Below, piece by piece: positions 1 to 64,000 of a stretch of DNA of 64,000 nucleotides. The position numbers and the translations under genes are program-made. The notes beneath the pieces are model-generated. The model saw only the letters and a list, made by a program, of their open reading frames with translations. It was not told where the DNA came from and made no database searches. The DNA is taken from the IMG/VR virus record IMGVR_UViG_3300042402_004628, positions 6,831-70,830 of that record. One strand, 5' to 3'. How positions within the stretch are numbered: position 1 is the stretch's first letter; every line of letters begins with the position of its first letter. Source of the stretch: a virus.

Positions 1-378
1 GCTATTCCAGATAAAACCGTTTCATCGTAAAATTCGATTTCAACCAATCCGTTATTTTGAATGGCCTGTTTTATCACATCCTCATCACCATCTGCGATAT
101 AAGTGGAAAATAAGAATTTTCTAGCATCATCGAAATAACGATCCAAATGAATTCTTTGACCAGGTTTAATAACCAAGCCCCTGTTTGAGATGTAATTACC
201 GTTTAATTTTATTTTCGCTAAAACCGAAATTGTTTTCGGATTAAATACCTCGATCTCAAATTGATCTTGGTTGTCAAGATAAACAACACCATCGTGCTGT
301 TTGATTCTGTTTTTGCCTTTTGTGATGTAGGCTTCTGGGTTCGGGTTTAAACCGAACGAATAGTTTGTTGTGTACATT
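1..378 (-). CDS. hypothetical protein, 3' part (start codon at 376-378; the gene runs off the window start)
   Basis: Reverse translation from ATG at 378 (MYTTNYSFGLNPNPEAYITKGKNRIK...) stays open to position 1. Confidence 0.5.
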
Positions 379-508
379 TTTTTTCTCGTTTTATTTTTAT
401 TATACTAACCTTTTTGTCGCTCATCACGACTCAAGGGCAACAAGTACCCAAGGTTAATAGCCACACGAGGCTTTCATATAAATATATGAAGCTTTAAAAT
501 GTAATCAA

Positions 509-1111
509 TTAATATTCAAAAATAATTTTATTTGGTTGTAATCTACCGCTGATGGCTTGAGTATAAAAAGCATCGCCACTTTCATAAGTTCTATTAGATT
601 CAAATACAACCTCAGTATCCATTGATGGAATTTCAATATTTTTTCCACCCAAATCCATAGTCCCACTTAAAGTGTTTGTTTTTAAACCACTTCTATCGAA
701 CTCTAATTCAAAGTCTTTCTCAAAAGAATCATCATCACCAGTTAATTCCAATGAGCCATAAATCAAAACACTAATAGGTGATAAATAAACATCTTTAATA
801 CCATATGACCTGTATTCTATTTCAATTGAATAGTTGGCAACGGCCCCACGAAATGTTATATATGTGTCATACTCAACACCATCCACAATCACAGTTGCCC
901 CCCTTGTCCCTGGTTTTGCTATGTTTTTAAATAAAGCTTCCATATCGATATCTAGATCAATATCGGAACCACTTTTCAATTCGTTTCTAAAAACATTATT
1001 AGATGCGTCAGCCTCATTCATATTAGCTGATTCGTTAGATTGTTTGTCTTTTTGTTTTTTACTGAGTATGGCAGCAAATTGAGTTTCAGATATTCTATAT
1101 GTTTTTTTCAT
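509..1111 (-). CDS. hypothetical protein
   Basis: ORF track 200 aa; no recognisable motif. Confidence 0.5.
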   Translation of the reverse strand: MKKTYRISETQFAAILSKKQKDKQSNESANMNEADASNNVFRNELKSGSDIDLDIDMEALFKNIAKPGTRGATVIVDGVEYDTYITFRGAVANYSIEIEYRSYGIKDVYLSPISVLIYGSLELTGDDDSFEKDFELEFDRSGLKTNTLSGTMDLGGKNIEIPSMDTEVVFESNRTYESGDAFYTQAISGRLQPNKIIFEY

Positions 1112-1137
1112 ACTTTTTTACATATAAATATCAACAA

Positions 1138-1710
1138 CTACGATATAAGTTCAATAAAGTCACCCAAATTCGAAGATATTGGTGTTAATCTTTCAAACCC
1201 GTAAAAACCAGATTTACCCCTCGCTTTATAATAATCCGAAACCAATAAGTCAGATCTGGAATACATATCAATTATATTTGGTGTACCCACACCACATATA
1301 TAAAAATCGGTCTTACTTAACATACAGATAAAAATCGATTTCCGATATGTCTTTTTATAGACCATAGGGAATAATCCATAATTGAATGTGACAACATCTA
1401 TATTTTTTTTGGGTGCAGCTTGATTTAAAAACGAAATTCGATTATCATCAAAAATTTTGTCGTAATCAACTATATTGTATAAACCAAGATGTTGTTCTAA
1501 AACCAAATCACCTGCGGTTTGCATGTAAGTTTTACGATAAATCGTAATTTCTTGCTCAAATAATTTTCTACCTTTGGATTTTTCTCGCTCCTTTATGCGG
1601 TTTCCAATAACAGTCGCTAACTTTGTGCGTCTATCGGTATCAAGGGTCACCTTAGCAAACTTATTGACATAAGGTGTAAAATAATTATCGTATGTAAAAA
1701 TTGAACTCAT
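1138..1710 (-). CDS. hypothetical protein
   Basis: ORF track 190 aa; tightly spaced with the 509-1111 gene. Confidence 0.5.
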   Translation of the reverse strand: MSSIFTYDNYFTPYVNKFAKVTLDTDRRTKLATVIGNRIKEREKSKGRKLFEQEITIYRKTYMQTAGDLVLEQHLGLYNIVDYDKIFDDNRISFLNQAAPKKNIDVVTFNYGLFPMVYKKTYRKSIFICMLSKTDFYICGVGTPNIIDMYSRSDLLVSDYYKARGKSGFYGFERLTPISSNLGDFIELIS

Positions 1711-1780
1711 GGGACAAAATTAATAAAAGGTTTGGTAATAACCAAATTTTTTCATACCTTTGTAGAAAATTAGGTAGAAT

Positions 1781-3166
1781 ATGAGCAAATACACCGAGGA
1801 ACAACTTAAATTTATTAACTATAACGGGAACGATTCTGTTATATTGTCCGCAACCGCTGGTTCAGGTAAAACACACTCAACTGTTGGTAGGTTGAATAAA
1901 ATGATTGAAGATGGAGTCGATCCCAGTCGAATTATCTTCTTTAGTTTCACGAACGATGCTGTTAATGAGCTAAGATCGAGGATAAAACATGACGTTAAAA
2001 TAACCACAATTCATAGCTTCACAAGCTCAATTTTGGGTAAAATGGGGCTTTTTAAGCCAATTGTGACCTTTTATGAGTTTACTAACTGGTATAAGGACAA
2101 ATACAAACCACACCCAAAGGATCCGATGAAAATTAAAATGGATTACGCCAGAAATGTAGATAGATTCTACGAAGAGGGTGCTCAGATATCCGCTGGGTTT
2201 TCAGCTTATAAATTGCAAAATGCGGATAACATCAAAGTCATGAAACCTAGTTTTTATGATGAATATTCGGCTTTCATTAAAGAAACTAAGAGTCGAGATT
2301 TTTCTGATATGTTAATTGATACCGAGAAGTATTCAAGAAATGCTAAATATAAAGGATATTTTGAGAATTTGTATGATTATATTTTCGTTGACGAATACCA
2401 AGACACGTCAACACTTCAAATGAAGATACTATTGGCGATTAAAGCCAAGCAATATCATTTGATTGGTGATAAGAACCAATCAATATATGGGTTTTCTGGT
2501 GCGAATTGTGAAGAAATTGAGAATTTATTAATGAAAAACTCAACAGTAACTCAAATGACACTAACCAAGAATTTCAGGTCAACAAAAAAAATAGTTGAAA
2601 ACTCAAATCGATATAGTAGTCTAGTAGCGGTTCCACATCACGAAGAAGATGGCTACATACATGATAATCTAATCAACGATGTTATGATGTATAACATGAT
2701 GAATGACGGCAAACCTTTAACGGTATTGGCTAGAACAAACAATGTGATAAAAGAAATTGAAAAAGAATGCCTTAAGAAAAAAATTAAAATGCGTTATTTT
2801 AATTTTATATCACCTCAAGACATTGAAAAGATTAATGAGGGTAAAGTTAACCCATCATTAAAGAAAAAAATTGATTCGGTTTCGCCTTACTACGGAAACA
2901 CCTTTAATTTGATTAATTTTATTAAGGAAAATCAAGAATCAGATGTTTTTGTAACTAGTATTCACAAAAGTAAAGGTCGTGAATTCCCAAGATGTATTAT
3001 CATCAATTCAATCGACCCTGATATGTTGGCTGAAACGGACTATGATTTCGAAGAATATAGTTTTTTAACAAATAGTGGTGAGATTAATCAGGAAGCTAAA
3101 AATGTCCACTATGTGGCTGTTACCAGACCAAAAGAAGAATTATACTTCCTAGTGTACGAAAATTAA
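1781..3166 (+). CDS. UvrD/Rep/PcrA-family SF1 DNA helicase
   Basis: Walker A 'SATAGSGKTHS', motif II 'VDEYQDTS', C-terminal 'TSIHKSKGREFP' and 'VHYVAVTRPKEEL' typical of UvrD-like helicases; hairpin terminator follows. Confidence 0.8.
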   Translation: MSKYTEEQLKFINYNGNDSVILSATAGSGKTHSTVGRLNKMIEDGVDPSRIIFFSFTNDAVNELRSRIKHDVKITTIHSFTSSILGKMGLFKPIVTFYEFTNWYKDKYKPHPKDPMKIKMDYARNVDRFYEEGAQISAGFSAYKLQNADNIKVMKPSFYDEYSAFIKETKSRDFSDMLIDTEKYSRNAKYKGYFENLYDYIFVDEYQDTSTLQMKILLAIKAKQYHLIGDKNQSIYGFSGANCEEIENLLMKNSTVTQMTLTKNFRSTKKIVENSNRYSSLVAVPHHEEDGYIHDNLINDVMMYNMMNDGKPLTVLARTNNVIKEIEKECLKKKIKMRYFNFISPQDIEKINEGKVNPSLKKKIDSVSPYYGNTFNLINFIKENQESDVFVTSIHKSKGREFPRCIIINSIDPDMLAETDYDFEEYSFLTNSGEINQEAKNVHYVAVTRPKEELYFLVYEN

Positions 3167-3195
3167 AATGGGGGTTAAAAACCCCCATTTATTAT
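3165..3195 (+). terminator. hairpin terminator after the helicase gene
   Basis: AATGGGGG-TTAAAAA-CCCCCATT. Confidence 0.5.
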
Positions 3196-3349
3196 CTTCT
3201 TCCCTGTCCAGCGTACCTTTTTTTATAATTTTTTGACGCCTTATGTTTGCTTGCTTTTGTTTTTGAGTGAACGCCAGGTCTTTTTCTTTTTGGGTTAGAC
3301 CTAAAAAGTTTTGCGTTTGAAGTTGATCCCCCTTTTTTAGCTGCCATAA

Positions 3350-4525
3350 TTAAATGTAATTAATAATCTTTTTAAATCTATTAATCGCCTCGTTAAGTTT
3401 CTCATCTTCTTCGTAAACTTTACCTTCAGCACCAGCTCTCATTTTCATAAAAGAACCCTCTTCTTTAACTTCTTCCTGACCACCCTCTTCCATTGGCTTA
3501 TCTTCACCTTCAGCAAAAGTACCGTCTTCTCTTACAGCGCCCGATTCAATATCATCCATACTTGGTACAGCGTATTTGTTAGTCTCTTGTTCTTCGTAAT
3601 CTTTTATCATAGCTTCAATCTCATCAACACCATCTTGAGCGTTTTTGGTGAAACCTGTTAGTCTGCTATAAGCATTACTCAACCACTGTTTAACTTTTCC
3701 GAACATTTCTTCAACACCCTCAAAAACTTTCGAACCATCAATCTTTAATTGGCCTTTAACCTTTGAGGCTACTTTAGAGTTTTCTAAAATTTGTTCAAGA
3801 ACTTTTCTAGTGTTCTCGTTAACTTTTGTTAACGCAGTCTCAAACGCATCTTTATATGATGTTGTTAATTTTTCAGATTCCTGGATTATTTCAACCAACA
3901 TCTCATCTATTGAAATTTTTAGTTTTTCGGCACCTTGGGTCTGACCTTTAAATGCATCCATAACCTCTGGAACCAAAGCGCTTTTTTGTGTTTCCAAATC
4001 AGCTATTGATTCTTTATAAGTTTTTAACGCCTCATCTAATTGAGTTTGAATTGTTTTTAATTCAGCTATTTTTTGGTTAATTGTATTTTCCATATTTTCA
4101 TTTATATTTTTTTTATCGTCATTGGTTTTAACACCAATCTTGGTGGTTTTACCCCAAACTGATGTTCTTATTTTACCCTGTTTGTTTTTTAATGTCACCT
4201 CAACTTTTCCACTCGGCGTTTTAGCCCCACTTGAAACTGAAACTATTTCTTCACCACTGGTAATTATATCACCCTTTTTTAAGTATTGGGCTTCTTTTCG
4301 ATCAACACCTTCCTGTAAACTTTTTTCATCTTTATCAATACCCATGGCAACTCTAAAATCATTATAATCGTAAGCCAAGTCGGTTGCATATCTGTAAACG
4401 GCTATATCAATTTTACCGTCTGGGTATTTACCCCAGCAATACACCCATTTCTCACCACCCATTTCAAATGGCGTTTCATCTCTGTATGGTTTGTAATATT
4501 CAACAACATCCATAGTACTTCTCAT
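3350..4525 (-). CDS. coiled-coil protein (possible scaffold or structural role)
   Basis: 391 aa; long heptad-like K/E-rich central region; no enzymatic motif. Confidence 0.5.
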   Translation of the reverse strand: MRSTMDVVEYYKPYRDETPFEMGGEKWVYCWGKYPDGKIDIAVYRYATDLAYDYNDFRVAMGIDKDEKSLQEGVDRKEAQYLKKGDIITSGEEIVSVSSGAKTPSGKVEVTLKNKQGKIRTSVWGKTTKIGVKTNDDKKNINENMENTINQKIAELKTIQTQLDEALKTYKESIADLETQKSALVPEVMDAFKGQTQGAEKLKISIDEMLVEIIQESEKLTTSYKDAFETALTKVNENTRKVLEQILENSKVASKVKGQLKIDGSKVFEGVEEMFGKVKQWLSNAYSRLTGFTKNAQDGVDEIEAMIKDYEEQETNKYAVPSMDDIESGAVREDGTFAEGEDKPMEEGGQEEVKEEGSFMKMRAGAEGKVYEEDEKLNEAINRFKKIINYI

Positions 4526-5002
4526 AATGTGATATTTTAATGATAAATAGTTTGCTTTTAATTAAAGTTTCGTATATTTACATATAAATAAACCTTACCA
4601 CTATGACGTATTTTTTTTATTCAAAAAATGACAAAAAAAGAGAACCGATTAAAACTTTAAATAATATTGGTTCAAGGCTAGCTGCGGCAAAATATTTTTC
4701 AGAGTTAAAAAAATTATCTCTTAAAGAGTTTTTGAAAGTTTTTTCTATTTCCAGGTAAAATGGGTTTTAATAAAAGGCATATAGATTTTGAAAGGATAAA
4801 AAGTCATTACAAGCAAGATGGTATTGAATCTTTAAAACTTTTATTCTCTCCTAAAGTTGATGCTTATATTTTTTCGGATATGATTTCTCACAAAATTTAT
4901 GAAATGTTTGAGAATAAAGAATATAGAAAAATATCGTGCCTTATCAGAATTGATTAAAAATCTTTTACTAAACGGTGATATATTTATTCCAAAAATAAAT
5001 AA

Positions 5003-5239
5003 ATGCACGGAAAAACCATAAAACAACTTTTAGCATTAAAAGAAGAACTCAATTCAATTTTAGAAACTCGTAGTGAGAAATTATTAGAATCAACCAAATC
5101 ATCTTATCTTCAAGAAGAATTACAAAGAAACATTGTCGATTACATCTCAGAAACAATTGACCAGATCGATATGATTATGGACAACATCGAAGGTGGTGAA
5201 TATGATGAGAACGATAATGAAGAGTTAGATGATTATTAA
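5003..5239 (+). CDS. small acidic protein
   Basis: 78 aa, D/E-rich C-terminus; terminator hairpin at 5285-5314. Confidence 0.45.
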   Translation: MHGKTIKQLLALKEELNSILETRSEKLLESTKSSYLQEELQRNIVDYISETIDQIDMIMDNIEGGEYDENDNEELDDY

Positions 5240-5284
5240 GATATTCCACCTTAGAGTGGTATTTTAGGATCGTTCATGGTTATG

Positions 5285-5314
5285 GACAAACTAAGGTCGG
5301 AATTCGCTACTCCG
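5285..5314 (+). terminator. intrinsic terminator
   Basis: GGTCGGAATTCGCTACTCCGACC + T6. Confidence 0.6.
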
Positions 5315-5359
5315 ACCTTTTTTATTTGCGCTGGATATTTATCTAAGTAACACATTTCA

Positions 5360-5977
5360 ATGAATCATCATATCGAAGACGAATTAAAACAAAAGTACCC
5401 AGACATCAGGTTTGAGTTATACCCAAATGAAAAGCACAAAAGGATATATCTCACTGGATTTATGGTTCCACCTAACATGCGTGGAACTGGTATTGGTACT
5501 TCTTTTATGAACGATTTAACAAGTCTTGCTGATCAACACGGTTATAAATTAACATTAACACCATCAAGCAGTTATGGTGGAAATGTGAACAGATTGAAAG
5601 ATTTCTACCAGAGATTTGGTTTTGTTTTTAATAAAGGTGATAATCGTGATTTCACACACAAGGAAGATATGTACAGGGATCCTAAGATTAATGAAGAGGA
5701 TTCGTCAAGCACATCGAGCACATCAAGTGGTTCAAGTGGTGGGACATCAGCCTCAAATAGTCCAGTACCAGATAGAGTTAAAAAAGGAAAAGCAAATCCA
5801 ATATCAAATACTGGTAAATACGAATTTGGTACAACCAGAGGAAAAGCAAATCCAATATCAAATACTGGTGCTTATGACTTTGGAACAAATCGTGGCCCAG
5901 CAAACCCAATATCAGAAAATAAAAATAATCGCCTGGATGAGGCGATTATTAATATGAAAAAATTGATTAATTTTTAA
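5360..5977 (+). CDS. GNAT-like N-acetyltransferase domain protein with three C-terminal tandem peptide repeats
   Basis: GNAT motif A-like 'MRGTGIGTSFM'; three ~18-aa repeats 'KANPISNTG.Y.FGT.RG' encoded by a 54-nt period at 5786-5920. Confidence 0.5.
   Translation: MNHHIEDELKQKYPDIRFELYPNEKHKRIYLTGFMVPPNMRGTGIGTSFMNDLTSLADQHGYKLTLTPSSSYGGNVNRLKDFYQRFGFVFNKGDNRDFTHKEDMYRDPKINEEDSSSTSSTSSGSSGGTSASNSPVPDRVKKGKANPISNTGKYEFGTTRGKANPISNTGAYDFGTNRGPANPISENKNNRLDEAIINMKKLINF
5786..5920 (+). repeat. three tandem 54-nt coding repeats inside the GNAT-like gene
   Basis: GGAAAAGCAAATCCAATATCAAATACTGGT repeated at 5786 and 5840; diverged third copy at 5894. Confidence 0.8.
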
Positions 5978-5978
5978 T

Positions 5979-7073
5979 TTAAGACCATTTGTTTAACATT
6001 TGGTAATTGTGAACTTCGTTCCATTTATTTGCGTCATAATTACCCCCTTTCCAATATTGGAATGAACCTATTCTTATATCACCCCCAGCTGTTAAGCCCA
6101 ATCTGAAAATATTATCAAATATCAGTTCAGTTGTTCCAACTTGTTGTACATAATTTTCATTACTATCATCAGCAATAAATAGTTGACCAGCATCGTTTCT
6201 ACCAAAAATAAGGGTTATCCAAGTATTAACTTGTGCACTCATTGATACGGTATCAGCACCCATAGTAAATTGGTATACGTTTGTAGCAATATCATATCTA
6301 AGTCTCGTAATCCCCCCATCAGCATAAATTATTGCTGGTGAATTACTGGCCTGCGGTGTGAATCTGAGCCTCAACGCAAACATAAAAGACTCACCAGATG
6401 AAGTATTAAGGGGTGCTATATATGAAGCCGCATTGGATGAATCTAAATCTATGTATAAATTTGCCGCATTAAATCTTCTATTATAAGTTGAATTATCGCC
6501 CGCGGTTTGTATTGATGTGGAGATATTTCCAGCGACATTTTTTGTAAACCATCTTTCTATTACACCATCAGTTGCTTGAACCAAATCGTAACATTTTGTT
6601 AAATTAGTCTCAAGAATGTCGCAATTAAGATTACCGAAATCAATATTTAACATTAAATTAGGGGTGTCAGCGTATTTGTATTTTGATAAATCAGCCAAAA
6701 AATGATTTAAATTTTCATTTTCAATAACGTATCTTTTGGCAACATCCACGTCACTATAATACGTGCCATCAATTTTTATTGAATGCAAACTATTAATTAT
6801 GTGTACAATTTCCGCATTGGTTTTACCAGTGACGTGATATGTTGGAATCGTGGGCTCACCGCCAACACCTTCTACATTTCCTCTTGATACGATATAATAT
6901 TTTTCGCCACCAAAATTACCCGCAGGATAACCTGGTCTCCAAGTAAGACCCGTTGAATTTCCGTCTTGAAAATTAAACCCTTCATTAATGTGGCCATAGC
7001 AATATTTACCAATTCTATGATATTGATCAATCGTTGGTGCGGTACCGTATTGTATAGTTACTGGAACTGACAT
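5979..7073 (-). CDS. hypothetical protein (possible virion or fibre protein)
   Basis: 364 aa, G/N/T/S-rich beta-type composition; divergent from the 7137 gene. Confidence 0.45.
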   Translation of the reverse strand: MSVPVTIQYGTAPTIDQYHRIGKYCYGHINEGFNFQDGNSTGLTWRPGYPAGNFGGEKYYIVSRGNVEGVGGEPTIPTYHVTGKTNAEIVHIINSLHSIKIDGTYYSDVDVAKRYVIENENLNHFLADLSKYKYADTPNLMLNIDFGNLNCDILETNLTKCYDLVQATDGVIERWFTKNVAGNISTSIQTAGDNSTYNRRFNAANLYIDLDSSNAASYIAPLNTSSGESFMFALRLRFTPQASNSPAIIYADGGITRLRYDIATNVYQFTMGADTVSMSAQVNTWITLIFGRNDAGQLFIADDSNENYVQQVGTTELIFDNIFRLGLTAGGDIRIGSFQYWKGGNYDANKWNEVHNYQMLNKWS

Positions 7074-7136
7074 AATTTAATATTTTACAATAAATAGTAT
7101 TAAAGTTTAAAATAACTCGAGATATTTATATTATAT

Positions 7137-7850
7137 ATGAATTTAAACGAGCAGATATTAAGAATGAAAACCATGATCGGTTTATCCGAGGTTACCATTC
7201 CACAATCAATTAAAAAATCGGTTGGTGATGTTTTGTTTGGTTCAAATCCAATAATTGCAAAAATTCAAAACAAACCAATTGAAAAGAATACCCCATACGA
7301 GGATAACCTGGTTGACAAAATAAAGGATTGGACATTTCAATCAACAGAAAAATCCGAGATGGGCGTTGTATCAACAATATCCGATTTAATTAAACTAAAA
7401 AAATATTTTCCAGAGGTTCTCAACCCACCGTATGGTGAAAAAGTTTACAGAGGAACATCGGTTAAATTACCAGAGCTATCCAAATTCATAAAAGAAAACC
7501 CAGAACATGATGTTTTGGATAACGGTGCGGTTAAATTTAAAACACCCTACCAGTATACCCCAAAAAGAGAAGTTAGTAGTTGGAGTGCATCCTTGTTCTA
7601 CGCATCATCATTTCAGGGCAAATCATTCGAGAGTGCTGTGAATGTCCCAGTTATTTTTGAAACAACTGTCGATGACACATTCATTATGAATCCAAAAGTT
7701 ATGAACATCATATTTAAATCAACGGGCGGTGTTCACCAGGATTTTATAAGGGACGAGGACGAGATTATGAAGTACAACCCGAGTGGTACTTACCATCTAA
7801 TTTTGTCAGAAGACGAATACGAAATATTCGCACCAAATGCCGAGGTCTAA
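7137..7850 (+). CDS. hypothetical protein; member of the shared N-terminal leader family
   Basis: N-terminus 'MNLNEQILRMKTMIGLSE' matches leaders of the 9075-9692, 10065-11639 and 12454-13137 genes. Confidence 0.6.
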   Translation: MNLNEQILRMKTMIGLSEVTIPQSIKKSVGDVLFGSNPIIAKIQNKPIEKNTPYEDNLVDKIKDWTFQSTEKSEMGVVSTISDLIKLKKYFPEVLNPPYGEKVYRGTSVKLPELSKFIKENPEHDVLDNGAVKFKTPYQYTPKREVSSWSASLFYASSFQGKSFESAVNVPVIFETTVDDTFIMNPKVMNIIFKSTGGVHQDFIRDEDEIMKYNPSGTYHLILSEDEYEIFAPNAEV

Positions 7851-7937
7851 AACCGCCGAAGGCGGTTGCGAAAAAATTTTTCTTTTAAATGAATTTTTCT
7901 TATTTTTGTGATATATATGTAAAATAATCAGAATATA

Positions 7938-8120
7938 ATGTCGATGACCAACGAAGAAATAGCAGAAGAAATCTACCACCAAGCGTTTGATCTCGGATTT
8001 ATCGATTTACTTCGTGAAAAGGTTGGTTATATTTACAAAACAACGCATGTGAAAGATCACAGTGATGTTGTGCAAAAAGCATATAATTTATTGGTTACAG
8101 AAGGTTTGATACAACTATGA
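7938..8120 (+). CDS. small hypothetical protein
   Basis: 60 aa ORF followed by hairpin+T-run at 8167-8197. Confidence 0.45.
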   Translation: MSMTNEEIAEEIYHQAFDLGFIDLLREKVGYIYKTTHVKDHSDVVQKAYNLLVTEGLIQL

Positions 8121-8166
8121 GATTCAGAAGAAAATACAATAACAATAATAATAAAATAGTAATTGG

Positions 8167-8197
8167 AAATCCTGTCATTTGACAGGATTTTTTTTTG
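8167..8197 (+). terminator. intrinsic terminator
   Basis: AATCCTGTCATTTGACAGGATT + T9. Confidence 0.65.
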
Positions 8198-9040
8198 CGC
8201 CAAAAATTAAACAAAAAAAAACAAATGAAAAACACAGAAACTTACAATGAACTCGTGCAGAAGATGCGCAAATTCTTTCTTGAAAGAGGATTCAAGGAAG
8301 TGCCAACACAATCAAGATTATCAATTCTCGCGGCTTGTGAGAACCCACACTCGGTTAAAACGTTCGAGTATGGTGGTTTGATCTGGCCGTTGCCACAGAC
8401 TGGACAGATGTGGCTTGAGTATGAGTTGTTAAAGAATCCAGAATGGAATGGCGTATTTTGCGTATCAACATCGTACAGAGAAGAAAAGAACCCAATCCCA
8501 GGAAGGCATGAGCTTATCTTCCCAATGTTTGAGTTTGAGTCAAAGGGAACCATGGAGGATTTAATCAAAATGGAAGGCGACCTTTTGGCTTATCTTGGAT
8601 TTGGTGATGAGATGGTTCAAGTTAAATACGATGATGTGTGTGAGGAATACGGTGGGGTACCAATTCTTGAGGATGAGCATGAATCCAGAATGTGGAATGA
8701 AAAGGGTAATGTTGTTTCATTACAACACTTCCCAATCAGAACAAATCCATTCTGGAACATGAAACACAATAACGATGGGATTTTCAACAAGGTTGATGTG
8801 ATTCTTTACGGACAGGAAACAATTGGATCCGCCGAGAGAAGCTGCGATGTTGAGAAGATGAGAGAAATGTTTTATGCTATTGAGAACGGTGCGTATTGCG
8901 CCAAGTTGTTCGAGTTATTCGGAAAAGAAAGGGTTGAGGCTGAGCTTGAGGAATTCTTGAAGCACAATTTCTTCCCAAGATATGGTGGTGGAATCGGGAT
9001 GACCAGAATGGCCAGAGCGTATGAGTTATTAAAGAAATAA
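8195..9040 (+). CDS. class II aminoacyl-tRNA synthetase catalytic-core-like / asparagine synthetase A (AsnA)-like protein
   Basis: motif-2-like 'STSYREEKNPIPGRHELIFPMFEFES' and motif-3-like 'GGGIGMTRMARAYELL' (compare AsnA 'GGGIGQSRL'); 281 aa with no anticodon-binding domain. Confidence 0.55.
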   Translation: MRQKLNKKKQMKNTETYNELVQKMRKFFLERGFKEVPTQSRLSILAACENPHSVKTFEYGGLIWPLPQTGQMWLEYELLKNPEWNGVFCVSTSYREEKNPIPGRHELIFPMFEFESKGTMEDLIKMEGDLLAYLGFGDEMVQVKYDDVCEEYGGVPILEDEHESRMWNEKGNVVSLQHFPIRTNPFWNMKHNNDGIFNKVDVILYGQETIGSAERSCDVEKMREMFYAIENGAYCAKLFELFGKERVEAELEEFLKHNFFPRYGGGIGMTRMARAYELLKK

Positions 9041-9070
9041 AAAAAGGGGCGAAAGCCCCTTTTTCTTTTT
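9041..9070. terminator. bidirectional terminator between convergent genes
   Basis: A-run GGGGCGAAAGCCCC T-run. Confidence 0.65.
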
Positions 9071-9074
9071 ATCT

Positions 9075-9692
9075 TTAATCTTCTCCGCCCCAATCTTTAT
9101 AATCACCAAATCTTTCGTTGTCTTCATAACCAGCGTTGTACGCTTCGATTTCTTCTGGTGTTAAATCGGTGATTCTCTCACCTTTGTAAGTTCCTTCTGG
9201 ATACTTATGTGGGCTCTTGGGTCTTCTGTAATATGAATCGGCGTGACCGCGATCATATGGTGATCCGTGCGAATCATCGTATTTCTCACTTCTACCCTCC
9301 TGAAATATTTCAGTTCTTGGTTCATCGTAATGATCCAACTTACCTATTGGGTAACGTTCGCCCGTCTCAGCGTTGTATTTAATGATTATCTTACCATCAT
9401 CACTATCACCTATAAAATAATGTACATTATCATCAGCTAAACTATAATATAATGGTCTGTCATAATCATCAAACTCTCTTTGAACAACTTTTTCACCACT
9501 TGCGGATTCGATCGCGGCTTTTTCGAAATCGAAATCACTTTCCATTTCCTCGCCACCTCTTTCGGAATTATAGTTAAAAATATCATCGGTGTATGCATTT
9601 GGATTATCCACCTTTGATAGATCAATTTCTTCATTAAGACCCATTATTTTGCGGAGTCTCGCAATTTCTTCATTTAATGTATTCTTTTTCAT
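9075..9692 (-). CDS. acidic hypothetical protein; shared N-terminal leader family (start moved to second ATG)
   Basis: 'MKKNTLNEEIARLRKIMGLNEE' leader; D/E/Y-rich body; ORF track start 9749 is an upstream extension. Confidence 0.55.
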   Translation of the reverse strand: MKKNTLNEEIARLRKIMGLNEEIDLSKVDNPNAYTDDIFNYNSERGGEEMESDFDFEKAAIESASGEKVVQREFDDYDRPLYYSLADDNVHYFIGDSDDGKIIIKYNAETGERYPIGKLDHYDEPRTEIFQEGRSEKYDDSHGSPYDRGHADSYYRRPKSPHKYPEGTYKGERITDLTPEEIEAYNAGYEDNERFGDYKDWGGED

Positions 9693-9741
9693 AGAAAAAA
9701 ACAATTTATTGATAAATAGTTTGTCAAATCCAAAAATATTT

Positions 9742-10056
9742 ATGAACATGGTAAAACTTTTTGAGAGAATACATATCCCATTGTGGATCGCAAAGGATAT
9801 GTTCTGGATGTTGGGTCAGGGCGAACTCTCATTGGCTTTCGCGATACCAACCATAATATTATCAACAATACTCATAACAGTAAAACAGGGGTCGGAAAGG
9901 TGGCTCGAGATGATGATGGCCTTTTGGTTATCAGCCAATACCTTATGGATGTCCCACGAGCTTTTTCATACGGACACAAAAGAAATTGCATTAACCTGTT
10001 TTTTATTTGGCATTTTAACAATTCCAATCTATTTATTAAAGATAAAAGAAGAATAA
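9742..10056 (+). CDS. small multi-pass membrane protein
   Basis: In-frame ATG at 9742 inside track ORF 9589-10056; three hydrophobic segments. Confidence 0.45.
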   Translation: MNMVKLFERIHIPLWIAKDMFWMLGQGELSLAFAIPTIILSTILITVKQGSERWLEMMMAFWLSANTLWMSHELFHTDTKEIALTCFLFGILTIPIYLLKIKEE

Positions 10057-10064
10057 AACTAGTT

Positions 10065-11639
10065 ATGAAACTAACTGAGGAAATAAAGAAAATGCAATCC
10101 ATGATGGGCATTATGTCCGAGGATGTGAAAATATACGCAAACGGTGTTGGATCTGAGGTGTTTAATGATAACGAACATTACGGAAAGGTTGATGATATTA
10201 ATTTAAATGACACCATAGCAAATGAACCGTTTAAGGATATGGAATACATGGATAAAAGTTCCAATGTCGATGATATGGTTCAAGCCTTGAAATCTGGTGA
10301 AGAGCTGCCACCAATACTTGTTATTCAACACCCCTTCGACCAATCAAAATATTTGGTTGTCGATGGAAACCATAGAAGATACGCATATGACCGCGCAGGT
10401 GCTGATAAGATTCCAGCCGTTGTGATTAAACCAGAGGATGTTTTGTTAATGCAATCCGATTGGGGTGATCCAGAGGAAAAGGCGATCAGATTATCTGATG
10501 TTATATCCGATCCAGAGTTGTTTGCTCGAGAAAACACAAGAATGTTAATTGACAAGTATTTTGTTAAACCAGACGGATCACATGAGTTCGAATTGAATGA
10601 AAATTTATATGAGGAAAAGAAAAAAGCCGATCGTTGTTTAAGAATAGCGAGAAGAAAATACAGCAAACCATCAGCATATAGATCTGGTGCAATCGTTCAA
10701 TGCAGAAGAGGAAAGATATGGAGAGGTTTGAAGGAAGAGGAGATCCAAATGATTGACAACGCACCAGAGGAAATGCAAGGTTTGATCGCCAAGGCTCACG
10801 ATGCTTTGACGTGGAAGAGGGGTCGAAAAGAATATGCTCCAGATTTTAATGAACTTCAAACATGGGTGGATGCTTATTTGGAGACTGACGGTGGAATGCA
10901 TGAAGCGAAGAAAACCGATTTCTCAAAGGAGAAAAAGAGCGGACTTCACGGATGGTTTTCAAGAAGAGGTGGTGGCGGAAGCAAAGGATGGGTTGATTGC
11001 AACACATGCAGAAAAGTTGACGGAAAGAAAAAATGCAAGGCTTGTGGAAGACAAAAGGGTGAGGTGAGAGCCAAGTACCCATCATGCAGACCAACACCAG
11101 CATCATGCGGAACACCAGGAAAGGGAAAATCTTGGGGCAAGACAAAGGAAGAGGGTTACAGCTTGAATGAAGCCAAGGAGATGAAGAGAGTTGCTTTGCT
11201 TTTCATTGTGATTGACAACGAAGCGTTGTTGTTCAAGAGAAGCGAAGACGAAACAACAAATCCAGGAAAATACGGAATGCTTGGTGGTGGAATTGAAAAG
11301 AATGAAACGCCAGAGGAAGCAATCGTGAGAGAGATCAGAGAAGAAGCTGGTGTTGAGTTGAAATCATTCAAACCACTGAAGAAATATATTTACAACAACG
11401 AGTGTGAATTAAACGTATTCTACACAAACGAATTTCCAATTGATGATGTTGTGCTTGACAAGAACGAACACACATCGTACAAATATTTCACGATGGAACA
11501 ATTGATAGATATGGATCCAAAGGATATGATTGGTTCCAACAAAGAAATCGCGAAGGATTACAACGAGATCGCAAACAAGAAAAAGAAATTGGAAGAAGAG
11601 ATAGAGAGAATAAAAGCTACGATGAAGATTCTTATTTAA
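10065..11639 (+). CDS. ParB/Srx-like nuclease domain + Cys-rich linker + Nudix hydrolase fusion; shared N-terminal leader family
   Basis: 'LVVDGNHRRYA' ParB-type motif; Nudix box 'GGGIEKNETPEEAIVREIREEAGV'; Cys cluster CNTC..CKAC..C..C; N-terminus 'MKLTEEIKKMQSMMGIMSE'; the track ORF start 9783 overlaps the membrane gene. Confidence 0.7.
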   Translation: MKLTEEIKKMQSMMGIMSEDVKIYANGVGSEVFNDNEHYGKVDDINLNDTIANEPFKDMEYMDKSSNVDDMVQALKSGEELPPILVIQHPFDQSKYLVVDGNHRRYAYDRAGADKIPAVVIKPEDVLLMQSDWGDPEEKAIRLSDVISDPELFARENTRMLIDKYFVKPDGSHEFELNENLYEEKKKADRCLRIARRKYSKPSAYRSGAIVQCRRGKIWRGLKEEEIQMIDNAPEEMQGLIAKAHDALTWKRGRKEYAPDFNELQTWVDAYLETDGGMHEAKKTDFSKEKKSGLHGWFSRRGGGGSKGWVDCNTCRKVDGKKKCKACGRQKGEVRAKYPSCRPTPASCGTPGKGKSWGKTKEEGYSLNEAKEMKRVALLFIVIDNEALLFKRSEDETTNPGKYGMLGGGIEKNETPEEAIVREIREEAGVELKSFKPLKKYIYNNECELNVFYTNEFPIDDVVLDKNEHTSYKYFTMEQLIDMDPKDMIGSNKEIAKDYNEIANKKKKLEEEIERIKATMKILI

Positions 11640-11734
11640 CCTTCGCAAAGACAAACGCTACCTTCACATTCTGGGCAGCAAGTTCCTGGTTCAACCACGG
11701 GTAAAAACATTAAAGACAATTTTTATTATAGAAA

Positions 11735-11765
11735 AAAAAGGATCGATTAGTTCGATCCATTTTCA
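11735..11765. terminator. bidirectional terminator
   Basis: A8-GGATCGATTAGTTCGATCC-T4. Confidence 0.55.
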
Positions 11766-12298
11766 TTTATATTCTTTTCAACATTCTGTTTCATCCCGCG
11801 AACCATTTTAAGAAGACTGGAGTTATCGGTCTTAACGATGGTTGTCACCTGTGGTTCAGGTTCACGTGGCATTATCATGGCTGATACCTCACCGTCCCCA
11901 GAACCAGAACCGCCAGTTTCCATGCGAAGAGTTCTTTCGAAACGAACTGGTGAGCTGGTTGAGGTTGAAACAACTTTATTATGTGTCTTTTGAGCTTCAC
12001 TCTCCATATTGGTCAACATCTCAAGAATTTCCTTCTCACGAGATATGAATCTGTCCGTGCAAACGGTTTGATTGCTGATAACAATATCATTAAGTTCATT
12101 CACCCTGTCACTAAGGCTCTTTATCATAACCTTTTGGTTTTCCACCTTGTGTAATAATTCCTCATTATCTTGGGTAAGACCTTCGATAAGCTTAGGGCCA
12201 ATTGAGATAATCACAATGGACAAAAGAACAATCCCAAGAGCAGCAAGACGCTGTTTCATGGAGATCTTTGAGATGATTTCTGAAATATATTTAAACAT
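11747..12298 (-). CDS. membrane-anchored coiled-coil protein
   Basis: N-terminal TM 'LAALGIVLLSIVIISIG' then coiled coil; palindrome 32-56 nt upstream. Confidence 0.5.
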   Translation of the reverse strand: MFKYISEIISKISMKQRLAALGIVLLSIVIISIGPKLIEGLTQDNEELLHKVENQKVMIKSLSDRVNELNDIVISNQTVCTDRFISREKEILEMLTNMESEAQKTHNKVVSTSTSSPVRFERTLRMETGGSGSGDGEVSAMIMPREPEPQVTTIVKTDNSSLLKMVRGMKQNVEKNINENGSN

Positions 12299-12329
12299 GT
12301 CTCTATTTGTTTAAATATAAATATTCGTG

Positions 12330-12354
12330 TTTACAGTAAATTGTTTACTGTAAA
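12330..12354. promoter_or_regulatory. perfect 11-bp inverted repeat with a 3-bp spacer (operator-like palindrome)
   Basis: TTTACAGTAAA-TTG-TTTACTGTAAA, 32-56 nt upstream of the 12298 start codon. Confidence 0.45.
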
Positions 12355-12453
12355 CTAAATTAAAAGCAACGGGGGTAAAAATTACCATAATGTGTCACCA
12401 TCCCCAGGAGGGTGTTCGGAATAAAGGGTTTGTAAAAATTGTGGGGTTATGAA

Positions 12454-13137
12454 TTATATTCCAACGGTTGGTGAGTCCATGTTCTCACTTAAACCATAAT
12501 GTTTCTCAACCAAAGTTTCAAAGTAATTTAAAAGTCCTTCTTTACCAATACCACTTTCTTTGGCTTTCGCAATGAAGTCATCAGCACTAGCACCAATTCC
12601 ACCTTGAATCCAGTCCACATCAGCAGCTGTGATTATTTTTTCATTGATTGGTTCCTCACTCATTCTATTTAAAAAACTATTTAATTTTCCATTACTATAA
12701 GTTAAACCAAGTTCTTTGGTTAACTTTTCAAGTACTCTAACCACTTGAGTTTTATATGGGTCTGAATAAGCTCTAACAAAAGATCCAGAGCCACGATTAA
12801 ACATGAAACCGTATATTCTTTGATCTATTTGACTAATCACATATTTTTTCTTCTCTTCTGGTTCTGTTGGTATTGACCCAGTATATTTTTGGTCTGACTC
12901 AACAAAATCGGTTACCAGTTTATTAAAAGCTTCCACAAATTCTTTTGCTTTTGTTGGATTTTCTTGCCAAGAATCATTACGAGCACTATTATTAATTGAT
13001 AAACCTTTAATTATTGGTTCCATACGTCCAAAGCCATCATCAATTATTTTAACGGAATCAACGAACTCGTTTAGATTCTCATTAAGGCCCATCATCTGGC
13101 GTATTCTTAAAACTTCTTCATTTAAGGTATTATTCAT
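12454..13137 (-). CDS. hypothetical protein; shared N-terminal leader family
   Basis: 'MNNTLNEEVLRIRQMMGLNE' leader. Confidence 0.6.
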   Translation of the reverse strand: MNNTLNEEVLRIRQMMGLNENLNEFVDSVKIIDDGFGRMEPIIKGLSINNSARNDSWQENPTKAKEFVEAFNKLVTDFVESDQKYTGSIPTEPEEKKKYVISQIDQRIYGFMFNRGSGSFVRAYSDPYKTQVVRVLEKLTKELGLTYSNGKLNSFLNRMSEEPINEKIITAADVDWIQGGIGASADDFIAKAKESGIGKEGLLNYFETLVEKHYGLSENMDSPTVGI

Positions 13138-13190
13138 GGTAAAATCAATTAATTTACTATAAATATCTGAAAAATGGATAAAAAAAACAC

Positions 13191-13243
13191 CCCCAGAAAT
13201 TTTTTGAGAAAACGATTTGAAAATAAAACAAGGGTCACTTTTT
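13191..13243. repeat. left copy of a ~50-bp direct repeat flanking gene 13217-13840
   Basis: CCCCAGAAATTTTTTGA.AAAA.GATT...ACAAGGGTC..TTTT shared with 13853-13903. Confidence 0.7.
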
Positions 13244-13840
13244 AGTTTATGGTTTTTTTATTACTTTTGTTTTATGATATTACAGAACACAAATACCGAG
13301 GATAAACTTTCATATTGCAAGGAAGCATCGGATGTACAAGAACCAGCGTTTGTTGAGTTCATAAACGGGTTGAATGGATTGGTTACATTGAAGATTAATC
13401 CAGATAAGGAATTTGATCCATACACACACGATTTGGTTGTGAATGGAGCCCCAGGAGATCTTAAGACACAAGACACACCATTCTTTAAATCTGAGACGCT
13501 TTACGATATCGATCCTCAGTGGGCCATCACATATAACCATAAGGATTACCTGAGGTACAAGAAGAAGTACACAAGCGTTGGAAAGAACGTTGTATTGTTC
13601 TTTGACGTGACAAGAAAGGATGAGGTTAAATACGATGTGAAGACATTCCCCATGAGGGCCATCTTTTACACAAAGGCATCAGACATTGAAAAGATGATTG
13701 AGAACAAAGAGGTTCCCCTTCATGAGTACCTTAACAGAAAGAATGACGACCAGGGAAACGCAAAGAGCAGTTATGTGATCGATGTCAGACGCTTTAACAT
13801 GATATACTATTCAGGAAAAGGATTCAGGTTGAAAATCTGA
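13217..13840 (+). CDS. hypothetical protein flanked by ~50-bp direct repeats (alternative start 13274)
   Basis: ORF track 207 aa; the first ATG lies inside the upstream direct-repeat copy. Confidence 0.5.
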   Translation: MKIKQGSLFSLWFFYYFCFMILQNTNTEDKLSYCKEASDVQEPAFVEFINGLNGLVTLKINPDKEFDPYTHDLVVNGAPGDLKTQDTPFFKSETLYDIDPQWAITYNHKDYLRYKKKYTSVGKNVVLFFDVTRKDEVKYDVKTFPMRAIFYTKASDIEKMIENKEVPLHEYLNRKNDDQGNAKSSYVIDVRRFNMIYYSGKGFRLKI

Positions 13841-13852
13841 GAAAAAAAAATT

Positions 13853-13940
13853 CCCCAGAAATTTTTTGAAAAAATGATTCCCCACAGAACAAGGGTCGAT
13901 TTTCCAGAAAAAAGTACCCCCAGAAATTTTTTTCAGAAAT
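13853..13940. repeat. right copy of the direct repeat plus a partial third copy (13916-13940)
   Basis: See the left copy. Confidence 0.7.
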
Positions 13941-13957
13941 ACTTCATTTAGATATTT

Positions 13958-14030
13958 GAGCCCCCCTTTGCCCCCCATAAACGGGGGGTAGGGAGGGGGA
14001 TACGGGAGGGGGGAGGGTGTACCACCCCCT
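13958..14030. other. GC-rich structured element at the convergent A/B junction: C6/G6 hairpin followed by a G-tract run (G-quadruplex candidate)
   Basis: GAGCCCCCCTTTGCCCCCCATAAACGGGGGGTAGGGAGGGGGATACGGGAGGGGGGAGGGTGTACCACCCCC in an otherwise AT-rich window. Confidence 0.6.
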
Positions 14031-14124
14031 ATACTGCTATTTTCTTTTAATGTGCAAGTTTATATAAAACAAAGTTATCCACACTTGTGATGTGGATAAC
14101 ATTATTTGTTTATGTGGTTAAAGG

Positions 14125-14646
14125 TTATCCGAAGATAACCTTTTCCCCACACTTGATATTCTCAATACCCTCAACCTTGATAGTACGGATAACAATATCA
14201 TTATCCAAACCTTGATTGATTGCCTTGCTTGGCTTTTGTTTGAACTGCTTGATAACCTCAACTTGTTCAGCGTTTGCCTCAACCCCGTCAACGAAGTATT
14301 TAAGCGTTTTAGAAGTGTTACAAGCGAACTTTAAGTACTCACACGATAGGTCGCTTTTCTTTGCTACGATAGAGCCGTTAAAGCCGTCATTTACGGGCGT
14401 AAACCAATTTTCTTTGGCTACGAAGTCAGCCTCTTTACCCTCACGAATACGGGCGTTATTCACCATATTTTGATAGTTAGCGTTTAACAACATATTGTAG
14501 TCAACTAACTTGGTGATAACGGCACTACGCAAAGGGTTGCCCGTCTTTAACATTTTTTGTTCAACCACTGCTAATACTTGGGCGAACTTTGCACTGCCTC
14601 CGTCATTGATAAGGCTTGCGATTACTTGTGATTTTTTGTTTTGCAT
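14125..14646 (-). CDS. hypothetical protein, paralog A of a duplicated family
   Basis: ~50% identical over full length to the 24502-25017 protein (shared NDGGSA, KTGNPLR, REGKEADF, YFVDG.EA.AE.VE.IK.FK blocks). Confidence 0.65.
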   Translation of the reverse strand: MQNKKSQVIASLINDGGSAKFAQVLAVVEQKMLKTGNPLRSAVITKLVDYNMLLNANYQNMVNNARIREGKEADFVAKENWFTPVNDGFNGSIVAKKSDLSCEYLKFACNTSKTLKYFVDGVEANAEQVEVIKQFKQKPSKAINQGLDNDIVIRTIKVEGIENIKCGEKVIFG

Positions 14647-14670
14647 ATCTGTTTGTTTTGATTTGATGAT

Positions 14671-14702
14671 ACAAATGTAGGTGTAATTTTTTTAACCCGC
14701 AA
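14671..14702 (-). promoter_or_regulatory. cassette promoter (TTTG-N20-TAnnTTTG) for paralog A
   Basis: TTTGCGGGTTAAAAAAATTACACCTACATTTG. Confidence 0.6.
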
Positions 14703-14835
14703 ATTTTAACGCAAATTTTTTTATCTTTTTTTTTGTTTAACTTTTCGGGCAAAACATTAAACACAAAAAGTATCGTGTAGGTTGGAGTATACTCTCCCGA
14801 CTTGTTCAGCCCGCCCGTTGTCTTTAACAACAATA

Positions 14836-14867
14836 CAAAGGTAAATGAAATAAATTTAACTTGCAAA
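14836..14867 (-). promoter_or_regulatory. cassette promoter with no ORF downstream (candidate sRNA unit)
   Basis: Consensus copy; ~135 nt non-coding before promoter 14671-14702. Confidence 0.5.
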
Positions 14868-14981
14868 CTTTAACACAAATTTCTTTGTTTTTTTTTTGAC
14901 TCATTTTAAGCCGTTTTAAGACACTCTAACAACTAAACCATACGAACATATACCTTTGTTCCTTTCGTTTAATCTGAGCAT

Positions 14982-15006
14982 AAAAAAAGGGGCGATTTGC
15001 CCCTTT
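14982..15006 (-). terminator. cassette terminator (one of about 35 similar GGGGA..TCCCC hairpins with a T-run in module B)
   Basis: GGGGCGATTTGCCCC flanked by A7 on + (a T-run on the transcribed strand). Confidence 0.6.
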
Positions 15007-15024
15007 CTTTGTTTCTTGTTTACC

Positions 15025-15258
15025 TTACCAAACCAAAACCGCTGGGTCTTCCGTTTGGGCGATTTGTTCCGCCTTTGTTTTTAACTCGGTCATTTGAGCG
15101 ATTAAAACCTCATAGGTCGGTCTTTGATTTGTTTTGTAACCCAAAATTCGTTTGGCACAATCCCTCGCTGAAATTCGGCTCATTTTCATTCCTGTTTTTT
15201 TCTCGAACTCTAAGCCGCGAAGGCATACTACGATTTGAAAAAGTGATGTTGTTGTCAT
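15025..15258 (-). CDS. hypothetical small protein
   Basis: First ATG after the cassette promoter; the track's extra 'MNYQNKQT' is a promoter/leader read-through artefact; terminator downstream. Confidence 0.55.
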   Translation of the reverse strand: MTTTSLFQIVVCLRGLEFEKKTGMKMSRISARDCAKRILGYKTNQRPTYEVLIAQMTELKTKAEQIAQTEDPAVLVW

Positions 15259-15279
15259 TGTTTGTTTGTTTTGATAGTT

Positions 15280-15311
15280 CAAAGATAAACGAAATAAATT
15301 TAACTTGCAAA
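15280..15311 (-). promoter_or_regulatory. cassette promoter for CDS start 15258
   Basis: TTTGCAAGTTAAATTTATTTCGTTTATCTTTG. Confidence 0.65.
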
Positions 15312-15320
15312 TTTTAACAT

Positions 15321-15347
15321 AAAAAAAAGGGGAATTTCTTCCCCTTT
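15321..15347 (-). terminator. cassette terminator
   Basis: GGGGAATTTCTTCCCC + T8 on the minus strand. Confidence 0.65.
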
Positions 15348-15365
15348 CTTTGTTTCTTGTTTACC

Positions 15366-15506
15366 TTAAAAATTTCTTCCCGAAATTTTATATTTGTCTT
15401 CTTTTGGATTACCCCAAAACCAATTGTTAAGTTTACGAACTATAACTATTGATAGCCAAATGGTAAGAAAAAATATGGGCAATCCGATAATAAAGAAATC
15501 TTTCAT
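15366..15506 (-). CDS. small membrane protein (46 aa)
   Basis: MKDFFIIGLPIFFLTIWLSIVIV... after an inverted-core cassette promoter. Confidence 0.45.
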   Translation of the reverse strand: MKDFFIIGLPIFFLTIWLSIVIVRKLNNWFWGNPKEDKYKISGRNF

Positions 15507-15528
15507 AGGTTTGTTTGTTTTGTTGATA

Positions 15529-15560
15529 TAAAGATAAGTTAAATTTATTTCATTTGCAAG
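15529..15560 (-). promoter_or_regulatory. cassette promoter, inverted-core variant, for CDS start 15506
   Basis: Flanks conserved; central 17-mer present as its reverse complement. Confidence 0.5.
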
Positions 15561-15615
15561 TTTTAACATAAAAAAAGGGGAATTTCTTCCCCTTTGTTTG
15601 CATTAGCACTTTTGT

Positions 15616-15681
15616 TTACATTAGCACAGCCATGATTAACAAAGCACCGCAAAAAAGCGTTAAGACGAATAGAATACTCAT
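15616..15681 (-). CDS. candidate 21-aa hydrophobic micro-peptide MSILFVLTLFCGALLIMAVLM
   Basis: Only ORF between cassette promoter 15704-15735 and the next terminator. Confidence 0.25.
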   Translation of the reverse strand: MSILFVLTLFCGALLIMAVLM

Positions 15682-15703
15682 TGTTTATTTTGATTTGTTG
15701 ATA

Positions 15704-15735
15704 CAAAGATAAGTTAAATTTATTTCATTTGCAAG
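15704..15735 (-). promoter_or_regulatory. cassette promoter, inverted-core variant (micro-ORF or sRNA unit)
   Basis: As above. Confidence 0.5.
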
Positions 15736-15798
15736 TTTTAACATAAAAAAAAGGGAACTTTTTTTGTTCCCTCTCTTTTGATCCACAACCCTATTCTT

Positions 15799-16350
15799 TT
15801 AATATGAACAACCTTTTGATTTAACAAAGGGAATAAAAACCCCGAAGTTTGCACTAACTTGTTTTTGTGTGTTTATATCAACCCTAACCCAACCAACATA
15901 ATAGTTAAGATACAAACCCCCAACCAAAGTGTTTATGTTTTTGCGACAACTTAAAACGCTGAACTCCCCGACACTTGTTTTTGTGTAGTTTGTGTATGTT
16001 TCTCTTTGATTAAAGTTTAACCCTGCGTGAACCCCAACCCGAACTGCGTTATCATTGTTCAACACTTTACCAACCAACAACTTTGTGTTTGTTTCTTTTG
16101 TTGATATGTTTCTAACCTCGTAATTGTTGTATTGTGGGTGTTGTTCGGGTGCAACATAATCATATTGAAACAAAGGTGCTTGTTCCCCTTGTTTAATACA
16201 ACCATAAGAAACTGAACCATAGTAACCCCAATTGTTTGCGTCAACCCCCAGGGTTATATCGTTTAACTTTGTGTTTGTTCCTACCAACATTTGTCCGTTT
16301 GCAACCATTGAAGAAACTCCGAGTGCGATTGAGAAAATTAACTTTTTCAT
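15799..16350 (-). CDS. secreted beta-rich protein (signal peptide; outer-membrane-like)
   Basis: MKKLIFSIALGVSSMVANGQ signal; alternating aromatic/polar pattern. Confidence 0.55.
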   Translation of the reverse strand: MKKLIFSIALGVSSMVANGQMLVGTNTKLNDITLGVDANNWGYYGSVSYGCIKQGEQAPLFQYDYVAPEQHPQYNNYEVRNISTKETNTKLLVGKVLNNDNAVRVGVHAGLNFNQRETYTNYTKTSVGEFSVLSCRKNINTLVGGLYLNYYVGWVRVDINTQKQVSANFGVFIPFVKSKGCSY

Positions 16351-16374
16351 TTGTTTTGTTTGATTTGATAACAC

Positions 16375-16405
16375 AAAGATATGTTAAATTTATTTCATTT
16401 GCAAA
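16375..16405 (-). promoter_or_regulatory. cassette promoter, inverted-core variant, for CDS start 16350
   Basis: As above. Confidence 0.5.
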
Positions 16406-16524
16406 TTTTAACATAAAAAAAGGGGACTTTTTTGTCCCCCTTTTTTGTTCGGTTAATCTAACTTGTTGCTGACAAACGAACCGATAGCAACAAGAATTAA
16501 AGCTATTAATAGTCCCATAGTTTT

Positions 16525-16737
16525 TTATATGTTATTTGTTTGACAAAACCTATCAAAATAGGCTTCTTCTTGGGCTTGAACATAACGAGATTCATCCGTT
16601 ATTGTTTCACTTGGGGAATAACTTGGGTGGTACGCTAATTTACGATTTACATCATAAACAATTGTGTCCCCCTTTTGTAGTCTTTTACCACTTGCGGCAC
16701 ATTTGCTACTGAATTTGGCTACGATTATTTTTAACAT
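16525..16737 (-). CDS. hypothetical small protein
   Basis: Cassette promoter + first ATG (MLKIIVAKF...). Confidence 0.5.
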   Translation of the reverse strand: MLKIIVAKFSSKCAASGKRLQKGDTIVYDVNRKLAYHPSYSPSETITDESRYVQAQEEAYFDRFCQTNNI

Positions 16738-16758
16738 TGTTTGTTTGTTTTGATAGTT

Positions 16759-16790
16759 CAAAGATAAACGAAATAAATTTAACTTGCAAA
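16759..16790 (-). promoter_or_regulatory. cassette promoter for start 16737
   Basis: Consensus copy. Confidence 0.65.
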
Positions 16791-16851
16791 TTTTAACATA
16801 AAAAAAGGGTAAATTTCTTTACCCCCTTTTCAAACATTATGAACAACAAAT

Positions 16852-17079
16852 TTATTTTATCTTTTCCGCGAAATAGTTTACAACATCGGGAATGTGTTTT
16901 TTGTAGTACGGCTGATTTTCCATGCACCACTTTTTAACCTCTTCTTTTGTTGTGAAACCTTTGTTACCCCAACTTGAAGCGTTTGATTGAATTTGATTGA
17001 ATGTTGGCTCCAAGTCGTTGATGAAGTCGCGAACTGTCCAACCCTCCCAAATGTGTTTGTCTAAATTTACTTTTGCCAT
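16852..17079 (-). CDS. hypothetical small protein
   Basis: Cassette promoter + first ATG (MAKVNLDKHIWEGW...). Confidence 0.5.
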   Translation of the reverse strand: MAKVNLDKHIWEGWTVRDFINDLEPTFNQIQSNASSWGNKGFTTKEEVKKWCMENQPYYKKHIPDVVNYFAEKIK

Positions 17080-17100
17080 TGTTTGTTTGATTTGTTGATG

Positions 17101-17132
17101 CAAAGATAAATGAAATAAATTTAACTTGCAAA
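17101..17132 (-). promoter_or_regulatory. cassette promoter for start 17079
   Basis: Consensus copy; abuts a terminator. Confidence 0.65.
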
Positions 17133-17133
17133 T

Positions 17134-17157
17134 AAAAAGGGGAATTTCTTCCCCTTT
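17134..17157 (-). terminator. cassette terminator
   Basis: GGGGAATTTCTTCCCC. Confidence 0.6.
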
Positions 17158-17163
17158 CTTTTT

Positions 17164-17352
17164 TTAGTTATAAGCATCGCAAGTGTGGTGCTTGTGTCTT
17201 TCAGGTTTAATCGGTGCATAGTGTGTTTTGTACGCATCGCACTGAACATACTTTGTGCGTTTTTTATGTTTCTTTAACTTGATACCATCGTTTGCAAAAC
17301 TTGTTCCCGTTGCCATAACTGAAACCAACAATAAAATAAATAACTTTTTCAT
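17164..17352 (-). CDS. small secreted His/Lys-rich protein
   Basis: Signal peptide MKKLFILLLVSVMATGTSFA; 62 aa. Confidence 0.5.
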   Translation of the reverse strand: MKKLFILLLVSVMATGTSFANDGIKLKKHKKRTKYVQCDAYKTHYAPIKPERHKHHTCDAYN

Positions 17353-17465
17353 AGGGTTTGTTTTTGATTATGATGTAAAAGTATATAGATTAAATTTAAT
17401 GTGCAAATTTTTTGCAAAAAAAAAGGAAGAAATTTCTTTCTTCCAATTTTCGTATCAAATCAAAC

Positions 17466-17843
17466 TTAATCTTTCGTTACTTGCATTGTCTTTTCAAGCA
17501 ACAATATTCGTGGTACAATGTACTCAACATATTCGGGTGTAAGTTGTTTGTTGTATATCTCCATAACAAAATCAACCGAAGGTGTTGCACCATAGAATGT
17601 TCCCAGCAAAACATTTGTTTCTTTGTGTCTTATCTCGGTGTAACTTTCCTTTGTGGTTTTCGCCACTTTAATATCAAAGACACAACAAAATTCGGGGTCG
17701 GACTGCAAAGCGTTTAGTTTGGCTATATCCGTTTCGTTTGTGTAGTGAACCTCCAAAACAAGTTTGGGCTCTTTCGGGTTTGTACTCGCTTTAACTCCAA
17801 CAAAGGTAGTTAAGCAAATGAGTGTTAAAAGTATTTGTTTCAT
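17466..17843 (-). CDS. secreted hypothetical protein
   Basis: Signal peptide MKQILLTLICLTTFVGVKAS; leaderless start 4 nt after the -7 element. Confidence 0.55.
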   Translation of the reverse strand: MKQILLTLICLTTFVGVKASTNPKEPKLVLEVHYTNETDIAKLNALQSDPEFCCVFDIKVAKTTKESYTEIRHKETNVLLGTFYGATPSVDFVMEIYNKQLTPEYVEYIVPRILLLEKTMQVTKD

Positions 17844-17847
17844 ACTA

Positions 17848-17879
17848 CAAATATAAACATTTTATTTTTAATATGCAAA
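17848..17879 (-). promoter_or_regulatory. cassette promoter (leaderless) for start 17843
   Basis: TTTGCATATTAAAAATAAAATGTTTATATTTG. Confidence 0.6.
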
Positions 17880-18056
17880 TTAAACTCTCCCCTCAATGAT
17901 TGCCGCGAACCAAAGTGATGCGTAAAGAAACGCAGACATAAAAATCATAAAGGCGACTGAACCATAAAACTCTTTCGGATCTTCCTTGCGAAAATCATTC
18001 AGCGTGATGAACATTTCTTTAATATCTTTCATTGTTTGTTTGTTTTTGTTGATACA

Positions 18057-18088
18057 AAGATAAGTGAAATAAATTTAACTTGCAAATT
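18057..18088 (-). promoter_or_regulatory. cassette promoter for the frameshifted small ORF 17880-18033
   Basis: Consensus copy. Confidence 0.6.
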
Positions 18089-18259
18089 TTAATTCAAAAA
18101 AAGGGGAAATTTCTTTCCCCAATTAAATGCATTTTGCCTTTTTCTGTTTATTGACGGATTACAAAAGACAAACGTCATCCGTTCTCACCCACCTTATAAA
18201 TCCTTCCCGTGCACGAAACAAGAAACTGGGGCGGGATTGTTTCTACTTGTTATTTAATA

Positions 18260-18291
18260 CAAAGATAAACGAAATAAATTTAATGTGCAAA
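18260..18291 (-). promoter_or_regulatory. cassette promoter with no ORF downstream (candidate sRNA unit 18115-18255)
   Basis: Consensus copy; terminator 18100-18122. Confidence 0.5.
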
Positions 18292-18295
18292 TTTT

Positions 18296-18493
18296 TTACC
18301 AAGTGAAATCATTTTTATTCGCATTCAAAGAAAGGAATAAAATGAATAGAAACAATAAACCTGTTCCGAAGAAGAATGCAAACTCTTCGTTCTTGATGTA
18401 ACCCTTTGATTGCAGGGCAAGTCCAACGCTTACTCCAATGGTTATCAAACCAAGGATTGAAAGCACGAATGGGATAACTTTAACTTTTTTCAT
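18296..18493 (-). CDS. two-TM membrane mini-protein
   Basis: MKKVKVIPFVLSILGLITIGVSVGLAL...; track 'MQVKFISFIF' prefix removed. Confidence 0.5.
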   Translation of the reverse strand: MKKVKVIPFVLSILGLITIGVSVGLALQSKGYIKNEEFAFFFGTGLLFLFILFLSLNANKNDFTW

Positions 18494-18513
18494 ATTTTTT
18501 TGTTTTGATAGTT

Positions 18514-18545
18514 CAAAGATAAACGAAATAAATTTAACTTGCAAA
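18514..18545 (-). promoter_or_regulatory. cassette promoter for start 18493
   Basis: Consensus copy. Confidence 0.65.
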
Positions 18546-18677
18546 CTTTTGTTTAAGTTTTTTTCGGTTATATGTTTTACCCGAAGGTTTGCTCCTTGTT
18601 ATCATATTCCTACGAATGATTTGAGCAATGTGTCTTTCTGACAAACCTTGTTTCCAATCTTGTGTTTCGTTTTTCAT
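18534..18677 (-). CDS. candidate small basic protein (47 aa)
   Basis: ATG right after promoter 18682-18713; its stop lies inside the next promoter (QKFAS*). Confidence 0.3.
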   Translation of the reverse strand: MKNETQDWKQGLSERHIAQIIRRNMITRSKPSGKTYNRKKLKQKFAS

Positions 18678-18681
18678 AACA

Positions 18682-18713
18682 CAAAGATAAATGAAATAAA
18701 TTTAATGTGCAAA
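18682..18713 (-). promoter_or_regulatory. cassette promoter for start 18677
   Basis: Consensus copy. Confidence 0.6.
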
Positions 18714-18715
18714 TT

Positions 18716-19057
18716 TTATTCTGCAAAATTATCTTTACCACATTCAGGACAAACTTTTTCCTCATACAAAGTATGGTCTTGTGGATTATGTTCGTTGTCA
18801 ACCATTACCGATTTCAACTCATCCTTACCACCAATCCAACCACAATTTTCGCAATAAAGGTCGTATTCAATTTCAATAACCTCATCAAAAATTTCCTTGT
18901 ATTCAGTAACCAATTCTTTATCGGTGAAATTCGCATACCCTTTCATCCCGTATTCAAATATACTGGCAACATAACTATTGTCACCTCGTTCGTGTTCCGA
19001 TATGATTGTGTTGATGTCGTTATCTACCAACTTGTCTATGATTTCCTGTCTTTTCAT
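18716..19057 (-). CDS. Zn-ribbon protein
   Basis: C-terminal CENCGW...CPECGK pair of CxxC. Confidence 0.55.
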   Translation of the reverse strand: MKRQEIIDKLVDNDINTIISEHERGDNSYVASIFEYGMKGYANFTDKELVTEYKEIFDEVIEIEYDLYCENCGWIGGKDELKSVMVDNEHNPQDHTLYEEKVCPECGKDNFAE

Positions 19058-19139
19058 AACTTAAAAGTTTTTCTTATATTGTACTCATCGCCAACCTTGT
19101 TTAACTATTACGTTCTTTCTACCTTGCTTTCGCCATATT

Positions 19140-19250
19140 TTAGTTATATCGTTGTTTACAAATCACCCAAATGCTATAAAGAATAAGTGGTGAAAAAAGA
19201 ATTAATTGCCCCAAACAAACCATTCTTTGTCTTGCTGTTAATCTTTTCAT
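19140..19250 (-). CDS. candidate small membrane protein (36 aa)
   Basis: Leaderless ATG abutting promoter 19254-19286; hydrophobic core. Confidence 0.3.
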   Translation of the reverse strand: MKRLTARQRMVCLGQLILFSPLILYSIWVICKQRYN

Positions 19251-19253
19251 AGT

Positions 19254-19286
19254 TTAAAGATAAGTTAAATAAATTTAACTTGCAAA
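19254..19286 (-). promoter_or_regulatory. cassette promoter for start 19250 and the Zn-ribbon gene
   Basis: Consensus copy. Confidence 0.6.
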
Positions 19287-19429
19287 CTTTGTTTCAATTT
19301 TTTTATCCCCAACAAAGTTATACCCAGAGTTAAACCACCATAGGGCCAAACGGATTGACCAGTAAATGCTTCGTTTTTGTTTCCTTCCATTCAGATAGCA
19401 TTCCCACGCTTTCCGAATTCTAAACTTGT

Positions 19430-19648
19430 TTATTCGCATAATTCAACCTCAATGATTTCACAATAGTTTTCCAACTCGTCTAACGGAATTCTACCATAGT
19501 TCGTTGATGAATAGTAACCTTGAAACTCGTAACGCTTCTTCCATTCAGTTAAGGCGTTCTTTGCTTCCTCAACACTATTGTAAGTGTCGCTGAAATGAAT
19601 GCTAAACCCATCGGGACTTAACACATCGTATTGCTTGTTTGATTTCAT
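19430..19648 (-). CDS. hypothetical small protein
   Basis: Cassette promoter 19654-19684 upstream. Confidence 0.5.
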   Translation of the reverse strand: MKSNKQYDVLSPDGFSIHFSDTYNSVEEAKNALTEWKKRYEFQGYYSSTNYGRIPLDELENYCEIIEVELCE

Positions 19649-19653
19649 AGTTC

Positions 19654-19684
19654 AAAGATAAGTGAAATAAATTTAACTTGCAAA
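19654..19684 (-). promoter_or_regulatory. cassette promoter for start 19648
   Basis: Consensus copy. Confidence 0.65.
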
Positions 19685-19693
19685 TTTTAATAC

Positions 19694-19722
19694 AAAAAAA
19701 AGGGGCAGATTTCTCCGCCCAC
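19694..19722 (-). terminator. cassette terminator
   Basis: GGGGCAGATTTCTCCGCCC. Confidence 0.6.
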
Positions 19723-19751
19723 CTTTTTCAAATATGAAAACAAATCAAGTT

Positions 19752-20126
19752 CTATGAAAAGTAAGGTTGTATAACCTCTTTGTCGCTCAAATTAGCTCTC
19801 ATCTTTGCATACGCTTCCGCTTCTTTATCATCTTTGTTATAGATGAAATCAACATTGCTTGAAGCGATTGCAAATTGTCCGTTCGCAATACCCCAAAAGT
19901 AATAACGAACATTGTCATTCACATCAACTGCATTCAATGCCCTCTCGCAAACCTCGTTCAGTTCGGGGAATAACTTAACGCTTCCCGTGATACTTGAAAC
20001 GATTGCAAGTTTCATACTGCCGTTGGCGAATTCATCAGCTACCTTGTTCTCACCAATGTTTCTTAAACCCTCAATAAGGATTTGTTTGTAGCTACCCGAA
20101 GGTGCTTTTGGAAATGGATTGTTCAT
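19752..20126 (-). CDS. hypothetical protein
   Basis: Cassette promoter upstream, terminator 19694-19722 downstream. Confidence 0.55.
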   Translation of the reverse strand: MNNPFPKAPSGSYKQILIEGLRNIGENKVADEFANGSMKLAIVSSITGSVKLFPELNEVCERALNAVDVNDNVRYYFWGIANGQFAIASSNVDFIYNKDDKEAEAYAKMRANLSDKEVIQPYFS

Positions 20127-20148
20127 ATCGTTTTGTTTTTTGATACAG

Positions 20149-20180
20149 CAAAGATAAGTGTAATAAATTTAACTCGCAAG
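20149..20180 (-). promoter_or_regulatory. cassette promoter for start 20126
   Basis: Consensus copy. Confidence 0.65.
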
Positions 20181-20339
20181 TATTTTTTTAATTTCTTTTA
20201 ATCGATCCAAAACTTTATCCATTTCTTTTGAAATCTTTGTGTGGGTTCTATGTTTGCTATTAGGTTCCCACAACTCGGACAAAGTTTTATATCGTTCTTT
20301 GAGCCGTATCTCCTCAACAATCAATACCGAATGTTCCAT
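20169..20339 (-). CDS. hypothetical small protein (start corrected to MEHSV)
   Basis: Starts 2 nt after the stop of the 20342-20545 gene; bicistronic cassette. Confidence 0.45.
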   Translation of the reverse strand: MEHSVLIVEEIRLKERYKTLSELWEPNSKHRTHTKISKEMDKVLDRLKEIKKILAS

Positions 20340-20341
20340 TG

Positions 20342-20545
20342 TTAATTCAGTATTGATTGGTAAGGGATTGGAAATTCCAAGAAAGGTGCGGACAACCATT
20401 TGTCAATTTTGATTGTCTTGTCGGTAATCTTTTCCTTTCGGTAAACCTTTACGCAAGTTTCCAAGTTTTCATCAGCGAATATGGTTTCGGTGCTTTCATC
20501 ATCATTTGTGCGAAATACCTCGTACCAAGTTTTTGTGTTTTCCAT
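20342..20545 (-). CDS. hypothetical small protein
   Basis: Cassette promoter 20573-20604. Confidence 0.5.
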   Translation of the reverse strand: MENTKTWYEVFRTNDDESTETIFADENLETCVKVYRKEKITDKTIKIDKWLSAPFLEFPIPYQSILN

Positions 20546-20572
20546 TTTTTCTTTTTCCTAATTTTGTGAGTG

Positions 20573-20604
20573 CAAAGGTATATATAATAAATTTAACTCA
20601 CAAG
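20573..20604 (-). promoter_or_regulatory. cassette promoter for start 20545
   Basis: -7 TACCTTTG. Confidence 0.55.
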
Positions 20605-20618
20605 TTTTCAACACATTT

Positions 20619-20939
20619 TTACCAAGTTTTTGGATATTTGTCCAATGTTTCTTGCGGATATAAAACTTCGTTTCCGTTGTTCAAAACATCTTCCCACCAA
20701 CGAATACCAATCTGCAATCGTGGTACTGCGAACTTCATAACATCTTCATCGTGGACACGAAAGAACAAATCGTTTCTTCCACCTGTTCCCTCTTCGCCAG
20801 GTGTTGGCAAAGTTAAAACTTCTTCGCAATAAACTCCGCGAACATTAAACTCTTCTTTGAGCCAATTTTCAAAATCTTTGGCACAACTCTTTCCAACAAT
20901 TGTTCCGTGCCAAACACATACTTGATTAAAATTTTCCAT
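20619..20939 (-). CDS. hypothetical protein
   Basis: First ATG after promoter 20960-20991 (MENFNQVCVWHG...). Confidence 0.55.
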   Translation of the reverse strand: MENFNQVCVWHGTIVGKSCAKDFENWLKEEFNVRGVYCEEVLTLPTPGEEGTGGRNDLFFRVHDEDVMKFAVPRLQIGIRWWEDVLNNGNEVLYPQETLDKYPKTW

Positions 20940-20959
20940 TTGTTTTGTTTTTGATATAA

Positions 20960-20991
20960 CAAAAATAAATGAAATAAATTTAATGTGCAAA
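20960..20991 (-). promoter_or_regulatory. cassette promoter for start 20939
   Basis: TTTGCACATTAAATTTATTTCATTTATTTTTG. Confidence 0.65.
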
Positions 20992-21027
20992 TAAAAAGGG
21001 GAATTTCTTCCCCTTTCTTATCCACAA

Positions 21028-21432
21028 TTAGCGGTCAAAATATGTTTCTTTGATACCTTGTTTCTTTTCCATTGACTGCGACATAAGGTACATTGTTTCC
21101 CCCATTGGTTTATCGTGGTGAGAAATAACAACTTCAATGATACCCTTGTTGTCGGTCGGGTGAAACAACATTGTAAACTCCCCAGTGTTCGGTGCAAGTT
21201 TACGGATTAAAGTTTCTGCACTATCCGTTTCAAATTCGGTGTACCCTGCAACATTTCTCCAAGTCAAAGAAAGTCCGTAACAAAAGAATTTCTTTGTACG
21301 CATTTTCTTCATCATTGTTTTTACTTCGTACACAAAATCTTCCCAATAGATTTGTGCTTCCATTTCATCTTCAACTTCGGGCATATCCCAACCCGCTAAA
21401 ATTCTTTTTGTTTCTTTGATTAAAGTTTCCAT
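21028..21432 (-). CDS. hypothetical protein
   Basis: First ATG after promoter (METLIKETKRILAGWDMPE...). Confidence 0.55.
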   Translation of the reverse strand: METLIKETKRILAGWDMPEVEDEMEAQIYWEDFVYEVKTMMKKMRTKKFFCYGLSLTWRNVAGYTEFETDSAETLIRKLAPNTGEFTMLFHPTDNKGIIEVVISHHDKPMGETMYLMSQSMEKKQGIKETYFDR

Positions 21433-21445
21433 TTGCTTGTTTGTT

Positions 21446-21477
21446 TTTGTTGATACAAATATAAATGAAATAAATTT
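21446..21477 (-). promoter_or_regulatory. cassette promoter for start 21432
   Basis: Consensus copy. Confidence 0.65.
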
Positions 21478-21543
21478 AACTTGCAAATTTTAACACAAAA
21501 AAAAAGGGCGGATTTCTCCACCCCTTTTTTCAATCGGAAAGAA

Positions 21544-21900
21544 TTAAAGTTTATAGAATGTTATGACACACTTATTTTTTTTGTTGTCAATATCGGGTGC
21601 TGAACTATTATATTTACTACCCTTTGGTTGCCACCTTTCATAATAATAGTTTATGTAGTTTTTAACCAACTCAATATCACTTTCTGCCAAATGCTTTGTG
21701 AATGTAGCAACTAATGTTCCGTTACTTGCGTTCCTTGAAATTGTCATTTCTTCGGAAATGTTTGTTGGCAAAGTAAGTTTGTTTTGTGCTAACTTTGAGC
21801 AAGTTTCAAGGGTGTCAACAACATCAACCTTGTTGGTTGTTTGTGCTTTTGCGGTTGTTACTCCGAACAACACAACTGCGATAAAGAATACTTTTTTCAT
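21544..21900 (-). CDS. secreted hypothetical protein
   Basis: Signal peptide MKKVFFIAVVLFGVTTAKAQ. Confidence 0.55.
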   Translation of the reverse strand: MKKVFFIAVVLFGVTTAKAQTTNKVDVVDTLETCSKLAQNKLTLPTNISEEMTISRNASNGTLVATFTKHLAESDIELVKNYINYYYERWQPKGSKYNSSAPDIDNKKNKCVITFYKL

Positions 21901-21923
21901 CTTGTTTATTTTTGATTATGATA

Positions 21924-21955
21924 CAAAGATAAATGAAATAAATTTAACTTGCAAA
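21924..21955 (-). promoter_or_regulatory. cassette promoter for start 21900
   Basis: Consensus copy. Confidence 0.65.
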
Positions 21956-21962
21956 TTTTACC

Positions 21963-22238
21963 TCAAAAATCTTCGGTTGAAAAATCAATGTTAAGTTCGC
22001 TAACCATTTGTATTGTTTCAAACTCCGTTTTAAGTTCATTAACTTCTTCGTTGATAAGACACATCTCAAAGTCCAGTGCGTGTACTTTCATAAGACAAAG
22101 AATAGGGTGTATGTGCCCGTTCTCCAACTTAAACATCAATGTTGTTTTCTCACCCAAAATTTCTGTTGCTCGGTCATTAAACTTAACCAACTTACTCTTT
22201 AGCTCCATTAAACGAATGTCCGTTTGCTTGATTGCCAT
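21963..22238 (-). CDS. hypothetical small protein
   Basis: MAIKQTDIRL... after a cassette promoter. Confidence 0.5.
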   Translation of the reverse strand: MAIKQTDIRLMELKSKLVKFNDRATEILGEKTTLMFKLENGHIHPILCLMKVHALDFEMCLINEEVNELKTEFETIQMVSELNIDFSTEDF

Positions 22239-22258
22239 TTTGTTTGTTTTTGTTGATA

Positions 22259-22290
22259 CAAAGATAAATGAAATAAATTTAACTTGCAAA
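22259..22290 (-). promoter_or_regulatory. cassette promoter for start 22238
   Basis: Consensus copy. Confidence 0.65.
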
Positions 22291-22325
22291 TTTCAGGGAT
22301 CTAAGTTATCCACATTGTTATAAAC

Positions 22326-22353
22326 AAAAAAGGGTGGGGATTTCCCCCACCCA
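22326..22353 (-). terminator. cassette terminator
   Basis: GGGTGGGGATTTCCCCCACCC. Confidence 0.65.
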
Positions 22354-22378
22354 ATCATCAAATAAACAAACAAGCAAT

Positions 22379-22618
22379 TTAACAAATCAATGATACTTCC
22401 ATACTTTGAAGTTTTTTGATAAACTTCTCTTCATCGGTATCAACCATAAGTTTAATTGTTGGATTGATACTTTGGGCATAACCCCATTTTTGTTTTACCG
22501 CCTCAAAGTAATTTCTTGCGGTTTTCAGTTGCAAAAAGTTGTTACAACTGCTCAACACTTTGAATGCCCTTTCTCGGTCATCGTGGTAATCTTTTGCGAA
22601 GTCGGTTACTTTTAACAT
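22379..22618 (-). CDS. hypothetical small protein
   Basis: MLKVTDFAKDYHD... after a cassette promoter. Confidence 0.5.
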   Translation of the reverse strand: MLKVTDFAKDYHDDRERAFKVLSSCNNFLQLKTARNYFEAVKQKWGYAQSINPTIKLMVDTDEEKFIKKLQSMEVSLIC

Positions 22619-22639
22619 ATTTGTTTGTTTTTGTTGATA

Positions 22640-22671
22640 CAAAGATATGTGTAATAAATTTAACTCGCAAG
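22640..22671 (-). promoter_or_regulatory. cassette promoter for start 22618
   Basis: Consensus copy. Confidence 0.65.
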
Positions 22672-22675
22672 TTTT

Positions 22676-23026
22676 TTAGTTAAATTGTGCAGCCCATCGG
22701 TCGCAAGTGGCTTTGTCCACCCAAATAACCATTGCTTCCAATTCTTCTTTTGTTGTGATTGGCTCGGTGCTTTCGCCATCATCATCAGTACCTTGTAAGA
22801 TAGCGTTTCCTACAATAGGGTATTGCCAGTCCGCCATCATAAACCCACCATCAAACGGATGATACAACCCCTCATCATCGGTGTAGATTGTGTCGTTGTT
22901 CTCGAATGTTACAGGACAAGCGAAGGTTTCGCAACCATTACCAATAGCAGGTGCAATGTCTTTCCAATCGTTGATTTCAATTTCTTCGATTTTGCGGTCA
23001 GCGGTGTTAATCTTAAATGCTTTCAT
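22676..23026 (-). CDS. hypothetical protein
   Basis: Cassette promoter 23047-23078. Confidence 0.5.
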   Translation of the reverse strand: MKAFKINTADRKIEEIEINDWKDIAPAIGNGCETFACPVTFENNDTIYTDDEGLYHPFDGGFMMADWQYPIVGNAILQGTDDDGESTEPITTKEELEAMVIWVDKATCDRWAAQFN

Positions 23027-23046
23027 ATCGTTTCGTTTTGTTGATA

Positions 23047-23078
23047 CAAAGATAAATGTAATTTATTTAACCTGCAAA
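23047..23078 (-). promoter_or_regulatory. cassette promoter for start 23026
   Basis: Consensus copy. Confidence 0.6.
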
Positions 23079-23293
23079 TTTTCATTCAATTTATTTGCAA
23101 AGTTTTCAGCACTTTGTTTATCGTGAAACCAATAGTTAGCCAAGTCCTTACCTCTATAAGGTTTTAAGGTTTTGTGGCTTACCACTTGCCCTCGTTCGTT
23201 GGTAACATAATAGTATGTCGCACACATAGGCATACCACTCGGTGTGCTTTTACCCTTACGGGGTATGTATTGATTTGATTGTACTTGAAACAT
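23063..23293 (-). CDS. hypothetical small basic protein
   Basis: Leaderless: the ATG abuts the -7 element. Confidence 0.5.
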   Translation of the reverse strand: MFQVQSNQYIPRKGKSTPSGMPMCATYYYVTNERGQVVSHKTLKPYRGKDLANYWFHDKQSAENFANKLNENLQVK

Positions 23294-23298
23294 AATGC

Positions 23299-23329
23299 AA
23301 ATATAAGTATAATAAATTTAACTCGCAAA
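23299..23329 (-). promoter_or_regulatory. cassette promoter (leaderless) for start 23293
   Basis: Consensus copy. Confidence 0.6.
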
Positions 23330-23533
23330 TGGTTTCCAACTTAATGGTTCATCGGTTGAAAGGTCGCAAGCAATTTCAATGTTGTTTAAGTGTGTCCAAC
23401 ACTCGTCAGCCATTCCCGTTGGTTGCTCAAATTGTTTTGCCAACCCGTTCTCATAGATAAACTTTCGGATAACATCCAAGTCATCTTTAACCATTGCAAG
23501 GCGGTGCTTTAATTGATCGATTTCGTTTTCCAT
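23318..23533 (-). CDS. hypothetical small protein
   Basis: Leaderless cassette. Confidence 0.5.
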   Translation of the reverse strand: MENEIDQLKHRLAMVKDDLDVIRKFIYENGLAKQFEQPTGMADECWTHLNNIEIACDLSTDEPLSWKPFAS

Positions 23534-23537
23534 ATCA

Positions 23538-23569
23538 CAAAGATAAACGAAATAAATTTAATGTGCAAA
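23538..23569 (-). promoter_or_regulatory. cassette promoter (leaderless) for start 23533
   Basis: Consensus copy. Confidence 0.6.
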
Positions 23570-23869
23570 TTAATCAACAACTCCGTTCCCGTAGTAAAGG
23601 TCAAACGATTTCTTTTTATAGTCATCGGACTTTAACCACGCTTGGTACTTTTGTTCCCACTCGTTGTCTTGAAACTTGTAATAACTCCCGTTGCAATATC
23701 TTAAACGATTATTCAGTTTATAGAATTGTTCAAACAAACCTATCTCGGTTATGTCCGCAATTTCCTTTGTACTGGTGATAACCGATGTCTTATCAAGGTA
23801 ACAAAAACCCGTTTCGGTTACAACCGTTTCGTTTCTTGGGTTCCAATAGTTCAATGTCGCTTTGTGCAT
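23570..23869 (-). CDS. hypothetical protein
   Basis: Cassette promoter 23889-23920. Confidence 0.5.
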   Translation of the reverse strand: MHKATLNYWNPRNETVVTETGFCYLDKTSVITSTKEIADITEIGLFEQFYKLNNRLRYCNGSYYKFQDNEWEQKYQAWLKSDDYKKKSFDLYYGNGVVD

Positions 23870-23888
23870 ATCGTTTGATTTCTTGATA

Positions 23889-23920
23889 CAAAGATAAGTG
23901 TAGTTTTTTTAACTTGCAAA
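23889..23920 (-). promoter_or_regulatory. cassette promoter for start 23869
   Basis: Consensus copy. Confidence 0.6.
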
Positions 23921-23922
23921 TT

Positions 23923-24240
23923 TTATTTCAAAATAATACCATCAACAATCAACACTCGGTCATACTTTAAAATCTTAATATCAGCCAATAGTTTAGTTGT
24001 TTTACGAAGATACTCCGCTTCAGTCATATTAGAATACTCCAATTCATTTTCAATCTTACTTAACTTATTTTGACTTCTTTCGGCTTTTTTAACCATTTCG
24101 TGGTAAAGTTCGGAAAGGGTTTCCTTTGTGTCGCTTGGACTACCTGCGATAATATCTGTTTGTTGGTGGCGAACGCTTGAATAGTCGGTGTCATAAACTC
24201 CAACGCAGGTGTAGTCTGTTTTTAATCCGATTAATAACAT
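23923..24240 (-). CDS. hypothetical protein
   Basis: MLLIGLKTDYT... first ATG after a cassette promoter. Confidence 0.5.
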   Translation of the reverse strand: MLLIGLKTDYTCVGVYDTDYSSVRHQQTDIIAGSPSDTKETLSELYHEMVKKAERSQNKLSKIENELEYSNMTEAEYLRKTTKLLADIKILKYDRVLIVDGIILK

Positions 24241-24263
24241 ATTGTTTGTTTGTTTTGTTGATA

Positions 24264-24295
24264 CAAAGATAAACAAAATAAATTTAACTTGCAAA
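24264..24295 (-). promoter_or_regulatory. cassette promoter for start 24240
   Basis: Consensus copy. Confidence 0.65.
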
Positions 24296-24335
24296 CTTTA
24301 TCACAAAAAAAAGATAAAAAAAACTTACATTAAAG

Positions 24336-24367
24336 TTTGCACATTAAAAAAAATACATTTACCTTTG
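24336..24367 (+). promoter_or_regulatory. plus-strand cassette promoter inside the minus arm; drives an ORF-less structured transcript (24368-24465)
   Basis: TTTGCACATTAAAAAAAATACATTTACCTTTG on the + strand; hairpin+T-run at 24466-24490. Confidence 0.5.
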
Positions 24368-24501
24368 TATTGTCCAATTAAGGAAGGGCGGGCACTCAAA
24401 AGGTGGCTGGGGTGTTCTAAGGGAACCTGCCCTTTACTCTCGTATTATGTTAAATAAAAAAAAAGGGGATTGCTCCCCTTTTCTTGTTTCGGCTTTCTCG
24501 C

Positions 24502-25017
24502 TTACTTGAAAGCGATTACATTCTTGTTGGCTCTCACTTCCTTAATGCCCTCAATCTTGATTGTGCGGAAGATTACTTCATCTGCAACACCTTGATTTGC
24601 GGCACTTGAAACTCGCTTAAAGTTCTTGATGATTTCCACTTCTTCTGCGGTGGCTTCTTTGCCATCAACAAAGTATTGCAACACTTCTGCACTTTCAACA
24701 ATGCCCGACAAATACATTTTGTCTTGTGCTTTCTTGCTTCTTACGATTGCACCATTCTTGCTATCGTAAACTTTCTCGTGCCAATTACTTTTGGCTTGAA
24801 AATCGGCTTCTTTGCCCTCACGAACACGCTGATTGTTTACTGCATTTTGGTACACAGCATTAAGCAAAAACTTGTAGTTTACAAGTTTGGTAACATTCGC
24901 CTTACGCAAAGGATTACCTGTTTTTACCATGTCTTGTTCAACATTGGCAATGATTGTTGCGAAGGTGGCACTTCCGCCATCGTTAATCGCATTGAAGATG
25001 ATTTGTTCTTTGTTCAT
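24502..25017 (-). CDS. hypothetical protein, paralog B (matches the 14125-14646 gene)
   Basis: Full-length similarity to paralog A; own promoter 25040-25071 and a bidirectional hairpin at 24466-24490. Confidence 0.65.
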   Translation of the reverse strand: MNKEQIIFNAINDGGSATFATIIANVEQDMVKTGNPLRKANVTKLVNYKFLLNAVYQNAVNNQRVREGKEADFQAKSNWHEKVYDSKNGAIVRSKKAQDKMYLSGIVESAEVLQYFVDGKEATAEEVEIIKNFKRVSSAANQGVADEVIFRTIKIEGIKEVRANKNVIAFK

Positions 25018-25039
25018 ATTGTATCGTTTTTTGATGATG

Positions 25040-25071
25040 CAAATATAAGTGCAATAAATTTAACTTGCAAA
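25040..25071 (-). promoter_or_regulatory. cassette promoter for paralog B
   Basis: Consensus copy. Confidence 0.65.
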
Positions 25072-25093
25072 TTTTACTGCAAAAAAATTAAAA

Positions 25094-25411
25094 TTATTCT
25101 TCAAGCAATTCCGTAACCTCAAATTCCTTTTCCTCAATCATCTTCAACAAACAAATAAGTTGGTCGGTTGAAAGGTCTTGCAAAGAAATGGTGTCCATAT
25201 CGTGTCCACTATCAATAAACACTCGTTCATCAAGTGTAACCCCACCAATAACCTCGTTCATTTGGTCATCAATGTAGTTAAAGATAATACCACCATGCAG
25301 GTTTATCTCTTGTGCGTTGTTGCATATCATTTCGGTCTTAATATCCTCAATGATTTCCTTTCGTTGCAATTCAATGCGAAGATTGTGTCGGTATGATTTA
25401 TCTTTGTTCAT
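25094..25411 (-). CDS. hypothetical acidic protein
   Basis: Cassette promoter 25431-25462. Confidence 0.5.
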   Translation of the reverse strand: MNKDKSYRHNLRIELQRKEIIEDIKTEMICNNAQEINLHGGIIFNYIDDQMNEVIGGVTLDERVFIDSGHDMDTISLQDLSTDQLICLLKMIEEKEFEVTELLEE

Positions 25412-25430
25412 AGGTTTGTTTTTGATGATG

Positions 25431-25462
25431 CAAATATAAGTGCAATAAATTTAACTCGCAAG
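25431..25462 (-). promoter_or_regulatory. cassette promoter for start 25411
   Basis: Consensus copy. Confidence 0.6.
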
Positions 25463-25702
25463 TTAAACTTCGATTTCACCACTTTTTATTTTCTCGTCAA
25501 TCAGTTGTTCATACTCGGTTTGTATTTCCTTTGAACACTGGCTAACTTGGATCGCGACAAACTCACCATGAGGTAAACCCTCAAGTGCGTCATCAACGCT
25601 TCCCGCAAAAAACAATTTGTTATCGGACTTCCAACGCAAGGGTTGGTCTGTTCCTCTTTCAAACACCAAATAGGTGTTTTCCTTTTTGTATATGTTGTTC
25701 AT
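25463..25702 (-). CDS. hypothetical small protein
   Basis: ORF track; overlaps the upstream gene by 44 nt. Confidence 0.4.
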   Translation of the reverse strand: MNNIYKKENTYLVFERGTDQPLRWKSDNKLFFAGSVDDALEGLPHGEFVAIQVSQCSKEIQTEYEQLIDEKIKSGEIEV

Positions 25703-25880
25703 ACGCTTGGCGTTCTTCTTTGATTTTTATGAGAGTATTCAACTTGTTCTTTGCACATTCAATCGCTTCTTTCTTCGCACCCTTGTATTCAATAACCCAC
25801 ATTAAGTTTGCTTCTTCTTGGTGAAAGTTATTTGAACTCAAATTTCGCAACCAATAGTCATAGTTTGAATACATACTCAT
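25659..25880 (-). CDS. hypothetical small protein
   Basis: ORF track 73 aa. Confidence 0.45.
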   Translation of the reverse strand: MSMYSNYDYWLRNLSSNNFHQEEANLMWVIEYKGAKKEAIECAKNKLNTLIKIKEERQAYEQHIQKGKHLFGV

Positions 25881-25884
25881 AGCG

Positions 25885-26001
25885 TTATAGTTTAGTTAAT
25901 ATACGAAAGATAAGGGCAATAAAATGTAGTGTTATTACCAACACTCCAAATATCACAACAAAGTAATAAAAGTAATCGTGTGCTGTCCTTTTCAATTTCA
26001 T
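25885..26001 (-). CDS. candidate 38-aa membrane mini-protein
   Basis: First ATG after promoter 25996-26027; hydrophobic FYYFVVIFGVLVITL. Confidence 0.3.
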   Translation of the reverse strand: MKLKRTAHDYFYYFVVIFGVLVITLHFIALIFRILTKL

Positions 26002-26027
26002 AATACAAAGATAAGTGAATTAAATTT
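25996..26027 (-). promoter_or_regulatory. cassette promoter for starts 26001 and 25880
   Basis: Consensus copy. Confidence 0.6.
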
Positions 26028-26038
26028 AATGTGCAAAT

Positions 26039-26287
26039 TTACAAGTGAGTAACATGCCCACAATTTAAGCATTCAATATAAGGTTTTCCACCTTGTGCAA
26101 CAATAACACTTTCTTTGGGAAACAACCACCATTCATTCTCGCCACATTGTTCACATTCTGCATTCTCACTCCCCATTCTCTCGGTCATTGTCATTTGTCC
26201 CTTTCCTTTCAAATGTGGGTACACCAGGTCAAGTACATTTCCATTCACTTCTTGAAGGACTGCTTGATAAAATTTCGGTTTGCTCAT
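26039..26287 (-). CDS. Zn-ribbon protein
   Basis: CEQCGE ... CLNCGH. Confidence 0.55.
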   Translation of the reverse strand: MSKPKFYQAVLQEVNGNVLDLVYPHLKGKGQMTMTERMGSENAECEQCGENEWWLFPKESVIVAQGGKPYIECLNCGHVTHL

Positions 26288-26309
26288 ACTCGTTTTGTTT
26301 TTGATAGTT

Positions 26310-26341
26310 CAAAGATAAGTGAATTAAATTTAATATGCAAA
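26310..26341 (-). promoter_or_regulatory. cassette promoter for start 26287
   Basis: Consensus copy. Confidence 0.65.
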
Positions 26342-26342
26342 T

Positions 26343-26366
26343 AAAAAGGGGACTTTCGCCCCCTTT
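26343..26366 (-). terminator. cassette terminator
   Basis: GGGGACTTTCGCCCCC. Confidence 0.6.
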
Positions 26367-26387
26367 TTTTACCCACAGTTTTATGGT

Positions 26388-27044
26388 TTAATCATCACTA
26401 TCACTATACTCGTAAACCTCACAATCAACATACAACTTCACATACAACTTGCCCTCTTGTTCAACAACCTCTAAACCATTCTCGCCCTCATCTTCTGCCG
26501 TATTGTAGTTTACGCTATCATCAGTAATTTCGCCCTTGTGTTCGGGTGTCCAATCGTTTGCACAATCTTGGAAACTTTCGTGCAACTGCTCAATCATTTG
26601 TTCGTTTTCTTCGGTAAGAATGAAATCCTTTTTGTAGTCAGTATTCTTTCCGTTCCAATTAGTGTGCGACATACCACCAATGTATTCAGTTAGAAAGTCG
26701 GCTTGTTCCTTTGTAACCTCACAAAGTACATTACCACTATACCTTTCGCACCACTCCGATTGAGCCGATTTTGAGTAAGTGAAATCATCTTCTTCATCAC
26801 TCAATTCAATACGGACAATACCACTTTCGCCCATATAGTGTCCGTCAGACGCTTCATAAAACTGAACTTGGTTGTAAACCTCATTGTCAAAGTAGTCAGT
26901 TAAACCACTTTCATCATTCACAATCTCGCCCTTTTTATCGTGGAACAAAAGGTTTGTGTCATTCATACTATCGCCACCACAACTGAAATGAAATTCAGCG
27001 AAAGCGATTTTTTGGGCTTTCCATTTTTCAATAATTTCTTGCAT
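26388..27044 (-). CDS. acidic hypothetical protein
   Basis: MQEIIEKWKAQKIAFAEFHFSCGGDS...; D/E-rich C-terminus. Confidence 0.55.
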   Translation of the reverse strand: MQEIIEKWKAQKIAFAEFHFSCGGDSMNDTNLLFHDKKGEIVNDESGLTDYFDNEVYNQVQFYEASDGHYMGESGIVRIELSDEEDDFTYSKSAQSEWCERYSGNVLCEVTKEQADFLTEYIGGMSHTNWNGKNTDYKKDFILTEENEQMIEQLHESFQDCANDWTPEHKGEITDDSVNYNTAEDEGENGLEVVEQEGKLYVKLYVDCEVYEYSDSDD

Positions 27045-27067
27045 ATCGTTTTTGTTTTTGATTGGTA

Positions 27068-27099
27068 CAAAGATAAATGAAATAAATTTAACTTGCAAG
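27068..27099 (-). promoter_or_regulatory. cassette promoter for start 27044
   Basis: Consensus copy. Confidence 0.65.
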
Positions 27100-27504
27100 T
27101 TCTTCGTTCTCTTTTCTTAATTTATCCAAGAAAACATTTGCAGTTTCAATACTTTCGGGGTTGTCCACCAACTTAACCCCATTGTGTATCCAATCGGGCA
27201 AATCAAAGTGTTTAAGATAGTCCTGTGCAGTCGGCACAAACTTCATACGGAAATCTTCCAAGATATGCAACATAGCAATATCAATCGTGTCTACACTTCT
27301 ACCACTTGAATTGGTTATATTGTAACCAAACACCTTTGGAATGATTGTGTAAGCAAACCAAGTATTGTGTGTTAATACCCTTGCTGAATTGTTGTTCATA
27401 GTCGCTTTCGGACTATCAATAAGTTCGTGGATAGCCAAGTAATCTTCCACTTTACCACCCCAACGCTTAACGCTGGACTTTGAATGAATTAACGGATTAG
27501 CCAT
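27088..27504 (-). CDS. hypothetical protein
   Basis: Cassette promoter 27527-27558; its stop overlaps the next promoter. Confidence 0.5.
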   Translation of the reverse strand: MANPLIHSKSSVKRWGGKVEDYLAIHELIDSPKATMNNNSARVLTHNTWFAYTIIPKVFGYNITNSSGRSVDTIDIAMLHILEDFRMKFVPTAQDYLKHFDLPDWIHNGVKLVDNPESIETANVFLDKLRKENEELAS

Positions 27505-27526
27505 ATTGTTTTGTTTTTTGATATTG

Positions 27527-27558
27527 CAAATGTAAGTGTAATAAATTTAACTCGCAAA
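27527..27558 (-). promoter_or_regulatory. cassette promoter for start 27504
   Basis: -7 TACATTTG. Confidence 0.6.
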
Positions 27559-27627
27559 TTTTAACACAAAAAAAGGGGGAAATTTCTTTCCACCCTCTTT
27601 TCTTTATCAAATAAACAAACAAAATCC

Positions 27628-27897
27628 TCAATCCCAAATTCGTGTAACTTGTTGGCTGAATGGGTTGTACTCAACTTGTTTACCCATTTTCCAATCCCCT
27701 TTGTCCACTAACAAGGTTTTGTGTTCGTTACTCCACGCACCATTCGGTTTTTCGTGTTTCAGTTCACTATCCTCTTTGACAAGGACTTCGGGGAAATCGG
27801 TTTTCTCTTGCAAGTCCATAGCGAAATTGCCATAGAGTGTGTGTTGGTTTGTTCCCTCGCCCACCAACAAAGTGTGCTTTGTTAAACTCTTTTTCAT
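27628..27897 (-). CDS. hypothetical small protein
   Basis: MKKSLTKHTLLVGEG... Confidence 0.5.
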   Translation of the reverse strand: MKKSLTKHTLLVGEGTNQHTLYGNFAMDLQEKTDFPEVLVKEDSELKHEKPNGAWSNEHKTLLVDKGDWKMGKQVEYNPFSQQVTRIWD

Positions 27898-27921
27898 ATC
27901 ATTTATGTTTTTGATTGGTAC

Positions 27922-27952
27922 AAAGATAAGTATAATTTTTTTAATGTGCAAG
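27922..27952 (-). promoter_or_regulatory. cassette promoter for start 27897
   Basis: Consensus copy. Confidence 0.6.
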
Positions 27953-27959
27953 TATTTTT

Positions 27960-28637
27960 TTAACTTTCTGCAACAAGTAATGTTTTGTACTCTTTCTCGG
28001 TCAAGTGTCTTGCACTACCCAAAGATTGGTATTTACCCTTTGGTTTAATCATAATACAATCCCCTTGTCGGATAATCTTCTCAATCTTACCCATTGGAAT
28101 ATCGGTTTGGATAGTCCACGCAATACATTGTATAGCGTTTACTTTCTTTTTGTCAAACTTCCACATATCCCCCAAATCGTTTGTGCGATATACGGACTGC
28201 AAATCAACCCAAATAAGATATTCTCTATCGGTGCTTGTATCTTTGCAACGGACATAATGACAACTTTCCATACCCCTACCATTCAACCCCTCGTTAAAAT
28301 AACTACCCTCAACCTCGTACAATTCATAAGTATCGTTAAACTTGTGTTCAACCAATTTACCATTGGTATCAACCCAAGTGGTTGATTTTTTGAGTGTTTT
28401 TTTGGATAACAATTTTGGGTTTACATCAGCGACAATTTTGTCCAAACCCAAATGTAAAACACCAATTCGCCTTTGTTCAAGGTTGTTTAATCGTGCAATC
28501 TCATTGAAAGACAAGGGAACAATATCGTTCCAAAAATCTTCAAGTTGTTCCATTGGACAATCCTCTTTGTGTTTCAGTTTTAGAACACGACACCCCAAGT
28601 CAAAGGGGAACTCTACATTGTTGATTACTAATTTCAT
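27960..28637 (-). CDS. hypothetical protein (225 aa)
   Basis: MKLVINNVEF... after promoter 28659-28690. Confidence 0.55.
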   Translation of the reverse strand: MKLVINNVEFPFDLGCRVLKLKHKEDCPMEQLEDFWNDIVPLSFNEIARLNNLEQRRIGVLHLGLDKIVADVNPKLLSKKTLKKSTTWVDTNGKLVEHKFNDTYELYEVEGSYFNEGLNGRGMESCHYVRCKDTSTDREYLIWVDLQSVYRTNDLGDMWKFDKKKVNAIQCIAWTIQTDIPMGKIEKIIRQGDCIMIKPKGKYQSLGSARHLTEKEYKTLLVAES

Positions 28638-28658
28638 ATTGTTTCGTTTTTGATAGTG

Positions 28659-28690
28659 CAAATGTAAGTGTAATAAATTTAACTTGCAAG
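28659..28690 (-). promoter_or_regulatory. cassette promoter for start 28637
   Basis: Consensus copy. Confidence 0.6.
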
Positions 28691-28785
28691 TATTCACAAA
28701 AAATAATTTGAAATACTTTTCTTTTCTCTGGCAATCAAGTTAAAAAGAAAAAGGGGACTTTCGCCCCCTTATCTTGTTCATACTT

Positions 28786-29613
28786 TTAGTTATTCCAACA
28801 AGCGTTGAAAAATTCAAGGTAATCTTCTTTGCGACCATAGGTTTTTCCGTTAAAGTCGCGTTTCTTCATACCCCTTTTAATACATTCAATAAACTTGTTT
28901 TGGCTCTTGTAGTATTTCTCAACTCCCAAGTTACCCATAAAGTTAATCAACCCCGTTGTCGCATATTGACTGCGAACAAACCCCGTTGCATTGTAGAAGA
29001 AATCAATCGCATTGATACGCTTAATTGCTTCTTGCATATCAACAACTTTGAAACTCCCGTTTATGATTTGCTTCTTTGCCAAAGCGGTGGTTGAATTTGT
29101 GAGCAAAGCGGCAATCGTTGTGTGGGTGAGAGAGAAATCCTCCGTTAATTGACTAATAACTTTTACATCTTTGTTGAAATCCGACCAACCACAAATAAAG
29201 TCGGATATACCCCAATTACGAGAACTGCTATTTAATTTCGTTACAACAATCAACGCTTCCTTTTCGTCTTTCACCTCAATAAGTTTGCAACGAATAGGTA
29301 ATTCAACACCCTTTAAGGCGGTGGTTAAATGTTGTCCATCAGCCACATTGTAAGACATACCGATTTTAACAACAACCACATCACGAAGAACTGCACCTAA
29401 TTGTGTAACGCTTGAAGCCATTTTTTGGACATGAGAAGGTGATACTTTTCGGTTAAACTTTAATAGTTTTAACAACTCATAATTAGTTGTTTCAACAATC
29501 GCAGGGTAACAAATTACATTACCATTCACATCATACTCAATCGTTTCTTTGAGTAAGGTTTTGAACGCAAAATTCCTTGAATTTTTACGCCCGATTTTCT
29601 CTGTTTTTTTCAT
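28786..29613 (-). CDS. DUF262 / ParB-like nuclease-domain protein
   Basis: 'VADGQHLTTAL' resembles the DUF262 DGQQR-T signature of GmrSD/ParB-like N-terminal domains. Confidence 0.5.
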   Translation of the reverse strand: MKKTEKIGRKNSRNFAFKTLLKETIEYDVNGNVICYPAIVETTNYELLKLLKFNRKVSPSHVQKMASSVTQLGAVLRDVVVVKIGMSYNVADGQHLTTALKGVELPIRCKLIEVKDEKEALIVVTKLNSSSRNWGISDFICGWSDFNKDVKVISQLTEDFSLTHTTIAALLTNSTTALAKKQIINGSFKVVDMQEAIKRINAIDFFYNATGFVRSQYATTGLINFMGNLGVEKYYKSQNKFIECIKRGMKKRDFNGKTYGRKEDYLEFFNACWNN

Positions 29614-29642
29614 AAAGAATTATTTTTTGTTTTTGATTGGTG

Positions 29643-29674
29643 CAAATATGAGTGTAATTTTTTTAACTCGCAAA
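29643..29674 (-). promoter_or_regulatory. cassette promoter for start 29613
   Basis: -7 CATATTTG variant. Confidence 0.55.
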
Positions 29675-29785
29675 TTTTATCACAAAAAAATTTAAAAAAC
29701 TTTTCAAACCTGGTGGATCCATAAAAAGAAAGGGGCAATGTTTCCACCGCCCCCTATTGTTGTAATCAAAAAACGCAACAATATA

Positions 29786-30391
29786 TTATTCTGTAAGGTC
29801 AAAAATGAACTCTGTATATCCTTTCGGTATTCTATTTCCAACCGAAATTGAATGACGAGCCCAAACTCCAACCTGCCCTCTTTCATCCCCTCTAAAATCT
29901 CCACCGCCTCGCCCGTTGCCCTCGCAAGTTAGCAAAGGTAAAGGGTGAATTGTGAACGGCCACTTTTTCCCGTTCTTATCTTCCCAATAATCGCTAACGG
30001 GTACTTTTGTTTTATCAACATACTGCTTTTTGGTATGGTTGATAATGTACTGATACCTTGAACGATTAACACGGGTAGGTGCGAGCTCGTTATCATCATC
30101 GCAAAGGTCGTAAAGATTAACCTCTCTAACTTTCCCCTCTTCGTCTTGGTGAGTTAAACCTTTTTCCCCGTCTGCATAATCACCAGCCCAAACTACACGG
30201 GCTTTGTTAAACTTTCCTCTCGGTGATAACAACTTTTCAAAAGTGTTCACAAAATCGTTACGCATCCACGAGTGCTCCATAAGTTTGAGCCCGTTGTTGT
30301 ACTTGTGTGAATACATCCACCCTAAGACCGTTTCTTTTTCATCATCGCCCGTCTTTTCAGCGAGAATACAAGGTTTGTAATACTGTCCCAT
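29786..30391 (-). CDS. hypothetical protein (201 aa)
   Basis: Promoter 30412-30443; terminator 29735-29760. Confidence 0.55.
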   Translation of the reverse strand: MGQYYKPCILAEKTGDDEKETVLGWMYSHKYNNGLKLMEHSWMRNDFVNTFEKLLSPRGKFNKARVVWAGDYADGEKGLTHQDEEGKVREVNLYDLCDDDNELAPTRVNRSRYQYIINHTKKQYVDKTKVPVSDYWEDKNGKKWPFTIHPLPLLTCEGNGRGGGDFRGDERGQVGVWARHSISVGNRIPKGYTEFIFDLTE

Positions 30392-30411
30392 ATCTGTTTT
30401 GATTTATGAAT

Positions 30412-30443
30412 ACAAAGGTAAGTGTAATTTTTTTAATGTGCAA
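30412..30443 (-). promoter_or_regulatory. cassette promoter for start 30391
   Basis: -7 TACCTTTG. Confidence 0.6.
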
Positions 30444-30447
30444 ATTT

Positions 30448-30609
30448 TAATTCAATAATTTTATCCAACCTTGTGAGTGTGCTTCATTTATAAGATACTC
30501 ATCACTAACACTATTATAGTTCTCATCACCTTGGGAACGCAAAAACTCTACCATTGCTTCATCACCTTTATAGGTAATCCCTGTGTTATTGTCTATCCAA
30601 ATGTTCATC
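30448..30609 (-). CDS. candidate 53-aa protein
   Basis: ATG immediately after the stop of the 30608-30841 gene. Confidence 0.3.
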
Positions 30610-30841
30610 ATTGCCACCCTTGTTTTATTATTACATTTTTTTTACCCTGTTTAATCCAGTGTTCAAACCATTCGCCCCATTCACCTCTCCTGTGTCGGTA
30701 AACGCAAATGTATTCATCAAAACTATCGTTCATAAATGCATTCATACGCTTCTTAACTTCTGCGTATGTATTCACCCTCAAAGAAACATCTTTTCCTTGT
30801 TGGTTTCTATAACTCACCGAAGGTTTAAATGCTTTTGCCAT
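30608..30841 (-). CDS. hypothetical small basic protein
   Basis: ORF track. Confidence 0.45.
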   Translation of the reverse strand: MAKAFKPSVSYRNQQGKDVSLRVNTYAEVKKRMNAFMNDSFDEYICVYRHRRGEWGEWFEHWIKQGKKNVIIKQGWQ

Positions 30842-30842
30842 A

Positions 30843-31193
30843 TTACTTCCACAAATTTTCGTAAGACATCAATGAAGCGGTAATCCTTTCAATAAACAAA
30901 TCACCCCACTCAACATCACTCATCGTTCCGATACCCTTTTGGTTTTTGTAATCTTTCAAATCATTGTTCATTTCAAACAAAATAGTTTTACAAGCAATTA
31001 ACCTTTCGGGTATTTCAAAATCGGTGCTTTCGTTACTCTCTCTGCGATAATACTCCGCAATGTTGATAACCTCATCAACCAATTGTTCATCGGACATCTT
31101 CGCATACTTAACCATATCTTGCGGTGTTTCGATTTCATCCCCCGCCATATCCACAATGGCGTCTATTAGTTTTTCTCTCATTGTTTGTTTCAT
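30843..31193 (-). CDS. hypothetical acidic protein
   Basis: Leaderless after promoter 31198-31229. Confidence 0.5.
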   Translation of the reverse strand: MKQTMREKLIDAIVDMAGDEIETPQDMVKYAKMSDEQLVDEVINIAEYYRRESNESTDFEIPERLIACKTILFEMNNDLKDYKNQKGIGTMSDVEWGDLFIERITASLMSYENLWK

Positions 31194-31197
31194 AGTA

Positions 31198-31229
31198 CAA
31201 AGATAAGTGTAATAAATTTAATGTGCAAA
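31198..31229 (-). promoter_or_regulatory. cassette promoter (leaderless) for start 31193
   Basis: Consensus copy. Confidence 0.6.
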
Positions 31230-31286
31230 TTTTTTTACAAAAAAAAGGGATAATTTCTTATCCCCTTTGTATTCAATCGTTACGGA

Positions 31287-31802
31287 TTAATAAGCGTATT
31301 CAACTTCCCAACCCGCATTTGTTTTCTTCTTCTGCAAGAAAGGTTTAAGGTCTTTAATGAACTTCTTTTCCGCCTCGCTATCAAAGAATGAACCCAAAGC
31401 ACTCTTAACCACTTCAAGTATCGGTGTGTTGGTTGTTGTATCAGCGAATGTGCAATACAAATCAGCACTCCAATCTTTTGGTATTGAGCCGTGTTCTTGG
31501 TGTGATACCTTTGCTTTCTTCAAACCTCTCTCAATACGAACAATCGGTGTTTCGTAAATGTCGGTCATATCATCGTACCAATCAATTTCGCTGAATGATA
31601 CTGACATTGACAACAACTTTTTGGTCTTGATTGACTTCCAAAAGTTTTCAACTTCCTCAGCAATTCGTTTCTCGTTCACATACAACTGCGACTTGCGTGA
31701 TGAACCCGAATAGTCCGAACTGATACATAAACGGATTTTGTTTTCATTCAATCGGTTCACGCTAACCGAAAGCGACTCCTTGGTGAAAAGATTTTTTATC
31801 AT
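31287..31802 (-). CDS. hypothetical protein
   Basis: MIKNLFTKESLSVSVNRL... Confidence 0.55.
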   Translation of the reverse strand: MIKNLFTKESLSVSVNRLNENKIRLCISSDYSGSSRKSQLYVNEKRIAEEVENFWKSIKTKKLLSMSVSFSEIDWYDDMTDIYETPIVRIERGLKKAKVSHQEHGSIPKDWSADLYCTFADTTTNTPILEVVKSALGSFFDSEAEKKFIKDLKPFLQKKKTNAGWEVEYAY

Positions 31803-31825
31803 ATCTTGTTTTGTTTTTGTTGATG

Positions 31826-31857
31826 CAAAGATAAGTACAATAAATTTAATGTGCAAA
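31826..31857 (-). promoter_or_regulatory. cassette promoter for start 31802
   Basis: Consensus copy. Confidence 0.65.
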
Positions 31858-31866
31858 TTTTAAGAT

Positions 31867-31893
31867 AAAAAAAAGGGGAATTTCTTCCCCTTT
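31867..31893 (-). terminator. cassette terminator
   Basis: GGGGAATTTCTTCCCC. Confidence 0.65.
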
Positions 31894-31908
31894 CTTTTCA
31901 ATGTTTTA

Positions 31909-32241
31909 TTACTCAACCACTTCTTCTTCTTTTGTTTCAATGTTGCTGAACAACTCTCCGATGTCGTGTGTGATTGCATTCACATAATGTGATGCATCAA
32001 AATCGGCATCATCAATCTCAATCTCGTTTCCGTTGGTAATTCGGAATGTAGTGCGGTATCCACTGATTTCAATATCACTTGGATCCGCTTCCTCAACGAT
32101 CGCGATAACTCTTTCGCGTAACTCGTTAAGGTCTACCGAACTTTCACCCTCAACCTTGTTAATAAGATTGATGACATCTTCCTTTGTGAACAATGAACCT
32201 GCGGACTCGTTCACTAACTTAATAACTTCATTTTTTTTCAT
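31909..32241 (-). CDS. hypothetical acidic protein
   Basis: MKKNEVIKLVNESAG... Confidence 0.5.
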   Translation of the reverse strand: MKKNEVIKLVNESAGSLFTKEDVINLINKVEGESSVDLNELRERVIAIVEEADPSDIEISGYRTTFRITNGNEIEIDDADFDASHYVNAITHDIGELFSNIETKEEEVVE

Positions 32242-32267
32242 AGGTATTATATGTTTTTGATTATGAT

Positions 32268-32300
32268 ACAAATATAAGTGCAATAAATTTAATGTGCAAA
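32268..32300 (-). promoter_or_regulatory. cassette promoter for start 32241
   Basis: Consensus copy. Confidence 0.65.
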
Positions 32301-32302
32301 TT

Positions 32303-32773
32303 TTAACCCAAAAACTTTGGGTTTAATTTGAACTCCAATTTGTATGTAGGGTTATAGCGACCACCCGAACAAAAACCGCAAGAAGATGTATTGCGTGTTG
32401 CTCTATGTTTCTTATGAGTATGACCACAACCCGAACAAACTGCAATATAGCGTGATTCGGGCGTTGTAACACTCTTACCACTATAACATCTATCGCCTGA
32501 GCAACCAATTTCTTGTGCTTTGGCTTTCCATACTCTATCGTGGTGATGACCTGGTGTGAGGGCGTGTGCAATCTCGTGTAGGATTGTATTTCTAACTTCT
32601 TTTTCATCGTTCAAATGTGTTAAATACTTTGATAATGTAATTACCTTTGCTCGGTACTTGCAACAACCAAATCTGCGTCTTGCGTTGTCAAAGGTGAAAC
32701 GCCAACCTTGTTGTTTGATACCATGCTTTTGCATGAGTTCGTTTGCGAGTGTTTGTGCTTTGTATAAGTCCAT
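32303..32773 (-). CDS. SprT-like zinc metallopeptidase-domain protein with C-terminal Cys-rich Zn-binding region
   Basis: 'RRRFGCCKY...ILHEIAHAL...GHHHDRVWK' (HExxH plus downstream His) characteristic of SprT-like domains; CSGCGH..CGFC cluster. Confidence 0.7.
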   Translation of the reverse strand: MDLYKAQTLANELMQKHGIKQQGWRFTFDNARRRFGCCKYRAKVITLSKYLTHLNDEKEVRNTILHEIAHALTPGHHHDRVWKAKAQEIGCSGDRCYSGKSVTTPESRYIAVCSGCGHTHKKHRATRNTSSCGFCSGGRYNPTYKLEFKLNPKFLG

Positions 32774-32794
32774 TGCTTTGTTTTTTGATGATGC

Positions 32795-32825
32795 AAATAT
32801 AAGTGTGATAAATTTAACTTGCAAA
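32795..32825 (-). promoter_or_regulatory. cassette promoter for the SprT-like gene (last of the minus arm)
   Basis: Consensus copy; about 35 bp from the first plus-arm promoter. Confidence 0.65.
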
Positions 32826-32849
32826 TTTTACTGTAAAAAAAATTTTTTT

Positions 32850-32888
32850 GTAAAAAAGTTTGCGGGTTAAAAATATTGTATGTACATT
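32850..32888 (+). repeat. 39-bp exact direct repeat, copy 1 (promoter region of the first plus-arm gene)
   Basis: GTAAAAAAGTTTGCGGGTTAAAAATATTGTATGTACATT; second copy at 33080-33118. Confidence 0.8.
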
Positions 32889-32890
32889 TG
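32859..32890 (+). promoter_or_regulatory. first plus-arm cassette promoter
   Basis: TTTGCGGGTTAAAAATATTGTATGTACATTTG. Confidence 0.6.
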
Positions 32891-32908
32891 TATTACAAAA
32901 CAATTAAA

Positions 32909-33100
32909 ATGGATTTAAATCAAAAATCATCAGCAGACCACATTATCGAACATCTATTAGCTATTGATGTGGATGGGGAAACAATGGAATATATCATCAA
33001 TGGGGTTTGTATGGATGAACAGGTATTCAGACAATTATTTCTTAAAGCATCGCTCTCGCAAATTAATCAGTTGATGGATGTAAAAAAGTTTGCGGGTTAA
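32909..33100 (+). CDS. hypothetical small protein (first gene of the plus arm)
   Basis: ATG after promoter 32859-32890. Confidence 0.45.
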   Translation: MDLNQKSSADHIIEHLLAIDVDGETMEYIINGVCMDEQVFRQLFLKASLSQINQLMDVKKFAG

Positions 33101-33118
33101 AAATATTGTATGTACATT
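33080..33118 (+). repeat. 39-bp exact direct repeat, copy 2
   Basis: Identical to 32850-32888. Confidence 0.8.
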
Positions 33119-33120
33119 CG
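33089..33120 (+). promoter_or_regulatory. duplicated copy of the first plus-arm promoter (degenerate -7 TACATTCG)
   Basis: 39-bp exact repeat of 32850-32888. Confidence 0.5.
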
Positions 33121-33124
33121 CAAC

Positions 33125-33424
33125 ATGAAAACAAAAGACATAAACACGAGTATCGGTCTGTCAATCTATAAAGGTGATTGGGACGGGGCTGAATGGACGA
33201 TAACGGGCTTTCCCAAAGCCGAGGTCATCGGACATAAATATGAAAGTGCATACGATTTCGAAGAAGCCGTTAAACGCAATGTGAATTGTAGCGGTATTAA
33301 GTTTGATAGTGAGATGTGCCAGTTCTTTGCATACGCCAAAACCAAAGCAAGGTTGGTTAGTTTCGCGAAGCAAATTGAGAAGCACTACGCTAAAGCGAAT
33401 GAGTTGAAAGAAAAAATGTTTTAA
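33125..33424 (+). CDS. hypothetical protein
   Basis: After the duplicated promoter copy 33089-33120. Confidence 0.5.
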   Translation: MKTKDINTSIGLSIYKGDWDGAEWTITGFPKAEVIGHKYESAYDFEEAVKRNVNCSGIKFDSEMCQFFAYAKTKARLVSFAKQIEKHYAKANELKEKMF

Positions 33425-33426
33425 TA

Positions 33427-33458
33427 CTTGCACATTAAATTTATTTCATTTACATTTG
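33427..33458 (+). promoter_or_regulatory. cassette promoter for start 33478
   Basis: CTTGCACATTAAATTTATTTCATTTACATTTG. Confidence 0.65.
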
Positions 33459-33477
33459 CCTCCAAATCAAAAACGCA

Positions 33478-33693
33478 ATGGAAGATATTATTAAAATCAA
33501 CAAGTTGGAACTCGCAAGTGAGTTAGCCAACGAAGCCACAAAGGATGAGATGTTCTCAAAGGGTCTTATCGTGGATGAGGATGAAATGTATCGTGAGGAC
33601 AATGGTTGCTCAATCTATACAGAGGAAGCACAAGACATCTTCAACGATTACTACGATTATTTCTTAACCAAGATTGAGGAGGTTGCGATATGA
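33478..33693 (+). CDS. small acidic protein
   Basis: Cassette promoter 33427-33458. Confidence 0.5.
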   Translation: MEDIIKINKLELASELANEATKDEMFSKGLIVDEDEMYREDNGCSIYTEEAQDIFNDYYDYFLTKIEEVAI

Positions 33694-33884
33694 GTAAGGT
33701 AGCAAAACTGGTTACAATATCCCTGATGACAAGAGTCATCGTGGATGAGAATGCAAGTGAGGAAGAGATTTTGAATTCTGCCAGACCTAAATTCATTCAG
33801 AAGGTTCAGGAAGAACTGAATGAAAACATCGAGGAAATTTGGTACGACAATGAATGTCCCTACGACCCTGAATTCGACAATTAA
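33690..33884 (+). CDS. small acidic protein
   Basis: ATGA overlap with the preceding gene. Confidence 0.5.
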   Translation: MSKVAKLVTISLMTRVIVDENASEEEILNSARPKFIQKVQEELNENIEEIWYDNECPYDPEFDN

Positions 33885-33902
33885 AATCTTTTTGTATTCA
33901 AA

Positions 33903-33934
33903 TTTGCACATTAAAAAAATTATACTTATCTTTG
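33903..33934 (+). promoter_or_regulatory. cassette promoter (leaderless) for start 33939
   Basis: Consensus. Confidence 0.6.
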
Positions 33935-33938
33935 CTGT

Positions 33939-34259
33939 ATGGAAAAATCAATGAGAACAGCGGCTGTATGTTCAAACTACGCCCTGAAAATAAAAGAAGC
34001 CCTTGTTCAAATGGCTGTTGAGGATAAACTCCCAATGGATATGACCACTTTGAATACGGATGAATTCGAAAACATTCTCGAACCGCTTGTTCGCAAGGTT
34101 GTCCGTGACGAGGACGAGAATGCAATCCCTGAGAGCATTCAGGTTGGTGTTTACTACTATGAGGATGATGAAACAGGGAAGCCTGTGTTTGATACTGATA
34201 GTATGATGGATGAATTCGAAAATGAGTTGAAAAAACTTGAAGACAAGTTTGCGAGTTAA
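33939..34259 (+). CDS. small acidic protein
   Basis: Leaderless after promoter 33903-33934. Confidence 0.5.
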   Translation: MEKSMRTAAVCSNYALKIKEALVQMAVEDKLPMDMTTLNTDEFENILEPLVRKVVRDEDENAIPESIQVGVYYYEDDETGKPVFDTDSMMDEFENELKKLEDKFAS

Positions 34260-34279
34260 ATTAAATTCACTTATATTTG
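34248..34279 (+). promoter_or_regulatory. cassette promoter for start 34289
   Basis: Consensus. Confidence 0.6.
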
Positions 34280-34288
34280 CATAACACA

Positions 34289-34591
34289 ATGACAAACTAT
34301 ACTGATTTCAATGAAGAGGTTGGCAAGATTCGGGTGAGGCTAGCCCAACAAACCGAAGCTTTACTTAAGCCCGCGATTCCGCCAGCCATTTACAACTGCA
34401 AGAACGAAGGCATTGCCATATCGACAGCAGAAGGTACGATGAAAGTTGAAACCATTGGTTACGACAACGGCGGAGTATTCGTTAAAACCGAAACAGGTGA
34501 GGTATGGGATTACATGGATTTGGACACTGATGATATGGTCGCGATTTACGAGCATGTTTGGTACCAAATTAATTCCGCACCTATGAGGTGA
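34289..34591 (+). CDS. hypothetical small protein
   Basis: Second ATG; the first lies inside the -7 element. Confidence 0.5.
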   Translation: MTNYTDFNEEVGKIRVRLAQQTEALLKPAIPPAIYNCKNEGIAISTAEGTMKVETIGYDNGGVFVKTETGEVWDYMDLDTDDMVAIYEHVWYQINSAPMR

Positions 34592-34688
34592 GTCTTTGTG
34601 TGATGTTTTGTTTTGATGATGAAGAGGAGACCTAGTGTCTCCTTTTCTGATTATACCAGGATCAACAGCAAAAAAAGTTGATTTCAGA

Positions 34689-34720
34689 TTTGCACATTAA
34701 ATTTAATTCATTTATATTTG
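34689..34720 (+). promoter_or_regulatory. cassette promoter for start 34739
   Basis: Consensus. Confidence 0.65.
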
Positions 34721-34738
34721 CATTCAAAACAAAACGAA

Positions 34739-34954
34739 ATGGCTAAACCAAAATTTTACGAGTGTGTGATTTCATTTACATACGAAGCGGAGAACCCAAC
34801 AGACGCCGCGAGGCAGTTTATCGCAAACATTCAGAACAATCCAAACTGGAATGTACTGGTGAAAGATTGTGAGAACTTTGAGAACACCTTTAATGTTGAT
34901 ACGGAAACAGGTGAGTGTGAAACCAATTCAATCGAGGATTATGACGACCTGTAA
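34739..34954 (+). CDS. hypothetical small acidic protein
   Basis: MAKPKFYECVISF... Confidence 0.5.
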   Translation: MAKPKFYECVISFTYEAENPTDAARQFIANIQNNPNWNVLVKDCENFENTFNVDTETGECETNSIEDYDDL

Positions 34955-35153
34955 AGCCCTGACAGCACATATTGTTGAAGAAGGAAACCTGATCGACAGG
35001 TGGCCCTGTGATGTTAACGAAGAGAATGAGATGCAATCAAACGGGTCTCAGGAATTTCTTTATGAATATAACGGGAACAAGTACTGTGTCTGGATGGACT
35101 GGAACGACAATCCAATCCTACCTGGTGAAATTTTATCACCAATTCCTGAATAA
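34941..35153 (+). CDS. hypothetical small protein
   Basis: MTTCKAL...; overlaps the upstream stop. Confidence 0.4.
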   Translation: MTTCKALTAHIVEEGNLIDRWPCDVNEENEMQSNGSQEFLYEYNGNKYCVWMDWNDNPILPGEILSPIPE

Positions 35154-35155
35154 AA

Positions 35156-35187
35156 TTTGCAGGTTAAAAAAATTATACTTATATTTG
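35156..35187 (+). promoter_or_regulatory. cassette promoter for start 35209
   Basis: Consensus. Confidence 0.6.
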
Positions 35188-35208
35188 CATCATTAAATCA
35201 AAACAAAT

Positions 35209-35493
35209 ATGTCAAAGCCCACAGCAAAAGAAACGGTAGAAACCGTAACCAATTACCTGAACAGTTTCTCGAGCAAAGAGAAGGAATTCATTGAGGAAAT
35301 GAACAGGGAACATCGCACACTTCAACAGTCATTCACAAAACTATGTCTGGCATGGCTTGAGAACTGCGCCAATGAAGAATATCGTTTTGATGGAAGGAAT
35401 GAAGCGAGTCACACTGTATCGAAGGAACTCGTTGAGAACTTCAAGTGGAACAAGGATGGTTTCAAACCATCTGAATTCTTACCCTGTATATAA
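35209..35493 (+). CDS. hypothetical small protein
   Basis: Promoter 35156-35187; bidirectional hairpin 35492-35530. Confidence 0.5.
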   Translation: MSKPTAKETVETVTNYLNSFSSKEKEFIEEMNREHRTLQQSFTKLCLAWLENCANEEYRFDGRNEASHTVSKELVENFKWNKDGFKPSEFLPCI

Positions 35494-35530
35494 AAAAAAG
35501 AGGGGACTTTTACATCCCCTCATTTTTTAT
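35492..35530. terminator. bidirectional terminator between the + gene and the antisense lipoprotein gene
   Basis: A8-GAGGGGACTTTTACATCCCCTC-T6. Confidence 0.6.
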
Positions 35531-35697
35531 TGTACCGAGTCTGTGGTTGTGGAAACATTCGTAGTGTCTACGCTTGTGGTATCGGTAACAACAGCGGTTG
35601 AGTCCGTAGCTGTTGTTGACTCGGTGGATTCCGATCCGCAAGATACAACTGTCAACATTGAAGCGACAATTGCAAGTGTCATGAGAATTCTTTTCAT
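35527..35697 (-). CDS. Ser/Thr-rich mini-lipoprotein (opposite strand inside the plus arm)
   Basis: MKRILMTLAIVASMLTVVSCGSES... lipobox VVSC then T/S-rich tail. Confidence 0.45.
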   Translation of the reverse strand: MKRILMTLAIVASMLTVVSCGSESTESTTATDSTAVVTDTTSVDTTNVSTTTDSVQ

Positions 35698-35753
35698 GTC
35701 CACAATATTAAACAAAAAATAGATAAATGTCAAGCAAATTAGACAAAAAAAAA

Positions 35754-35785
35754 TTTGCAGGTTAAAAAAATTACATTTACATTTG
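35754..35785 (+). promoter_or_regulatory. cassette promoter for start 35804
   Basis: Consensus. Confidence 0.6.
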
Positions 35786-35803
35786 TATTCAAAATCAAAA
35801 GCA

Positions 35804-36148
35804 ATGAAATATAAACAGCAAGCTCCAATTGATGATTGGTCAGACATCGACAAGTGCATCAAGAATTCTGAAATCAACCTGAAACATTTACAGGACATTG
35901 ACAAAGCTCAGGAAGCCAAAGGTGAACCCTTACTTTACCGTTACTTTTACAGGCCTGTCGCTGACGGTCGAGCTTGGTATCAGGTGACGAAGGTTACATC
36001 TAGAACAGCTACCGTCACATGGTGCGCAGGGATTTGTCTTGACGACTATGTTGATATGATGTTGGGTGAGGAAGCTACGATATCTCGCGGCATGATTGAG
36101 AACATGGTGAATGGAAGAATTGCACTTGAAAAATTATTTGCACATTAA
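35804..36148 (+). CDS. hypothetical protein
   Basis: MKYKQQAPIDDWSDIDK... Confidence 0.5.
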   Translation: MKYKQQAPIDDWSDIDKCIKNSEINLKHLQDIDKAQEAKGEPLLYRYFYRPVADGRAWYQVTKVTSRTATVTWCAGICLDDYVDMMLGEEATISRGMIENMVNGRIALEKLFAH

Positions 36149-36168
36149 ATTTTTTCCATTTATATTTG
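36137..36168 (+). promoter_or_regulatory. cassette promoter for start 36194
   Basis: Consensus. Confidence 0.65.
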
Positions 36169-36193
36169 TATTCATAAATCAAAAACAAAATAT

Positions 36194-36817
36194 ATGCACA
36201 AAGGAGTAATCTTATTAGTAAAAGCGGATGACCGCGATGACGCCATTGGCCAAGCCAACGAGTTTCTTGACCACTATGGGGATGGCGATGTATGGGATTG
36301 GTTCGTAATCGGTGGCCGTTGGAGCGGTAACCTGAACACCCTATCGAAAACTTTCTACGAGAAAGCAAAGGTTCTTTTCGAACAAGCATATCCAAATGAG
36401 GATAGCCCATTCTTGTCAACCAAAATGGTTGAGGAGCAAGCACAGGGTTTGCAAGAGATTTGGGAAAGCATTGGCGGGAAAGGTCAGAACCCATATTCTC
36501 GCAGCAGTTATATCAGTGACGGATTTGAGGATGATTGTCTCCCGTTGACTGATTGCATTCCCGTCATTCAGGATTGGAAGAAAGATATGGTGGCGGAGGC
36601 TGAAACCATTTGGAATAAAATGATTGAGGCCAAGAAAGATAGTGCGGACAAGTACGATATGTCAGGGTACTACGCAGGTATCTATCGTGACTTAAAGTAT
36701 GATAATTTCTCTTTCGAGAGTAATGTCTACGATGTCGTCAATCACACGAACGACCCCTCGCAGGCTTTGGAGAACCCCGAGCAGTGGTGGGCGGTTCAAA
36801 TTGATATGCACAATTAA
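36194..36817 (+). CDS. hypothetical protein (207 aa)
   Basis: Promoter 36137-36168; terminator 36840-36873. Confidence 0.55.
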   Translation: MHKGVILLVKADDRDDAIGQANEFLDHYGDGDVWDWFVIGGRWSGNLNTLSKTFYEKAKVLFEQAYPNEDSPFLSTKMVEEQAQGLQEIWESIGGKGQNPYSRSSYISDGFEDDCLPLTDCIPVIQDWKKDMVAEAETIWNKMIEAKKDSADKYDMSGYYAGIYRDLKYDNFSFESNVYDVVNHTNDPSQALENPEQWWAVQIDMHN

Positions 36818-36839
36818 TATTCCTCTTATCATTCCACAA

Positions 36840-36873
36840 AGGGGAGGTTTTTAAAATCTCCCTTTTTTTTTAT
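36840..36873 (+). terminator. intrinsic terminator
   Basis: GGGGAGGTTTTTAAAATCTCCC + T10. Confidence 0.65.
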
Positions 36874-36905
36874 CACATTTGTAAAATCAATTAATAACAG
36901 AGCAT

Positions 36906-37013
36906 ATGTCTAAGTCAGTAAAAGTAAAAATCACGAAGAGTACATTCAAGTATGTAAGCAAACCAACAACTAAACAGGGCCGTGTGCCAAAACCCTCATC
37001 CAAAAAAAGATAG
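36906..37013 (+). CDS. candidate 35-aa lysine-rich peptide
   Basis: MSKSVKVKITKSTFKYVSKPTTKQGRVPKPSSKKR between a terminator and the next promoter. Confidence 0.25.
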   Translation: MSKSVKVKITKSTFKYVSKPTTKQGRVPKPSSKKR

Positions 37014-37020
37014 ATTCACA

Positions 37021-37052
37021 TTTGCAAGTTAAAAAAATTATACTTATCTTTG
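37021..37052 (+). promoter_or_regulatory. cassette promoter for start 37074
   Basis: Consensus. Confidence 0.65.
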
Positions 37053-37073
37053 TCCCAATCAAAACAAAATAAT

Positions 37074-37328
37074 ATGGAACTTTTAGTTGGAACCAACCTT
37101 GAGGTTATGAGTAGGACAATTTACATCGCCGTTGATGTACAATTTGACAAGAACGGTGAAACCTACGAGGCTAATCTCACCTGTTGTTTATCGGAAGATA
37201 TAAACATTGGATTTGATTCCTGGGATATCACAATTGCAAACGAGGAAGAACTTCCTGAGTTAACGGCGGAAGAAACTGAGCAACTTAAAGAATTTGCAAA
37301 AAAATATGCCCAAGTACTTGCAAATTAA
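37074..37328 (+). CDS. hypothetical small acidic protein
   Basis: MELLVGTNLEV... Confidence 0.5.
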   Translation: MELLVGTNLEVMSRTIYIAVDVQFDKNGETYEANLTCCLSEDINIGFDSWDITIANEEELPELTAEETEQLKEFAKKYAQVLAN

Positions 37329-37348
37329 ATTTATTACACTTATATTTG
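37317..37348 (+). promoter_or_regulatory. cassette promoter for start 37368
   Basis: Consensus. Confidence 0.6.
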
Positions 37349-37367
37349 TAACCTAAATCAAAACAAT

Positions 37368-37982
37368 ATGTCAAAAGTATTCAAAGTAACTTCAGGTACA
37401 ATGGTGTGTTCCGACCCTTGTTACGAAATCCCGACTTGGTGTCAGGGTATCGTGAGTAATGTGAAAAACGGAAATTGGGAAGCGGGTATTGAAACTTCCG
37501 ATGAAGGCTCTTGGGGTGAGCGTATCGCTCGTCTTTGGGTTTACAACTTGGAAGCGGCTATCAAAGACCCAAGTATAGTTAAAGCCATTGAGAATGGTGG
37601 TGGACACGAAATGCCTTTCAGTGCGGGTGTTGATAGTGGTCAGTTCGGTTTCTTCGACCACGCCAACTATCGCAAAGATGATAGTGCGAAAGATTTACCA
37701 CAATACGACTTCGGTGGTGACTTTGGAATGGGTACTAACGAGGGTGATGCTTGGTATGGTGCTTGTTGTCATTTAACACTTGGTGAAGAAAATTGGGGTG
37801 TCCTACCAAATGGTGTTGTTTCTTCTTCAGGATATGGTGATGGCTCTTATGCAGTCACAGGTATCAAGAACGATGAGGGTGAGTATGTTGCGTTCTGCAT
37901 TGTCTTTATCGGTAACGATGATGAGGAGGATAACGATGATTTGGATTGGGGTGATTGGAACGAAACTACCGATGAGGATTAA
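37368..37982 (+). CDS. hypothetical protein with poly-acidic C-terminus
   Basis: 204 aa; ends NDDEEDNDDLDWGDWNETTDED. Confidence 0.55.
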   Translation: MSKVFKVTSGTMVCSDPCYEIPTWCQGIVSNVKNGNWEAGIETSDEGSWGERIARLWVYNLEAAIKDPSIVKAIENGGGHEMPFSAGVDSGQFGFFDHANYRKDDSAKDLPQYDFGGDFGMGTNEGDAWYGACCHLTLGEENWGVLPNGVVSSSGYGDGSYAVTGIKNDEGEYVAFCIVFIGNDDEEDNDDLDWGDWNETTDED

Positions 37983-38042
37983 ATTGGGTTTTTAGGTTGG
38001 AGCCTCCTGATCAATTCAGGGGGCTTTTTTTTTCTTAAAAAA

Positions 38043-38074
38043 TTTGCATATTAAATTTATTTCATTTATCTTTG
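38043..38074 (+). promoter_or_regulatory. cassette promoter for start 38097
   Basis: TTTGCATATTAAATTTATTTCATTTATCTTTG. Confidence 0.65.
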
Positions 38075-38096
38075 CATTCATAAAATCAAAAACAAA

Positions 38097-38675
38097 ATGA
38101 ATATTTTACCAAAATCAATTACTGACCGAGTGTCAATCAAGAATGTGAAAGAAAACTTCGGACACGACTTGGGTGGTTTCTTCTGCGACATCTACTTCGA
38201 CAACAAGAAAGTAGGTTACCTGAACAATGATGGTTGGGGTGGTTGCCCTGACATTCGTACCTATGGTTTCGATGCAAAGCACAAAGCGATGATGAAATCA
38301 TTTGAGGACTTCCTGACCGAGCAGAACTTCGCCCAGTTTGTTGCTGATGATTACAACAAACCGCACCCGCAAATGCCCAATGGTAAGAATGATTGGGTTG
38401 CTGATGATTTCAGGTTTGACAGCCAAGTTGAATTCCTTTGTGAACGCCTGAACTTTATGAAAAGTATTGAACGCCAAACAAAGAAAGCAATCCTTTATGG
38501 TAACCCTCGTTCAACCAATTACAAGATAGTATCTTGGAAAGGTGCAAAGACACTTGAAGATGTTGTGAAGAGTATCGGTAATGCTCGTTTCAAGGTTGTT
38601 GTTGATGGTATCAAAGCCAAACTTGTTGAGGGGGAAATGATTTACAACACAAACCTCGAAAAGTTTTTGCAATAA
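38097..38675 (+). CDS. hypothetical protein
   Basis: Cassette promoter 38043-38074. Confidence 0.55.
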   Translation: MNILPKSITDRVSIKNVKENFGHDLGGFFCDIYFDNKKVGYLNNDGWGGCPDIRTYGFDAKHKAMMKSFEDFLTEQNFAQFVADDYNKPHPQMPNGKNDWVADDFRFDSQVEFLCERLNFMKSIERQTKKAILYGNPRSTNYKIVSWKGAKTLEDVVKSIGNARFKVVVDGIKAKLVEGEMIYNTNLEKFLQ

Positions 38676-38677
38676 AA

Positions 38678-38709
38678 TTTGCACATTAAATTTATTTCAC
38701 TTATCTTTG
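38678..38709 (+). promoter_or_regulatory. cassette promoter for start 38732
   Basis: Consensus. Confidence 0.65.
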
Positions 38710-38731
38710 TACCAACAAAATCAAAAAACAT

Positions 38732-39349
38732 ATGGGATATTCAACCGATTTCTTTGGCTCATTGTCTTTGAGCCGACCAGCGACCATCGTAGAGAAGAAC
38801 TACTTGGATAAACTCGCTGACACTCGCAGAATGAAACGCGATGTTAACAAACTCATGGAACTCTACAAAGGGGAACATGGCAATCCATTTGCTAAAGACA
38901 AGAACAACCCTGACGATATCTATGGTTTCAAAGGGGAATACTTTGTTGGGGCAGATGGTTTCAAGGGTCAGAATGGCGATGATAGTGTTATCGACCACAA
39001 CAGCGCCAGTGGCGAGATTGGATGGGGAGAATACAAAGGCGATTGGGTTTTGCGTGATAAATTACAAACCGAACTCAACGCTGATAAAATCAAACAGCCA
39101 GGTCTTTGGTTGCAATGGGTGCTTAACGAGGATGGTACTGAACTATCATGGGATGGTAACGAAAAGTTTTACCACTACACCGAATGGTTGCAGTATCTTA
39201 TCGCCCATTTCTTTGAGCCATGGGGTATCAAACTCAATGGCGAGATTGAATGGGTTGGCGAGGACAGCAATGACCGAGGAAAGATTGTTGTGTCCGACAA
39301 CCATGTTGAAATTCTTGACGCTGTTATAGGATATCAGAAGAGGGGTTAA
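38732..39349 (+). CDS. hypothetical protein
   Basis: Cassette promoter 38678-38709; terminator 39340-39362. Confidence 0.55.
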   Translation: MGYSTDFFGSLSLSRPATIVEKNYLDKLADTRRMKRDVNKLMELYKGEHGNPFAKDKNNPDDIYGFKGEYFVGADGFKGQNGDDSVIDHNSASGEIGWGEYKGDWVLRDKLQTELNADKIKQPGLWLQWVLNEDGTELSWDGNEKFYHYTEWLQYLIAHFFEPWGIKLNGEIEWVGEDSNDRGKIVVSDNHVEILDAVIGYQKRG

Positions 39350-39399
39350 TCCCCTCTTTTCCTGAATTCTGGATCGGATCAAAAAAAAATGTAAAAAAG

Positions 39400-39431
39400 T
39401 TTGCGTATTAAATTTATTCCACTTATCTTTG
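39400..39431 (+). promoter_or_regulatory. cassette promoter for start 39457
   Basis: Consensus. Confidence 0.65.
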
Positions 39432-39456
39432 TATCATAATTAAAAACCAAAATAAA

Positions 39457-40269
39457 ATGTACGAACTCGAAAAAATCAAAGAACTTGCACCTGCGGCTTT
39501 CCGTATGCCTGAAGACGGTGCTCAGGACGGTGTGTCAAAGCACTACCAATTCATGACCACCGCTGAAATCATTGACGGTCTTGGTGGAATGGGTTGGGAT
39601 GTTCACTCGGCTATGCAACAAAAGTCGAAGAAGAACCCTGAAACCACAAAGCACATGTTGCGCTTCCGTAATGACAACTACGGTTCACTGGGTGTTAAGG
39701 GGAATGTTCCTGAAATCCTGTTAGTGAATTCTCACGACCGCACAACCTCATTGAACTTTCATGTGGGTATCTTCCGCATCATCTGTTCGAACGGCTTGGT
39801 GGTTGCTGATGAAACATTCAACAAGTTCCGTATTCGTCACATGGGTACAACATTCGATGAGGTTAAGGGATTAATCAACAACATCACTGAGAACCTACCA
39901 ACTGTGTTCAATACAATCAACCGCTTCGAGGGTGTGATTATGAGTGAGGAGGCACAAACCGAGTTCGCTATGCGAGCATTCGCTATCCGCTTCCCTGAGT
40001 ACATCAACCCAAAGACAAACGCTTTGGACACCAAGAAAGTAATGAAGAATGTATCAGTTGATGAAATCCTGAAAGCAGTTCGTCCTGAGGACAATGGCCC
40101 TGACTTGTGGAGAGTTTACAACCGAGTTCAGGAGAAACTCATCAAGGGTGGCTTCCAACATCAAGGCGAGGGGCAGAAGCCTCGTGCTTCACGCCCTATC
40201 AGCAACATTCGTATGAATGTCCTGATTAACAAAGGCCTGTGGAACTTGGCGGAGGAGTTCGCTAACTAA
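39457..40269 (+). CDS. DUF932-like (phage/plasmid-associated) protein
   Basis: 'ILLVNSHDRTTSLNFHVG' resembles the conserved NSHDGS block of the DUF932/TIGR03299 family. Confidence 0.4.
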   Translation: MYELEKIKELAPAAFRMPEDGAQDGVSKHYQFMTTAEIIDGLGGMGWDVHSAMQQKSKKNPETTKHMLRFRNDNYGSLGVKGNVPEILLVNSHDRTTSLNFHVGIFRIICSNGLVVADETFNKFRIRHMGTTFDEVKGLINNITENLPTVFNTINRFEGVIMSEEAQTEFAMRAFAIRFPEYINPKTNALDTKKVMKNVSVDEILKAVRPEDNGPDLWRVYNRVQEKLIKGGFQHQGEGQKPRASRPISNIRMNVLINKGLWNLAEEFAN

Positions 40270-40289
40270 CTCACAATACACTTGAAAGA

Positions 40290-40318
40290 AAGGGGGAAGA
40301 AATTCCCTCTTTTTTTTT
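40290..40318 (+). terminator. intrinsic terminator
   Basis: GGGGGAAGAAATTCCCTC + T9. Confidence 0.6.
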
Positions 40319-40347
40319 GCACATTAAATTTAATTTACTTATCTTTG
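40316..40347 (+). promoter_or_regulatory. cassette promoter for start 40371
   Basis: Consensus. Confidence 0.65.
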
Positions 40348-40370
40348 TTATCGAAATCAAAAACAATAAT

Positions 40371-40940
40371 ATGAAGTTACTTAATTTTGTGATGGTCGCC
40401 AAACACCTGACAGGTGACAGCGAAGTTTATTTCTTTCCTACAAAGGAGGAAGCAAGAACATTCTACAACAACAGAGTTAAACCGCTGTTGGATATTTGTA
40501 TGAAGAACGAATTGGAGGAAGATGAGGCGTACTCATTCGGACAAACCAAAGATTGTGTTCGTTTCGATTGTGGTTACGATGAGGAACTTGATGCGATGCT
40601 TAACGAGTGTAATCATTACTATCGTGTGGACAGCGTTGAAGTTCCTGAAAATGTTACACACTATGTGGCTGACTTTTCCGAGTGGGTTGATGAGAGTGTT
40701 ATCGAGTTCCACACCGAACAACAGGCAAAGGAAGTTTGGAACGATAAGATTGATGAGGAAATCAGGTTGGCTTCCGAGTATCATGGGATTGAGATTAGCA
40801 GACATCACCAAGAAACTTGGGAAGATAAATCAGGTATGACCTTGTTTCAGGAAACACATTACAGCGATATGTATTCCGATGCTTACTTTGGTCATTCAAT
40901 GGATATGACTTGGACATTCAGGATTGGACAAATAAATTAA
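40371..40940 (+). CDS. hypothetical acidic protein
   Basis: MKLLNFVMVAKHL...; track 'MHIKFNLLIF' prefix is a promoter artefact. Confidence 0.55.
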   Translation: MKLLNFVMVAKHLTGDSEVYFFPTKEEARTFYNNRVKPLLDICMKNELEEDEAYSFGQTKDCVRFDCGYDEELDAMLNECNHYYRVDSVEVPENVTHYVADFSEWVDESVIEFHTEQQAKEVWNDKIDEEIRLASEYHGIEISRHHQETWEDKSGMTLFQETHYSDMYSDAYFGHSMDMTWTFRIGQIN

Positions 40941-40944
40941 TCTT

Positions 40945-41172
40945 ATGGCGATAAAAATCATTTACTACTCGGAGGTTATAGATAACTGGGGTAGAACAGA
41001 AAGTTCAATGAAAGGTGATATCATCTTCGCGGCCCTGAACAATGTTGAGGACTGGACTGACGATATGATGTTCGAGGGTGATGACGGTCGCAAGTATTCA
41101 ATAGATGAGCTTGCAGGTAAAGAAGTTTGTGTACCAGACATCGGGATATTCACCGTACCAGAAGAAGAATAA
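40945..41172 (+). CDS. hypothetical small protein
   Basis: ORF track; terminator 41175-41205. Confidence 0.45.
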   Translation: MAIKIIYYSEVIDNWGRTESSMKGDIIFAALNNVEDWTDDMMFEGDDGRKYSIDELAGKEVCVPDIGIFTVPEEE

Positions 41173-41229
41173 TTAACGGGGCTTAAAAGCCCCTTTATTT
41201 TTTTATCTGGGACGTTATATTTATCATGG

Positions 41230-41712
41230 ATGGTGAAGTCCCAGATTTTAAATGAGAGATCTTTTGATATAACAGACGGTGAACGATATTTAATTGTCGT
41301 GATCACCCCAGATAGATCGTACTCAGTTTTCACCAGAAAGTACCAGAGCAAACCAGTTGTCTCTGTGGAATTCAAAGAAGCAAAACTTTATAAGGAGCTG
41401 AAGACAGCTCAGAATGTTGTGAAGGAAATCTTCCAGAACAATGAACACTACCAGGAATCTGTAATAAAGATATTCCAGGTGAAGGATCTATTCGAACCCA
41501 GATATTTTGTACAGTATATTAAAAAAGCTTACATGAATTCTCCTGAGCTTAAGTGTTACATCGACTGGTACGTGATCGGCGAGAACCAGGTTGATACTTA
41601 TCTGGATTACAGCGAAGCTCAAAAACATCTGGACAAATACAAACGCGATCTACTTGAATTCTATTACAGCCAGATCATGAACATCAGGAGCTTCGACTTA
41701 AAAAAAATATAA
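41230..41712 (+). CDS. hypothetical protein (in a compositionally distinct block)
   Basis: No cassette promoter; higher GC and different codon usage. Confidence 0.45.
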   Translation: MVKSQILNERSFDITDGERYLIVVITPDRSYSVFTRKYQSKPVVSVEFKEAKLYKELKTAQNVVKEIFQNNEHYQESVIKIFQVKDLFEPRYFVQYIKKAYMNSPELKCYIDWYVIGENQVDTYLDYSEAQKHLDKYKRDLLEFYYSQIMNIRSFDLKKI

Positions 41713-41768
41713 AAAAAAACGGCTCCATTTCTGGAACCGTCTCTTCACCACTAAATCAAAAACAAAAA

Positions 41769-42035
41769 TCAATACTGGTAGTATGTGTATTCAATTGTGT
41801 CCCCCACCCTGTAACGGGCATGTTGAGGATCAACTGTAACTGGAGCTGTGCTGTCCCAGAATTCATATCGGTAGCGCTTCTTGTAATTCAGTGTTGTTGG
41901 ATCGTACTGTTCGATCGTGTCAACTTTCTTAATCACATGTGGCACCACATGAATTGACTTCGGTGGTCTCTGGACACACCCTGTCACCAGGACAGTGAAT
42001 ACAAATATTAGTTTACGCACCTTTGGTAAATACAT
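41769..42035 (-). CDS. lipoprotein
   Basis: MYLPKVRKLIFVFTVLVTGC lipobox. Confidence 0.45.
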   Translation of the reverse strand: MYLPKVRKLIFVFTVLVTGCVQRPPKSIHVVPHVIKKVDTIEQYDPTTLNYKKRYRYEFWDSTAPVTVDPQHARYRVGDTIEYTYYQY

Positions 42036-42246
42036 CTGGGTTTTCAAAATCAGTTTCAGTATCCAGAAACATGAATGAATCCTCCAACTCCTCATCGGTG
42101 AGTTTAACATCTTCCGACAAAGAATTCAGAAAGTCCATTGCTTCCCGTTTGCTGTTGAAATACTTGTAGTCTGTGTTGTCCTCATTCATAAGGTACTCCA
42201 AACCATTTAACGATATGCCCTCAATGGGTCTTCCAATTATTATCAT
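42013..42246 (-). CDS. hypothetical small acidic protein
   Basis: Promoter 42249-42280 (minus). Confidence 0.45.
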   Translation of the reverse strand: MIIIGRPIEGISLNGLEYLMNEDNTDYKYFNSKREAMDFLNSLSEDVKLTDEELEDSFMFLDTETDFENPDVFTKGA

Positions 42247-42248
42247 AT

Positions 42249-42280
42249 GACAAAGGTAATTTAAATTTATTTAATATGCA
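42249..42280 (-). promoter_or_regulatory. minus-strand cassette promoter for start 42246
   Basis: -7 TACCTTTG. Confidence 0.5.
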
Positions 42281-42324
42281 AGAAACTGGGGAAGTTTTTT
42301 TCTCCCCCAGTTAATTTTATTACA

Positions 42325-43170
42325 TTATTCCCAAGGTGTATCAAAGTTATCGAATGGGTTTTCTGGGAAGCAAGAGTTCTCATCATTCCATTCTTCTTCC
42401 GAAATTACATTTCCGTCCTCACCAACATAAACTCTTTGTTCAACATTGTAGTTATATACAACGCCATCCAAAACATATTCTGGTTCACCCTCCGCTAACA
42501 TAAGTTCACCATCCTCGCTGTAAGCACAACCCGCGAACCAGTTTCCAGTTTCCATAAACACCAGTTTGAAGTTCAAGTTCGGAAACATTTTGATAACTTT
42601 TCCCAACCAGTTGATTGGTGGCGACCAGGCGGAGTTGAAGTTAATTGTAATATAGTTTTCGTTATCTGTATCGAAACCCATTTCCTCTGACGAGCAATCC
42701 CACTTTGTTCCCCAGTTCATAACATTCCAGTCGTACCAGTTGTCAGTCCCATACTCTTCAATAAGAGCCTCTCGCTTCTCTTCTGTACCATTGGCACATT
42801 CAATTAGTTCTGGAATTTCAATTGGTATCTTTGCTTCATTCAATTGGTTGTTGATGAAGTCCCTGTCGGTTTTGTCTGTGGTCTCCAGAAGTTTTTTCTC
42901 CAGATCAGCGATCAACTCTTGTTGTTTCTCGATACGATTTTTTGCGTGGTTCACATCCCACTCGTTCACCCATTCACAATCACGAGGTGGTGATATGGTT
43001 CTGGAAAGTGGTTCTGGTGTCGGTAAGTAGTTCGACATTCTCCAGACAAGTTCTGTTTCACCTGTTTTGCTGTAACGCACAGGTTCTTCGGTAATTCCCA
43101 TTGCAAGGAATTGTTTGAATTCTTTGGTATCACCCGATACCTCTAAACGATTTTCGCACCAGTTTGGCAT
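42325..43170 (-). CDS. hypothetical protein starting MPNWCENRL (possibly DUF1281-like)
   Basis: Start moved to the first ATG after promoter 43196-43227; N-terminal MPNWC motif recalled from DUF1281-type proteins (low certainty). Confidence 0.45.
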   Translation of the reverse strand: MPNWCENRLEVSGDTKEFKQFLAMGITEEPVRYSKTGETELVWRMSNYLPTPEPLSRTISPPRDCEWVNEWDVNHAKNRIEKQQELIADLEKKLLETTDKTDRDFINNQLNEAKIPIEIPELIECANGTEEKREALIEEYGTDNWYDWNVMNWGTKWDCSSEEMGFDTDNENYITINFNSAWSPPINWLGKVIKMFPNLNFKLVFMETGNWFAGCAYSEDGELMLAEGEPEYVLDGVVYNYNVEQRVYVGEDGNVISEEEWNDENSCFPENPFDNFDTPWE

Positions 43171-43195
43171 AGTATATTGTTTTTGATTTCGAGAG

Positions 43196-43227
43196 CAAAT
43201 ATACACCATATATTTTTAACTCGCAAA
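43196..43227 (-). promoter_or_regulatory. minus-strand cassette promoter for start 43170
   Basis: TTTGCGAGTTAAAAATATATGGTGTATATTTG. Confidence 0.55.
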
Positions 43228-43257
43228 CTTTATCACAAAAAACTTTTTTCATTTTTA

Positions 43258-43289
43258 TTTGCACATTAAATTTATTGCACTTATCTTTG
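43258..43289 (+). promoter_or_regulatory. cassette promoter for start 43313
   Basis: Consensus. Confidence 0.65.
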
Positions 43290-43312
43290 TGTCGAAATCA
43301 AAAATAAAAATC

Positions 43313-44056
43313 ATGTTTAATCTAGGGTACACGTACAAGAAGCCTACCACACTGTTTGGTACGCAGAATGCAAAGACAAAGAAAGGTGAAAAACTGGGGT
43401 ATACAACCTATATCCTGTATATGTCACCAGAAAAACAAAACACGCTTGGCAAGAACATTTGCCCGAAAGCCACAGCAGGCTGTTCGAAGTCATGTCTCTT
43501 CACAGCGGGTCGTGGCAAGTTTAGCAATGTCATGAAAGGTCGTCTGAATAAGACTGAATACTTTCTTCGTGACAAGGTGAACTTCATGGACGATGTTGTT
43601 AAGGAAATTAAAAAGGGTATTAAAAAACATGGTGCGGGTGCAATGTGCGTTCGTCTCAATGGTACCTCTGATATTCCTTACGAGAACATTCCAGTGGGTG
43701 GTTTTAAAAATGTCATGGAAATGTTTCCTGATGTGCAATTTTACGATTACACAAAGATCTATTCAAGGTTGACAAAGCAATTGCCTGCGAACTATCACCT
43801 TACCTTTTCCAGGGCGGAGACAGAGGACAACCAACGCGAAGCGGACAAAGCACTCGCACTTGGTTTCAATGTCGCTGTTGTTTTCGCTGTTAAGGACGAG
43901 ACAGAACTTCCCGCTGAATACAACAATGCAAAGGTTATCAATGGTGACGAGCACGATCTTACTTTCTTACATGGCAATGGTGTTGTCGTGGGGTTGAAAG
44001 CAAAGGGTGAAGCAAAGAAAGATGATACAGGTTTCGTAGTAAGGGGTTGTAACTAA
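43313..44056 (+). CDS. hypothetical protein (248 aa)
   Basis: MFNLGYTYKKPTT...; promoter 43258-43289; terminator 44041-44072. Confidence 0.55.
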   Translation: MFNLGYTYKKPTTLFGTQNAKTKKGEKLGYTTYILYMSPEKQNTLGKNICPKATAGCSKSCLFTAGRGKFSNVMKGRLNKTEYFLRDKVNFMDDVVKEIKKGIKKHGAGAMCVRLNGTSDIPYENIPVGGFKNVMEMFPDVQFYDYTKIYSRLTKQLPANYHLTFSRAETEDNQREADKALALGFNVAVVFAVKDETELPAEYNNAKVINGDEHDLTFLHGNGVVVGLKAKGEAKKDDTGFVVRGCN

Positions 44057-44072
44057 CCCCTTATTTTTTTTT
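44041..44072 (+). terminator. intrinsic terminator
   Basis: AAGGGGTTGTAACTAACCCCTT + T9. Confidence 0.65.
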
Positions 44073-44081
44073 GCATTCAGA

Positions 44082-44113
44082 CTTGCAAGTTAAATTAAAT
44101 TCATATACCTTTG
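44082..44113 (+). promoter_or_regulatory. cassette promoter for start 44118
   Basis: CTTGCAAGTTAAATTAAATTCATATACCTTTG. Confidence 0.55.
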
Positions 44114-44117
44114 TCAT

Positions 44118-44435
44118 ATGAAAGCAAAACAAAACAATTATCCAAAGTTTATCATCCGTTGGAACGGTCGATTCCATAAGGGTCTGATAACCGAAGACTT
44201 CGTCTTCTACTGTAACTACCAGGAAGGAGATGATAACGGCAATGTTGAGATGTATCGCAGGGTTGAATCTAACCCGCATGACAGGGACAACAGCGGGCTA
44301 GAATTGGTATCGAACAATTACTTTGCTAGCGTTGGTCTCTTCGAAGCGCTCGAGGCGGGCGTCTGGGAATACATCTCACCAACCATGAAACTGAATTATA
44401 AACTAGCAAAAGAAGCGGGACAATTCGATGAGTAA
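44118..44435 (+). CDS. hypothetical protein
   Basis: Promoter 44082-44113. Confidence 0.5.
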   Translation: MKAKQNNYPKFIIRWNGRFHKGLITEDFVFYCNYQEGDDNGNVEMYRRVESNPHDRDNSGLELVSNNYFASVGLFEALEAGVWEYISPTMKLNYKLAKEAGQFDE

Positions 44436-44739
44436 GAAAGAAAGAAAAATATACGAGACCTCTGTAATATACAGAGGGTACCAGACATTTAAACTGTGCT
44501 GGGCCACCTCATATGCTGAAGCTGCCAGGATCTTGGATGTGGCCCCTAGTTACCTTAAGAATTACGGCCTGTCTTATAAACGCGATCGGGATTTTGACTT
44601 CGAGGGTTGTTATGGGTATATCGATTCAGGTGAGATCATCTTTGGTGAACCAGGACGACCTGATCTGATGAGAAAACTTATGCCATGGGCGGAGTTGACG
44701 GAGATCGTTGATACTTATATTAAAGAGAAATACGAATGA
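44428..44739 (+). CDS. hypothetical protein
   Basis: Overlapping start/stop chain; elevated GC. Confidence 0.45.
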   Translation: MSKKERKIYETSVIYRGYQTFKLCWATSYAEAARILDVAPSYLKNYGLSYKRDRDFDFEGCYGYIDSGEIIFGEPGRPDLMRKLMPWAELTEIVDTYIKEKYE

Positions 44740-45101
44740 GACCAGAATTCAAGATATACAGGAATCTACACAGAGACTGTTTCAGTGTGATGAGATGGAA
44801 CCAGGAGAAGAGAGGGTACCGTCTGTATCAGCATGTCAAGGATCTAGAAGCTTACGGCGTAACGTTCAGGGTATCTCAGGCTGGACGGGCCAGGGTTCTG
44901 GAGACGAAGCAAAAGAATGTACATGCATTCGTATGCTGCCAAGAATTCAAGCTTGCTTCTGGGGCCGCGAACCTGGGTGAGGAGATCTACTACAATCCAT
45001 ACAAGATGGAAACGTTCAGGATCAAGAGCTCGGACGAATCGATTCTGAATGCAGATTCGGTTATCATGACGAATAATAAATGTTATTTAAATGTGATCTG
45101 A
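44736..45101 (+). CDS. hypothetical protein
   Basis: ATGA overlap. Confidence 0.45.
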   Translation: MRPEFKIYRNLHRDCFSVMRWNQEKRGYRLYQHVKDLEAYGVTFRVSQAGRARVLETKQKNVHAFVCCQEFKLASGAANLGEEIYYNPYKMETFRIKSSDESILNADSVIMTNNKCYLNVI

Positions 45102-45105
45102 ATTC

Positions 45106-45657
45106 ATGGGCGGAGATGAGAGAAGCGCGATAGAAGTGATCGCTGAATTCACGTCACCATTTGAGGATTCACTTAACGTGTTAATCCTAGGTGATCATAT
45201 AGATGATCTTGAGGCTGCTGAAGTAAAGGCGGCGTTCGATCGAACCAGGAATGAATTCCTGAGTCTGCCATCGGTGGACGAGGAGAAGATGGCCCCGATC
45301 AAATATATTAAAATTAATACATCCGAATTTTTCAGGGGGAAGATCAGTAATAAAATTAAGAAGGAACCCTGTGTTGTATATCTGGATCACGAGCTCAGCA
45401 AAAATGCTTTGAACATCCTCACCAATAATAACAGTGAGGTGGATGATCTGGAGGAAATGCTTCTGGAGAAATATCTTTTCGGGATCAACCAGGAAAAATT
45501 TATTCTGGATCTCACCAGCTGTCTGGATGAAAGGATCGAACTTCTCATGAGTGCCATGGACGCCAGAGCTGGGGAATTCAATTATGTTCTGGTGGAAAAG
45601 TATCTGGCGATCTGGATATATGCGCTTGACGAATTCGCCCCATTTCAGTTCGATTAA
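45106..45657 (+). CDS. hypothetical acidic protein
   Basis: 183 aa. Confidence 0.45.
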   Translation: MGGDERSAIEVIAEFTSPFEDSLNVLILGDHIDDLEAAEVKAAFDRTRNEFLSLPSVDEEKMAPIKYIKINTSEFFRGKISNKIKKEPCVVYLDHELSKNALNILTNNNSEVDDLEEMLLEKYLFGINQEKFILDLTSCLDERIELLMSAMDARAGEFNYVLVEKYLAIWIYALDEFAPFQFD

Positions 45658-45684
45658 AAAAAAGATAAAAAAAGTTTCAAAAAA

Positions 45685-45716
45685 ACTTGCATAATAAAAA
45701 AAGTTGTATTACATTT
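45685..45716 (+). promoter_or_regulatory. cassette promoter with no ORF downstream; leads into an inverted repeat and the GAATTCA repeat array
   Basis: CTTGCATAATAAAAAAAGTTGTATTACATTTG. Confidence 0.5.
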
Positions 45717-45735
45717 GTAGTCCTTAAGAGTTCAG

Positions 45736-45794
45736 GCCTGGGAGGCAACCCTTTCTCTCTGTTTTGTTTTTGATTTCAAAAAGTCCTCCCAGGT
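45736..45794 (+). other. long-range inverted repeat (CCTGGGAGG ... CCTCCCAGG) downstream of the ORF-less promoter
   Basis: 9-bp arms about 40 nt apart. Confidence 0.5.
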
Positions 45795-45803
45795 TCTGTT
45801 CTC

Positions 45804-45942
45804 GAATTCAAGTTTAAGTTTCTACTAGAATTCAACCCCGTATAATTTTTAGAATTCATATTGCTGGATCTTCCAGAATTCATATCCGTAACTTTTTTAG
45901 AATTCATATATAAATAAAAAAGGTGAACCCTTTTAGAATTCA
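45804..45942. repeat. array of six (T)AGAATTCA repeats (iteron-like), the first three on a 24-bp register
   Basis: GAATTCA at about 45804, 45828, 45852, 45886, 45900, 45936. Confidence 0.65.
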
Positions 45943-45957
45943 CCTTTCAGTTTTTTT
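45920..45957 (+). terminator. hairpin + T-run closing the ORF-less transcript from promoter 45685
   Basis: GGTGAACCCTTTTAGAATTCACC ... T7. Confidence 0.5.
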
Positions 45958-45967
45958 ATGTATTCAC

Positions 45968-46225
45968 TTATTCGTCATCCGCTTCTTTCTTGCGTCTGGT
46001 CTTTCTGGTTGGTAAACCTCTTTTCTCACGTATCCTGTCCCTGAGTTCCATCACCTTCAGGATGGCTGTGATCACCGCGATGAAAAGACCGAGGATCACA
46101 CCGATCAATTGTAGGAGATCTGTTGCACTCATGGTGATTGATAACATTGATGATAATATTCCGTATTCAGGTTTTTTAGTTAGTGTATCCGTTAATTGGG
46201 TGATGAGTGTGTCCTTCATTTTCAA
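45968..46225 (-). CDS. holin-like small membrane protein (one TM plus a highly charged C-terminus)
   Basis: 'LLQLIGVILGLFIAVITAILKV' then RDRIREKRGLPTRKTRRKKEADDE. Confidence 0.4.
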   Translation of the reverse strand: MKMKDTLITQLTDTLTKKPEYGILSSMLSITMSATDLLQLIGVILGLFIAVITAILKVMELRDRIREKRGLPTRKTRRKKEADDE

Positions 46226-46321
46226 TACTGTTTTTGTTTATTTTTTTGTATACAAATAAATAGTATGAATGAATAGAAAACGCCCGTTGTTAACTCGAAT
46301 ACATTATTTTTTTTTAAAAAA

Positions 46322-46353
46322 ATTTGCACATTAAATTTTAATGTGTTATCTTT
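46322..46353 (+). promoter_or_regulatory. cassette promoter for start 46371
   Basis: Consensus. Confidence 0.6.
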
Positions 46354-46370
46354 GATTAAATTAAAATAAT

Positions 46371-46664
46371 ATGAATGCAATAAATACAGCCTATACATTG
46401 GGTTTGGTCGCCATGTATTTTATCATGGGCGGAGAATTCACATTCTGGGTGTTCATGACCTCGGTCTTGATCGCACTGATTCCACTGACAACTTCGAACC
46501 TGTTATTCGCGACCCCGATCGTGGTTCTGATCTGGTGTTTCTTTTTCACCAGCAGTACAGTTTACGATTCCGACTTCGCGTGGTTATGCATCCTGTATGC
46601 ACCCTTCCATTACACCTCATTCATATCCCATGTCATAGACGCCATCGAGGGCATTTTCGATTAA
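46371..46664 (+). CDS. multi-pass membrane protein
   Basis: Three hydrophobic helices; promoter 46322-46353. Confidence 0.5.
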   Translation: MNAINTAYTLGLVAMYFIMGGEFTFWVFMTSVLIALIPLTTSNLLFATPIVVLIWCFFFTSSTVYDSDFAWLCILYAPFHYTSFISHVIDAIEGIFD

Positions 46665-46742
46665 ATTTACGCCGTTTTTTTAATAATTTAAAAAAAATAT
46701 ATCGAAAACTGTCGAGGGGCTCAAATTTTTTTCACTTGTTCC

Positions 46743-46792
46743 TGGGTGGGAAATGGGATTTTGTGGGGGTAAGTGGGGGATTGTGGGAAATA
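46743..46792. repeat. G-run repeats (GTGGGAAAT / GTGGGGG) in the 280-bp non-coding spacer at the convergent C/D junction
   Basis: GGGTGGGAAATGGGATTTTGTGGGGGTAAGTGGGGGATTGTGGGAAAT. Confidence 0.6.
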
Positions 46793-46941
46793 GTGTAAGT
46801 AACTGATTATCAGGTAATTCAGTGACTGTCAGTGAGTTATCTGAATGCACTCATTTTCAGTCAGTTGCGGGTATGTGTGTTTCTCGGCAGAATTCACATG
46901 GGATCCTGGGCAATATAATGTAAAATGAATGCATTTTAAGG

Positions 46942-47238
46942 CTATTTAAGCGCACTTCGTGCTGCTGTGGTAGCCTCTATCATTTTATTGTATTCAATCC
47001 ACTGAAGGTATGTTTTCTCCTCGAATACTCTGGTGTATTTATTACAGTTTTTCACTCCGTACTTCCATACAACCTTCATGATATTTTCATCCTCAGCCAG
47101 AGAGCTGTACCATGTGAGTATTCTTTTTTTACCCTTCATGTATACAAACTCATCTCCTTCTTTCAGACTGTGAATTCCATTCTCAAGCTCCTGAAGAATG
47201 AATACACCTTTCATATGATTCACTCTTATTGTATTCAC
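46942..47238 (-). CDS. hypothetical protein
   Basis: ORF track 98 aa. Confidence 0.45.
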   Translation of the reverse strand: MNTIRVNHMKGVFILQELENGIHSLKEGDEFVYMKGKKRILTWYSSLAEDENIMKVVWKYGVKNCNKYTRVFEEKTYLQWIEYNKMIEATTAARSALK

Positions 47239-47465
47239 TTCTTCTGTACGATATCAATATATTCTTTTAATCTATTCGCAGCCCTCTGACTCGGTTTTCC
47301 ATTCTCAACCGTGAACAAATACTTCTCAAAGAAATACCTCAGCGCTTCCACGTCCGATAGTTTTGCATCTGGCAATGTTTCCTTGTTCGATTCCTTACAT
47401 TCTCCTGTGCAAGATTCCCCACAACTGTAAAGACATCCTTGCGTTCCTGAATAACCTATACCCAT
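47235..47465 (-). CDS. small Cys-rich protein
   Basis: GTQGCLYSCGESCTGEC. Confidence 0.45.
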   Translation of the reverse strand: MGIGYSGTQGCLYSCGESCTGECKESNKETLPDAKLSDVEALRYFFEKYLFTVENGKPSQRAANRLKEYIDIVQKK

Positions 47466-47605
47466 ATCTTATTATTTTACATTGGATGTATTTCATTTAT
47501 TATAGCTTTAACAAGTAATCCATAAGTTATAATTAATGATATAACTATAATTATCTCAAATAGATTTTGCCACTTTTTTGGTGTTTTTCTTACCCACATA
47601 ATTTT

Positions 47606-47884
47606 TTAATATTCGGTTATTGTATAATTGTTGCAGACGATGCGTTTAATTCCAAATCCATCCTTAAAGGTAATGCACCCGCTCTTTTCATCCCTGGTAT
47701 ATTCTCTGGTGAAATATGTCTCCATGGTTTGAAAATTGTTCACGCTTACCTGATACAAGGTTTCGTTTGACTTGACCCCCTTGTAAATAAAATATGCTCT
47801 GGAGCCCACCAAAGCAATCACGGCGATGATCGTGAATACCATAATCATCTTAATCAACGAATGTGTTCTGTCGTATGTTCTCAT
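47606..47884 (-). CDS. membrane-anchored small protein
   Basis: N-terminal TM. Confidence 0.45.
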   Translation of the reverse strand: MRTYDRTHSLIKMIMVFTIIAVIALVGSRAYFIYKGVKSNETLYQVSVNNFQTMETYFTREYTRDEKSGCITFKDGFGIKRIVCNNYTITEY

Positions 47885-47901
47885 TGTTTTTATTTATTTT
47901 T

Positions 47902-48198
47902 TTAATCCATTGGAATCTCAAGAACTCTCCCCCCAGAAATATCAACCCAGGTTTTGCATACAATCAGATCCAATCCAATCATATAACCCCTGACATGATT
48001 ATCTTTGCTGAACACCTTCTTCGCCACCCATGGGCCAGTTGGTTTTCCAACCGCAAGATATGGTTTTACCCAGATACCCAGTTCATATTCCTTTCTGAGT
48101 TTCCATACGGTGTAATTATCCATACCCTTGTTCTTCTCCCACCTGTGTCTCAACACAAAGGTCATTCTAAACCACTTTGTTCTTATTCTTCCAATCAT
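47902..48198 (-). CDS. hypothetical protein
   Basis: ORF track. Confidence 0.4.
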   Translation of the reverse strand: MIGRIRTKWFRMTFVLRHRWEKNKGMDNYTVWKLRKEYELGIWVKPYLAVGKPTGPWVAKKVFSKDNHVRGYMIGLDLIVCKTWVDISGGRVLEIPMD

Positions 48199-48201
48199 CC
48201 T

Positions 48202-48450
48202 TTATTGTTTCATTCCATACACACCCATCACCAACAACATCAAGATCAACCCAGCCGTCACCAACATTGATAATACGGATATCTTCTCGCTATCCTCAAC
48301 TTGTTGTGGTGTTCTTCCTTGGTACTCCACGGTGTTATCCTTTGGTTTATTATTGTCAACCAGACTGCGAACCTTTTCACCCAATTCGGAATCATTTGGT
48401 GTCTCCCACACCATCTCCGTTAATTTCTTCATTAATTCTTGATTATCCAT
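48202..48450 (-). CDS. small protein with C-terminal TM
   Basis: ...LSMLVTAGLILMLLVMGVYG. Confidence 0.45.
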   Translation of the reverse strand: MDNQELMKKLTEMVWETPNDSELGEKVRSLVDNNKPKDNTVEYQGRTPQQVEDSEKISVLSMLVTAGLILMLLVMGVYGMKQ

Positions 48451-48456
48451 GTGTTT

Positions 48457-48687
48457 TTATTTTTTATCTATTTTAATATTTTGACTGAAATAATATTTTC
48501 CGCAAGTATCAATAAACTCATCTCTGTATGGCAAACCAACCTTAACCCATTGAACCACCATGTATTCGCATTGGTTGTCACCAATATCTTTGATTCCAAC
48601 AACCTCCCACGGTTTATTCGGGTCTGGTTGCGAACAGGAAACCAAGAACAAAATTAATAACGATGCAAATTTTTTTGTCATAACCAA
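48457..48687 (-). CDS. lipoprotein
   Basis: MVMTKKFASLLILFLVSCSQPD. Confidence 0.5.
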   Translation of the reverse strand: MVMTKKFASLLILFLVSCSQPDPNKPWEVVGIKDIGDNQCEYMVVQWVKVGLPYRDEFIDTCGKYYFSQNIKIDKK

Positions 48688-48691
48688 ATTT

Positions 48692-48961
48692 TTATTGTTT
48701 TACTTTTACCATATGATCGTTGAAACTATCCACATCCACAAACTCCCGCTCAAGATATTCAATCACCTCACGCATTGCCTTGGCATCATTGTCAGAACTC
48801 TTTATTGTCAGAGCGACTGCACCAGCCAGAATCATTCTTATCTCATGAAGAGTTAATTCATCCTGTTCTTTGGGTTGTACAATATTAAAATAAGACATCC
48901 CATCCCTTCGTGTCATCTGAACAACAACCGTCCGTGTCGTTTCATCGAATTTACTGTCCAT
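48692..48961 (-). CDS. hypothetical protein
   Basis: ORF track. Confidence 0.45.
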   Translation of the reverse strand: MDSKFDETTRTVVVQMTRRDGMSYFNIVQPKEQDELTLHEIRMILAGAVALTIKSSDNDAKAMREVIEYLEREFVDVDSFNDHMVKVKQ

Positions 48962-48964
48962 GTT

Positions 48965-49135
48965 TTATTTATTGTTCAAACGTTTTTGCTTCTCGTAATA
49001 AATCGAATCGTGCTTTCCTTTCCAAGCCACCCATTGCACATCACCCCTCTTTATATCCCTGTGCGTTTTCCTCGCACCAAGATAACTCAACCCCACGATG
49101 AAACCAATTCCAATTTTAAACCATAGCGCTGCCAT
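48965..49135 (-). CDS. small membrane protein
   Basis: MAALWFKIGIGFIVGLSYLG...; start corrected to avoid the upstream lipoprotein gene. Confidence 0.4.
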   Translation of the reverse strand: MAALWFKIGIGFIVGLSYLGARKTHRDIKRGDVQWVAWKGKHDSIYYEKQKRLNNK

Positions 49136-49137
49136 AA

Positions 49138-49365
49138 TTATTTCCTTAAATGTTCTGGGTGAATGGGATTCTTGCAATTACCCTTATGTTCAAAGATCGC
49201 CCCCCTATCATAATCAGCAAAGAAATATTCACAACCCTCAATCTCAACAATGTTTAATTTGGAATGTCCGTTGTTGATCACAATGTTTGTTTGTCTCTTC
49301 TCAACCGTTGATTGTGTGCAAGAAACCAATCCGATTAAAATCACCGCAATTAATATCTTTCTCAT
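49138..49365 (-). CDS. lipoprotein
   Basis: MRKILIAVILIGLVSCTQS. Confidence 0.5.
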   Translation of the reverse strand: MRKILIAVILIGLVSCTQSTVEKRQTNIVINNGHSKLNIVEIEGCEYFFADYDRGAIFEHKGNCKNPIHPEHLRK

Positions 49366-50222
49366 GCTGTTTCCCTTTCCGCATTAAGAGACTTCAATTT
49401 CAATCCTGGTGTGGACAACCATTTGATGATTTCCTCAGCGGTGTACCAACCAAAGTTATCATCATCGTCAGAGTAGTTCACCCAAAACATAATATCATAC
49501 TCCGTGTTCGCTTTTCTCTTCTTCTCTTCCCTCGCAACAGCATCCTTATAATCAATCCACCTCGGTGAACAAGCCATAAAATACTTATTACCTTTGTAAC
49601 CACTGTTACGTCTTGTCTCCTCCTTCAACTTGGTGACGCCAATCTCTTTCTCATACTCAATGAGATCATATGCTTCCTTATCCACGTTGTACATCTCATC
49701 CAATACGTCTTGTGGCAACTTATCCAGAATGAGAACGGACAATGATGAATTTGAGAACGCTGGCACCTCAGACTTTAGAAATGTGATGGCGATGTTCTTA
49801 TTCTTGAACGCCTCATACAACTCCCTCATCTTAGGGAAATCTTCCTTGTTCTTGCTAGCGATACAAAAGTCACCCTCGTCCCAAGCGCACTCAAGGTCGT
49901 TGTAAACATTCTTAATGTCATAGCCCAAAAGATCCTTGGCCTTATACTTCTCCTTCAACCCATATGGTCTTTCAGATGTCAACACACAAAGGTCTTTATC
50001 TTCTTTGAACAGAACCTCACCGATTGTCATTCTTCGGTTATCAATCCCAAGCAATGGTTTCTTAATCCCCAAGATGTTTGTCTTGTCGGACTTCAATCCA
50101 AACTTGTTTTTGATTCCCCTGATTCCCCATTCGTGTTCCGATGTGAAATCCCAACCGAGTGATACCCCATAAAAGTTATCACCCTCAACGATGAACGATA
50201 CGTTTTGATATGCTCTTCTCAT
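49362..50222 (-). CDS. hypothetical protein (286 aa)
   Basis: ORF track; first large gene of module D behind promoter 50407-50438. Confidence 0.55.
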   Translation of the reverse strand: MRRAYQNVSFIVEGDNFYGVSLGWDFTSEHEWGIRGIKNKFGLKSDKTNILGIKKPLLGIDNRRMTIGEVLFKEDKDLCVLTSERPYGLKEKYKAKDLLGYDIKNVYNDLECAWDEGDFCIASKNKEDFPKMRELYEAFKNKNIAITFLKSEVPAFSNSSLSVLILDKLPQDVLDEMYNVDKEAYDLIEYEKEIGVTKLKEETRRNSGYKGNKYFMACSPRWIDYKDAVAREEKKRKANTEYDIMFWVNYSDDDDNFGWYTAEEIIKWLSTPGLKLKSLNAERETA

Positions 50223-50228
50223 GATATA

Positions 50229-50402
50229 TTATTTTTTTGTGTATTTTTTTAAATCCTTTGCTGAAATATTCAACTCACAATTTCCGTGTGCTTTCAATGA
50301 AACGAAAATTTCGCCACGCTCGGTTATCCAGACATTGGTTGCCTTGGTTTTCACACCATCGATGTAAAAATCCTTATCCTTTATGTTTGTTGCGTCTCGC
50401 AT
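50229..50402 (-). CDS. candidate 57-aa protein
   Basis: ATG right after cassette-type promoter 50407-50438; MRDATNIKDKDFYIDGVK... Confidence 0.35.
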   Translation of the reverse strand: MRDATNIKDKDFYIDGVKTKATNVWITERGEIFVSLKAHGNCELNISAKDLKKYTKK

Positions 50403-50406
50403 GTCG

Positions 50407-50438
50407 CAAATATATAACAGGAATTTTTAATACGCAAA
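50407..50438 (-). promoter_or_regulatory. cassette-type promoter heading the 46.9-50.4 kb part of module D
   Basis: TTTGCGTATTAAAAATTCCTGTTATATATTTG. Confidence 0.5.
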
Positions 50439-50439
50439 T

Positions 50440-50676
50440 TTATTTCGTTAATTTTATAAAGATTCCAGCTGGCCCATGTGATACATGATAACCACAACAT
50501 CTATTGTCCAAAGTCATACCATACGATTTAAGACGAAATATTATCGCGGACTCAGCCTCACCATAAAAAATAGCGTGAACCGTGCTATCAGCGTAATCAA
50601 TTGAAACGCCAATTATTTTATTTATTGCCCAAGATGGGTTTATGTCCAACTCTTCAACTGGTATGTGTACTAACAT
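50440..50676 (-). CDS. hypothetical small protein
   Basis: ORF track. Confidence 0.4.
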   Translation of the reverse strand: MLVHIPVEELDINPSWAINKIIGVSIDYADSTVHAIFYGEAESAIIFRLKSYGMTLDNRCCGYHVSHGPAGIFIKLTK

Positions 50677-51500
50677 TGTATTCTTTTTAATACGTCTAAT
50701 ATTCTTGAGTATGCTTCAACACCAACTGGTATCGACATTAATGAGACCAAAAAGTTACTGATGTATGAGTACATTGCGATGATATCCCCTTGAGATAACT
50801 TGTCAGATGTCTTGATGAAGACAATCAAAGCTGTCACAAGAAATGTATATTTAACCGCATTCACCCAGAACCAATTCTTTCCTTGTAATGTTGAACCGTA
50901 TATCCATAACTTTCTTCTTCTGTTAAAGAAACTTGTTATCTCATCCTTATTGGAACGATTGATAACATCAACTTTTTTCTCATATTGATTGTTCCCAACA
51001 ACAGTTGCTTGTTTTATCTTCTTGTAAAACTTAAACACAATAAACATAATTGGGAACACACAACCCAACACAATGAAACCTGTTATCAAACTTCCCCTCA
51101 TCACAAAAACCAAACTACCCAGAACCGTGACAATAACGGAAATGTAATAATGAACGTAACTCTCGAGAACATCCACAATCTGGTGAGCCATATCTGTCCT
51201 GGCTACCTTAGATGAGTTATCAACATCGGTCTTATGTATAAACTCCATCACGATGTTGTTATATATCTTTGTGTATACCTTTGTGTCATAAACCATTCTC
51301 TTGTATATGAACATGGTTGATCCAGCGTAAACCAGAACCAAACCAATCAACCAATTCCAGTTACCAACCAACAAACCATCAATCGTCTTTCCAAGAAAAT
51401 AGGGTTGCAATAAAAGCAAACCCTCGGCAATTAACATGTAAGTGTATATTAATAATAACTCATACTTATATTGCTTAAATATATTAATCAGATGTTTCAT
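50670..51500 (-). CDS. ABC-exporter-type transmembrane domain protein with no ATPase domain
   Basis: Six-helix layout with 'LLLLQPYFLGKTIDGLL' resembling the ABC_membrane N-terminal helix; no Walker motifs. Confidence 0.45.
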   Translation of the reverse strand: MKHLINIFKQYKYELLLIYTYMLIAEGLLLLQPYFLGKTIDGLLVGNWNWLIGLVLVYAGSTMFIYKRMVYDTKVYTKIYNNIVMEFIHKTDVDNSSKVARTDMAHQIVDVLESYVHYYISVIVTVLGSLVFVMRGSLITGFIVLGCVFPIMFIVFKFYKKIKQATVVGNNQYEKKVDVINRSNKDEITSFFNRRRKLWIYGSTLQGKNWFWVNAVKYTFLVTALIVFIKTSDKLSQGDIIAMYSYISNFLVSLMSIPVGVEAYSRILDVLKRIQC

Positions 51501-52050
51501 CGTTTTCAGTTTCCCCTTTCAGTTTTTCATAATAATCTTTTAGTTCACATAAGCTATACCAGTCCTTATCGAATGTCGGTTCCATTTCCTTTATGTTCTC
51601 AACCAGCTCGGCTTTGTAGCCTCTGTGATATACATAATGTTCTATCGCATCAGCCAAATCCTGAAGATGCTTCGGTGCCCCTATGCTTATTCTCAAATCG
51701 TAATCAGACCATTTAGTTTTATAATCCCACATTCGAATCCCCTTGGTTATTTTTCTCTCAATATTATGTAAGAACCTGTTCCTTACTCTAACGATTGAGT
51801 TATCCGATCCAAATAAATGCAAGAACCTTAGGAACCACCTTGGGCACCACCAGGGTTTGGCTTCAGCATCCATTGCCATTACCAATGCGTGAATCATTCC
51901 ACGCTTCTCGTAAGCATCCTCGAAAGGAACATAGCCTAGGTAGCCATACTTTTCATGGAAATTCTTTGGAAAGAAAACCGCTCGCAGGTCATCCAACCTT
52001 ATATCCATTGTGTGGATCATCCCTTTATTTTTACCCTTGAATATTTTCAT
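51484..52050 (-). CDS. hypothetical protein
   Basis: ORF track 188 aa. Confidence 0.5.
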   Translation of the reverse strand: MKIFKGKNKGMIHTMDIRLDDLRAVFFPKNFHEKYGYLGYVPFEDAYEKRGMIHALVMAMDAEAKPWWCPRWFLRFLHLFGSDNSIVRVRNRFLHNIERKITKGIRMWDYKTKWSDYDLRISIGAPKHLQDLADAIEHYVYHRGYKAELVENIKEMEPTFDKDWYSLCELKDYYEKLKGETENDETSD

Positions 52051-52387
52051 TTCGAATGTTGTTAAATTCTTCTCTTATTCTTCTGATTATTTCAGCATCG
52101 ATATTTCTCATTAGTTCTTCTGTCAATGCTCTGGTCAATTCTTTCTCAACATCTTCATCACATCTAACACGAGTTATTAATTTATCTTTCTCATAAAACC
52201 AAATAACCTTGAATCTTTCATATGAAAAGTTCGATTTGATTTTTGGATATCTAAACTCTTCGGTTTTGGGAAATGGTTCTTCAAGTTCATTGTTGAATAA
52301 AATAACATAATGGTCACCAACATCAATGATATCATCACACAATAGGTAGGTTCCATACTCATCATTTAATAACCATTCTTTAGACAT
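52031..52387 (-). CDS. hypothetical protein
   Basis: ORF track. Confidence 0.45.
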   Translation of the reverse strand: MSKEWLLNDEYGTYLLCDDIIDVGDHYVILFNNELEEPFPKTEEFRYPKIKSNFSYERFKVIWFYEKDKLITRVRCDEDVEKELTRALTEELMRNIDAEIIRRIREEFNNIRNENIQG

Positions 52388-52390
52388 AAA

Positions 52391-52756
52391 TTACTTCTTA
52401 GTGTCATCCTTTATGACAATACTGTAATCCAATTTATTTAGTTCATCAGATAATCTTTTCAAGAAAGTTTCTTCACCATCATCACCAGACAATAACCAAT
52501 CAACACGCTGTGCGTATATCTCAGCAATTCTCAAAATCTTTACAGCATCCCTGAATTTTTTGATGACCTCATCGGGATATTTGTGGTGGGTTCTCTCATC
52601 TGGGTATCTTTCAAAATACTCAACGCCATACCATCTAACCTTTTCTCTGAACTCCTCATCGGTTAAAGGTCTGCCACTTCGTTCTATTTCACTTTCAATG
52701 CTATCAGCAATGTTGCGAATCTTATATTGGTCGTAATCAAATGCTCCTCCACTCAT
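52391..52756 (-). CDS. hypothetical protein
   Basis: ORF track. Confidence 0.45.
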   Translation of the reverse strand: MSGGAFDYDQYKIRNIADSIESEIERSGRPLTDEEFREKVRWYGVEYFERYPDERTHHKYPDEVIKKFRDAVKILRIAEIYAQRVDWLLSGDDGEETFLKRLSDELNKLDYSIVIKDDTKK

Positions 52757-53307
52757 ATTTTATTTGTATAAATTTCTTTTATTGTACCATCTTTATAAAA
52801 AATTCTGCAATCAGGTTTTGTCCACCCATAGAGGTTAGCCATAACTTGCGCATACTGCTCAATGCTATCCAATTTAAGTCTACCAACAACTCTTGTTGAA
52901 CTATATTTATTTTCAACAATTGGTTCAACCAACCAAGTGGCGCCAGGATATTGGCTCTTCAAGTTTTTAATAGCGACATCTTTCTGAATGGTTCCTTTTT
53001 TACCATCGGTCAGCCATTGAGAAACCTCGTAACCATTCCATTTTGTGTTCATCTCCTCGATGTTGGTGGCATAAGATGCTGGGTACCAACGATCGCCACA
53101 GCAAGGGCAATCCATACCCTCATCACAACCATTCCAATAACAACCCAAGTCCTCGGCAATTCTTAGAGCCTCATCCTCCGAAACGGCCTCAATGTACAAT
53201 CTGTGGCATAGTTTATCATCGGTGATGAATGAACCACCACTGTTGTTCTGTGTAATTTCGTAAAATTCGGTTGATTTTGCCTTAATCGCTGATTTTTCGC
53301 TGACCAT
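52753..53307 (-). CDS. hypothetical Cys-cluster protein
   Basis: CYWNGCDEGMDCPCCGD. Confidence 0.45.
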   Translation of the reverse strand: MVSEKSAIKAKSTEFYEITQNNSGGSFITDDKLCHRLYIEAVSEDEALRIAEDLGCYWNGCDEGMDCPCCGDRWYPASYATNIEEMNTKWNGYEVSQWLTDGKKGTIQKDVAIKNLKSQYPGATWLVEPIVENKYSSTRVVGRLKLDSIEQYAQVMANLYGWTKPDCRIFYKDGTIKEIYTNKI

Positions 53308-53372
53308 AATTTTTATTTTAGGTCACAAATATAAAGAAATATTTTTAAATATCCAAATCTTATTGAAACATT

Positions 53373-53633
53373 TTAATCAAAATTATATTTGACTGTAACC
53401 AGATAATTTTTTTTGATATCTTCTGGTATAAAACACCAGACAATATTAATCATCTTGTGGCGCGAAAAAAATGTTGATGGTTTCTCATCTATTTGTTTCA
53501 ACGCATCGGAATTTTCTATAATATGTTTCTCATCGTTTGATATCCAAACGTATTGATCACCGATTCTATTTGGTTTTTTATCATCAACCAAAAGAACCAT
53601 CTTGTCAAGCATTATAAATCTCTCATTCAGCAT
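53373..53633 (-). CDS. hypothetical protein
   Basis: ORF track. Confidence 0.4.
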   Translation of the reverse strand: MLNERFIMLDKMVLLVDDKKPNRIGDQYVWISNDEKHIIENSDALKQIDEKPSTFFSRHKMINIVWCFIPEDIKKNYLVTVKYNFD

Positions 53634-53662
53634 AATCGTATTGAAAATCTAAGTAAAACAAT

Positions 53663-53911
53663 TCACCCCCTTGGGCTGTCCATTGGTTGGACAGCCACTA
53701 AATCTTGTGAAATAAATGTATGCGTAACACCAGTCGCATAAGGCATAAAGATCATGTCATAGTAAACGGAAACGTGTGTACCGAATGTTTCGTAATACCA
53801 AACTACTTTGTGGTTTACACCATCGATTGTGATGTACTCATCACCATCTTTTAATTGATCATCCGTAACAATATAATGATTGCCCTGGTACTTTATGAAC
53901 TCACCAATCAT
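53663..53911 (-). CDS. hypothetical protein
   Basis: ORF track. Confidence 0.4.
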   Translation of the reverse strand: MIGEFIKYQGNHYIVTDDQLKDGDEYITIDGVNHKVVWYYETFGTHVSVYYDMIFMPYATGVTHTFISQDLVAVQPMDSPRG

Positions 53912-54162
53912 ATTGAAATGTCATCATTCTTTGGGGATGCGAAAGTATAATTAGCTGCCATAGCAACTTCAAACTTAGTTAAAAGTTCTTTTATATCAGT
54001 CGCACCCCAACCCGTACCAACCGTTCTGTTTTTTGCGGTGTGTTCGATTGTGTATCGCACAACTCTATCGTGTGTTACACTAACGGACACTCGGAAGTCA
54101 GACCTATCAGTGTATTTCCTTTCAATCTCAGCAACTTTATCCGCTAGTTCAAGTAATGTCAT
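53908..54162 (-). CDS. hypothetical protein
   Basis: ATGA overlap chain. Confidence 0.4.
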   Translation of the reverse strand: MTLLELADKVAEIERKYTDRSDFRVSVSVTHDRVVRYTIEHTAKNRTVGTGWGATDIKELLTKFEVAMAANYTFASPKNDDISI

Positions 54163-54163
54163 A

Positions 54164-54427
54164 TCAGTCCCACTCTGTTATGTCCATATCTCTGTCGTTG
54201 ATCACACAATCTAATGCTCTTTCAATGTCCCAAAAATATGTAACGAAATTACCATCAATCATTGTAATTGTGTTCACACCAAGTGCAGTGTAAAACTTGT
54301 CTGGGTCAATATCGTTATCGACTAACATTGTGACGATCTCATCACTAGTGAAACCGACCTCATATTTTCTTTTGCTATTTTTAATTATTTCTTCTGCCGT
54401 CATATTATTTCTTATTTTTACGAGCAT
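54164..54427 (-). CDS. hypothetical protein
   Basis: ORF track. Confidence 0.4.
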   Translation of the reverse strand: MLVKIRNNMTAEEIIKNSKRKYEVGFTSDEIVTMLVDNDIDPDKFYTALGVNTITMIDGNFVTYFWDIERALDCVINDRDMDITEWD

Positions 54428-54481
54428 TCGGTAGCACCAGGAAAAAATACCATAGTATTACCAGTATCGTTAATGTATGCA

Positions 54482-55087
54482 TTAATTAATTTTTTCTATG
54501 TAACTTAAAACCTCTTCTTTAGTATTAACCCAATCCAATAGTTCGTAGTGTTCGCCTTTGGCGTTTATAAACTCGGCGTTGATTATTTGCAAACTATCTT
54601 CAACATTGTGAATGTTTCCGATGTATCGCTCACGTGCTTCATCGTCATATTCAAAAAGACAACCATCGGAATCTTCCTCAACTCTGATCGTGCTTCCCCA
54701 TTTAACAATGTTCCAGAAAGCGCCACCCTCGGATATTGATGTTGCAAAATCATCCACATCGAATGATTCAGCATCTTCTTTGATTGGCATGTCCCAAGTT
54801 TCTTTCAACATTGGTAGCAACTCGTTCCACCATTTAACATCACCATCAAAATTATCCTCAACGGTAACAACAACCTCGGCAATACCATGCTCTTCTTCAT
54901 CATCCCAGTATAATTCATCACCCTCGGTGGATATCCATTTCTTGGTGAAATCCTCTGAGAATCTGATTGAATCGAGTAGTTCTGTTAAAAATCTAACCCA
55001 CGCTGACTCATCCGATTCTAACTCCTCAAACAAATCGTAATCAGTAATTTTGTAAGTTAATGTGTAGGATACTTTAAACTTTTTCAT
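54482..55087 (-). CDS. acidic hypothetical protein
   Basis: 201 aa, D/E/W-rich. Confidence 0.5.
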   Translation of the reverse strand: MKKFKVSYTLTYKITDYDLFEELESDESAWVRFLTELLDSIRFSEDFTKKWISTEGDELYWDDEEEHGIAEVVVTVEDNFDGDVKWWNELLPMLKETWDMPIKEDAESFDVDDFATSISEGGAFWNIVKWGSTIRVEEDSDGCLFEYDDEARERYIGNIHNVEDSLQIINAEFINAKGEHYELLDWVNTKEEVLSYIEKIN

Positions 55088-55091
55088 TGTA

Positions 55092-56543
55092 TTAAATTTT
55101 AATCTTTATGTTTTCGATAATTAAATCACCAGTGTGAATACCGTTATGTTTATAAATTTCAACATGGTATCTGTTAGATGAGTTGACCTCAAATTCAAAT
55201 TGCATTGTTGGTCTACCGTCAGCGTTGAGTGTTCTACAACAACCCTTTTCACAAGACTCACCAGGCATTTTATGATCGGCTCCGAAGAAAGACATATAAC
55301 CCGCGAAGCTCTCAACCATATTCGGGTGTGCTGTTGTTAATTTATTTCGATTAACGTAAACCTCATAGACACCTTTAGGTATCTTCGTGAATGAAACGGT
55401 TAATACTAATTTAACTCTATTTGGCGCACCTAGCTGGCCACTTGTTGGCGTAACCTGTGTGACAGCATCTGTGATTTGACCATTAATTGGTATGCTGAAA
55501 TTATTGCTATGTAAAACATTGTTGTATGCTCTAGCCATCATCGGTTGATCAGCTTTTTCATATACCTCAACATCATCATAATCATAATCAAGTTTGTATA
55601 TTATCTTTATCACATCTTCCATTGTATAGGTAACTTTCTTACCATTCTCATCGAAGAAAACATAAGACCAGTCAGCTGATTTTAACATCTCCAATGTAAC
55701 TTTCTCCCCATTCGGAGAATTAGTCCATTGCTGCCATAGTCTATCAATGTTTGAGTGATGTGTCCAGAAAACTGGATCAAACCCAGCTGTCGGAACCCAA
55801 CCCATCAACCCTGTCTCACTAATTTTACCAGTGATTGGGTTGTTGAACAACTTACCAGTTTGTACATTACCAGCGCCGATGTAATCGTGCATCGCACCAT
55901 GTGGGGCATTGTTAATCTGCGAGTTAAACATTTCGTATGAGGTGTAACTCATTAATTTATCTGTCTCCAAAGCTCTTTGGATTTCACCTGCAATAGGATA
56001 ACCATAGTTCAAGCTATCAAATCTACAACGTTCATATAGGGATGATTTCGGATCTCTGAATTTTTCTTGTAAAAATTTGTCGTAGTCAAAATTATTTGTG
56101 TAGCCCCAATAAGGTAATGCGAAATCTTTATATCCAGACAATTTTCTAACTATCTTTTCTAAATGGTGAATGTATAATCTATGCCAAACCAAGAAATGAA
56201 TTTTTTCTTTACCACTTGGTGTATGTGTACAATTATCCCAAGCTTCTTTTAAATCGGCTGGGGTCTTATAGCTTGGGCACAGTGGGTTATATAAGATTGT
56301 GTCGGGAACCCAATGAATTGCACCTTGATAATACCAACTCAATGGGTTATCACAAGGCATATTACGCATAATTTTAAAGGCTTTGTCCATGGCTTCAACG
56401 TCCATTTGTGCCTCTGGTGTGTGAATTTCTTTTCGGAGATATCGTTTTCCAACAACATCTCCAACGCTTTCGGTTCTGTCTTTACATGATATTAGCCATA
56501 ATAGGCCAAACATCAAAATGAATAGTATTAATATTTTTTTCAT
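55092..56543 (-). CDS. tyrosinase / polyphenol oxidase (type-3 copper), predicted lipoprotein
   Basis: CuA 'HFLVWHRLYIHHLE', CuB 'HGAMHDYIG...DPVFWTHHSNIDRLWQQW'; N-terminal MKKILILFILMFGLLWLISC lipobox. Confidence 0.8.
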   Translation of the reverse strand: MKKILILFILMFGLLWLISCKDRTESVGDVVGKRYLRKEIHTPEAQMDVEAMDKAFKIMRNMPCDNPLSWYYQGAIHWVPDTILYNPLCPSYKTPADLKEAWDNCTHTPSGKEKIHFLVWHRLYIHHLEKIVRKLSGYKDFALPYWGYTNNFDYDKFLQEKFRDPKSSLYERCRFDSLNYGYPIAGEIQRALETDKLMSYTSYEMFNSQINNAPHGAMHDYIGAGNVQTGKLFNNPITGKISETGLMGWVPTAGFDPVFWTHHSNIDRLWQQWTNSPNGEKVTLEMLKSADWSYVFFDENGKKVTYTMEDVIKIIYKLDYDYDDVEVYEKADQPMMARAYNNVLHSNNFSIPINGQITDAVTQVTPTSGQLGAPNRVKLVLTVSFTKIPKGVYEVYVNRNKLTTAHPNMVESFAGYMSFFGADHKMPGESCEKGCCRTLNADGRPTMQFEFEVNSSNRYHVEIYKHNGIHTGDLIIENIKIKI

Positions 56544-56553
56544 AATTTTTAAT

Positions 56554-56754
56554 TTATTTTACAACATTAAGTAAAAAAAGTGTGATGTAAACCATAGATA
56601 CAACTGTCATAAATTTAATTGTCATGGCGATGATGGGTTTAGTACCGTTAACTTTAGCAACAAGCATGAAGGATCCTGTTGCATAGAACCAAATGATGGT
56701 TATGATCTTAGCAATGTCTAATATGTTCATAGTTTTAATTTTTAAATAAATCAC
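56554..56754 (-). CDS. small two-TM membrane protein
   Basis: ORF track 66 aa, hydrophobic. Confidence 0.4.
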   Translation of the reverse strand: MIYLKIKTMNILDIAKIITIIWFYATGSFMLVAKVNGTKPIIAMTIKFMTVVSMVYITLFLLNVVK

Positions 56755-57298
56755 TCAGGTATTGAAACATTTCAAAGTAAGGTTCGGTGGCATACCAAGT
56801 AAACCCCAACTTAGTCATGAATTCCTCATTTTCTTTTTTATACATCTCAAACATACGACTACCAGTCATCTTAGAGTATTGTACATTAGCGATACGATCA
56901 CATAATTTAACAAATACAGCGCCTTTGGTATTACGAATACCCTCATAGTATTTGTCATTGGCACGTTCCTTACGGTTCTTACCCTTTTCATTGGTTACAG
57001 CATAAATAATCTCAGCCGCTTCCTGACCCAAAATATCTTTAACATCGTTATATGACACACGACAATCTTCGATCAAATCGTGGCCCCAACAAGCAAGCAT
57101 ACATGCGTGTTTAGTCGAAACCTGTGTGGTTGGATTAACAACCACATCACCAGTAAAGTATTCTTTATCGTCTAAAAGATGGTTGTACTTCTCACCGACA
57201 TGGGCCACCATTCTCAAGTGGAACTCATACGGTAAGTATGTGTCGTACATGTGGTTTGTTTCATTGTGCTTCTCAATGCACCATTTTTTCTTATCCAT
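56735..57298 (-). CDS. HD-domain hydrolase, RelA/SpoT-type small alarmone hydrolase (SAH/Mesh1)-like
   Basis: 'AHVGEKYNH ... WGHDLIEDC' (H..H..HD-x-x-ED signature); ~187 aa; own promoter 57316-57347. Confidence 0.6.
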   Translation of the reverse strand: MDKKKWCIEKHNETNHMYDTYLPYEFHLRMVAHVGEKYNHLLDDKEYFTGDVVVNPTTQVSTKHACMLACWGHDLIEDCRVSYNDVKDILGQEAAEIIYAVTNEKGKNRKERANDKYYEGIRNTKGAVFVKLCDRIANVQYSKMTGSRMFEMYKKENEEFMTKLGFTWYATEPYFEMFQYLSDLFKN

Positions 57299-57315
57299 AA
57301 TTTCTCTTGTTGTTA

Positions 57316-57347
57316 CAAAGGTAAGAAAGAAAAATTTAATAACCAAA
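57316..57347 (-). promoter_or_regulatory. cassette-type promoter for the SAH-like gene
   Basis: TTTGGTTATTAAATTTTTCTTTCTTACCTTTG. Confidence 0.5.
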
Positions 57348-57397
57348 AAAAGGGGATAATTATTTCTAATTACCCCCCAGCACTTGACATGGCATGC

Positions 57398-57754
57398 TTA
57401 AGATTTTTTGTAATAGATCGTATCAGGTAAAGACCCAAACACGAACTTGGTTACGTCACATAACCACATTTTAATATCAAATGGTATACCCATGTAAGAC
57501 TCAACCTTATATGTGGCACCAGAACCATTCCCCTCATCATACAACCAACCATCCGAAATTTTTTTGAGCTCCTCAGCACCCTCAAATGGTTTATCGGACA
57601 ATGCTATCCAAATATACCACTCACCTTCACATAGCAAATCAAGCCAGGTGTCAGCACCAAGAACCATTTGTAGATCGGCTTTAGATCCTTCCCATTCTGG
57701 AAGATCAACAAACCAACCATTAAATTCTTTATCAAATCTTAATCTTTGTTTCAT
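57398..57754 (-). CDS. hypothetical protein
   Basis: ORF track. Confidence 0.45.
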   Translation of the reverse strand: MKQRLRFDKEFNGWFVDLPEWEGSKADLQMVLGADTWLDLLCEGEWYIWIALSDKPFEGAEELKKISDGWLYDEGNGSGATYKVESYMGIPFDIKMWLCDVTKFVFGSLPDTIYYKKS

Positions 57755-58137
57755 AAACTACATTTAAACATATAGTTAAATATCTCACAATTTGAATTTA
57801 GTTTAGATAAATCTGGAAAGGTCACATCACCTATATAGTTATTATCTATATGTGATATGTGTAACTCGGTGAACATGTGTGCATATTTTTCATATGTTTT
57901 TTTGCCACCAATGCACCAATCAATAACTTCGATATCTGGATTCCAAAGTCCCCTGGTATCGATTACAACTTCACGACCCTTCAATGGTGGTAACTCTAGT
58001 GATGTGTTGTAGCCAACGAGTAATCTACCACCCATGGTTTTTTCTTTGAAATGTTTGAAATCTTCGGAACTACGCCATAGCATTTTATTACCGATTCCTA
58101 TGAACCCGAGATTATTTACAGCAATTATAGCTTTCAT
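57751..58137 (-). CDS. folA: dihydrofolate reductase
   Basis: 'IIAVNNLGFIGIGNKMLW...DFKHFKEKTMGGRLLVGYNTSLELPPLKGREVVI...IGGKKTYE' matches the DHFR fold motifs. Confidence 0.8.
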   Translation of the reverse strand: MKAIIAVNNLGFIGIGNKMLWRSSEDFKHFKEKTMGGRLLVGYNTSLELPPLKGREVVIDTRGLWNPDIEVIDWCIGGKKTYEKYAHMFTELHISHIDNNYIGDVTFPDLSKLNSNCEIFNYMFKCSL

Positions 58138-58448
58138 TTTGATAATAAATCAATTAGTATGTAAGACAATTTATAACCAGCGAATGCACCTAAAGCTGAT
58201 GGTATTGGAAACACAATTAACTTACCAAGTGATGTAACATACTTCGGTCGGTTAACAATTCTACCCATATAAAAGTAGTAGGTTATATAACCAAGAAGAA
58301 CCGCTAGATCTGTTTTGGTTGCGATAAACACAACCAACATAGCACCGATAAAACCAAACGTAAAATTGTCTCTGGACTCGGTAAAAACCTCACCAGGAGT
58401 TGCATCTTTATATTCTTTAACTATTTGTTTTATCGTTGTCTTGCCCAT
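58134..58448 (-). CDS. membrane protein
   Basis: Three hydrophobic segments. Confidence 0.45.
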   Translation of the reverse strand: MGKTTIKQIVKEYKDATPGEVFTESRDNFTFGFIGAMLVVFIATKTDLAVLLGYITYYFYMGRIVNRPKYVTSLGKLIVFPIPSALGAFAGYKLSYILIDLLSK

Positions 58449-58704
58449 TTTGTTTTATTTTCTCAAGATATTCAATCATAGTTTCGGCGTCTTTTGGGTT
58501 AATGATTATTTCATCAAATGCGCCGTAATTTGACTGTCTACCGAATATATAATCAATAGCATATAAAATCCTATCACGCAATGATTTACGTTTCAAGTGT
58601 GGCTCGATGTATAGCGTATTATCTTCATCATCATACCAAATGGCAAATTGATGTTCGAGCGATTCACATTCACACACCAAGATTTCTCTATTAATCTTTT
58701 CCAT
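58417..58704 (-). CDS. hypothetical protein
   Basis: ORF track. Confidence 0.4.
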   Translation of the reverse strand: MEKINREILVCECESLEHQFAIWYDDEDNTLYIEPHLKRKSLRDRILYAIDYIFGRQSNYGAFDEIIINPKDAETMIEYLEKIKQNGQDNDKTNS

Positions 58705-58921
58705 CTTCTTTTTTAATATCCTCTCGAGTTAATTCTTTTTCAGCTTGGTGCATGAAGATAATCTCTTTTGTTTGTTCATCAACTGTGCAAGCGGCAATTG
58801 GTTTATCAACTCGGTAATGATATTCTTCTCCTAGCATACCAACTTCTCCGTTGACAACTTCAAAGGCATCAAACTCCTCTGGTAGGGTGTTGAGCCACGT
58901 TTTTAATTCTCCTAAATTCAT
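58691..58921 (-). CDS. hypothetical protein
   Basis: ORF track. Confidence 0.4.
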   Translation of the reverse strand: MNLGELKTWLNTLPEEFDAFEVVNGEVGMLGEEYHYRVDKPIAACTVDEQTKEIIFMHQAEKELTREDIKKEDGKD

Positions 58922-59943
58922 ATATCGTAAGGTGTTGTACTGAATGTTATCTTCTCGATACTCAAACAGTTTGTGTTTATTATTTTTTCGATAAACATAA
59001 TAAAATCAGAAACAATATCAAATGATTTTATTTGTTTGTTCAGGTATAGGTTGTAAACCCCAATTTCTTGAAGAACATCTGATTTATTGATTATTAAATC
59101 AGTCACACCGTTGATGTTAATTGCTTTGATCATATCGTCCAAGTCCAACCAATCAACTTGCCTCGGTCTACCAGTTGTTGCACCAAACTCATTACCAACT
59201 TCTCTTATCTTCACAAACAATGGGTCTGCACCTTCAAAGTTTTTGGCACCAACATATGTGCGATAAGCTTTTGCAACGCCGTACACTCTGTCAATTTTTT
59301 GTGCTGGTATTCCATTAAGGATGGCCCCACCAATTGTGCAATGTGATGATGTAACATATGGGTAATCACCCCAATCAATATCCAACTCAAAACCCTGAGC
59401 CCCTTCGCAAAGTATACTACAACCGTCTTGCCCATTAAATAATCCGTATGTATCAACAACCATGTCGGCTAACATAGGAACATCAACAGCTCTAAGACCT
59501 TTTCGATAATACTTATCTCGGTAAGCTGGGCCATTCCCAGTTTTAGTCGTACCGATTTTACTATCCAAACTATCTTCGTGTAGATGTTGCTCGGTGATGA
59601 TGTGAACACGTTTATCAATCAATAAGTTCTCACGAACTTTAAATCCAGCTAATTCGAGTTCATCAATTTCTTGAATAAGTTTGTCTGGGTTGACCACACA
59701 ACCAAGTCCAATAATTGATTTGATTCCATACAATACACCAACTGGTATGAAATGTGTTACATATTTTTCACCATTGTGATATATCGTGTGACCAGCATTA
59801 CCACCACCATTGTAGCGCATAACATAATCATACTCATCTGGCTTCTTAGCCAGAGCGTGGGCAACCTTGCCCTTTCCAGTGTCACCCGCTTGCAGGTCAA
59901 CAATTACATCAGCTTTGCGTATCATAGTGCGTGGTTTTCCCAA
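58918..59943 (-). CDS. purA: adenylosuccinate synthetase (short form)
   Basis: 'GDTGKGK', 'RYNGGGNAGHT', 'GTTKTGNGPAYRDK', 'EGAQGFELDIDWGDYPYVTSS', 'GNEFGATTGRPRQVDWLD' align to PurA motifs; the real start may be the internal MIRKADV. Confidence 0.85.
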   Translation of the reverse strand: MGKPRTMIRKADVIVDLQAGDTGKGKVAHALAKKPDEYDYVMRYNGGGNAGHTIYHNGEKYVTHFIPVGVLYGIKSIIGLGCVVNPDKLIQEIDELELAGFKVRENLLIDKRVHIITEQHLHEDSLDSKIGTTKTGNGPAYRDKYYRKGLRAVDVPMLADMVVDTYGLFNGQDGCSILCEGAQGFELDIDWGDYPYVTSSHCTIGGAILNGIPAQKIDRVYGVAKAYRTYVGAKNFEGADPLFVKIREVGNEFGATTGRPRQVDWLDLDDMIKAININGVTDLIINKSDVLQEIGVYNLYLNKQIKSFDIVSDFIMFIEKIINTNCLSIEKITFSTTPYDI

Positions 59944-60380
59944 TAACCGTTAGGGTAATCAATATTAACATAAAGCATATAAGTTGTGTAACCTTTGCGC
60001 TCATCTTTTTTATAGTGATTCCAGGTAGCATCTTCATCCATAAATGGTCGCAAACCAATAGCTTTGAATTTCTCAACAAACCACTTACAAAGTTCATGGT
60101 GAATGACCATATCTTTTGTCTCGAGTTCAAAACGAACACAAACCCATGGTGTTGTCATATAACCATCGGATCCCCCACCATAACTCAAAAGTTCTGGATA
60201 TAAAACGATACCGATTTTTGGTTTCCATTCGTCATTTTTAGAGTCTGGGTTAATCAAAAAAGGTGTTTTAACTTCCAAGTAATGTTCATCAACCTGTTTA
60301 AAATTTGGGTCGTGTAATTGTAATCGATCAATAATTTGGTCGATTTCTTTGTCGATTTGTTCTCTTATATTTACTAACAT
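59922..60380 (-). CDS. hypothetical protein
   Basis: Start placed at MLVNIREQ, after the flotillin-gene terminator hairpin. Confidence 0.4.
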   Translation of the reverse strand: MLVNIREQIDKEIDQIIDRLQLHDPNFKQVDEHYLEVKTPFLINPDSKNDEWKPKIGIVLYPELLSYGGGSDGYMTTPWVCVRFELETKDMVIHHELCKWFVEKFKAIGLRPFMDEDATWNHYKKDERKGYTTYMLYVNIDYPNGYWENHAL

Positions 60381-60432
60381 AATTTTATTTAAAATAGGAT
60401 TGGGTTGTTTCCAACCCAATCCATTGTTTTAA

Positions 60433-62295
60433 TTATTTTACCTCGGTTACAGTACCCTGTTCAGATTCTTTTTTCTCTTGGATTTGCTTTAACAATTCCA
60501 TTCCAAGTAAGCCATTGATTGGGCTACTATCACCACTACCTGTGATAAGAATCTCAGGGATGATTTTGATACCATTTGTACCAATCATTTCGGTAACTTT
60601 AAGTTTACCAAAGTTTTCAACACCCATAGCTTTAACTTGCTTTTCGTAAGCCTCAGCAGTTGATTTACCAATCGCGGAAATCTTAGATGCTTCAGCATCA
60701 CCAGTCAATTTAATCTGCGTAGCATCAGCTTCAGCGTTCAATTTCTTAGCTTCAGCTTGAGCGGCAGCTTTTAATTTCAAGGCTTGTGCTTCACCCTCAG
60801 ATTTCTTAACAGCGGCCTCAGCTTCACGTTGAGAAATCTCAACCGATTGTTGTGCTGACACCATTTGTCCTTGCATATCGGCAAGTGCTTTAGCCGATTC
60901 AAGCGTCTTACGTTTATCTTGAGCTTTGCGTTGAGTGTCAAATGTTACCTCTTCTTCTTGTGCAATCTTACGGTCAGTAAGAGTTTTCATCAGAGAGTCT
61001 GGTGGTGTGATGTCACCAATAAGCGTATCAACCGCATGCACGTTGTATTCTTCAAGAACCGTGCTGATCTTATCTTTAGCAGCATTCTGTCTTTGTTGAC
61101 GAGTTGATAAGAACGCAATCACATCAGAATCTTGTGCCGAGTTACGGAAATAGTTACCGATGGTTGGTTCAAGAACTTGTGACACAAGGTTCTGCATTGA
61201 GCCGAAACGAGCAATTACTTTAGGCGCTTCGGTTGATGGGATGTGGATAATCTGTGAAACATCCAAATTGAATGGGAAACCGTCTTGTGAACGTACTGTG
61301 ATGGTACTCAAGTTCTTATCAAGATTGTGTGATTCATTACGAGCATTTGCCCAGTTAAGAACCAAGTTTGTTGTTGGTACTATCTCAATCTTCTGTGTAT
61401 AAGGATTGATTGCGTATTTACCTGGATCCAATGGGGTTGCCCACACACCTTTCTGACCTTTTTTAACGATGTTACCGTGTTTAAAATCACTTCCAGTGGT
61501 GTCTTCACCATCTTCACCAACATAAGAGATAACAACACCAACATGACCGATAGGAATGGATGTCATTTCTTTCTTCTCAACTTCGATTGCCCATGGGTTC
61601 AATGAATAAGAACCAGCTTGAATAACTTGGATTTGTAAACCCCTTTGTCCACCATTAGCCAAAAACTTATCAAAGTCTTGGAAATTATTGTGACCGCTAA
61701 CCACAGAACCAGCGATTGAACCAATCTCAAGTGGTGTACCATCAAGTGCTGTAACAACGCCAACCATACCATCTTCAATGTATGTGATGTCAGCGAGGAA
61801 TATCTCGAATAAATGGGTATTAACACGATACACACCGTTGTTTAAATAACCAACTTGTTTACCACGTTGTCCACCTGTTGATAAAAACGCTCTAGCATCT
61901 TGGTAATCATCACAATCAACGTGTCGAGCCAAGATAGCACCCTTTGGTAACTGTGCGCCATCTTTAGCTGATAACAAGCCGATCTTACCTTTAGGTATTG
62001 TTGTTAAAGGGGCTTGTTCGATTTCGAATTGCCATATCCAGTAAGCCCAATATAAACCTGGGGCTAATGTGTCGGCCTGAAAGCCTGGTTCATTGTTTAA
62101 GGCGATAATCTTACCATCGGGTAATTGTTTATTGGGGCCAAAAAGTACAAATTTTTTGGTCACCAAACCAATTTTGTCTTCAGGTATGATAACCATACCA
62201 AAGAACACTCGTAGTACGAACTTGTAGAATACTACCATGAGGATCGGGATTAAAACCCATGCGTAACCCAATACGCTAGTTAATTGTTCTGTCAT
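60433..62295 (-). CDS. flotillin-like SPFH/band-7 protein (YqiK-type) with EA-rich C-terminal coiled coil
   Basis: N-terminal TM, SPFH-like core, 'AEAAVKKSEGEAQALKLKAAAQAEAKKLNAEADA' flotillin-type repeats. Confidence 0.7.
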   Translation of the reverse strand: MTEQLTSVLGYAWVLIPILMVVFYKFVLRVFFGMVIIPEDKIGLVTKKFVLFGPNKQLPDGKIIALNNEPGFQADTLAPGLYWAYWIWQFEIEQAPLTTIPKGKIGLLSAKDGAQLPKGAILARHVDCDDYQDARAFLSTGGQRGKQVGYLNNGVYRVNTHLFEIFLADITYIEDGMVGVVTALDGTPLEIGSIAGSVVSGHNNFQDFDKFLANGGQRGLQIQVIQAGSYSLNPWAIEVEKKEMTSIPIGHVGVVISYVGEDGEDTTGSDFKHGNIVKKGQKGVWATPLDPGKYAINPYTQKIEIVPTTNLVLNWANARNESHNLDKNLSTITVRSQDGFPFNLDVSQIIHIPSTEAPKVIARFGSMQNLVSQVLEPTIGNYFRNSAQDSDVIAFLSTRQQRQNAAKDKISTVLEEYNVHAVDTLIGDITPPDSLMKTLTDRKIAQEEEVTFDTQRKAQDKRKTLESAKALADMQGQMVSAQQSVEISQREAEAAVKKSEGEAQALKLKAAAQAEAKKLNAEADATQIKLTGDAEASKISAIGKSTAEAYEKQVKAMGVENFGKLKVTEMIGTNGIKIIPEILITGSGDSSPINGLLGMELLKQIQEKKESEQGTVTEVK

Positions 62296-62364
62296 TTTTT
62301 TATTTTTTTAAATGTTGTACAAAGGTAAGTTAAAATTTTTAAATCACCAAATTTTTTTATAAAA

Positions 62365-62619
62365 TTATTTAATGGTTTTGTTGAGTGAATCAATCATATG
62401 CATCGCATCATTCCAAGTAACTTCTTTTGAAAGCTGGATTGTGTAATCAGCGGCATTTTCAACATTTACGTTGATGGCTGGTACTCCGTGTGAGTACCTA
62501 CCATCAAGTTCGTATGCTACAACTTTTTTTGGTGATAGAATAAAATAAATCCCAACCGATAGGACTGATGCTACAACTAGCATCAAAAAGTATAACCAAG
62601 ATTTTTCCATTGTGCTCAT
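62365..62619 (-). CDS. small single-TM protein (possible NfeD/YqiJ-like flotillin partner)
   Basis: N-terminal TM; immediately upstream of the flotillin gene. Confidence 0.4.
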   Translation of the reverse strand: MSTMEKSWLYFLMLVVASVLSVGIYFILSPKKVVAYELDGRYSHGVPAINVNVENAADYTIQLSKEVTWNDAMHMIDSLNKTIK

Positions 62620-62620
62620 C

Positions 62621-64000
62621 TTATAATTTATTTAAACGTTCACGAATTTCAGTTAATGTTGTTTGGTTGTGGAACTTACCATCTTCATAAATGGTTTGTA
62701 AGATTCCAGTTCCCTCTTGCTCCCAAGTACATTGAGTTAATACCTCATGGTCTTCAGTTACACAGATCAAACCTTTCAAAGATTTCTTGGTACCATCATC
62801 AGTTACTGGATCTTTGTAGATGTTGTAACCAACCTTTCCTTTTGGAATTAAAGCACTTCCCAAAAGTCCATCGGCTGAAGGTATAGTATCAAACTCCTCA
62901 ACTTCAAACCAAGCACCTTTGGCTGCGAAACCTAAAGTGTCACGGGTATTCATTTGGTAAGTAAATGAACCAACACCCAATACAATGTTTGTTGCCGCAA
63001 ATCCTTTTGCTTCCAATCTCTTGTAGATTTCAATTTGACGGTCTAATGTGATTGAATCTCCGTAGATTGCTCCGATGTGTGGGTCAAGAACCTTGTAACC
63101 TTGTTCATTGATTGTTCCACCAAAGATGTCCCAAAGTAATTCTATTACCCCGACTTCAGCAGGTGTTTTATACTCACCAGGCGCATCGGATAATTGTTCT
63201 TCTCTACCACAAATAATATCAACTGGATCACCAGAGTCAGGACGAATTACTAACTTACCGTCACGAGCCATGATAGCTTCTTTGTTTGCTGGTAAGTATT
63301 CAGTAATCAACTTCCACAAATCAAATGTGTCAGATACAATTGATAGGATTCCATTCGGAAAATCTACCAACCAATCGGCAATCATTTGTTGTTCACCAAC
63401 AGTAAAGATTTTTGTTGTTGATACAGAGTGTTCAGATGCGTTAACCGAGTTAATGCACACTTCGTCTTTTGGTTCATTATAGAAATAACGAGCCCCTGGA
63501 ATACAGATGATTGTATCTGAACCACGGAACGATGTTGCATGTCCCATTCCACTAGTCAACATATCCCATGGTGATAAACCACGTGCTGAAAAGTCATGAC
63601 ACATAAAAGGAATTAACCAAGCTGTTGATGGGTCGGTTTTCATAACCCACTCAACAACATTACGTTTGTATTGCAATGCTATTGTTGCTGATGTGGATGG
63701 TTTCCAAGCCAACGAACTGATAATTGTTTCCAAATACAATGTCAACCACGCAAACCCATCGACAGTATTGATGAAAGTCATGTGTGGAACATTTGGGTTT
63801 GTTTCAATACCTTCAGGTAGTGCTTTAACACGAATAGGTAAGTAACCTAATCTGTGTAGTGCAACGAAGTGTGATGCATCGTAATCCATTCCAAGATACA
63901 ATGACATATCTTTTCCAAAGTTAACCGCAACTTCCTCGGGTAAACTGAAAAAGTTCTCTTGAAATTCATCATGTAACCATTTAACAACCAATTGTTGTCC
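62621..64000 (-). CDS. nadV: nicotinamide phosphoribosyltransferase (NAMPT/NadV), 5' end beyond the window
   Basis: 'IRPDSGDPVD', 'GSDTI', C-terminal 'IYKDPVTDDGTKKSLKGLICV' match NAMPT; the frame stays open to position 64000 (the track start 63991 is a TTG artefact). Confidence 0.8.
   Translation of the reverse strand, partial: GQQLVVKWLHDEFQENFFSLPEEVAVNFGKDMSLYLGMDYDASHFVALHRLGYLPIRVKALPEGIETNPNVPHMTFINTVDGFAWLTLYLETIISSLAWKPSTSATIALQYKRNVVEWVMKTDPSTAWLIPFMCHDFSARGLSPWDMLTSGMGHATSFRGSDTIICIPGARYFYNEPKDEVCINSVNASEHSVSTTKIFTVGEQQMIADWLVDFPNGILSIVSDTFDLWKLITEYLPANKEAIMARDGKLVIRPDSGDPVDIICGREEQLSDAPGEYKTPAEVGVIELLWDIFGGTINEQGYKVLDPHIGAIYGDSITLDRQIEIYKRLEAKGFAATNIVLGVGSFTYQMNTRDTLGFAAKGAWFEVEEFDTIPSADGLLGSALIPKGKVGYNIYKDPVTDDGTKKSLKGLICVTEDHEVLTQCTWEQEGTGILQTIYEDGKFHNQTTLTEIRERLNKL

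What the first reader, a model, noticed from the sequence alone, without database searches (positions are those of the whole stretch)
55092..56543. Lipoprotein-anchored tyrosinase (type-3 copper polyphenol oxidase) in a phage metabolic operon
Both copper sites are intact: CuA HFLVWHRLYIHH, and CuB HGAMHDYIG...FWTHHSNIDRLW. A lipobox signal (LWLISC) is present. Tyrosinases are rare in phage genomes. A surface-exposed enzyme that oxidises phenols or generates melanin could alter host envelope chemistry, ROS or UV protection, or superinfection exclusion.
Basis: partly seen in the sequence, partly recalled or inferred. Interest (0 to 1): 0.75.

Follow-up and report, generated by a model that had tools for sequence, protein, structure and literature searches.

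The report
Phage-borne latent tyrosinase with cysteine lid
A large uncultivated bacteriophage carries an intact, exported, membrane-tethered copper enzyme of the tyrosinase (phenol-oxidising) family, belonging to a virus-associated lineage that has replaced the histidine/methionine loop of its bacterial relatives with a three-cysteine loop; no deposited phage genome has such an enzyme and its role in infection is unknown.

Summary
ORF 55092-56543 (-) encodes a 483-aa type-3 copper protein (Pfam Tyrosinase, E = 1.5e-26). All six copper-ligand histidines are intact, and there is a Sec/lipobox signal (LISC20).

- The protein is a two-domain latent pro-enzyme. A C-terminal beta-sandwich lid, homologous to those of plant PPOs and Hahella HcTyr1, carries an invariant Phe420. 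This residue aligns with HcTyr1's crystallographic active-site plug, Phe397.
- It belongs to a clade of at least 125 metagenomic sequences. These sit on gene-dense, phage-like contigs of up to 476 kb, in at least six unrelated genome backgrounds, and no species-representative cellular genome falls inside the clade. The clade is marked by a C-x3-C-C loop just after the plug (123/125 sequences, against 0/62 cellular homologues, which have His/Met-rich loops and often copper-handling neighbour genes).

No homologue was found in 50,697 deposited phage genomes, PHROGs or BFVD.

The most likely function is a self-sufficient periplasmic phenol oxidase that loads its own copper. Surface exposure is not supported, and the benefit to the phage is unknown. 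I rate it a new variant of a known kind, of moderately high interest.

The parts
55092..56543 (-). Complete gene for a 483-aa pre-pro-tyrosinase (type-3 copper phenol oxidase)
   Evidence: The ORF is. Pfam Tyrosinase scores E = 1.5e-26, with PPO1_DWL also detected. The AF2 model has pTM 0.84. Foldseek gives probability 1.0 to the latent two-domain tyrosinases/PPOs 8b74, 4z11, 6els, 6hqi and 7xio.
56484..56543 (-). Sec-type signal peptide ending in lipobox L-I-S-C20 (residues 1-20); no twin-arginine
   Evidence: The translation is MKKILILFILMFGLLWLISC. Across the clade, 57 members have a lipobox and 63 have a signal-anchor.
56181..56315 (-). CuA site: H77, C105-x-H107 (thioether-type motif) and H121 (residues 77-121)
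   Evidence: The translation is. The residue alignment to HcTyr1 8B74 is, with ligand numbering from PMC11609597. H77, C105 and H107 are invariant in 187/187 homologues and H121 is His in 186/187.
55755..55901 (-). CuB site: H215, H219 and H263 (H262 is the conserved non-ligating seventh His); residues 215-263
   Evidence: The translation is. These residues are invariant in 187/187 homologues. The seventh-His precedent in vsTyr comes from PMC10526336.
55095..55526 (-). C-terminal beta-sandwich lid domain (about residues 340-483)
   Evidence: The AF2 secondary structure is all-beta from residue 343. The lid profile A2 hits the apple latent PPO 6els (E = 1.9e-4), its isolated C-terminal domain 6elv/6elt, and HcTyr1 8b74 (E = 3.3e-3).
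55236..55289 (-). Plug and metal loop FFGADHKMPGESCEKGCC: F420 is the putative active-site placeholder; C431-x3-C435-C436 is the clade-specific tri-cysteine motif
   Evidence: The translation is. F420 aligns to the HcTyr1 placeholder Phe397 (PMC11609597). CxxxCC occurs in 123/125 clade members against 0/62 cellular homologues. AF2 pLDDT is below 50 for residues 425-434, so the loop is flexible.
56554..56730 (-). Upstream 58-aa two-helix membrane protein, 10 nt from the tyrosinase start; not conserved next to the tyrosinase in other phages
   Evidence: The sequence is. There is no Pfam, PHROG or NCBIfam hit. It is not shared with other loci.
56735..57298 (-). HD-domain phosphohydrolase (SpoT/RelA-hydrolase-like), first gene after a terminator-like hairpin at 57378-57351
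   Evidence: It matches phrog_990 at E = 2e-25 and TIGR00691 weakly.
54482..55087 (-). Downstream acidic 201-aa protein of unknown function, starting 4 nt after the tyrosinase stop
   Evidence: The ORF is. No family hit was found. It is not shared with other tyrosinase-bearing phage loci.

Best explanation
**Proposed function.** The gene encodes a phage-borne pre-pro-tyrosinase. Each step below is marked as shown or inferred.

1. **Export (inferred from sequence).** The protein is exported unfolded through Sec and stays tethered to a membrane outside the cytoplasm. In this phage the tether is lipidation of C20. In about half of its relatives it is an uncleaved signal-anchor helix.

2. **Catalytic domain (shown by homology and conservation).** The domain is a canonical type-3 dicopper centre with ligands H77/H107/H121 and H215/H219/H263. 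It has a fungal/molluscan-type C105-x-H107 thioether motif.

3. **Latency (shown by profile alignment and fold match; not checked on coordinates).** A C-terminal beta-sandwich lid inserts Phe420 into the substrate pocket. The enzyme is therefore made latent and needs the lid displaced or cleaved at the variable linker (about residues 330-345).

4. **Copper loading (inferred).** The loop that follows the plug loads copper into the exported apo-enzyme.
   - In cellular homologues this loop is rich in His and Met, and the gene often sits beside copper-handling genes.
   - In the viral clade the loop has become D-H-x-M-x4-C-x3-C-C and the gene travels alone.
   - This mirrors Aspergillus oryzae pro-tyrosinase, where plug F513 is followed by C522/C525, which act with the thioether Cys92 to insert copper.
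   - The phage enzyme would therefore be a self-contained module that needs no host chaperone.

5. **Reaction and pay-off (inferred; pay-off not established).** Once unplugged, the enzyme uses O2 to oxidise catechols, and possibly monophenols or tyrosyl side chains, to o-quinones in the envelope of the infected Bacteroidota host. Quinones polymerise and cross-link. Candidate benefits to the phage are photoprotection or ROS protection, detoxification of environmental phenolics, and chemical masking of envelope receptors.
For: **Identity**
- Pfam Tyrosinase E = 1.5e-26.
- PDB sequence hits to hemocyanin functional units, HcTyr1 and plant PPOs.
- Foldseek probability 1.0 to full-length latent PPOs.

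**Ligands**
- Alignment to 8B74, with ligand numbers from PMC11609597.
- Five of the six ligand histidines are invariant in 187/187 homologues and H121 is His in 186/187.

**Lid and plug**
- Profile A2 matches 6els, 6elv, 6elt and 8b74, and F420 aligns to Phe397.
- F419 and F420 are invariant in 187/187.
- Removing the HcTyr1 lid raises activity about 10-fold.

**Copper loop**
- CxxxCC occurs in 123/125 clade members and 0/62 cellular homologues.
- The 25 residues after FFG hold on average 3.0 Cys and 0.7 His in the clade, against 0 Cys and 3.4 His in cellular homologues.
- The A. oryzae precedent is F513 with C522/C525/C92 (PMC5855855).
- Cellular homologues have a Cu-oxidase_3-like protein plus a small CxxC protein upstream in 31/66 loci, and MbnB/DUF2063 in Mucilaginibacter.
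- These partners are absent from the window and from the phage flanks.

**Export**
- Lipobox and no RR motif.
- 120/125 clade members have an N-terminal hydrophobic segment.

**Phage context**
- The exact protein is found on a 298.7-kb contig and on 19 other contigs with identical neighbours.
- The window has 115 ORFs, median 116 aa, 83% coding.
- PHROG families are present, including a helicase and a 'tRNA ligase' family shared with P-SSM2, P-SSM7 and 484-735-kb huge phages.
- About 19 IMG/VR loci carry the gene, on contigs up to 476 kb.
- In six further metagenomic contexts, by my count about 25% of neighbours have Pfam hits, against roughly 73% database-wide.
- Gene density is 1.52 per kb around clade members and 0.91 per kb around cellular homologues (p = 2.4e-4).
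- In the NJ tree all 125 sequences are monophyletic and exclude all 62 cellular representatives.
Against: - No activity, copper content or thioether bond can be measured here.
Plugging by F420 rests on sequence/profile alignment and on the global fold match, not on a measured distance.
- AF2 confidence is low for residues 81-110 (which hold C105 and H107) and 421-440 (the Cys loop).
- In an oxidising periplasm the three cysteines might simply form a disulfide.
- The residues thought to favour monophenolase activity are atypical: Gly216 at HisB1+1, and Asn211 rather than Glu at the 'waterkeeper' position HisB1-4 (definitions from PMC10526336). True tyrosinase activity, as opposed to catechol-oxidase activity, is therefore uncertain.
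- No capsid, portal or terminase gene was identified inside the 64-kb window, so viral identity rests on context statistics and relatives.
- The monophyly of the clade is partly a product of how the top 120 hits were selected.
Confidence: 0.6

Rival explanations
1. The tri-cysteine loop does not handle copper. It forms a periplasmic disulfide (plus one free thiol) that rigidifies or redox-gates the lid, or it traps quinone products. Copper enters the active site unaided or through host factors.
For: - The periplasm is oxidising.
- The clade has about 4.5 more cysteines per mature protein than cellular homologues (7.7 against 3.2).
- The loop is predicted to be disordered, so no geometry supports a metal site.
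Against: - The loop replaces, at the same position, a His/Met-rich stretch typical of periplasmic Cu-binding motifs in every cellular homologue.
- An odd number of cysteines (three), with a conserved preceding His/Met, resembles the A. oryzae plug and CxxC copper-insertion arrangement.
- The swap coincides with loss of copper-handling neighbour genes.
Confidence: 0.3
2. The protein is not a catalyst during infection. It is a permanently plugged dicopper protein that binds O2 or sequesters copper (hemocyanin-like), for example to lower periplasmic O2, ROS or copper toxicity in the infected cell.
For: - The best PDB sequence scores are to molluscan hemocyanin functional units, which share the C-x-H motif and a plugging C-terminal beta-sandwich.
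- No lid-cleaving protease and no substrate pathway is encoded nearby.
Against: - The hemocyanin scores are inflated by 7-8 repeated units per chain. The best single-domain and full-length structural matches are enzymes (HcTyr1, aurone synthase, apple and tomato PPO, Ralstonia TYR).
- The plug is Phe, as in activatable pro-tyrosinases.
- A membrane-tethered protein that carries only one dicopper centre seems an inefficient O2 or copper sink (inference; expression level was not assessed).
Confidence: 0.07
3. The contig is not viral, or the gene is a recent accidental passenger captured from the host with no phage-specific role.
For: - No structural or packaging hallmark gene was found inside the 64-kb window.
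- IMG/VR contains some cellular fragments; for example L113, with a His-type loop, looks chromosomal.
Against: - The same protein with the same neighbours occurs on 20 contigs, six of the collection blocks holding contigs of 0.2-1 Mb.
- The window is gene-dense with tiny ORFs and phage-restricted families.
- The clade occurs in at least six unrelated phage-like backgrounds where the tyrosinase is the only shared gene.
- The best homologue among 185,579 species-representative genomes is only 35-49% identical by tblastn, and at most 54% identical to any clade member on trimmed alignment columns.
- The clade has its own derived motif, which argues for long residence and selection in viruses.
Confidence: 0.05
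4. It is a dedicated biosynthetic oxidase (o-aminophenol oxidase or ortho-hydroxylase of the GriF/NspF/BagH type) acting on one specific small molecule made by the phage or the host.
For: There is a weak NCBIfam similarity to BagH/FevF o-aminophenol oxidase.
Against: - The score is 23 bits against a cut-off of 630, and 36 against 450 for MelC2.
- No biosynthetic partner genes are conserved beside it in any of 12 phage loci.
- The protein is exported, whereas such pathways are cytoplasmic.
Confidence: 0.04

Closest known systems
HcTyr1, tyrosinase of Hahella sp. CCB MM4 (PDB 8B74; PMC11609597)
   Same: - It is the best single-domain sequence hit and the top Foldseek hit.
- It has the same two-domain build: catalytic domain plus LID.
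- It has the same 'YQGAIH' CuA-1 motif and the same C-x-H CuA-2 motif.
- Its plug Phe397 aligns with F420.
- It is latent, and becomes about 10-fold more active when the lid is lost.
   Different: - Identity is only about 19-20% over the structural alignment.
- In our protein the CuA-2 to CuA-3 loop is 5 residues longer.
- HcTyr1 has neither a Cys nor a His cluster after the plug (FGLENASTPSVESD).
- The phage protein has an N-terminal lipobox or anchor.
- HcTyr1 is chromosomal.
Plant latent polyphenol oxidases (apple MdPPO1 6ELS, aurone synthase 4Z11, tomato PPO 6HQI)
   Same: - Full-length fold match (TM about 0.6, probability 1.0).
- The PPO1_DWL middle motif is detected.
- The C-terminal shielding domain is homologous at profile level, including the 'FAG..F...PH' strand.
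   Different: - In plant enzymes the thioether Cys comes four residues after the first CuA histidine (HxxxC), not in a C-x-H motif (own knowledge, consistent with PMC10526336).
- Pfam did not report PPO1_KFDV for the phage protein.
- Plant enzymes are targeted to the plastid lumen, not lipid-anchored.
- They have no tri-cysteine loop.
Aspergillus oryzae pro-tyrosinase MelB (3W6Q/3W6W)
   Same: - C-x-H thioether topology.
- A C-terminal domain whose Phe513 plugs the pocket, followed a few residues later by cysteines (C522, C525) that cooperate with the thioether Cys92 to insert copper (PMC5855855). The phage protein has F420, then C431/C435/C436, plus C105.
- It appears among the fold hits.
   Different: - The structural match is much weaker (TM about 0.4, 14% identity).
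- The motif is CxxC rather than Cx3CC.
- MelB is a cytosolic fungal enzyme with no export signal.
- The correspondence of the Cys motifs is an analogy, not a demonstrated homology.
Cellular homologues in Bacteroidota (Mucilaginibacter, Flavobacterium cerinum, Telluribacter, Emticicia: sister group; wider Flavobacterium/Tenacibaculum group)
   Same: - Same length and domain order.
- The copper ligands, C105 and the FFG plug motif are all conserved.
- The sister group also consists of lipoproteins.
- These are the probable evolutionary source of the phage gene.
   Different: - At most 54% identity to any clade member.
- A His/Met-rich loop in place of SCxxGCC.
- HisB2+1 is Asn in the sister group and Asp in the phage clade.
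- They are often embedded with copper-related neighbours (Cu-oxidase_3-like plus CxxC protein, or MbnB/DUF2063).
- They sit in chromosomal contexts with lower gene density.
Streptomyces MelC2 tyrosinase with MelC1 caddie
   Same: It has the same dicopper chemistry. The concept is also shared: a plug residue (caddie Tyr98) combined with a His/Met copper-delivery surface. This comparison is from my own knowledge, with the caddie role as summarised in PMC10526336.
   Different: - In MelC2 the plug and chaperone are a separate protein, and export is Tat-dependent.
- The phage protein scores 36 bits against the MelC2 model cut-off of 450.
- It has no adjacent caddie gene and no RR motif.

Membership tests
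Type-3 copper protein / tyrosinase superfamily (Pfam PF00264) | Score above the Pfam gathering threshold for the tyrosinase central domain | tested here: met
   94.5 bits against a cut-off of 22.6, E = 1.5e-26.
Type-3 copper protein / tyrosinase superfamily (Pfam PF00264) | Six histidine ligands, three for CuA and three for CuB, at the canonical positions | tested here: met
   The ligands are H77, H107, H121, H215, H219 and H263. The CuA ligands (H77, H107, H121) were placed by residue alignment to 8B74, with ligand numbers. The CuB ligands were placed from the conserved H-x3-H and HH motifs and the vsTyr seventh-His precedent. H77, H107, H215, H219 and H263 are invariant in 187/187 homologues and H121 is His in 186/187. 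The spacing between CuA-2 and CuA-3 is 13 residues rather than the usual 8, because of a loop insertion.
Type-3 copper protein / tyrosinase superfamily (Pfam PF00264) | Four-helix-bundle catalytic fold | tested here: met
   The AF2 model has pTM 0.84. Foldseek gives probability 1.0 to many tyrosinases, catechol oxidases and PPOs.
Type-3 copper protein / tyrosinase superfamily (Pfam PF00264) | Copper binding and O2-dependent phenol or catechol oxidation | not testable with these tools
   This needs expression, metal analysis and enzyme assays.
Latent (lid-bearing) tyrosinases / polyphenol oxidases | C-terminal beta-sandwich domain homologous to the PPO shielding domain | tested here: met
   Profile A2 against the PDB gives 6els E = 1.9e-4, the isolated C-terminal domain 6elv E = 2.1e-3, and 8b74 E = 3.3e-3. 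The full-length Foldseek matches are to latent forms. Pfam PPO1_KFDV itself was not reported.
Latent (lid-bearing) tyrosinases / polyphenol oxidases | A bulky placeholder residue of the lid occupying the substrate pocket | tested here: inconclusive
   F420 aligns to the crystallographic placeholder Phe397 of HcTyr1 and is invariant in 187/187.
Latent (lid-bearing) tyrosinases / polyphenol oxidases | Activation by removal or displacement of the lid | not testable with these tools
   The only indication is a variable, lower-confidence linker at about residues 330-345.
Cys-His thioether-bearing type-3 copper proteins (fungal, molluscan, vsTyr topology) | Cys two residues before the second CuA histidine (C-x-H) | tested here: met
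   C105-T-H107 aligns with C76-Q-H78 of 8B74. C105 is invariant in 187/187. The covalent bond itself cannot be tested here, and it was not seen in the apo HcTyr1 crystal.
Streptomyces-type MelC2 tyrosinase with caddie | Equivalog-level similarity to MelC2, an adjacent caddie (MelC1) gene, and Tat export | tested here: not met
   NF047834 scores 36.4 bits against a cut-off of 450. There is no conserved partner gene and no RR motif.
Bacterial lipoprotein (signal peptidase II substrate) | Positively charged n-region, hydrophobic h-region, and lipobox [LVI][ASTVI][GAS]C | tested here: met
   The N-terminus is MKK, then ILILFILMFGLLW, then L-I-S-C20. Lipidation and final location cannot be tested here. 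The lipobox is not conserved across the clade (57 of 125 members).
Phage auxiliary (host-derived) gene | The gene lies inside a viral genome | tested here: met
   - The gene sits on a 298.7-kb contig recovered repeatedly.
- The window has 1.8 ORFs per kb with a median of 116 aa.
- PHROG families shared with cyanomyophages and huge phages are present.
- The NAMPT gene is 75% identical at nucleotide level to that of Tenacibaculum jumbo phage PTm1.
- Related tyrosinase loci are classified as viral in IMG/VR.
Phage auxiliary (host-derived) gene | Virion or packaging hallmark genes on the same molecule | tested here: inconclusive
   None was found among the roughly 40 window proteins scanned. Only 64 kb of the roughly 299-kb genome is available.

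The most novel reading that the evidence does not exclude
Large phages of Bacteroidota have domesticated a copper phenol oxidase into a self-loading module that is tethered in the host envelope and is latent until triggered. During or after lysis it deliberately alters the chemistry of the infected cell's envelope by quinone cross-linking or melanisation. The benefit could be shielding the virocell and progeny from UV and ROS, or destroying or masking receptors on the cell and its debris (an enzymatic superinfection-exclusion or anti-debris-trapping device). This would be a previously undescribed class of phage-host interaction. It would also be a viral contribution to phenolic carbon turnover in natural waters and soils.
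Probability: 0.25. Interest if true: 0.85.

Novelty: new variant of a known kind. Interest (0 to 1): 0.66.

Why it matters
**For phage biology.** Tyrosinases are well-known enzymes, but none has been described in a bacteriophage in the sources I could search:
- 50,697 deposited phage genomes.
- PHROGs.
- BFVD.
- Four full-text literature searches (of 7.7 million PMC papers plus bioRxiv) aimed at phage tyrosinases, which found no report.

This gene is not a one-off. It defines a virus-associated lineage spread over at least six unrelated large-phage backgrounds, which implies a selected function. An exported, O2-consuming, quinone-generating enzyme is an unusual thing for a phage to place in its host's envelope. 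Explaining it could reveal a new infection strategy.

**For enzymology.** The clean swap of a His/Met loop for a Cx3CC loop next to the plug residue, together with the loss of copper-handling neighbour genes, is a natural experiment on how type-3 copper centres are metallated after Sec export.

**For ecology.** Phenol oxidases are discussed as controls on carbon storage in phenolic-rich environments (PMC11609597). Viral copies would add a new player.

Tried and rejected
- **Deposited phages.** A tblastn of the protein against deposited phages gave no match. Megablast of 19 kb of the window found only a 340-bp NAMPT match to Tenacibaculum phages PTm1 and PTm5.
- **Family scans.** PHROG and PADLOC scans of the tyrosinase gave nothing. 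NCBIfam gave only far-sub-threshold MelC2 and BagH hits.
- **Viral structures.** The BFVD fold search returned only low-TM beta-sandwich hits and no tyrosinase.
- **Conserved partner gene.** I looked for a caddie, chaperone or protease next to the tyrosinase across 12 phage loci. Only the tyrosinase is shared; UvdE is near it in two lineages. The adjacent 58-aa membrane protein and 201-aa acidic protein are not conserved elsewhere and have no family hits.
- **H116 as a CuA ligand.** I first considered H116, which lies 9 residues after H107 (the canonical H-x8-H spacing). I rejected it. It aligns to Tyr82 of HcTyr1, it is Asn in about half of the cellular homologues, and H121 sits in the universal WHR motif.
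- **Lid fragment alone.** A phmmer search of a 67-aa lid fragment against the PDB gave only noise. A profile of the whole lid was needed.
- **CuB alignment to HcTyr1.** A CuB-region search meant to show the HcTyr1 alignment listed only hemocyanin alignments. The activity-controller comparison with HcTyr1 was therefore not obtained.
- **Hallmark genes, tRNAs, promoters.**
  - No virion hallmark genes were found in two PHROG scans of the window.
  - No tRNAs were found.
  - The sigma-70 promoter scan was at background level, 33 found against 35.8 expected.
- **One paper unavailable.** PMC3724665 (Fujieda 2013) is not held. Its findings were taken from a review that cites it.
- **Model coordinates.** These were not available to scripts, so no distances could be measured.
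Full report
**1. The observation**

The ORF at 55092..56543 on the minus strand is real and complete: ATG start, 483 aa, stop included.

- It scores well above Pfam's threshold for the tyrosinase central domain (PF00264, 94.5 bits, E = 1.5e-26).
- It scores marginally above threshold for the polyphenol-oxidase middle motif PPO1_DWL (22.7 bits against 20.8).
- The best matches among solved structures are molluscan hemocyanin functional units, the Hahella tyrosinase 8B74, and plant PPOs and catechol oxidases.

**2. Active site**

Residue-level alignment to 8B74, read with the ligand numbering in its paper (PMC11609597), fixes the CuA ligands:

- H77 ('YQGAIHW', equivalent to His43).
- H107 (C105-T-H107, equivalent to Cys76-Gln-His78).
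- H121 ('WHR', equivalent to His87).

The loop between the second and third ligand is 5 residues longer than usual. H116 aligns to a tyrosine and is Asn in half of the cellular homologues.

CuB is formed by H215, H219 and H263. H262 is the conserved non-ligating seventh histidine described for vsTyr (PMC10526336).

Five of the six ligand histidines and C105 are invariant in all 187 homologues I aligned, and H121 is His in 186 of them. The C-x-H arrangement is the thioether topology of fungal tyrosinases, molluscan hemocyanins and vsTyr.

Substrate specificity cannot be read off the sequence:

- HisB1+1 is an invariant Gly.
- HisB2+1 is Asp.
- The 'waterkeeper' position HisB1-4 is Asn or Asp rather than Glu.

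Monophenolase activity, as opposed to catechol-oxidase activity, is therefore open.

**3. A latent two-domain pro-enzyme**

An AlphaFold2 model built on 24 homologues (pTM 0.84, mean pLDDT 79.6) shows a helical catalytic domain followed, from about residue 343, by an all-beta domain.

Foldseek against the PDB returns full-length matches to latent, lid-bearing enzymes:

- HcTyr1 (8b74).
- Latent aurone synthase (4z11).
- Latent apple tyrosinase (6els).
- Tomato PPO (6hqi).
- Ralstonia TYR (7xio).

A profile of the C-terminal part alone (A2) hits 6els, the isolated apple C-terminal domain (6elv, 6elt) and 8b74.

Counting along the 8b74 alignment, HcTyr1's placeholder Phe397 aligns with F420 of the invariant 'FFG' motif. 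Phe397 protrudes into the active site in the crystal, and removing its lid gives about 10-fold activation. F419 and F420 are invariant in 187/187 sequences.

I could not measure the contact because model coordinates are not exposed. The plug is therefore supported by homology, not by geometry.

**4. Export and tethering**

The N-terminus is MKK-ILILFILMFGLLW-LISC20. This is a textbook lipobox with no twin-arginine, so the protein is exported unfolded and must acquire copper outside the cytoplasm.

Across the clade, 57 members have a lipobox and 63 have only a hydrophobic helix followed about 10 residues later by the catalytic domain. There are at least 14 switches between the two states on the tree.

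The conserved property is membrane tethering outside the cytoplasm, not lipidation.

**5. Is it a phage gene?**

Evidence from the window itself:

- It has 115 ORFs with a median of 116 aa, and is 83% coding.
- It contains PHROG families: a helicase, ParB-like proteins, NUDIX, an HD hydrolase and several phage-only unknowns.
- It contains a protein family otherwise seen in Prochlorococcus myophages and in 484-735-kb huge phages.
- Its NAMPT gene is 75% identical at nucleotide level to that of the Tenacibaculum jumbo phages PTm1 and PTm5.
- The exact tyrosinase sequence, with identical neighbours, occurs on 20 contigs including one of 298.7 kb.

No capsid or terminase gene lies within the 64 kb I could scan. 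That hallmark remains unverified.

**6. A virus-associated clade**

The large protein database holds 981 homologues. The best 120 are 50-92% identical and of the same length.

In one genome from each of 185,579 species, the best homologues are only 35-49% identical (Mucilaginibacter, Flavobacterium, Telluribacter, Emticicia).

In an NJ tree, all 125 metagenomic and IMG/VR sequences form one clade that excludes all 62 cellular representatives. Its sister group is those Bacteroidota lipoproteins, and no clade member is more than 54% identical to any cellular sequence.

I inspected six further contexts, on contigs of 78-347 kb:

- All consist mostly of small ORFs with no Pfam hit. By my count 43 of 170 neighbours (25%) have a hit, against about 73% database-wide.
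- The genes that are annotated are typical phage auxiliary genes: ThyA, DNA ligase, NUDIX, dNMP kinase, ribosomal protein S21, GIY-YIG and HNH nucleases, SLT, ClpP and SAM synthetase.

IMG/VR holds about 19 such loci, on contigs up to 476 kb. One of them is the same contig as a context I had found independently (L090 = L105).

Gene density around clade members is 1.52 per kb (median ORF 153 aa), against 0.91 per kb (223 aa) around cellular homologues (p = 2.4e-4).

Across 12 loci from at least six backgrounds, the tyrosinase is the only shared gene. The gene has therefore moved, or been retained, on its own.

Caveat: the clade was assembled from the top hits to the query, so its monophyly is partly built in. 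The informative result is that no reference cellular genome falls inside it.

**7. The clade-specific cysteine loop**

Immediately after the FFG plug motif, the two groups differ sharply.

| Feature | Cellular homologues (n = 62) | Viral clade (n = 125) |
|---|---|---|
| Example sequence | FFGADHKHGVAH..., FFGVSHEHGTGENHE, FFGAMHKAQGHDMSNMDHMGNMNMP | FFGADHKMPGESCEKGCC |
| Mean Cys in the 25 residues after FFG | 0 | 3.0 |
| Mean His in the 25 residues after FFG | 3.4 | 0.7 |
| Members with CxxxCC | 0/62 | 123/125 |

The more distant IMG/VR members at 44-48% identity also carry CxxGCC.

His/Met-rich stretches are the usual chemistry of periplasmic copper-binding motifs (my own knowledge). In A. 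oryzae pro-tyrosinase, the plug F513 is followed by C522 and C525. Together with the thioether Cys92, these insert copper (PMC5855855).

Cellular homologues often sit beside copper-related genes:

- A Cu-oxidase_3-like secreted protein plus a small CxxC protein in 31/66 loci.
- An MbnB/DUF692-DUF2063 pair in Mucilaginibacter.

None of these partners occurs in the window or in the phage flanks, apart from one MopE-like gene in L098.

I therefore infer that the loop is a built-in copper-loading device, and that the viral lineage has evolved a thiolate-based, partner-independent version. The main alternative is that the cysteines form a structural or redox-sensitive disulfide. I cannot exclude this.

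**8. What it does for the phage**

This is not established.

The chemistry of an unplugged enzyme would be O2-dependent oxidation of catechols or phenols to reactive o-quinones in the envelope. Quinones polymerise to melanin-like material and cross-link proteins.

Hints:

- A UV-damage endonuclease gene lies within 1-5 kb of the tyrosinase in two independent phage lineages. That fits sunlit habitats and a photoprotective theme, but the evidence is weak.
- Latency suggests that activity is deferred, perhaps until envelope damage or lysis.

Other possibilities are detoxification of environmental phenolics and masking of receptors.

The host is probably a member of Bacteroidota:

- The sister clade is Bacteroidota.
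- GC content is about 36%.
- The NAMPT gene is similar to that of a Tenacibaculum phage.
- A protein with a T9SS sorting domain is encoded on one related phage contig.

**9. Comparison and novelty**

The protein is a member of the tyrosinase/PPO superfamily and of its lid-bearing latent subgroup. It is not a MelC2-type enzyme (36 bits against a cut-off of 450, no caddie gene, no Tat signal).

Three things are new:

- The viral setting. There is no homologue in 50,697 deposited phage genomes, no PHROG family, no matching fold in BFVD, and no report in four targeted full-text searches.
- The breadth of the virus-associated clade.
- Its derived tri-cysteine lid loop, coupled to the loss of copper-handling partner genes.

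I class it as a new variant of a known kind.

**10. Verdict**

- Interest is 0.66. The enzyme chemistry is ordinary. An exported, self-metallating, latent phenol oxidase maintained across many large phages is unexpected and can be tested directly.

Noticed in passing
window 62621-63907 (-) and 9945-11639 (+): There is a NAMPT/NAPRTase-family gene (Pfam E = 1.6e-29; 75% nucleotide identity to Tenacibaculum phages PTm1 and PTm5). There is also a 564-aa ParB-like/NUDIX fusion protein. Together they may form a phage NAD+ salvage pair.
   Followed up: partly
window 56735-57298 (-): An HD-domain phosphohydrolase (phrog_990, E = 2e-25) lies two genes upstream of the tyrosinase. It shows weak similarity to the RelA/SpoT hydrolase domain and may be a small alarmone hydrolase.
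   Followed up: partly
window 8225-9040 (+): A 271-aa protein (phrog_29758, E = 2e-98) is 47-56% identical to proteins annotated 'tRNA ligase' in Prochlorococcus phages P-SSM2, P-SSM5 and P-SSM7 and to unannotated regions of 484-735-kb uncultured huge phages.
   Followed up: partly
window 57751-58137, 58918-59943, 60433-62295 (all -): Three genes lie in the same co-oriented block as the tyrosinase: a short DHFR (128 aa), an adenylosuccinate synthetase (PurA, E = 4e-82) and a 620-aa SPFH/Band-7 protein (phrog_200, 'lipoprotein'). Strong terminator-like hairpins sit at 60422-60397 and 57378-57351.
   Followed up: partly
window 50670-51500 (-): A 276-aa membrane protein matches Pfam ABC_membrane_3 (E = 1e-20). 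No ATPase partner was identified nearby.
   Followed up: no
window 32000-46000: There is a strand switch and a GC rise (0.40-0.41 against about 0.35 elsewhere) over a block of plus-strand genes of about 200 aa. Most have no PHROG function. The block could be a different expression module.
   Followed up: no
L117-L131 (IMG/VR GVMAG contigs): About 15 giant-virus metagenome-assembled contigs encode distant tyrosinase-domain proteins of about 445-470 aa, 23-27% identical to the query. Those checked lack the C-x-H...WHR motif and show no recognisable lid loop. Eukaryotic giant viruses therefore also carry type-3 copper proteins.
   Followed up: partly
L028-L079 (e.g. L069 4497-7386; L076 4498-7485): In 31 of 66 cellular loci (Flavobacterium, Kordia, Tenacibaculum) the tyrosinase is the third gene of a conserved cluster. 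The cluster is a secreted Cu-oxidase_3-like protein of about 313 aa, a secreted protein of about 142 aa with a CSMCQHGAC motif, and then the tyrosinase.
   Followed up: partly
L009 3880-5805: In Mucilaginibacter sp. OK098 the tyrosinase is directly preceded by an MbnB/TglH/ChrH-family (DUF692) enzyme (E = 4e-107) and a DUF2063 protein. This pairing is typical of RiPP systems that make copper-binding peptides.
   Followed up: no
L089 12357-13331; L001/L002 12056-13024; L101-L103; L098 3850-4761: A UvdE UV-damage endonuclease gene lies 1-5 kb from the tyrosinase in two independent phage lineages. L089 also carries Fapy-DNA glycosylase and HhH-GPD genes nearby.
   Followed up: partly
L098 18154-19161: A phage-like contig encodes a 335-aa protein with PKD, MopE-type copper-binding and T9SS sorting (Por_Secre_tail) domains, 7 kb from its tyrosinase. 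This suggests a Bacteroidota host and possibly copper scavenging.
   Followed up: no
L089 5665-5853; L099 17735-18034: Phage-like contigs that carry the tyrosinase also encode a ribosomal protein S21 homologue (L089) and a Ribonuclease_P protein-component homologue (L099).
   Followed up: no
L113 and L033: An IMG/VR contig (28 kb) and a Bacteroidota MAG contig carry nearly identical tyrosinases with the cellular His-type lid loop. The L113 flanks have chromosomal gene density, so this 'viral' contig may be cellular or a prophage edge.
   Followed up: partly

Follow-up and report, generated by a model that had tools for sequence, protein, structure and literature searches.

The window analysed here, a stretch of 64,000 nucleotides from the IMG/VR virus record IMGVR_UViG_3300042402_004628, carries on its minus strand a gene of the SPFH family (60433..62295). 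The encoded protein of 620 residues consists of a transmembrane (TM) anchor, three beta-repeats, an SPFH domain, a long helix and a short C-terminal tail. On the same strand, the gene of an 84-residue protein with a single TM segment (62365..62619) terminates 69 bp before the start of the SPFH gene; upstream of it, in turn, lies the nicotinamide phosphoribosyltransferase (NAMPT) gene (62621..63991), cut by the window end and encoding 509 residues in the full contig. The NAMPT assignment is given by the NAPRTase (E=2e-29) and phrog_448 (E=6e-141) profiles. Together with the matches to Adenylsucc_synt (PurA-like gene, 58918..59943) and DHFR_1 (57751..58137), it confirms the neighbourhood of NAMPT, PurA and DHFR described in the sequence-only reading of this DNA. 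The PurA-like protein reaches neither the PurA nor the PurZ cutoff of NCBIfam, and the top tblastn matches listed for it consist of unannotated records of huge phages and of adenylosuccinate synthetase of the bacterial type. The 165-residue downstream protein returned nothing in NCBIfam and PADLOC scans, and no tRNAs are present in the window.

The SPFH gene is bordered by putative transcription signals of its own. A promoter-like site, TTTG-N20-TACCTTTG (62320..62351, minus strand), is located in the spacer between the 84-residue ORF and the SPFH gene. It is one of 55 copies of the pattern TTTG-N18-21-TAnnTTTG in the window, against 3.1 expected, and we take this pattern to be the Bacteroidota -33/-7 promoter consensus. 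Just past the stop codon, a terminator-like hairpin (60397..60422, minus strand) is formed by an 11-bp stem with six G-C pairs, followed by TATTTTAAAT. The presence of its own host-type promoter and terminator indicates that the SPFH gene is probably transcribed by the host RNA polymerase as an independent unit.

The domain identity of the protein is established. Pfam Band_7 (PF01145) matches residues 246-456 (60928..61560, minus strand) at E=1.1e-26 and 94.3 bits, well above the cutoff of 23.6, and the alpha/beta SPFH fold is succeeded by a long helix, as is characteristic of the SPFH/Band 7 superfamily. One N-terminal TM segment has been identified at residues ~8-31 (62203..62274, minus strand) by hydropathy, with a 19-residue window maximum of 2.27, and the AF2 model places a helix at residues 2-31. 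As K25 and R29 are situated after the hydrophobic core, the protein would, by the positive-inside rule, adopt an N-out/C-in topology with its bulk in the cytoplasm. Residues 433-557 (60625..60999, minus strand; ~125 residues) are modelled as a single long helix (AF2/DSSP), rich in glutamate and alanine, with A, E, K and Q making up 52-60% of residues 451-550. This helix is taken as the counterpart of the helix that forms the coiled coil or cap in SPFH cages; AF2 confidence is low over residues 500-620, the segment expected to close the cage. The anchor, SPFH core and EA-rich tail proposed earlier from the sequence are thus all recovered.

The TM anchor is separated from the SPFH core by a region of ~210 residues which the earlier reading had not described. 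It is composed of three units on the minus strand: (i) r1 (62002..62193; residues 35-98), a short beta unit lacking the helix insert; (ii) r2 (61780..62001; residues 99-172), a 73-74-residue unit with the motif (F/Y)QDxxxFLxxGGQxGxQ; and (iii) r3 (61558..61779; residues 173-246). The homology of the repeats is established by several comparisons. Units r2 and r3 are 34% identical in BLASTP (E=6e-13) and are aligned by HHalign with 99.8% probability (E=3e-30), whereas r1 is related to r2, r3 and the SPFH start with probabilities of 97.3%, 98.4% and 96.3%, respectively. The repeat HMM, which scores 89.9 bits on r2, also matches residues 246-309, that is, the start of the SPFH domain. Comparison of r1-r3 with residues 247-320 gave HHalign probabilities of 96-98%, against at most 0.4% for the SPFH core used as negative control. 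On these alignments, the three tandem beta-rich domains are read as having arisen by duplication of the N-terminal ~60 residues of the SPFH domain, which itself begins with the fourth copy of the unit.

That the gene is borne by a phage is supported by its recurrence. The identical protein is encoded on 17 contigs, one of them of 298.7 kb, with the same neighbours, and 30 related IMG/VR loci carry the SPFH gene on contigs of up to 373 kb; the contigs of close relatives also encode a T4-type Gp23 capsid protein. The SPFH protein is at least 71% identical in 29 of these 30 loci and 61% identical in the remaining one, amid flanking genes that vary. The most conserved neighbour is NAMPT, found no more than 3 kb upstream in 17 of 27 loci and directly abutting in ten of them. 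Searched at the nucleotide level, the region has no match among GenBank phages; for 24 kb of the window, the only stretch matched was 340 bp of NAMPT from Tenacibaculum phages PTm1 and PTm5. The source is probably a jumbo phage infecting Bacteroidota.

The relatedness of the phage protein to host genes is likewise established. Full-length identity reaches 60-64% to proteins of Flavobacterium, Chitinophagaceae and Fluviicola, with a cellular maximum of ~64-67%, and a neighbour-joining tree of unrooted quality places the phage clade as sister to Bacteroidota. The link to such hosts is further supported by the 55 Bacteroidota-type promoter motifs in the window, including the one directly in front of the SPFH gene. 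Close full-length homologues in Bacteroidota and a position embedded in a viral genome are the features of a host-derived auxiliary gene, and the gene shared by this phage lineage and Bacteroidota was most likely acquired from the host. In a wider survey, the repeat-bearing SPFH family comprised 2770 representative clusters with 1-13 or more motif repeats at a 73-residue period; a Symploca protein (NET58509.1) has 13. Genome loci were located with a degenerate DNA pattern for NFQDxxxFxxxGGxxGxQ, and 119 of the 120 motif-bearing loci encode a repeat-plus-SPFH ORF, in Bacteroidota, Cyanobacteria, Acidobacteriota, Chloroflexota, Planctomycetota, Verrucomicrobiota and Methanomassiliicoccus. Judged by these matches, the phage gene belongs to a widespread bacterial SPFH (band 7) subfamily.

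In the models, r1-r3 are predicted to fold as the repeats in the major vault protein (MVP) do, and the phage protein has this tandem MVP-repeat fold N-terminal to a shoulder domain. Both proteins present MVP-like repeats first, then the SPFH "shoulder" and then the long helix. The likeness is structural only, with 13-15% identity between MVP and the SPFH protein. Pfam Vault and MVP_shoulder do not match the protein, not even when the repeat region is scanned at E<=10, and the repeat profile found no MVP sequence in the PDB.

Taken together, the locus is interpreted, with somewhat more confidence than doubt, as a host-derived auxiliary gene for a tall, membrane-anchored SPFH cage with vault-like repeats, drawn from the bacterial subfamily described above. 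If it behaves like all the SPFH assemblies that have been solved (HflK/C, QmcA, stomatin, prohibitin, erlin, flotillin and MVP), the protein would line up in many copies, side by side, as a membrane-bound ring or cage. The long helices would provide the roof, and the stacked repeats a wall taller than that of ordinary SPFH cages, the extra height being presumably 7-8 nm, as estimated from vault dimensions. Such a cage could fence off or stabilise part of the inner membrane of the host, or its membrane proteases, during the long infection by a jumbo phage. This infection role is a guess, since no phage SPFH protein with a demonstrated function was found in the literature. A bolder version, offered tentatively and rather unlikely, is that the phage protein and its bacterial relatives build membrane-anchored "half-vaults" whose height is set by the 1 to 13 or more MVP-like domains derived from tandem duplication of the SPFH N-terminal beta-subdomain. 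They would then represent a living intermediate explaining the origin of the vault repeat, and the phage would use the cage as a sheltered compartment at the inner membrane, which might enclose a protease or transporter, for instance, or an assembly site.

The same cage might serve counter-defence or superinfection exclusion rather than membrane maintenance, by sequestering or blocking host membrane effectors (abortive-infection pores, proteases, receptors) or the DNA-entry machinery of competing phages. The gene's own host-type promoter is consistent with early expression, its conservation amid variable flanking genes fits such a role, and enclosure of membrane proteins by SPFH proteins is known, as in the case of FtsH in HflK/C and of aquaporin and a urea transporter in stomatin (PMC13100048 and references therein). 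This explanation is nevertheless considered improbable: neither a PADLOC match nor homology to known anti-defence proteins was found, and the cellular homologues are ordinary chromosomal genes across many phyla, which argues for a housekeeping-type activity.

It had also been proposed that the gene encodes a canonical flotillin of the YqiK/FloT type, forming a two-gene microdomain module with an NfeD/YqiJ-like partner encoded directly upstream. The N-terminal anchor, SPFH domain and EA-rich helix would suit such a protein, and JGI labels its relatives "YqiK" at the COG level. However, the flotillin membership is not borne out by the profile searches. The Flot domain (PF15975) reached only E=3.2 and 8.3 bits against a cutoff of 27 in the Pfam scan of the SPFH protein, whereas E. 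coli YqiK, used as control, matches it at E=6.4e-41. The best BLASTP segment shared with YqiK is the low-complexity EA-rich coil only (E=0.006), no NCBIfam model matched the SPFH protein, and the repeat HMM run on E. coli YqiK found no repeat. The comparison with PDB sequences was based on a family profile, as single-sequence phmmer gave noise-level matches only. With this profile, prohibitin-2 (5e-8) and QmcA (2.5e-6) were both ranked ahead of flotillin-2 (6e-4), and the flotillin-2 match is confined to the tail, where profile positions 447-596 are aligned with residues 214-399. On this evidence the protein is assigned to the SPFH/Band 7 superfamily, but not to the classical flotillins.

The upstream half of the proposed module fares no better. 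Bacterial flotillins are encoded in an operon with an NfeD2-type partner, YqiJ or YuaF (PMC2636767), and the small TM ORF does occupy the position of yqiJ in E. coli. It is a real gene, with homologues in 13 clusters at 59-99% identity, and its product has a single N-terminal TM segment (maximum hydropathy 2.43) with 54 residues after it. A small TM protein directly upstream, as claimed, is therefore present, but it lacks an NfeD/YqiJ signature: nothing was matched in Pfam even at E<=1, with NfeD, YqiJ_N and YqiJ_OB included, PHROG, NCBIfam and PADLOC scans were empty, and BLASTP against YqiJ gave E=14. YqiJ itself, as control, matches YqiJ_N (1e-15) and YqiJ_OB (2e-14). The promoter-like site between the two genes also speaks against a module, and so does their distribution. 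Of the 27 informative IMG/VR loci, 5 have a homologue of the small gene upstream of the SPFH gene; in the other 22 it is absent or replaced. An unrelated lipoprotein-like ORF stands upstream of the SPFH gene in two IMG/VR loci (plus L010). No homologue is present at the SPFH locus of the phage LR756502.1 or among the 68 upstream ORFs recovered beside cellular SPFH homologues. By these comparisons, the 84-residue product is a small membrane protein, unrelated and variable, rather than an NfeD/YqiJ partner, and the flotillin module, very improbable on both counts, is regarded as largely refuted. The search beside the cellular homologues revealed no upstream partner conserved across the family. 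As separate observations, upstream of the SPFH gene in one Acidobacteriota branch there is a conserved helical protein with a single TM segment and no Pfam family, and in one Flavobacterium locus a TPM-domain protein is encoded 254 bp from it.

A true vault-like closed particle, in which two half-cages joined through their N-terminal repeats would yield a container free in the cytoplasm, such as might hold phage components, is suggested by the MVP-like domain order and by reports of MVP-like proteins among prokaryotes: in Asgard archaea (PMC12962969), as pan-archaeal "MVP repeat + SPFH" proteins (PMC13607799) and as homologues in a few bacteria (bioRxiv 10.1101/872010). Against it, the phage protein has a hydrophobic TM helix exactly at the end where the MVP halves pair, possesses three repeats as opposed to nine in MVP, and is not recognised by the vault profiles at the sequence level, which makes such a particle highly improbable. 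Finally, the mis-assembly or mis-binning of a bacterial fragment into a viral contig, to which the identity with chromosomal Bacteroidota genes might point, is effectively refuted, because the synteny recurs in independent assemblies, on large contigs encoding Gp23, small ORFs preceded by ~45 near-identical promoters fill the window, and no cellular gene exceeds the maximum given above.

SPFH proteins are universal membrane organisers whose cage architecture has been solved only recently. Viruses carry SPFH genes repeatedly, and virus-borne copies are already common, so the membrane-anchored cage favoured here is no new kind of system; the gene is already named "Band 7" or "YqiK" in public databases. 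Its interest lies in three points. Firstly, an abundant group of jumbo phages, present in many metagenomes, retains a well-conserved host-type copy with its own promoter. Secondly, this copy is a member of a large, unnamed subfamily of bacterial proteins, in which duplication of the N-terminal SPFH subdomain, 1 to 13 or more times, has produced vault-like repeats. Thirdly, versions open to testing exist in cultured phages (Vibrio phages Kuja and 207E48.1) and in culturable hosts (Flavobacterium). The finding bears on the debate over a prokaryotic origin of the vault (PMC12962969, PMC13607799), and it yields a simple prediction, namely that cages should be taller the more repeats the protein has.

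All solved SPFH proteins assemble into cages (PMC13100048, PMC12624060). Compared with those of HflK/C, QmcA-YbbJ, stomatin, prohibitin, erlin and flotillin-1/2, where no additional domain separates the anchor from the SPFH domain, the phage protein carries the repeat region and is devoid of a Flot domain and an NfeD partner; it is known here from its sequence and monomer models. In contrast to MVP, a soluble protein, it is anchored in the membrane. The repeats of the phage protein are demonstrably copies of its own SPFH N-terminus. The nearest cellular counterparts are the chromosomal "YqiK/COG2268-like" SPFH proteins of Bacteroidota (630-660 residues), such as those of Flavobacterium reichenbachii, F. 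anhuiense, F. denitrificans, Fluviicola chungangensis and Chitinophagaceae MAGs, for which no experimental characterisation was found in the literature. They are collinear with the phage protein over the full length and share its order of TM anchor, r1, two 73-residue repeats, SPFH domain, long helix and tail. They differ in being cellular and apparently monocistronic, with upstream gaps of 100-380 bp and no common upstream partner.

Among viruses, the T4-like phages 44RR, Aeh1 and RB43 encode SPFH proteins (PMC1524935), and other carriers of Band 7/SPFH proteins include Rhizobium phage Pasto, Vibrio phage pVa5 and Streptomyces phage StarPlatinum as well as the giant viruses Harvfovirus, Pandoravirus and Tupanvirus. 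A total of 26 BFVD representatives match the SPFH model at E<=1e-3. Most other viral SPFH proteins have 260-430 residues, which leaves no room for the repeat region. The same TM/repeat/SPFH architecture is found in two cultured Vibrio phages of the Ackermannviridae, in Kuja_1010 ("putative membrane protein") and in p0074 of 207E48.1 ("SPFH domain / band 7 family protein"). Both are ~23% identical to the phage protein and have fewer repeats, r1 plus one full unit. Their neighbours are different, namely nrdA/B in 207E48.1 and an unrelated 117-residue TM protein in Kuja, and the genes annotated within the ~4-kb flanks examined do not include NAMPT. Far closer is the protein of the 642-kb uncultured phage LR756502.1, which has the same architecture and is 64% identical over 96% of the protein.

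The SPFH gene (60433..62295, minus strand) encodes a protein of 620 aa, in which all three elements proposed in the sequence-only reading have been identified: (i) a single, strongly hydrophobic N-terminal segment at aa ~8-31; (ii) a Band_7/SPFH domain at aa 246-456 (Pfam; E=1.1e-26, 94 bits); (iii) an EA-rich tail with 52-60% A/E/K/Q. The SPFH identity of the protein can be regarded as established. Two basic residues behind the hydrophobic stretch, K25 and R29, suggest that most of the protein lies in the cytoplasm. An identical protein, in unchanged gene order, is encoded on a 298.7-kb contig. Its IMG/VR relatives (71-86% identity, 61% at one locus) lie on contigs of up to 373 kb, and a T4-type Gp23 capsid protein is also encoded on such contigs. 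The closest GenBank phage is LR756502.1, a 642-kb uncultured phage (64% identity).

The Band_7 match begins only at residue 246, and residues 35-246, a region absent from the earlier description, consist of three tandem units: r1 (aa 35-98), r2 (aa 99-172) and r3 (aa 173-246). The units r2 and r3 share 34% identity (E=6e-13). In profile-profile comparison of family alignments, r1, r2 and r3 match one another with 97.3-99.8% probability and each matches the first ~60 residues of the SPFH domain with 96.3-98.0%, whereas the SPFH core, used as a negative control, gives at most 0.4%. Since the three units and the SPFH start match each other and the core does not, the protein, judged from its sequence, contains four copies of one beta-rich unit, the last being the integral start of the SPFH domain; this repeat homology is considered firm. 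The repeats are covered by no Pfam family. The Vault and MVP_shoulder profiles of Pfam find no match in the protein, and the repeat profile does not find MVP among PDB sequences; the likeness to MVP is therefore structural and architectural, not one of family membership. The modelled fold of the repeats is clearly MVP-like.

The protein had been called flotillin-like, and the small membrane protein encoded upstream had been placed in the NfeD/YqiJ position. The E. coli yqiJ-yqiK operon served as the positive control for both proposals. The Flot domain (PF15975) was found in the control YqiK at E=6.4e-41, together with Band_7; in the phage protein the proposed Pfam check confirmed Band_7 but not Flot (E=3.2). 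BLASTP similarity to YqiK is confined to the EA-rich coil (E=0.006), and none of the NCBIfam models match. Prohibitin-2 (5e-8) and QmcA (2.5e-6) score better against the family profile than flotillin-2 (6e-4), the latter being matched over helix and tail only, so the term "flotillin-like" is apt for the tail alone.

The small upstream gene (62365..62619, minus strand) does encode an 84-aa protein with one N-terminal TM segment; its start codon lies 1 nt past the NAMPT stop, and a spacer of 69 bp lies between this gene and the SPFH gene. With 13 homologue clusters, and with 50% identity to the homologue in one phage where the SPFH protein is conserved at 84%, it can be taken as a real, fast-evolving gene. 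A role as NfeD/YqiJ-type partner is not supported: the control YqiJ matches YqiJ_N (1e-15) and YqiJ_OB (2e-14), while the 84-aa protein matches nothing in Pfam at E<=1, reaches only E=14 against YqiJ in BLASTP and has only 54 residues beyond the TM segment. Nor is it a conserved neighbour. Among the 27 IMG/VR loci with a visible upstream region, a homologue lies upstream of the SPFH gene in 5, NAMPT adjoins it directly in 10, an unrelated lipoprotein-like ORF is found in 2 and other genes occupy the remainder; the gene is absent from LR756502.1, and none of the 68 ORFs recovered upstream of cellular SPFH homologues matches it. The SPFH gene evidently has no conserved partner.

The neighbours NAMPT (upstream), a PurA-like gene and DHFR (downstream) were correctly recognized by the first reading. 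NAMPT is located <=3 kb upstream in 17/27 informative IMG/VR loci (among L134-L161 and L001-L010); its linkage to the SPFH gene is kept more strongly than that of the 84-aa protein. Two divergent NAMPT types occur at related loci (E about 1e-145 and about 1e-245 to the window NAMPT), and the slot between NAMPT and the SPFH gene is empty or holds an 84-87-aa TM protein or an unrelated 81-88-aa lipoprotein-like protein (lipobox LASC/LRSC). In related phages the downstream genes vary and the upstream NAMPT is usually retained. The PurA-like protein (58918-59943, minus strand) has only 341 aa and falls below the NCBIfam cutoffs (PurA, 273 bits vs 402; PurZ, 123 vs 300); its best hits in the phage database, among the matches listed, are unannotated huge-phage records (43% identity) and bacterial-type adenylosuccinate synthetase. 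Its product may be an AMP precursor or the precursor of a modified base. Downstream of the SPFH gene lies a 165-aa ORF (59922-60419, minus strand, TTG start at 60419) for which Pfam, PHROGs, NCBIfam and PADLOC give no match. The called start falls within a terminator-like hairpin (60397-60422) and one related contig has a 152-aa call, so the ORF probably begins at a later codon. The window also encodes a 483-aa tyrosinase/polyphenol-oxidase-like protein (55092-56543, minus strand; Tyrosinase E=1.5e-26, PPO1_DWL), an unusual auxiliary gene of conserved position on related contigs; a 281-aa class II aminoacyl-tRNA-synthetase-like catalytic core (8195-9040, plus strand; tRNA-synt_2, E=6e-14) without the anticodon-binding part; and a 618-aa fusion of ParB_N-like and NUDIX domains (9783-11639, plus strand). 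ARAGORN found no tRNA genes in the 64 kb.

The 69-bp spacer contains the site TTTG-N20-TACCTTTG, which we take to be the Bacteroidota sigma-A promoter consensus (-33 TTTG, -7 TAnnTTTG). We counted 55 copies of the pattern TTTG-N18-21-TAnnTTTG in the window; the chance expectation is 3.1, and 100 shuffles never gave more than 8. About 45 of these are near-identical 32-mers, TTTGCA(A/C)(G/A)TTAAATTTATTnCAnTTATCTTTG, each preceding a small ORF and arranged in two divergent blocks at 14672-46354 (minus strand to ~32.8 kb, plus strand from there); scattered copies lie at 1715-1762 and 50407-62351. The sites look like early promoters of Bacteroidota type (host sigma-A) that form a regulon, and they are a strong clue to the host. 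From this pattern, and from the NAMPT gene, which is 75% identical at the DNA level to that of Tenacibaculum phage PTm1, we infer a Bacteroidota host. The spacer site, the hairpin (11-bp stem, then a T-run) directly 3' of the SPFH stop codon and the variable downstream genes suggest that the SPFH gene is an independent unit, probably transcribed by the host RNA polymerase.

Searching all 1.84 billion cluster representatives yielded 2770 matches, among them proteins of 900-1800 aa in which as many as 9 stretches match separately. Counted by the motif (F/Y)Q(D/N)xxxF...GxxGxQ, family proteins possess 1 to 13 units with a period of 73 aa; the phage protein has 2, plus r1. In NET58509.1 of the cyanobacterium Symploca sp. 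SIO2E6 (P0121, 1802 aa), 13 units precede the SPFH domain; a coil comes next, and a vWA domain forms the C-terminus. Together with P0122, P0124, L088 and L114 it makes up a set of cyanobacterial relatives of 1300-1800 aa with 8-13 copies of the 73-aa unit before the SPFH domain, and P0122 shares the vWA-like C-terminus. A degenerate DNA pattern of the motif, run against a single genome for each prokaryotic species, gave at least 120 loci, and 119 of the 120 listed encode a repeat-plus-SPFH ORF. The matches listed cover Bacteroidota, Cyanobacteria, Acidobacteriota, Chloroflexota, Planctomycetota and Verrucomicrobiota, some Firmicutes and Actinobacteria, and the archaeon Methanomassiliicoccus; this wide distribution is well established. 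The repeat HMM finds no match in E. coli YqiK. Relatedness to host genes is equally clear: chromosomal proteins of Flavobacterium, Fluviicola, Chitinophagaceae and related Bacteroidota are collinear with the phage protein (60-64% identity), and the phage clade, LR756502.1 included, is their sister in a neighbour-joining tree. A four-repeat branch (L087 and L096 from Acidobacteriota MAGs, L125, L111) has a conserved ~185-250-aa protein 28-75 bp upstream of the SPFH gene, which bears a single TM helix at its N-terminus and whose helical C-terminal domain closes with ...SGAGFxxKxxxxxxRRELT; no Pfam family covers this protein, and it is related neither to NfeD nor to the 84-aa protein of the phage.

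By analogy with all solved SPFH assemblies (HflK/C, QmcA, stomatin, prohibitin, erlin, flotillin and MVP, summarized in PMC13100048 and PMC12624060), many copies of the phage protein would assemble on the inner membrane into a ring or cage, with the long helices as its roof and the three stacked repeats raising the wall. If the repeats stack as in MVP, the cyanobacterial proteins with 8-13 copies would build very tall membrane-anchored cages. The most economical reading for the phage is an auxiliary gene supplementing the host's own copy; a membrane patch, or membrane proteases or transporters enclosed by the cage, would be kept functional during infection. Counter-defence, superinfection exclusion or service as an assembly platform are conceivable roles as well; the literature search returned no phage SPFH protein whose function had been tested.

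SPFH ORFs in T4-like phages were noted already in 2006 (PMC1524935), and BFVD contains 26 representatives, from phages and giant viruses, that match the model at E<=1e-3; it is common for viruses to carry SPFH proteins. Relatives of the present protein already bear the label [quoted passage not shown] or "YqiK". The cultured Ackermannviridae Vibrio phages Kuja and 207E48.1 encode proteins of the same architecture with fewer repeats. Architectures of the "MVP repeat + SPFH" type have recently been described from archaea (PMC13607799, PMC12962969) and MVP homologues from a few bacteria (bioRxiv 10.1101/872010), while the recent PMC13100048 still calls MVP domains unique to the vault. Three aspects appear to be undescribed: (i) a widespread TM-anchored bacterial and phage subfamily with variable repeat number; (ii) direct evidence, at sequence level, for the repeats as copies of the SPFH N-terminal subdomain; (iii) the occurrence of this subfamily in jumbo phages. 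To the already known virus-borne SPFH proteins, the locus adds a family-level structural twist.
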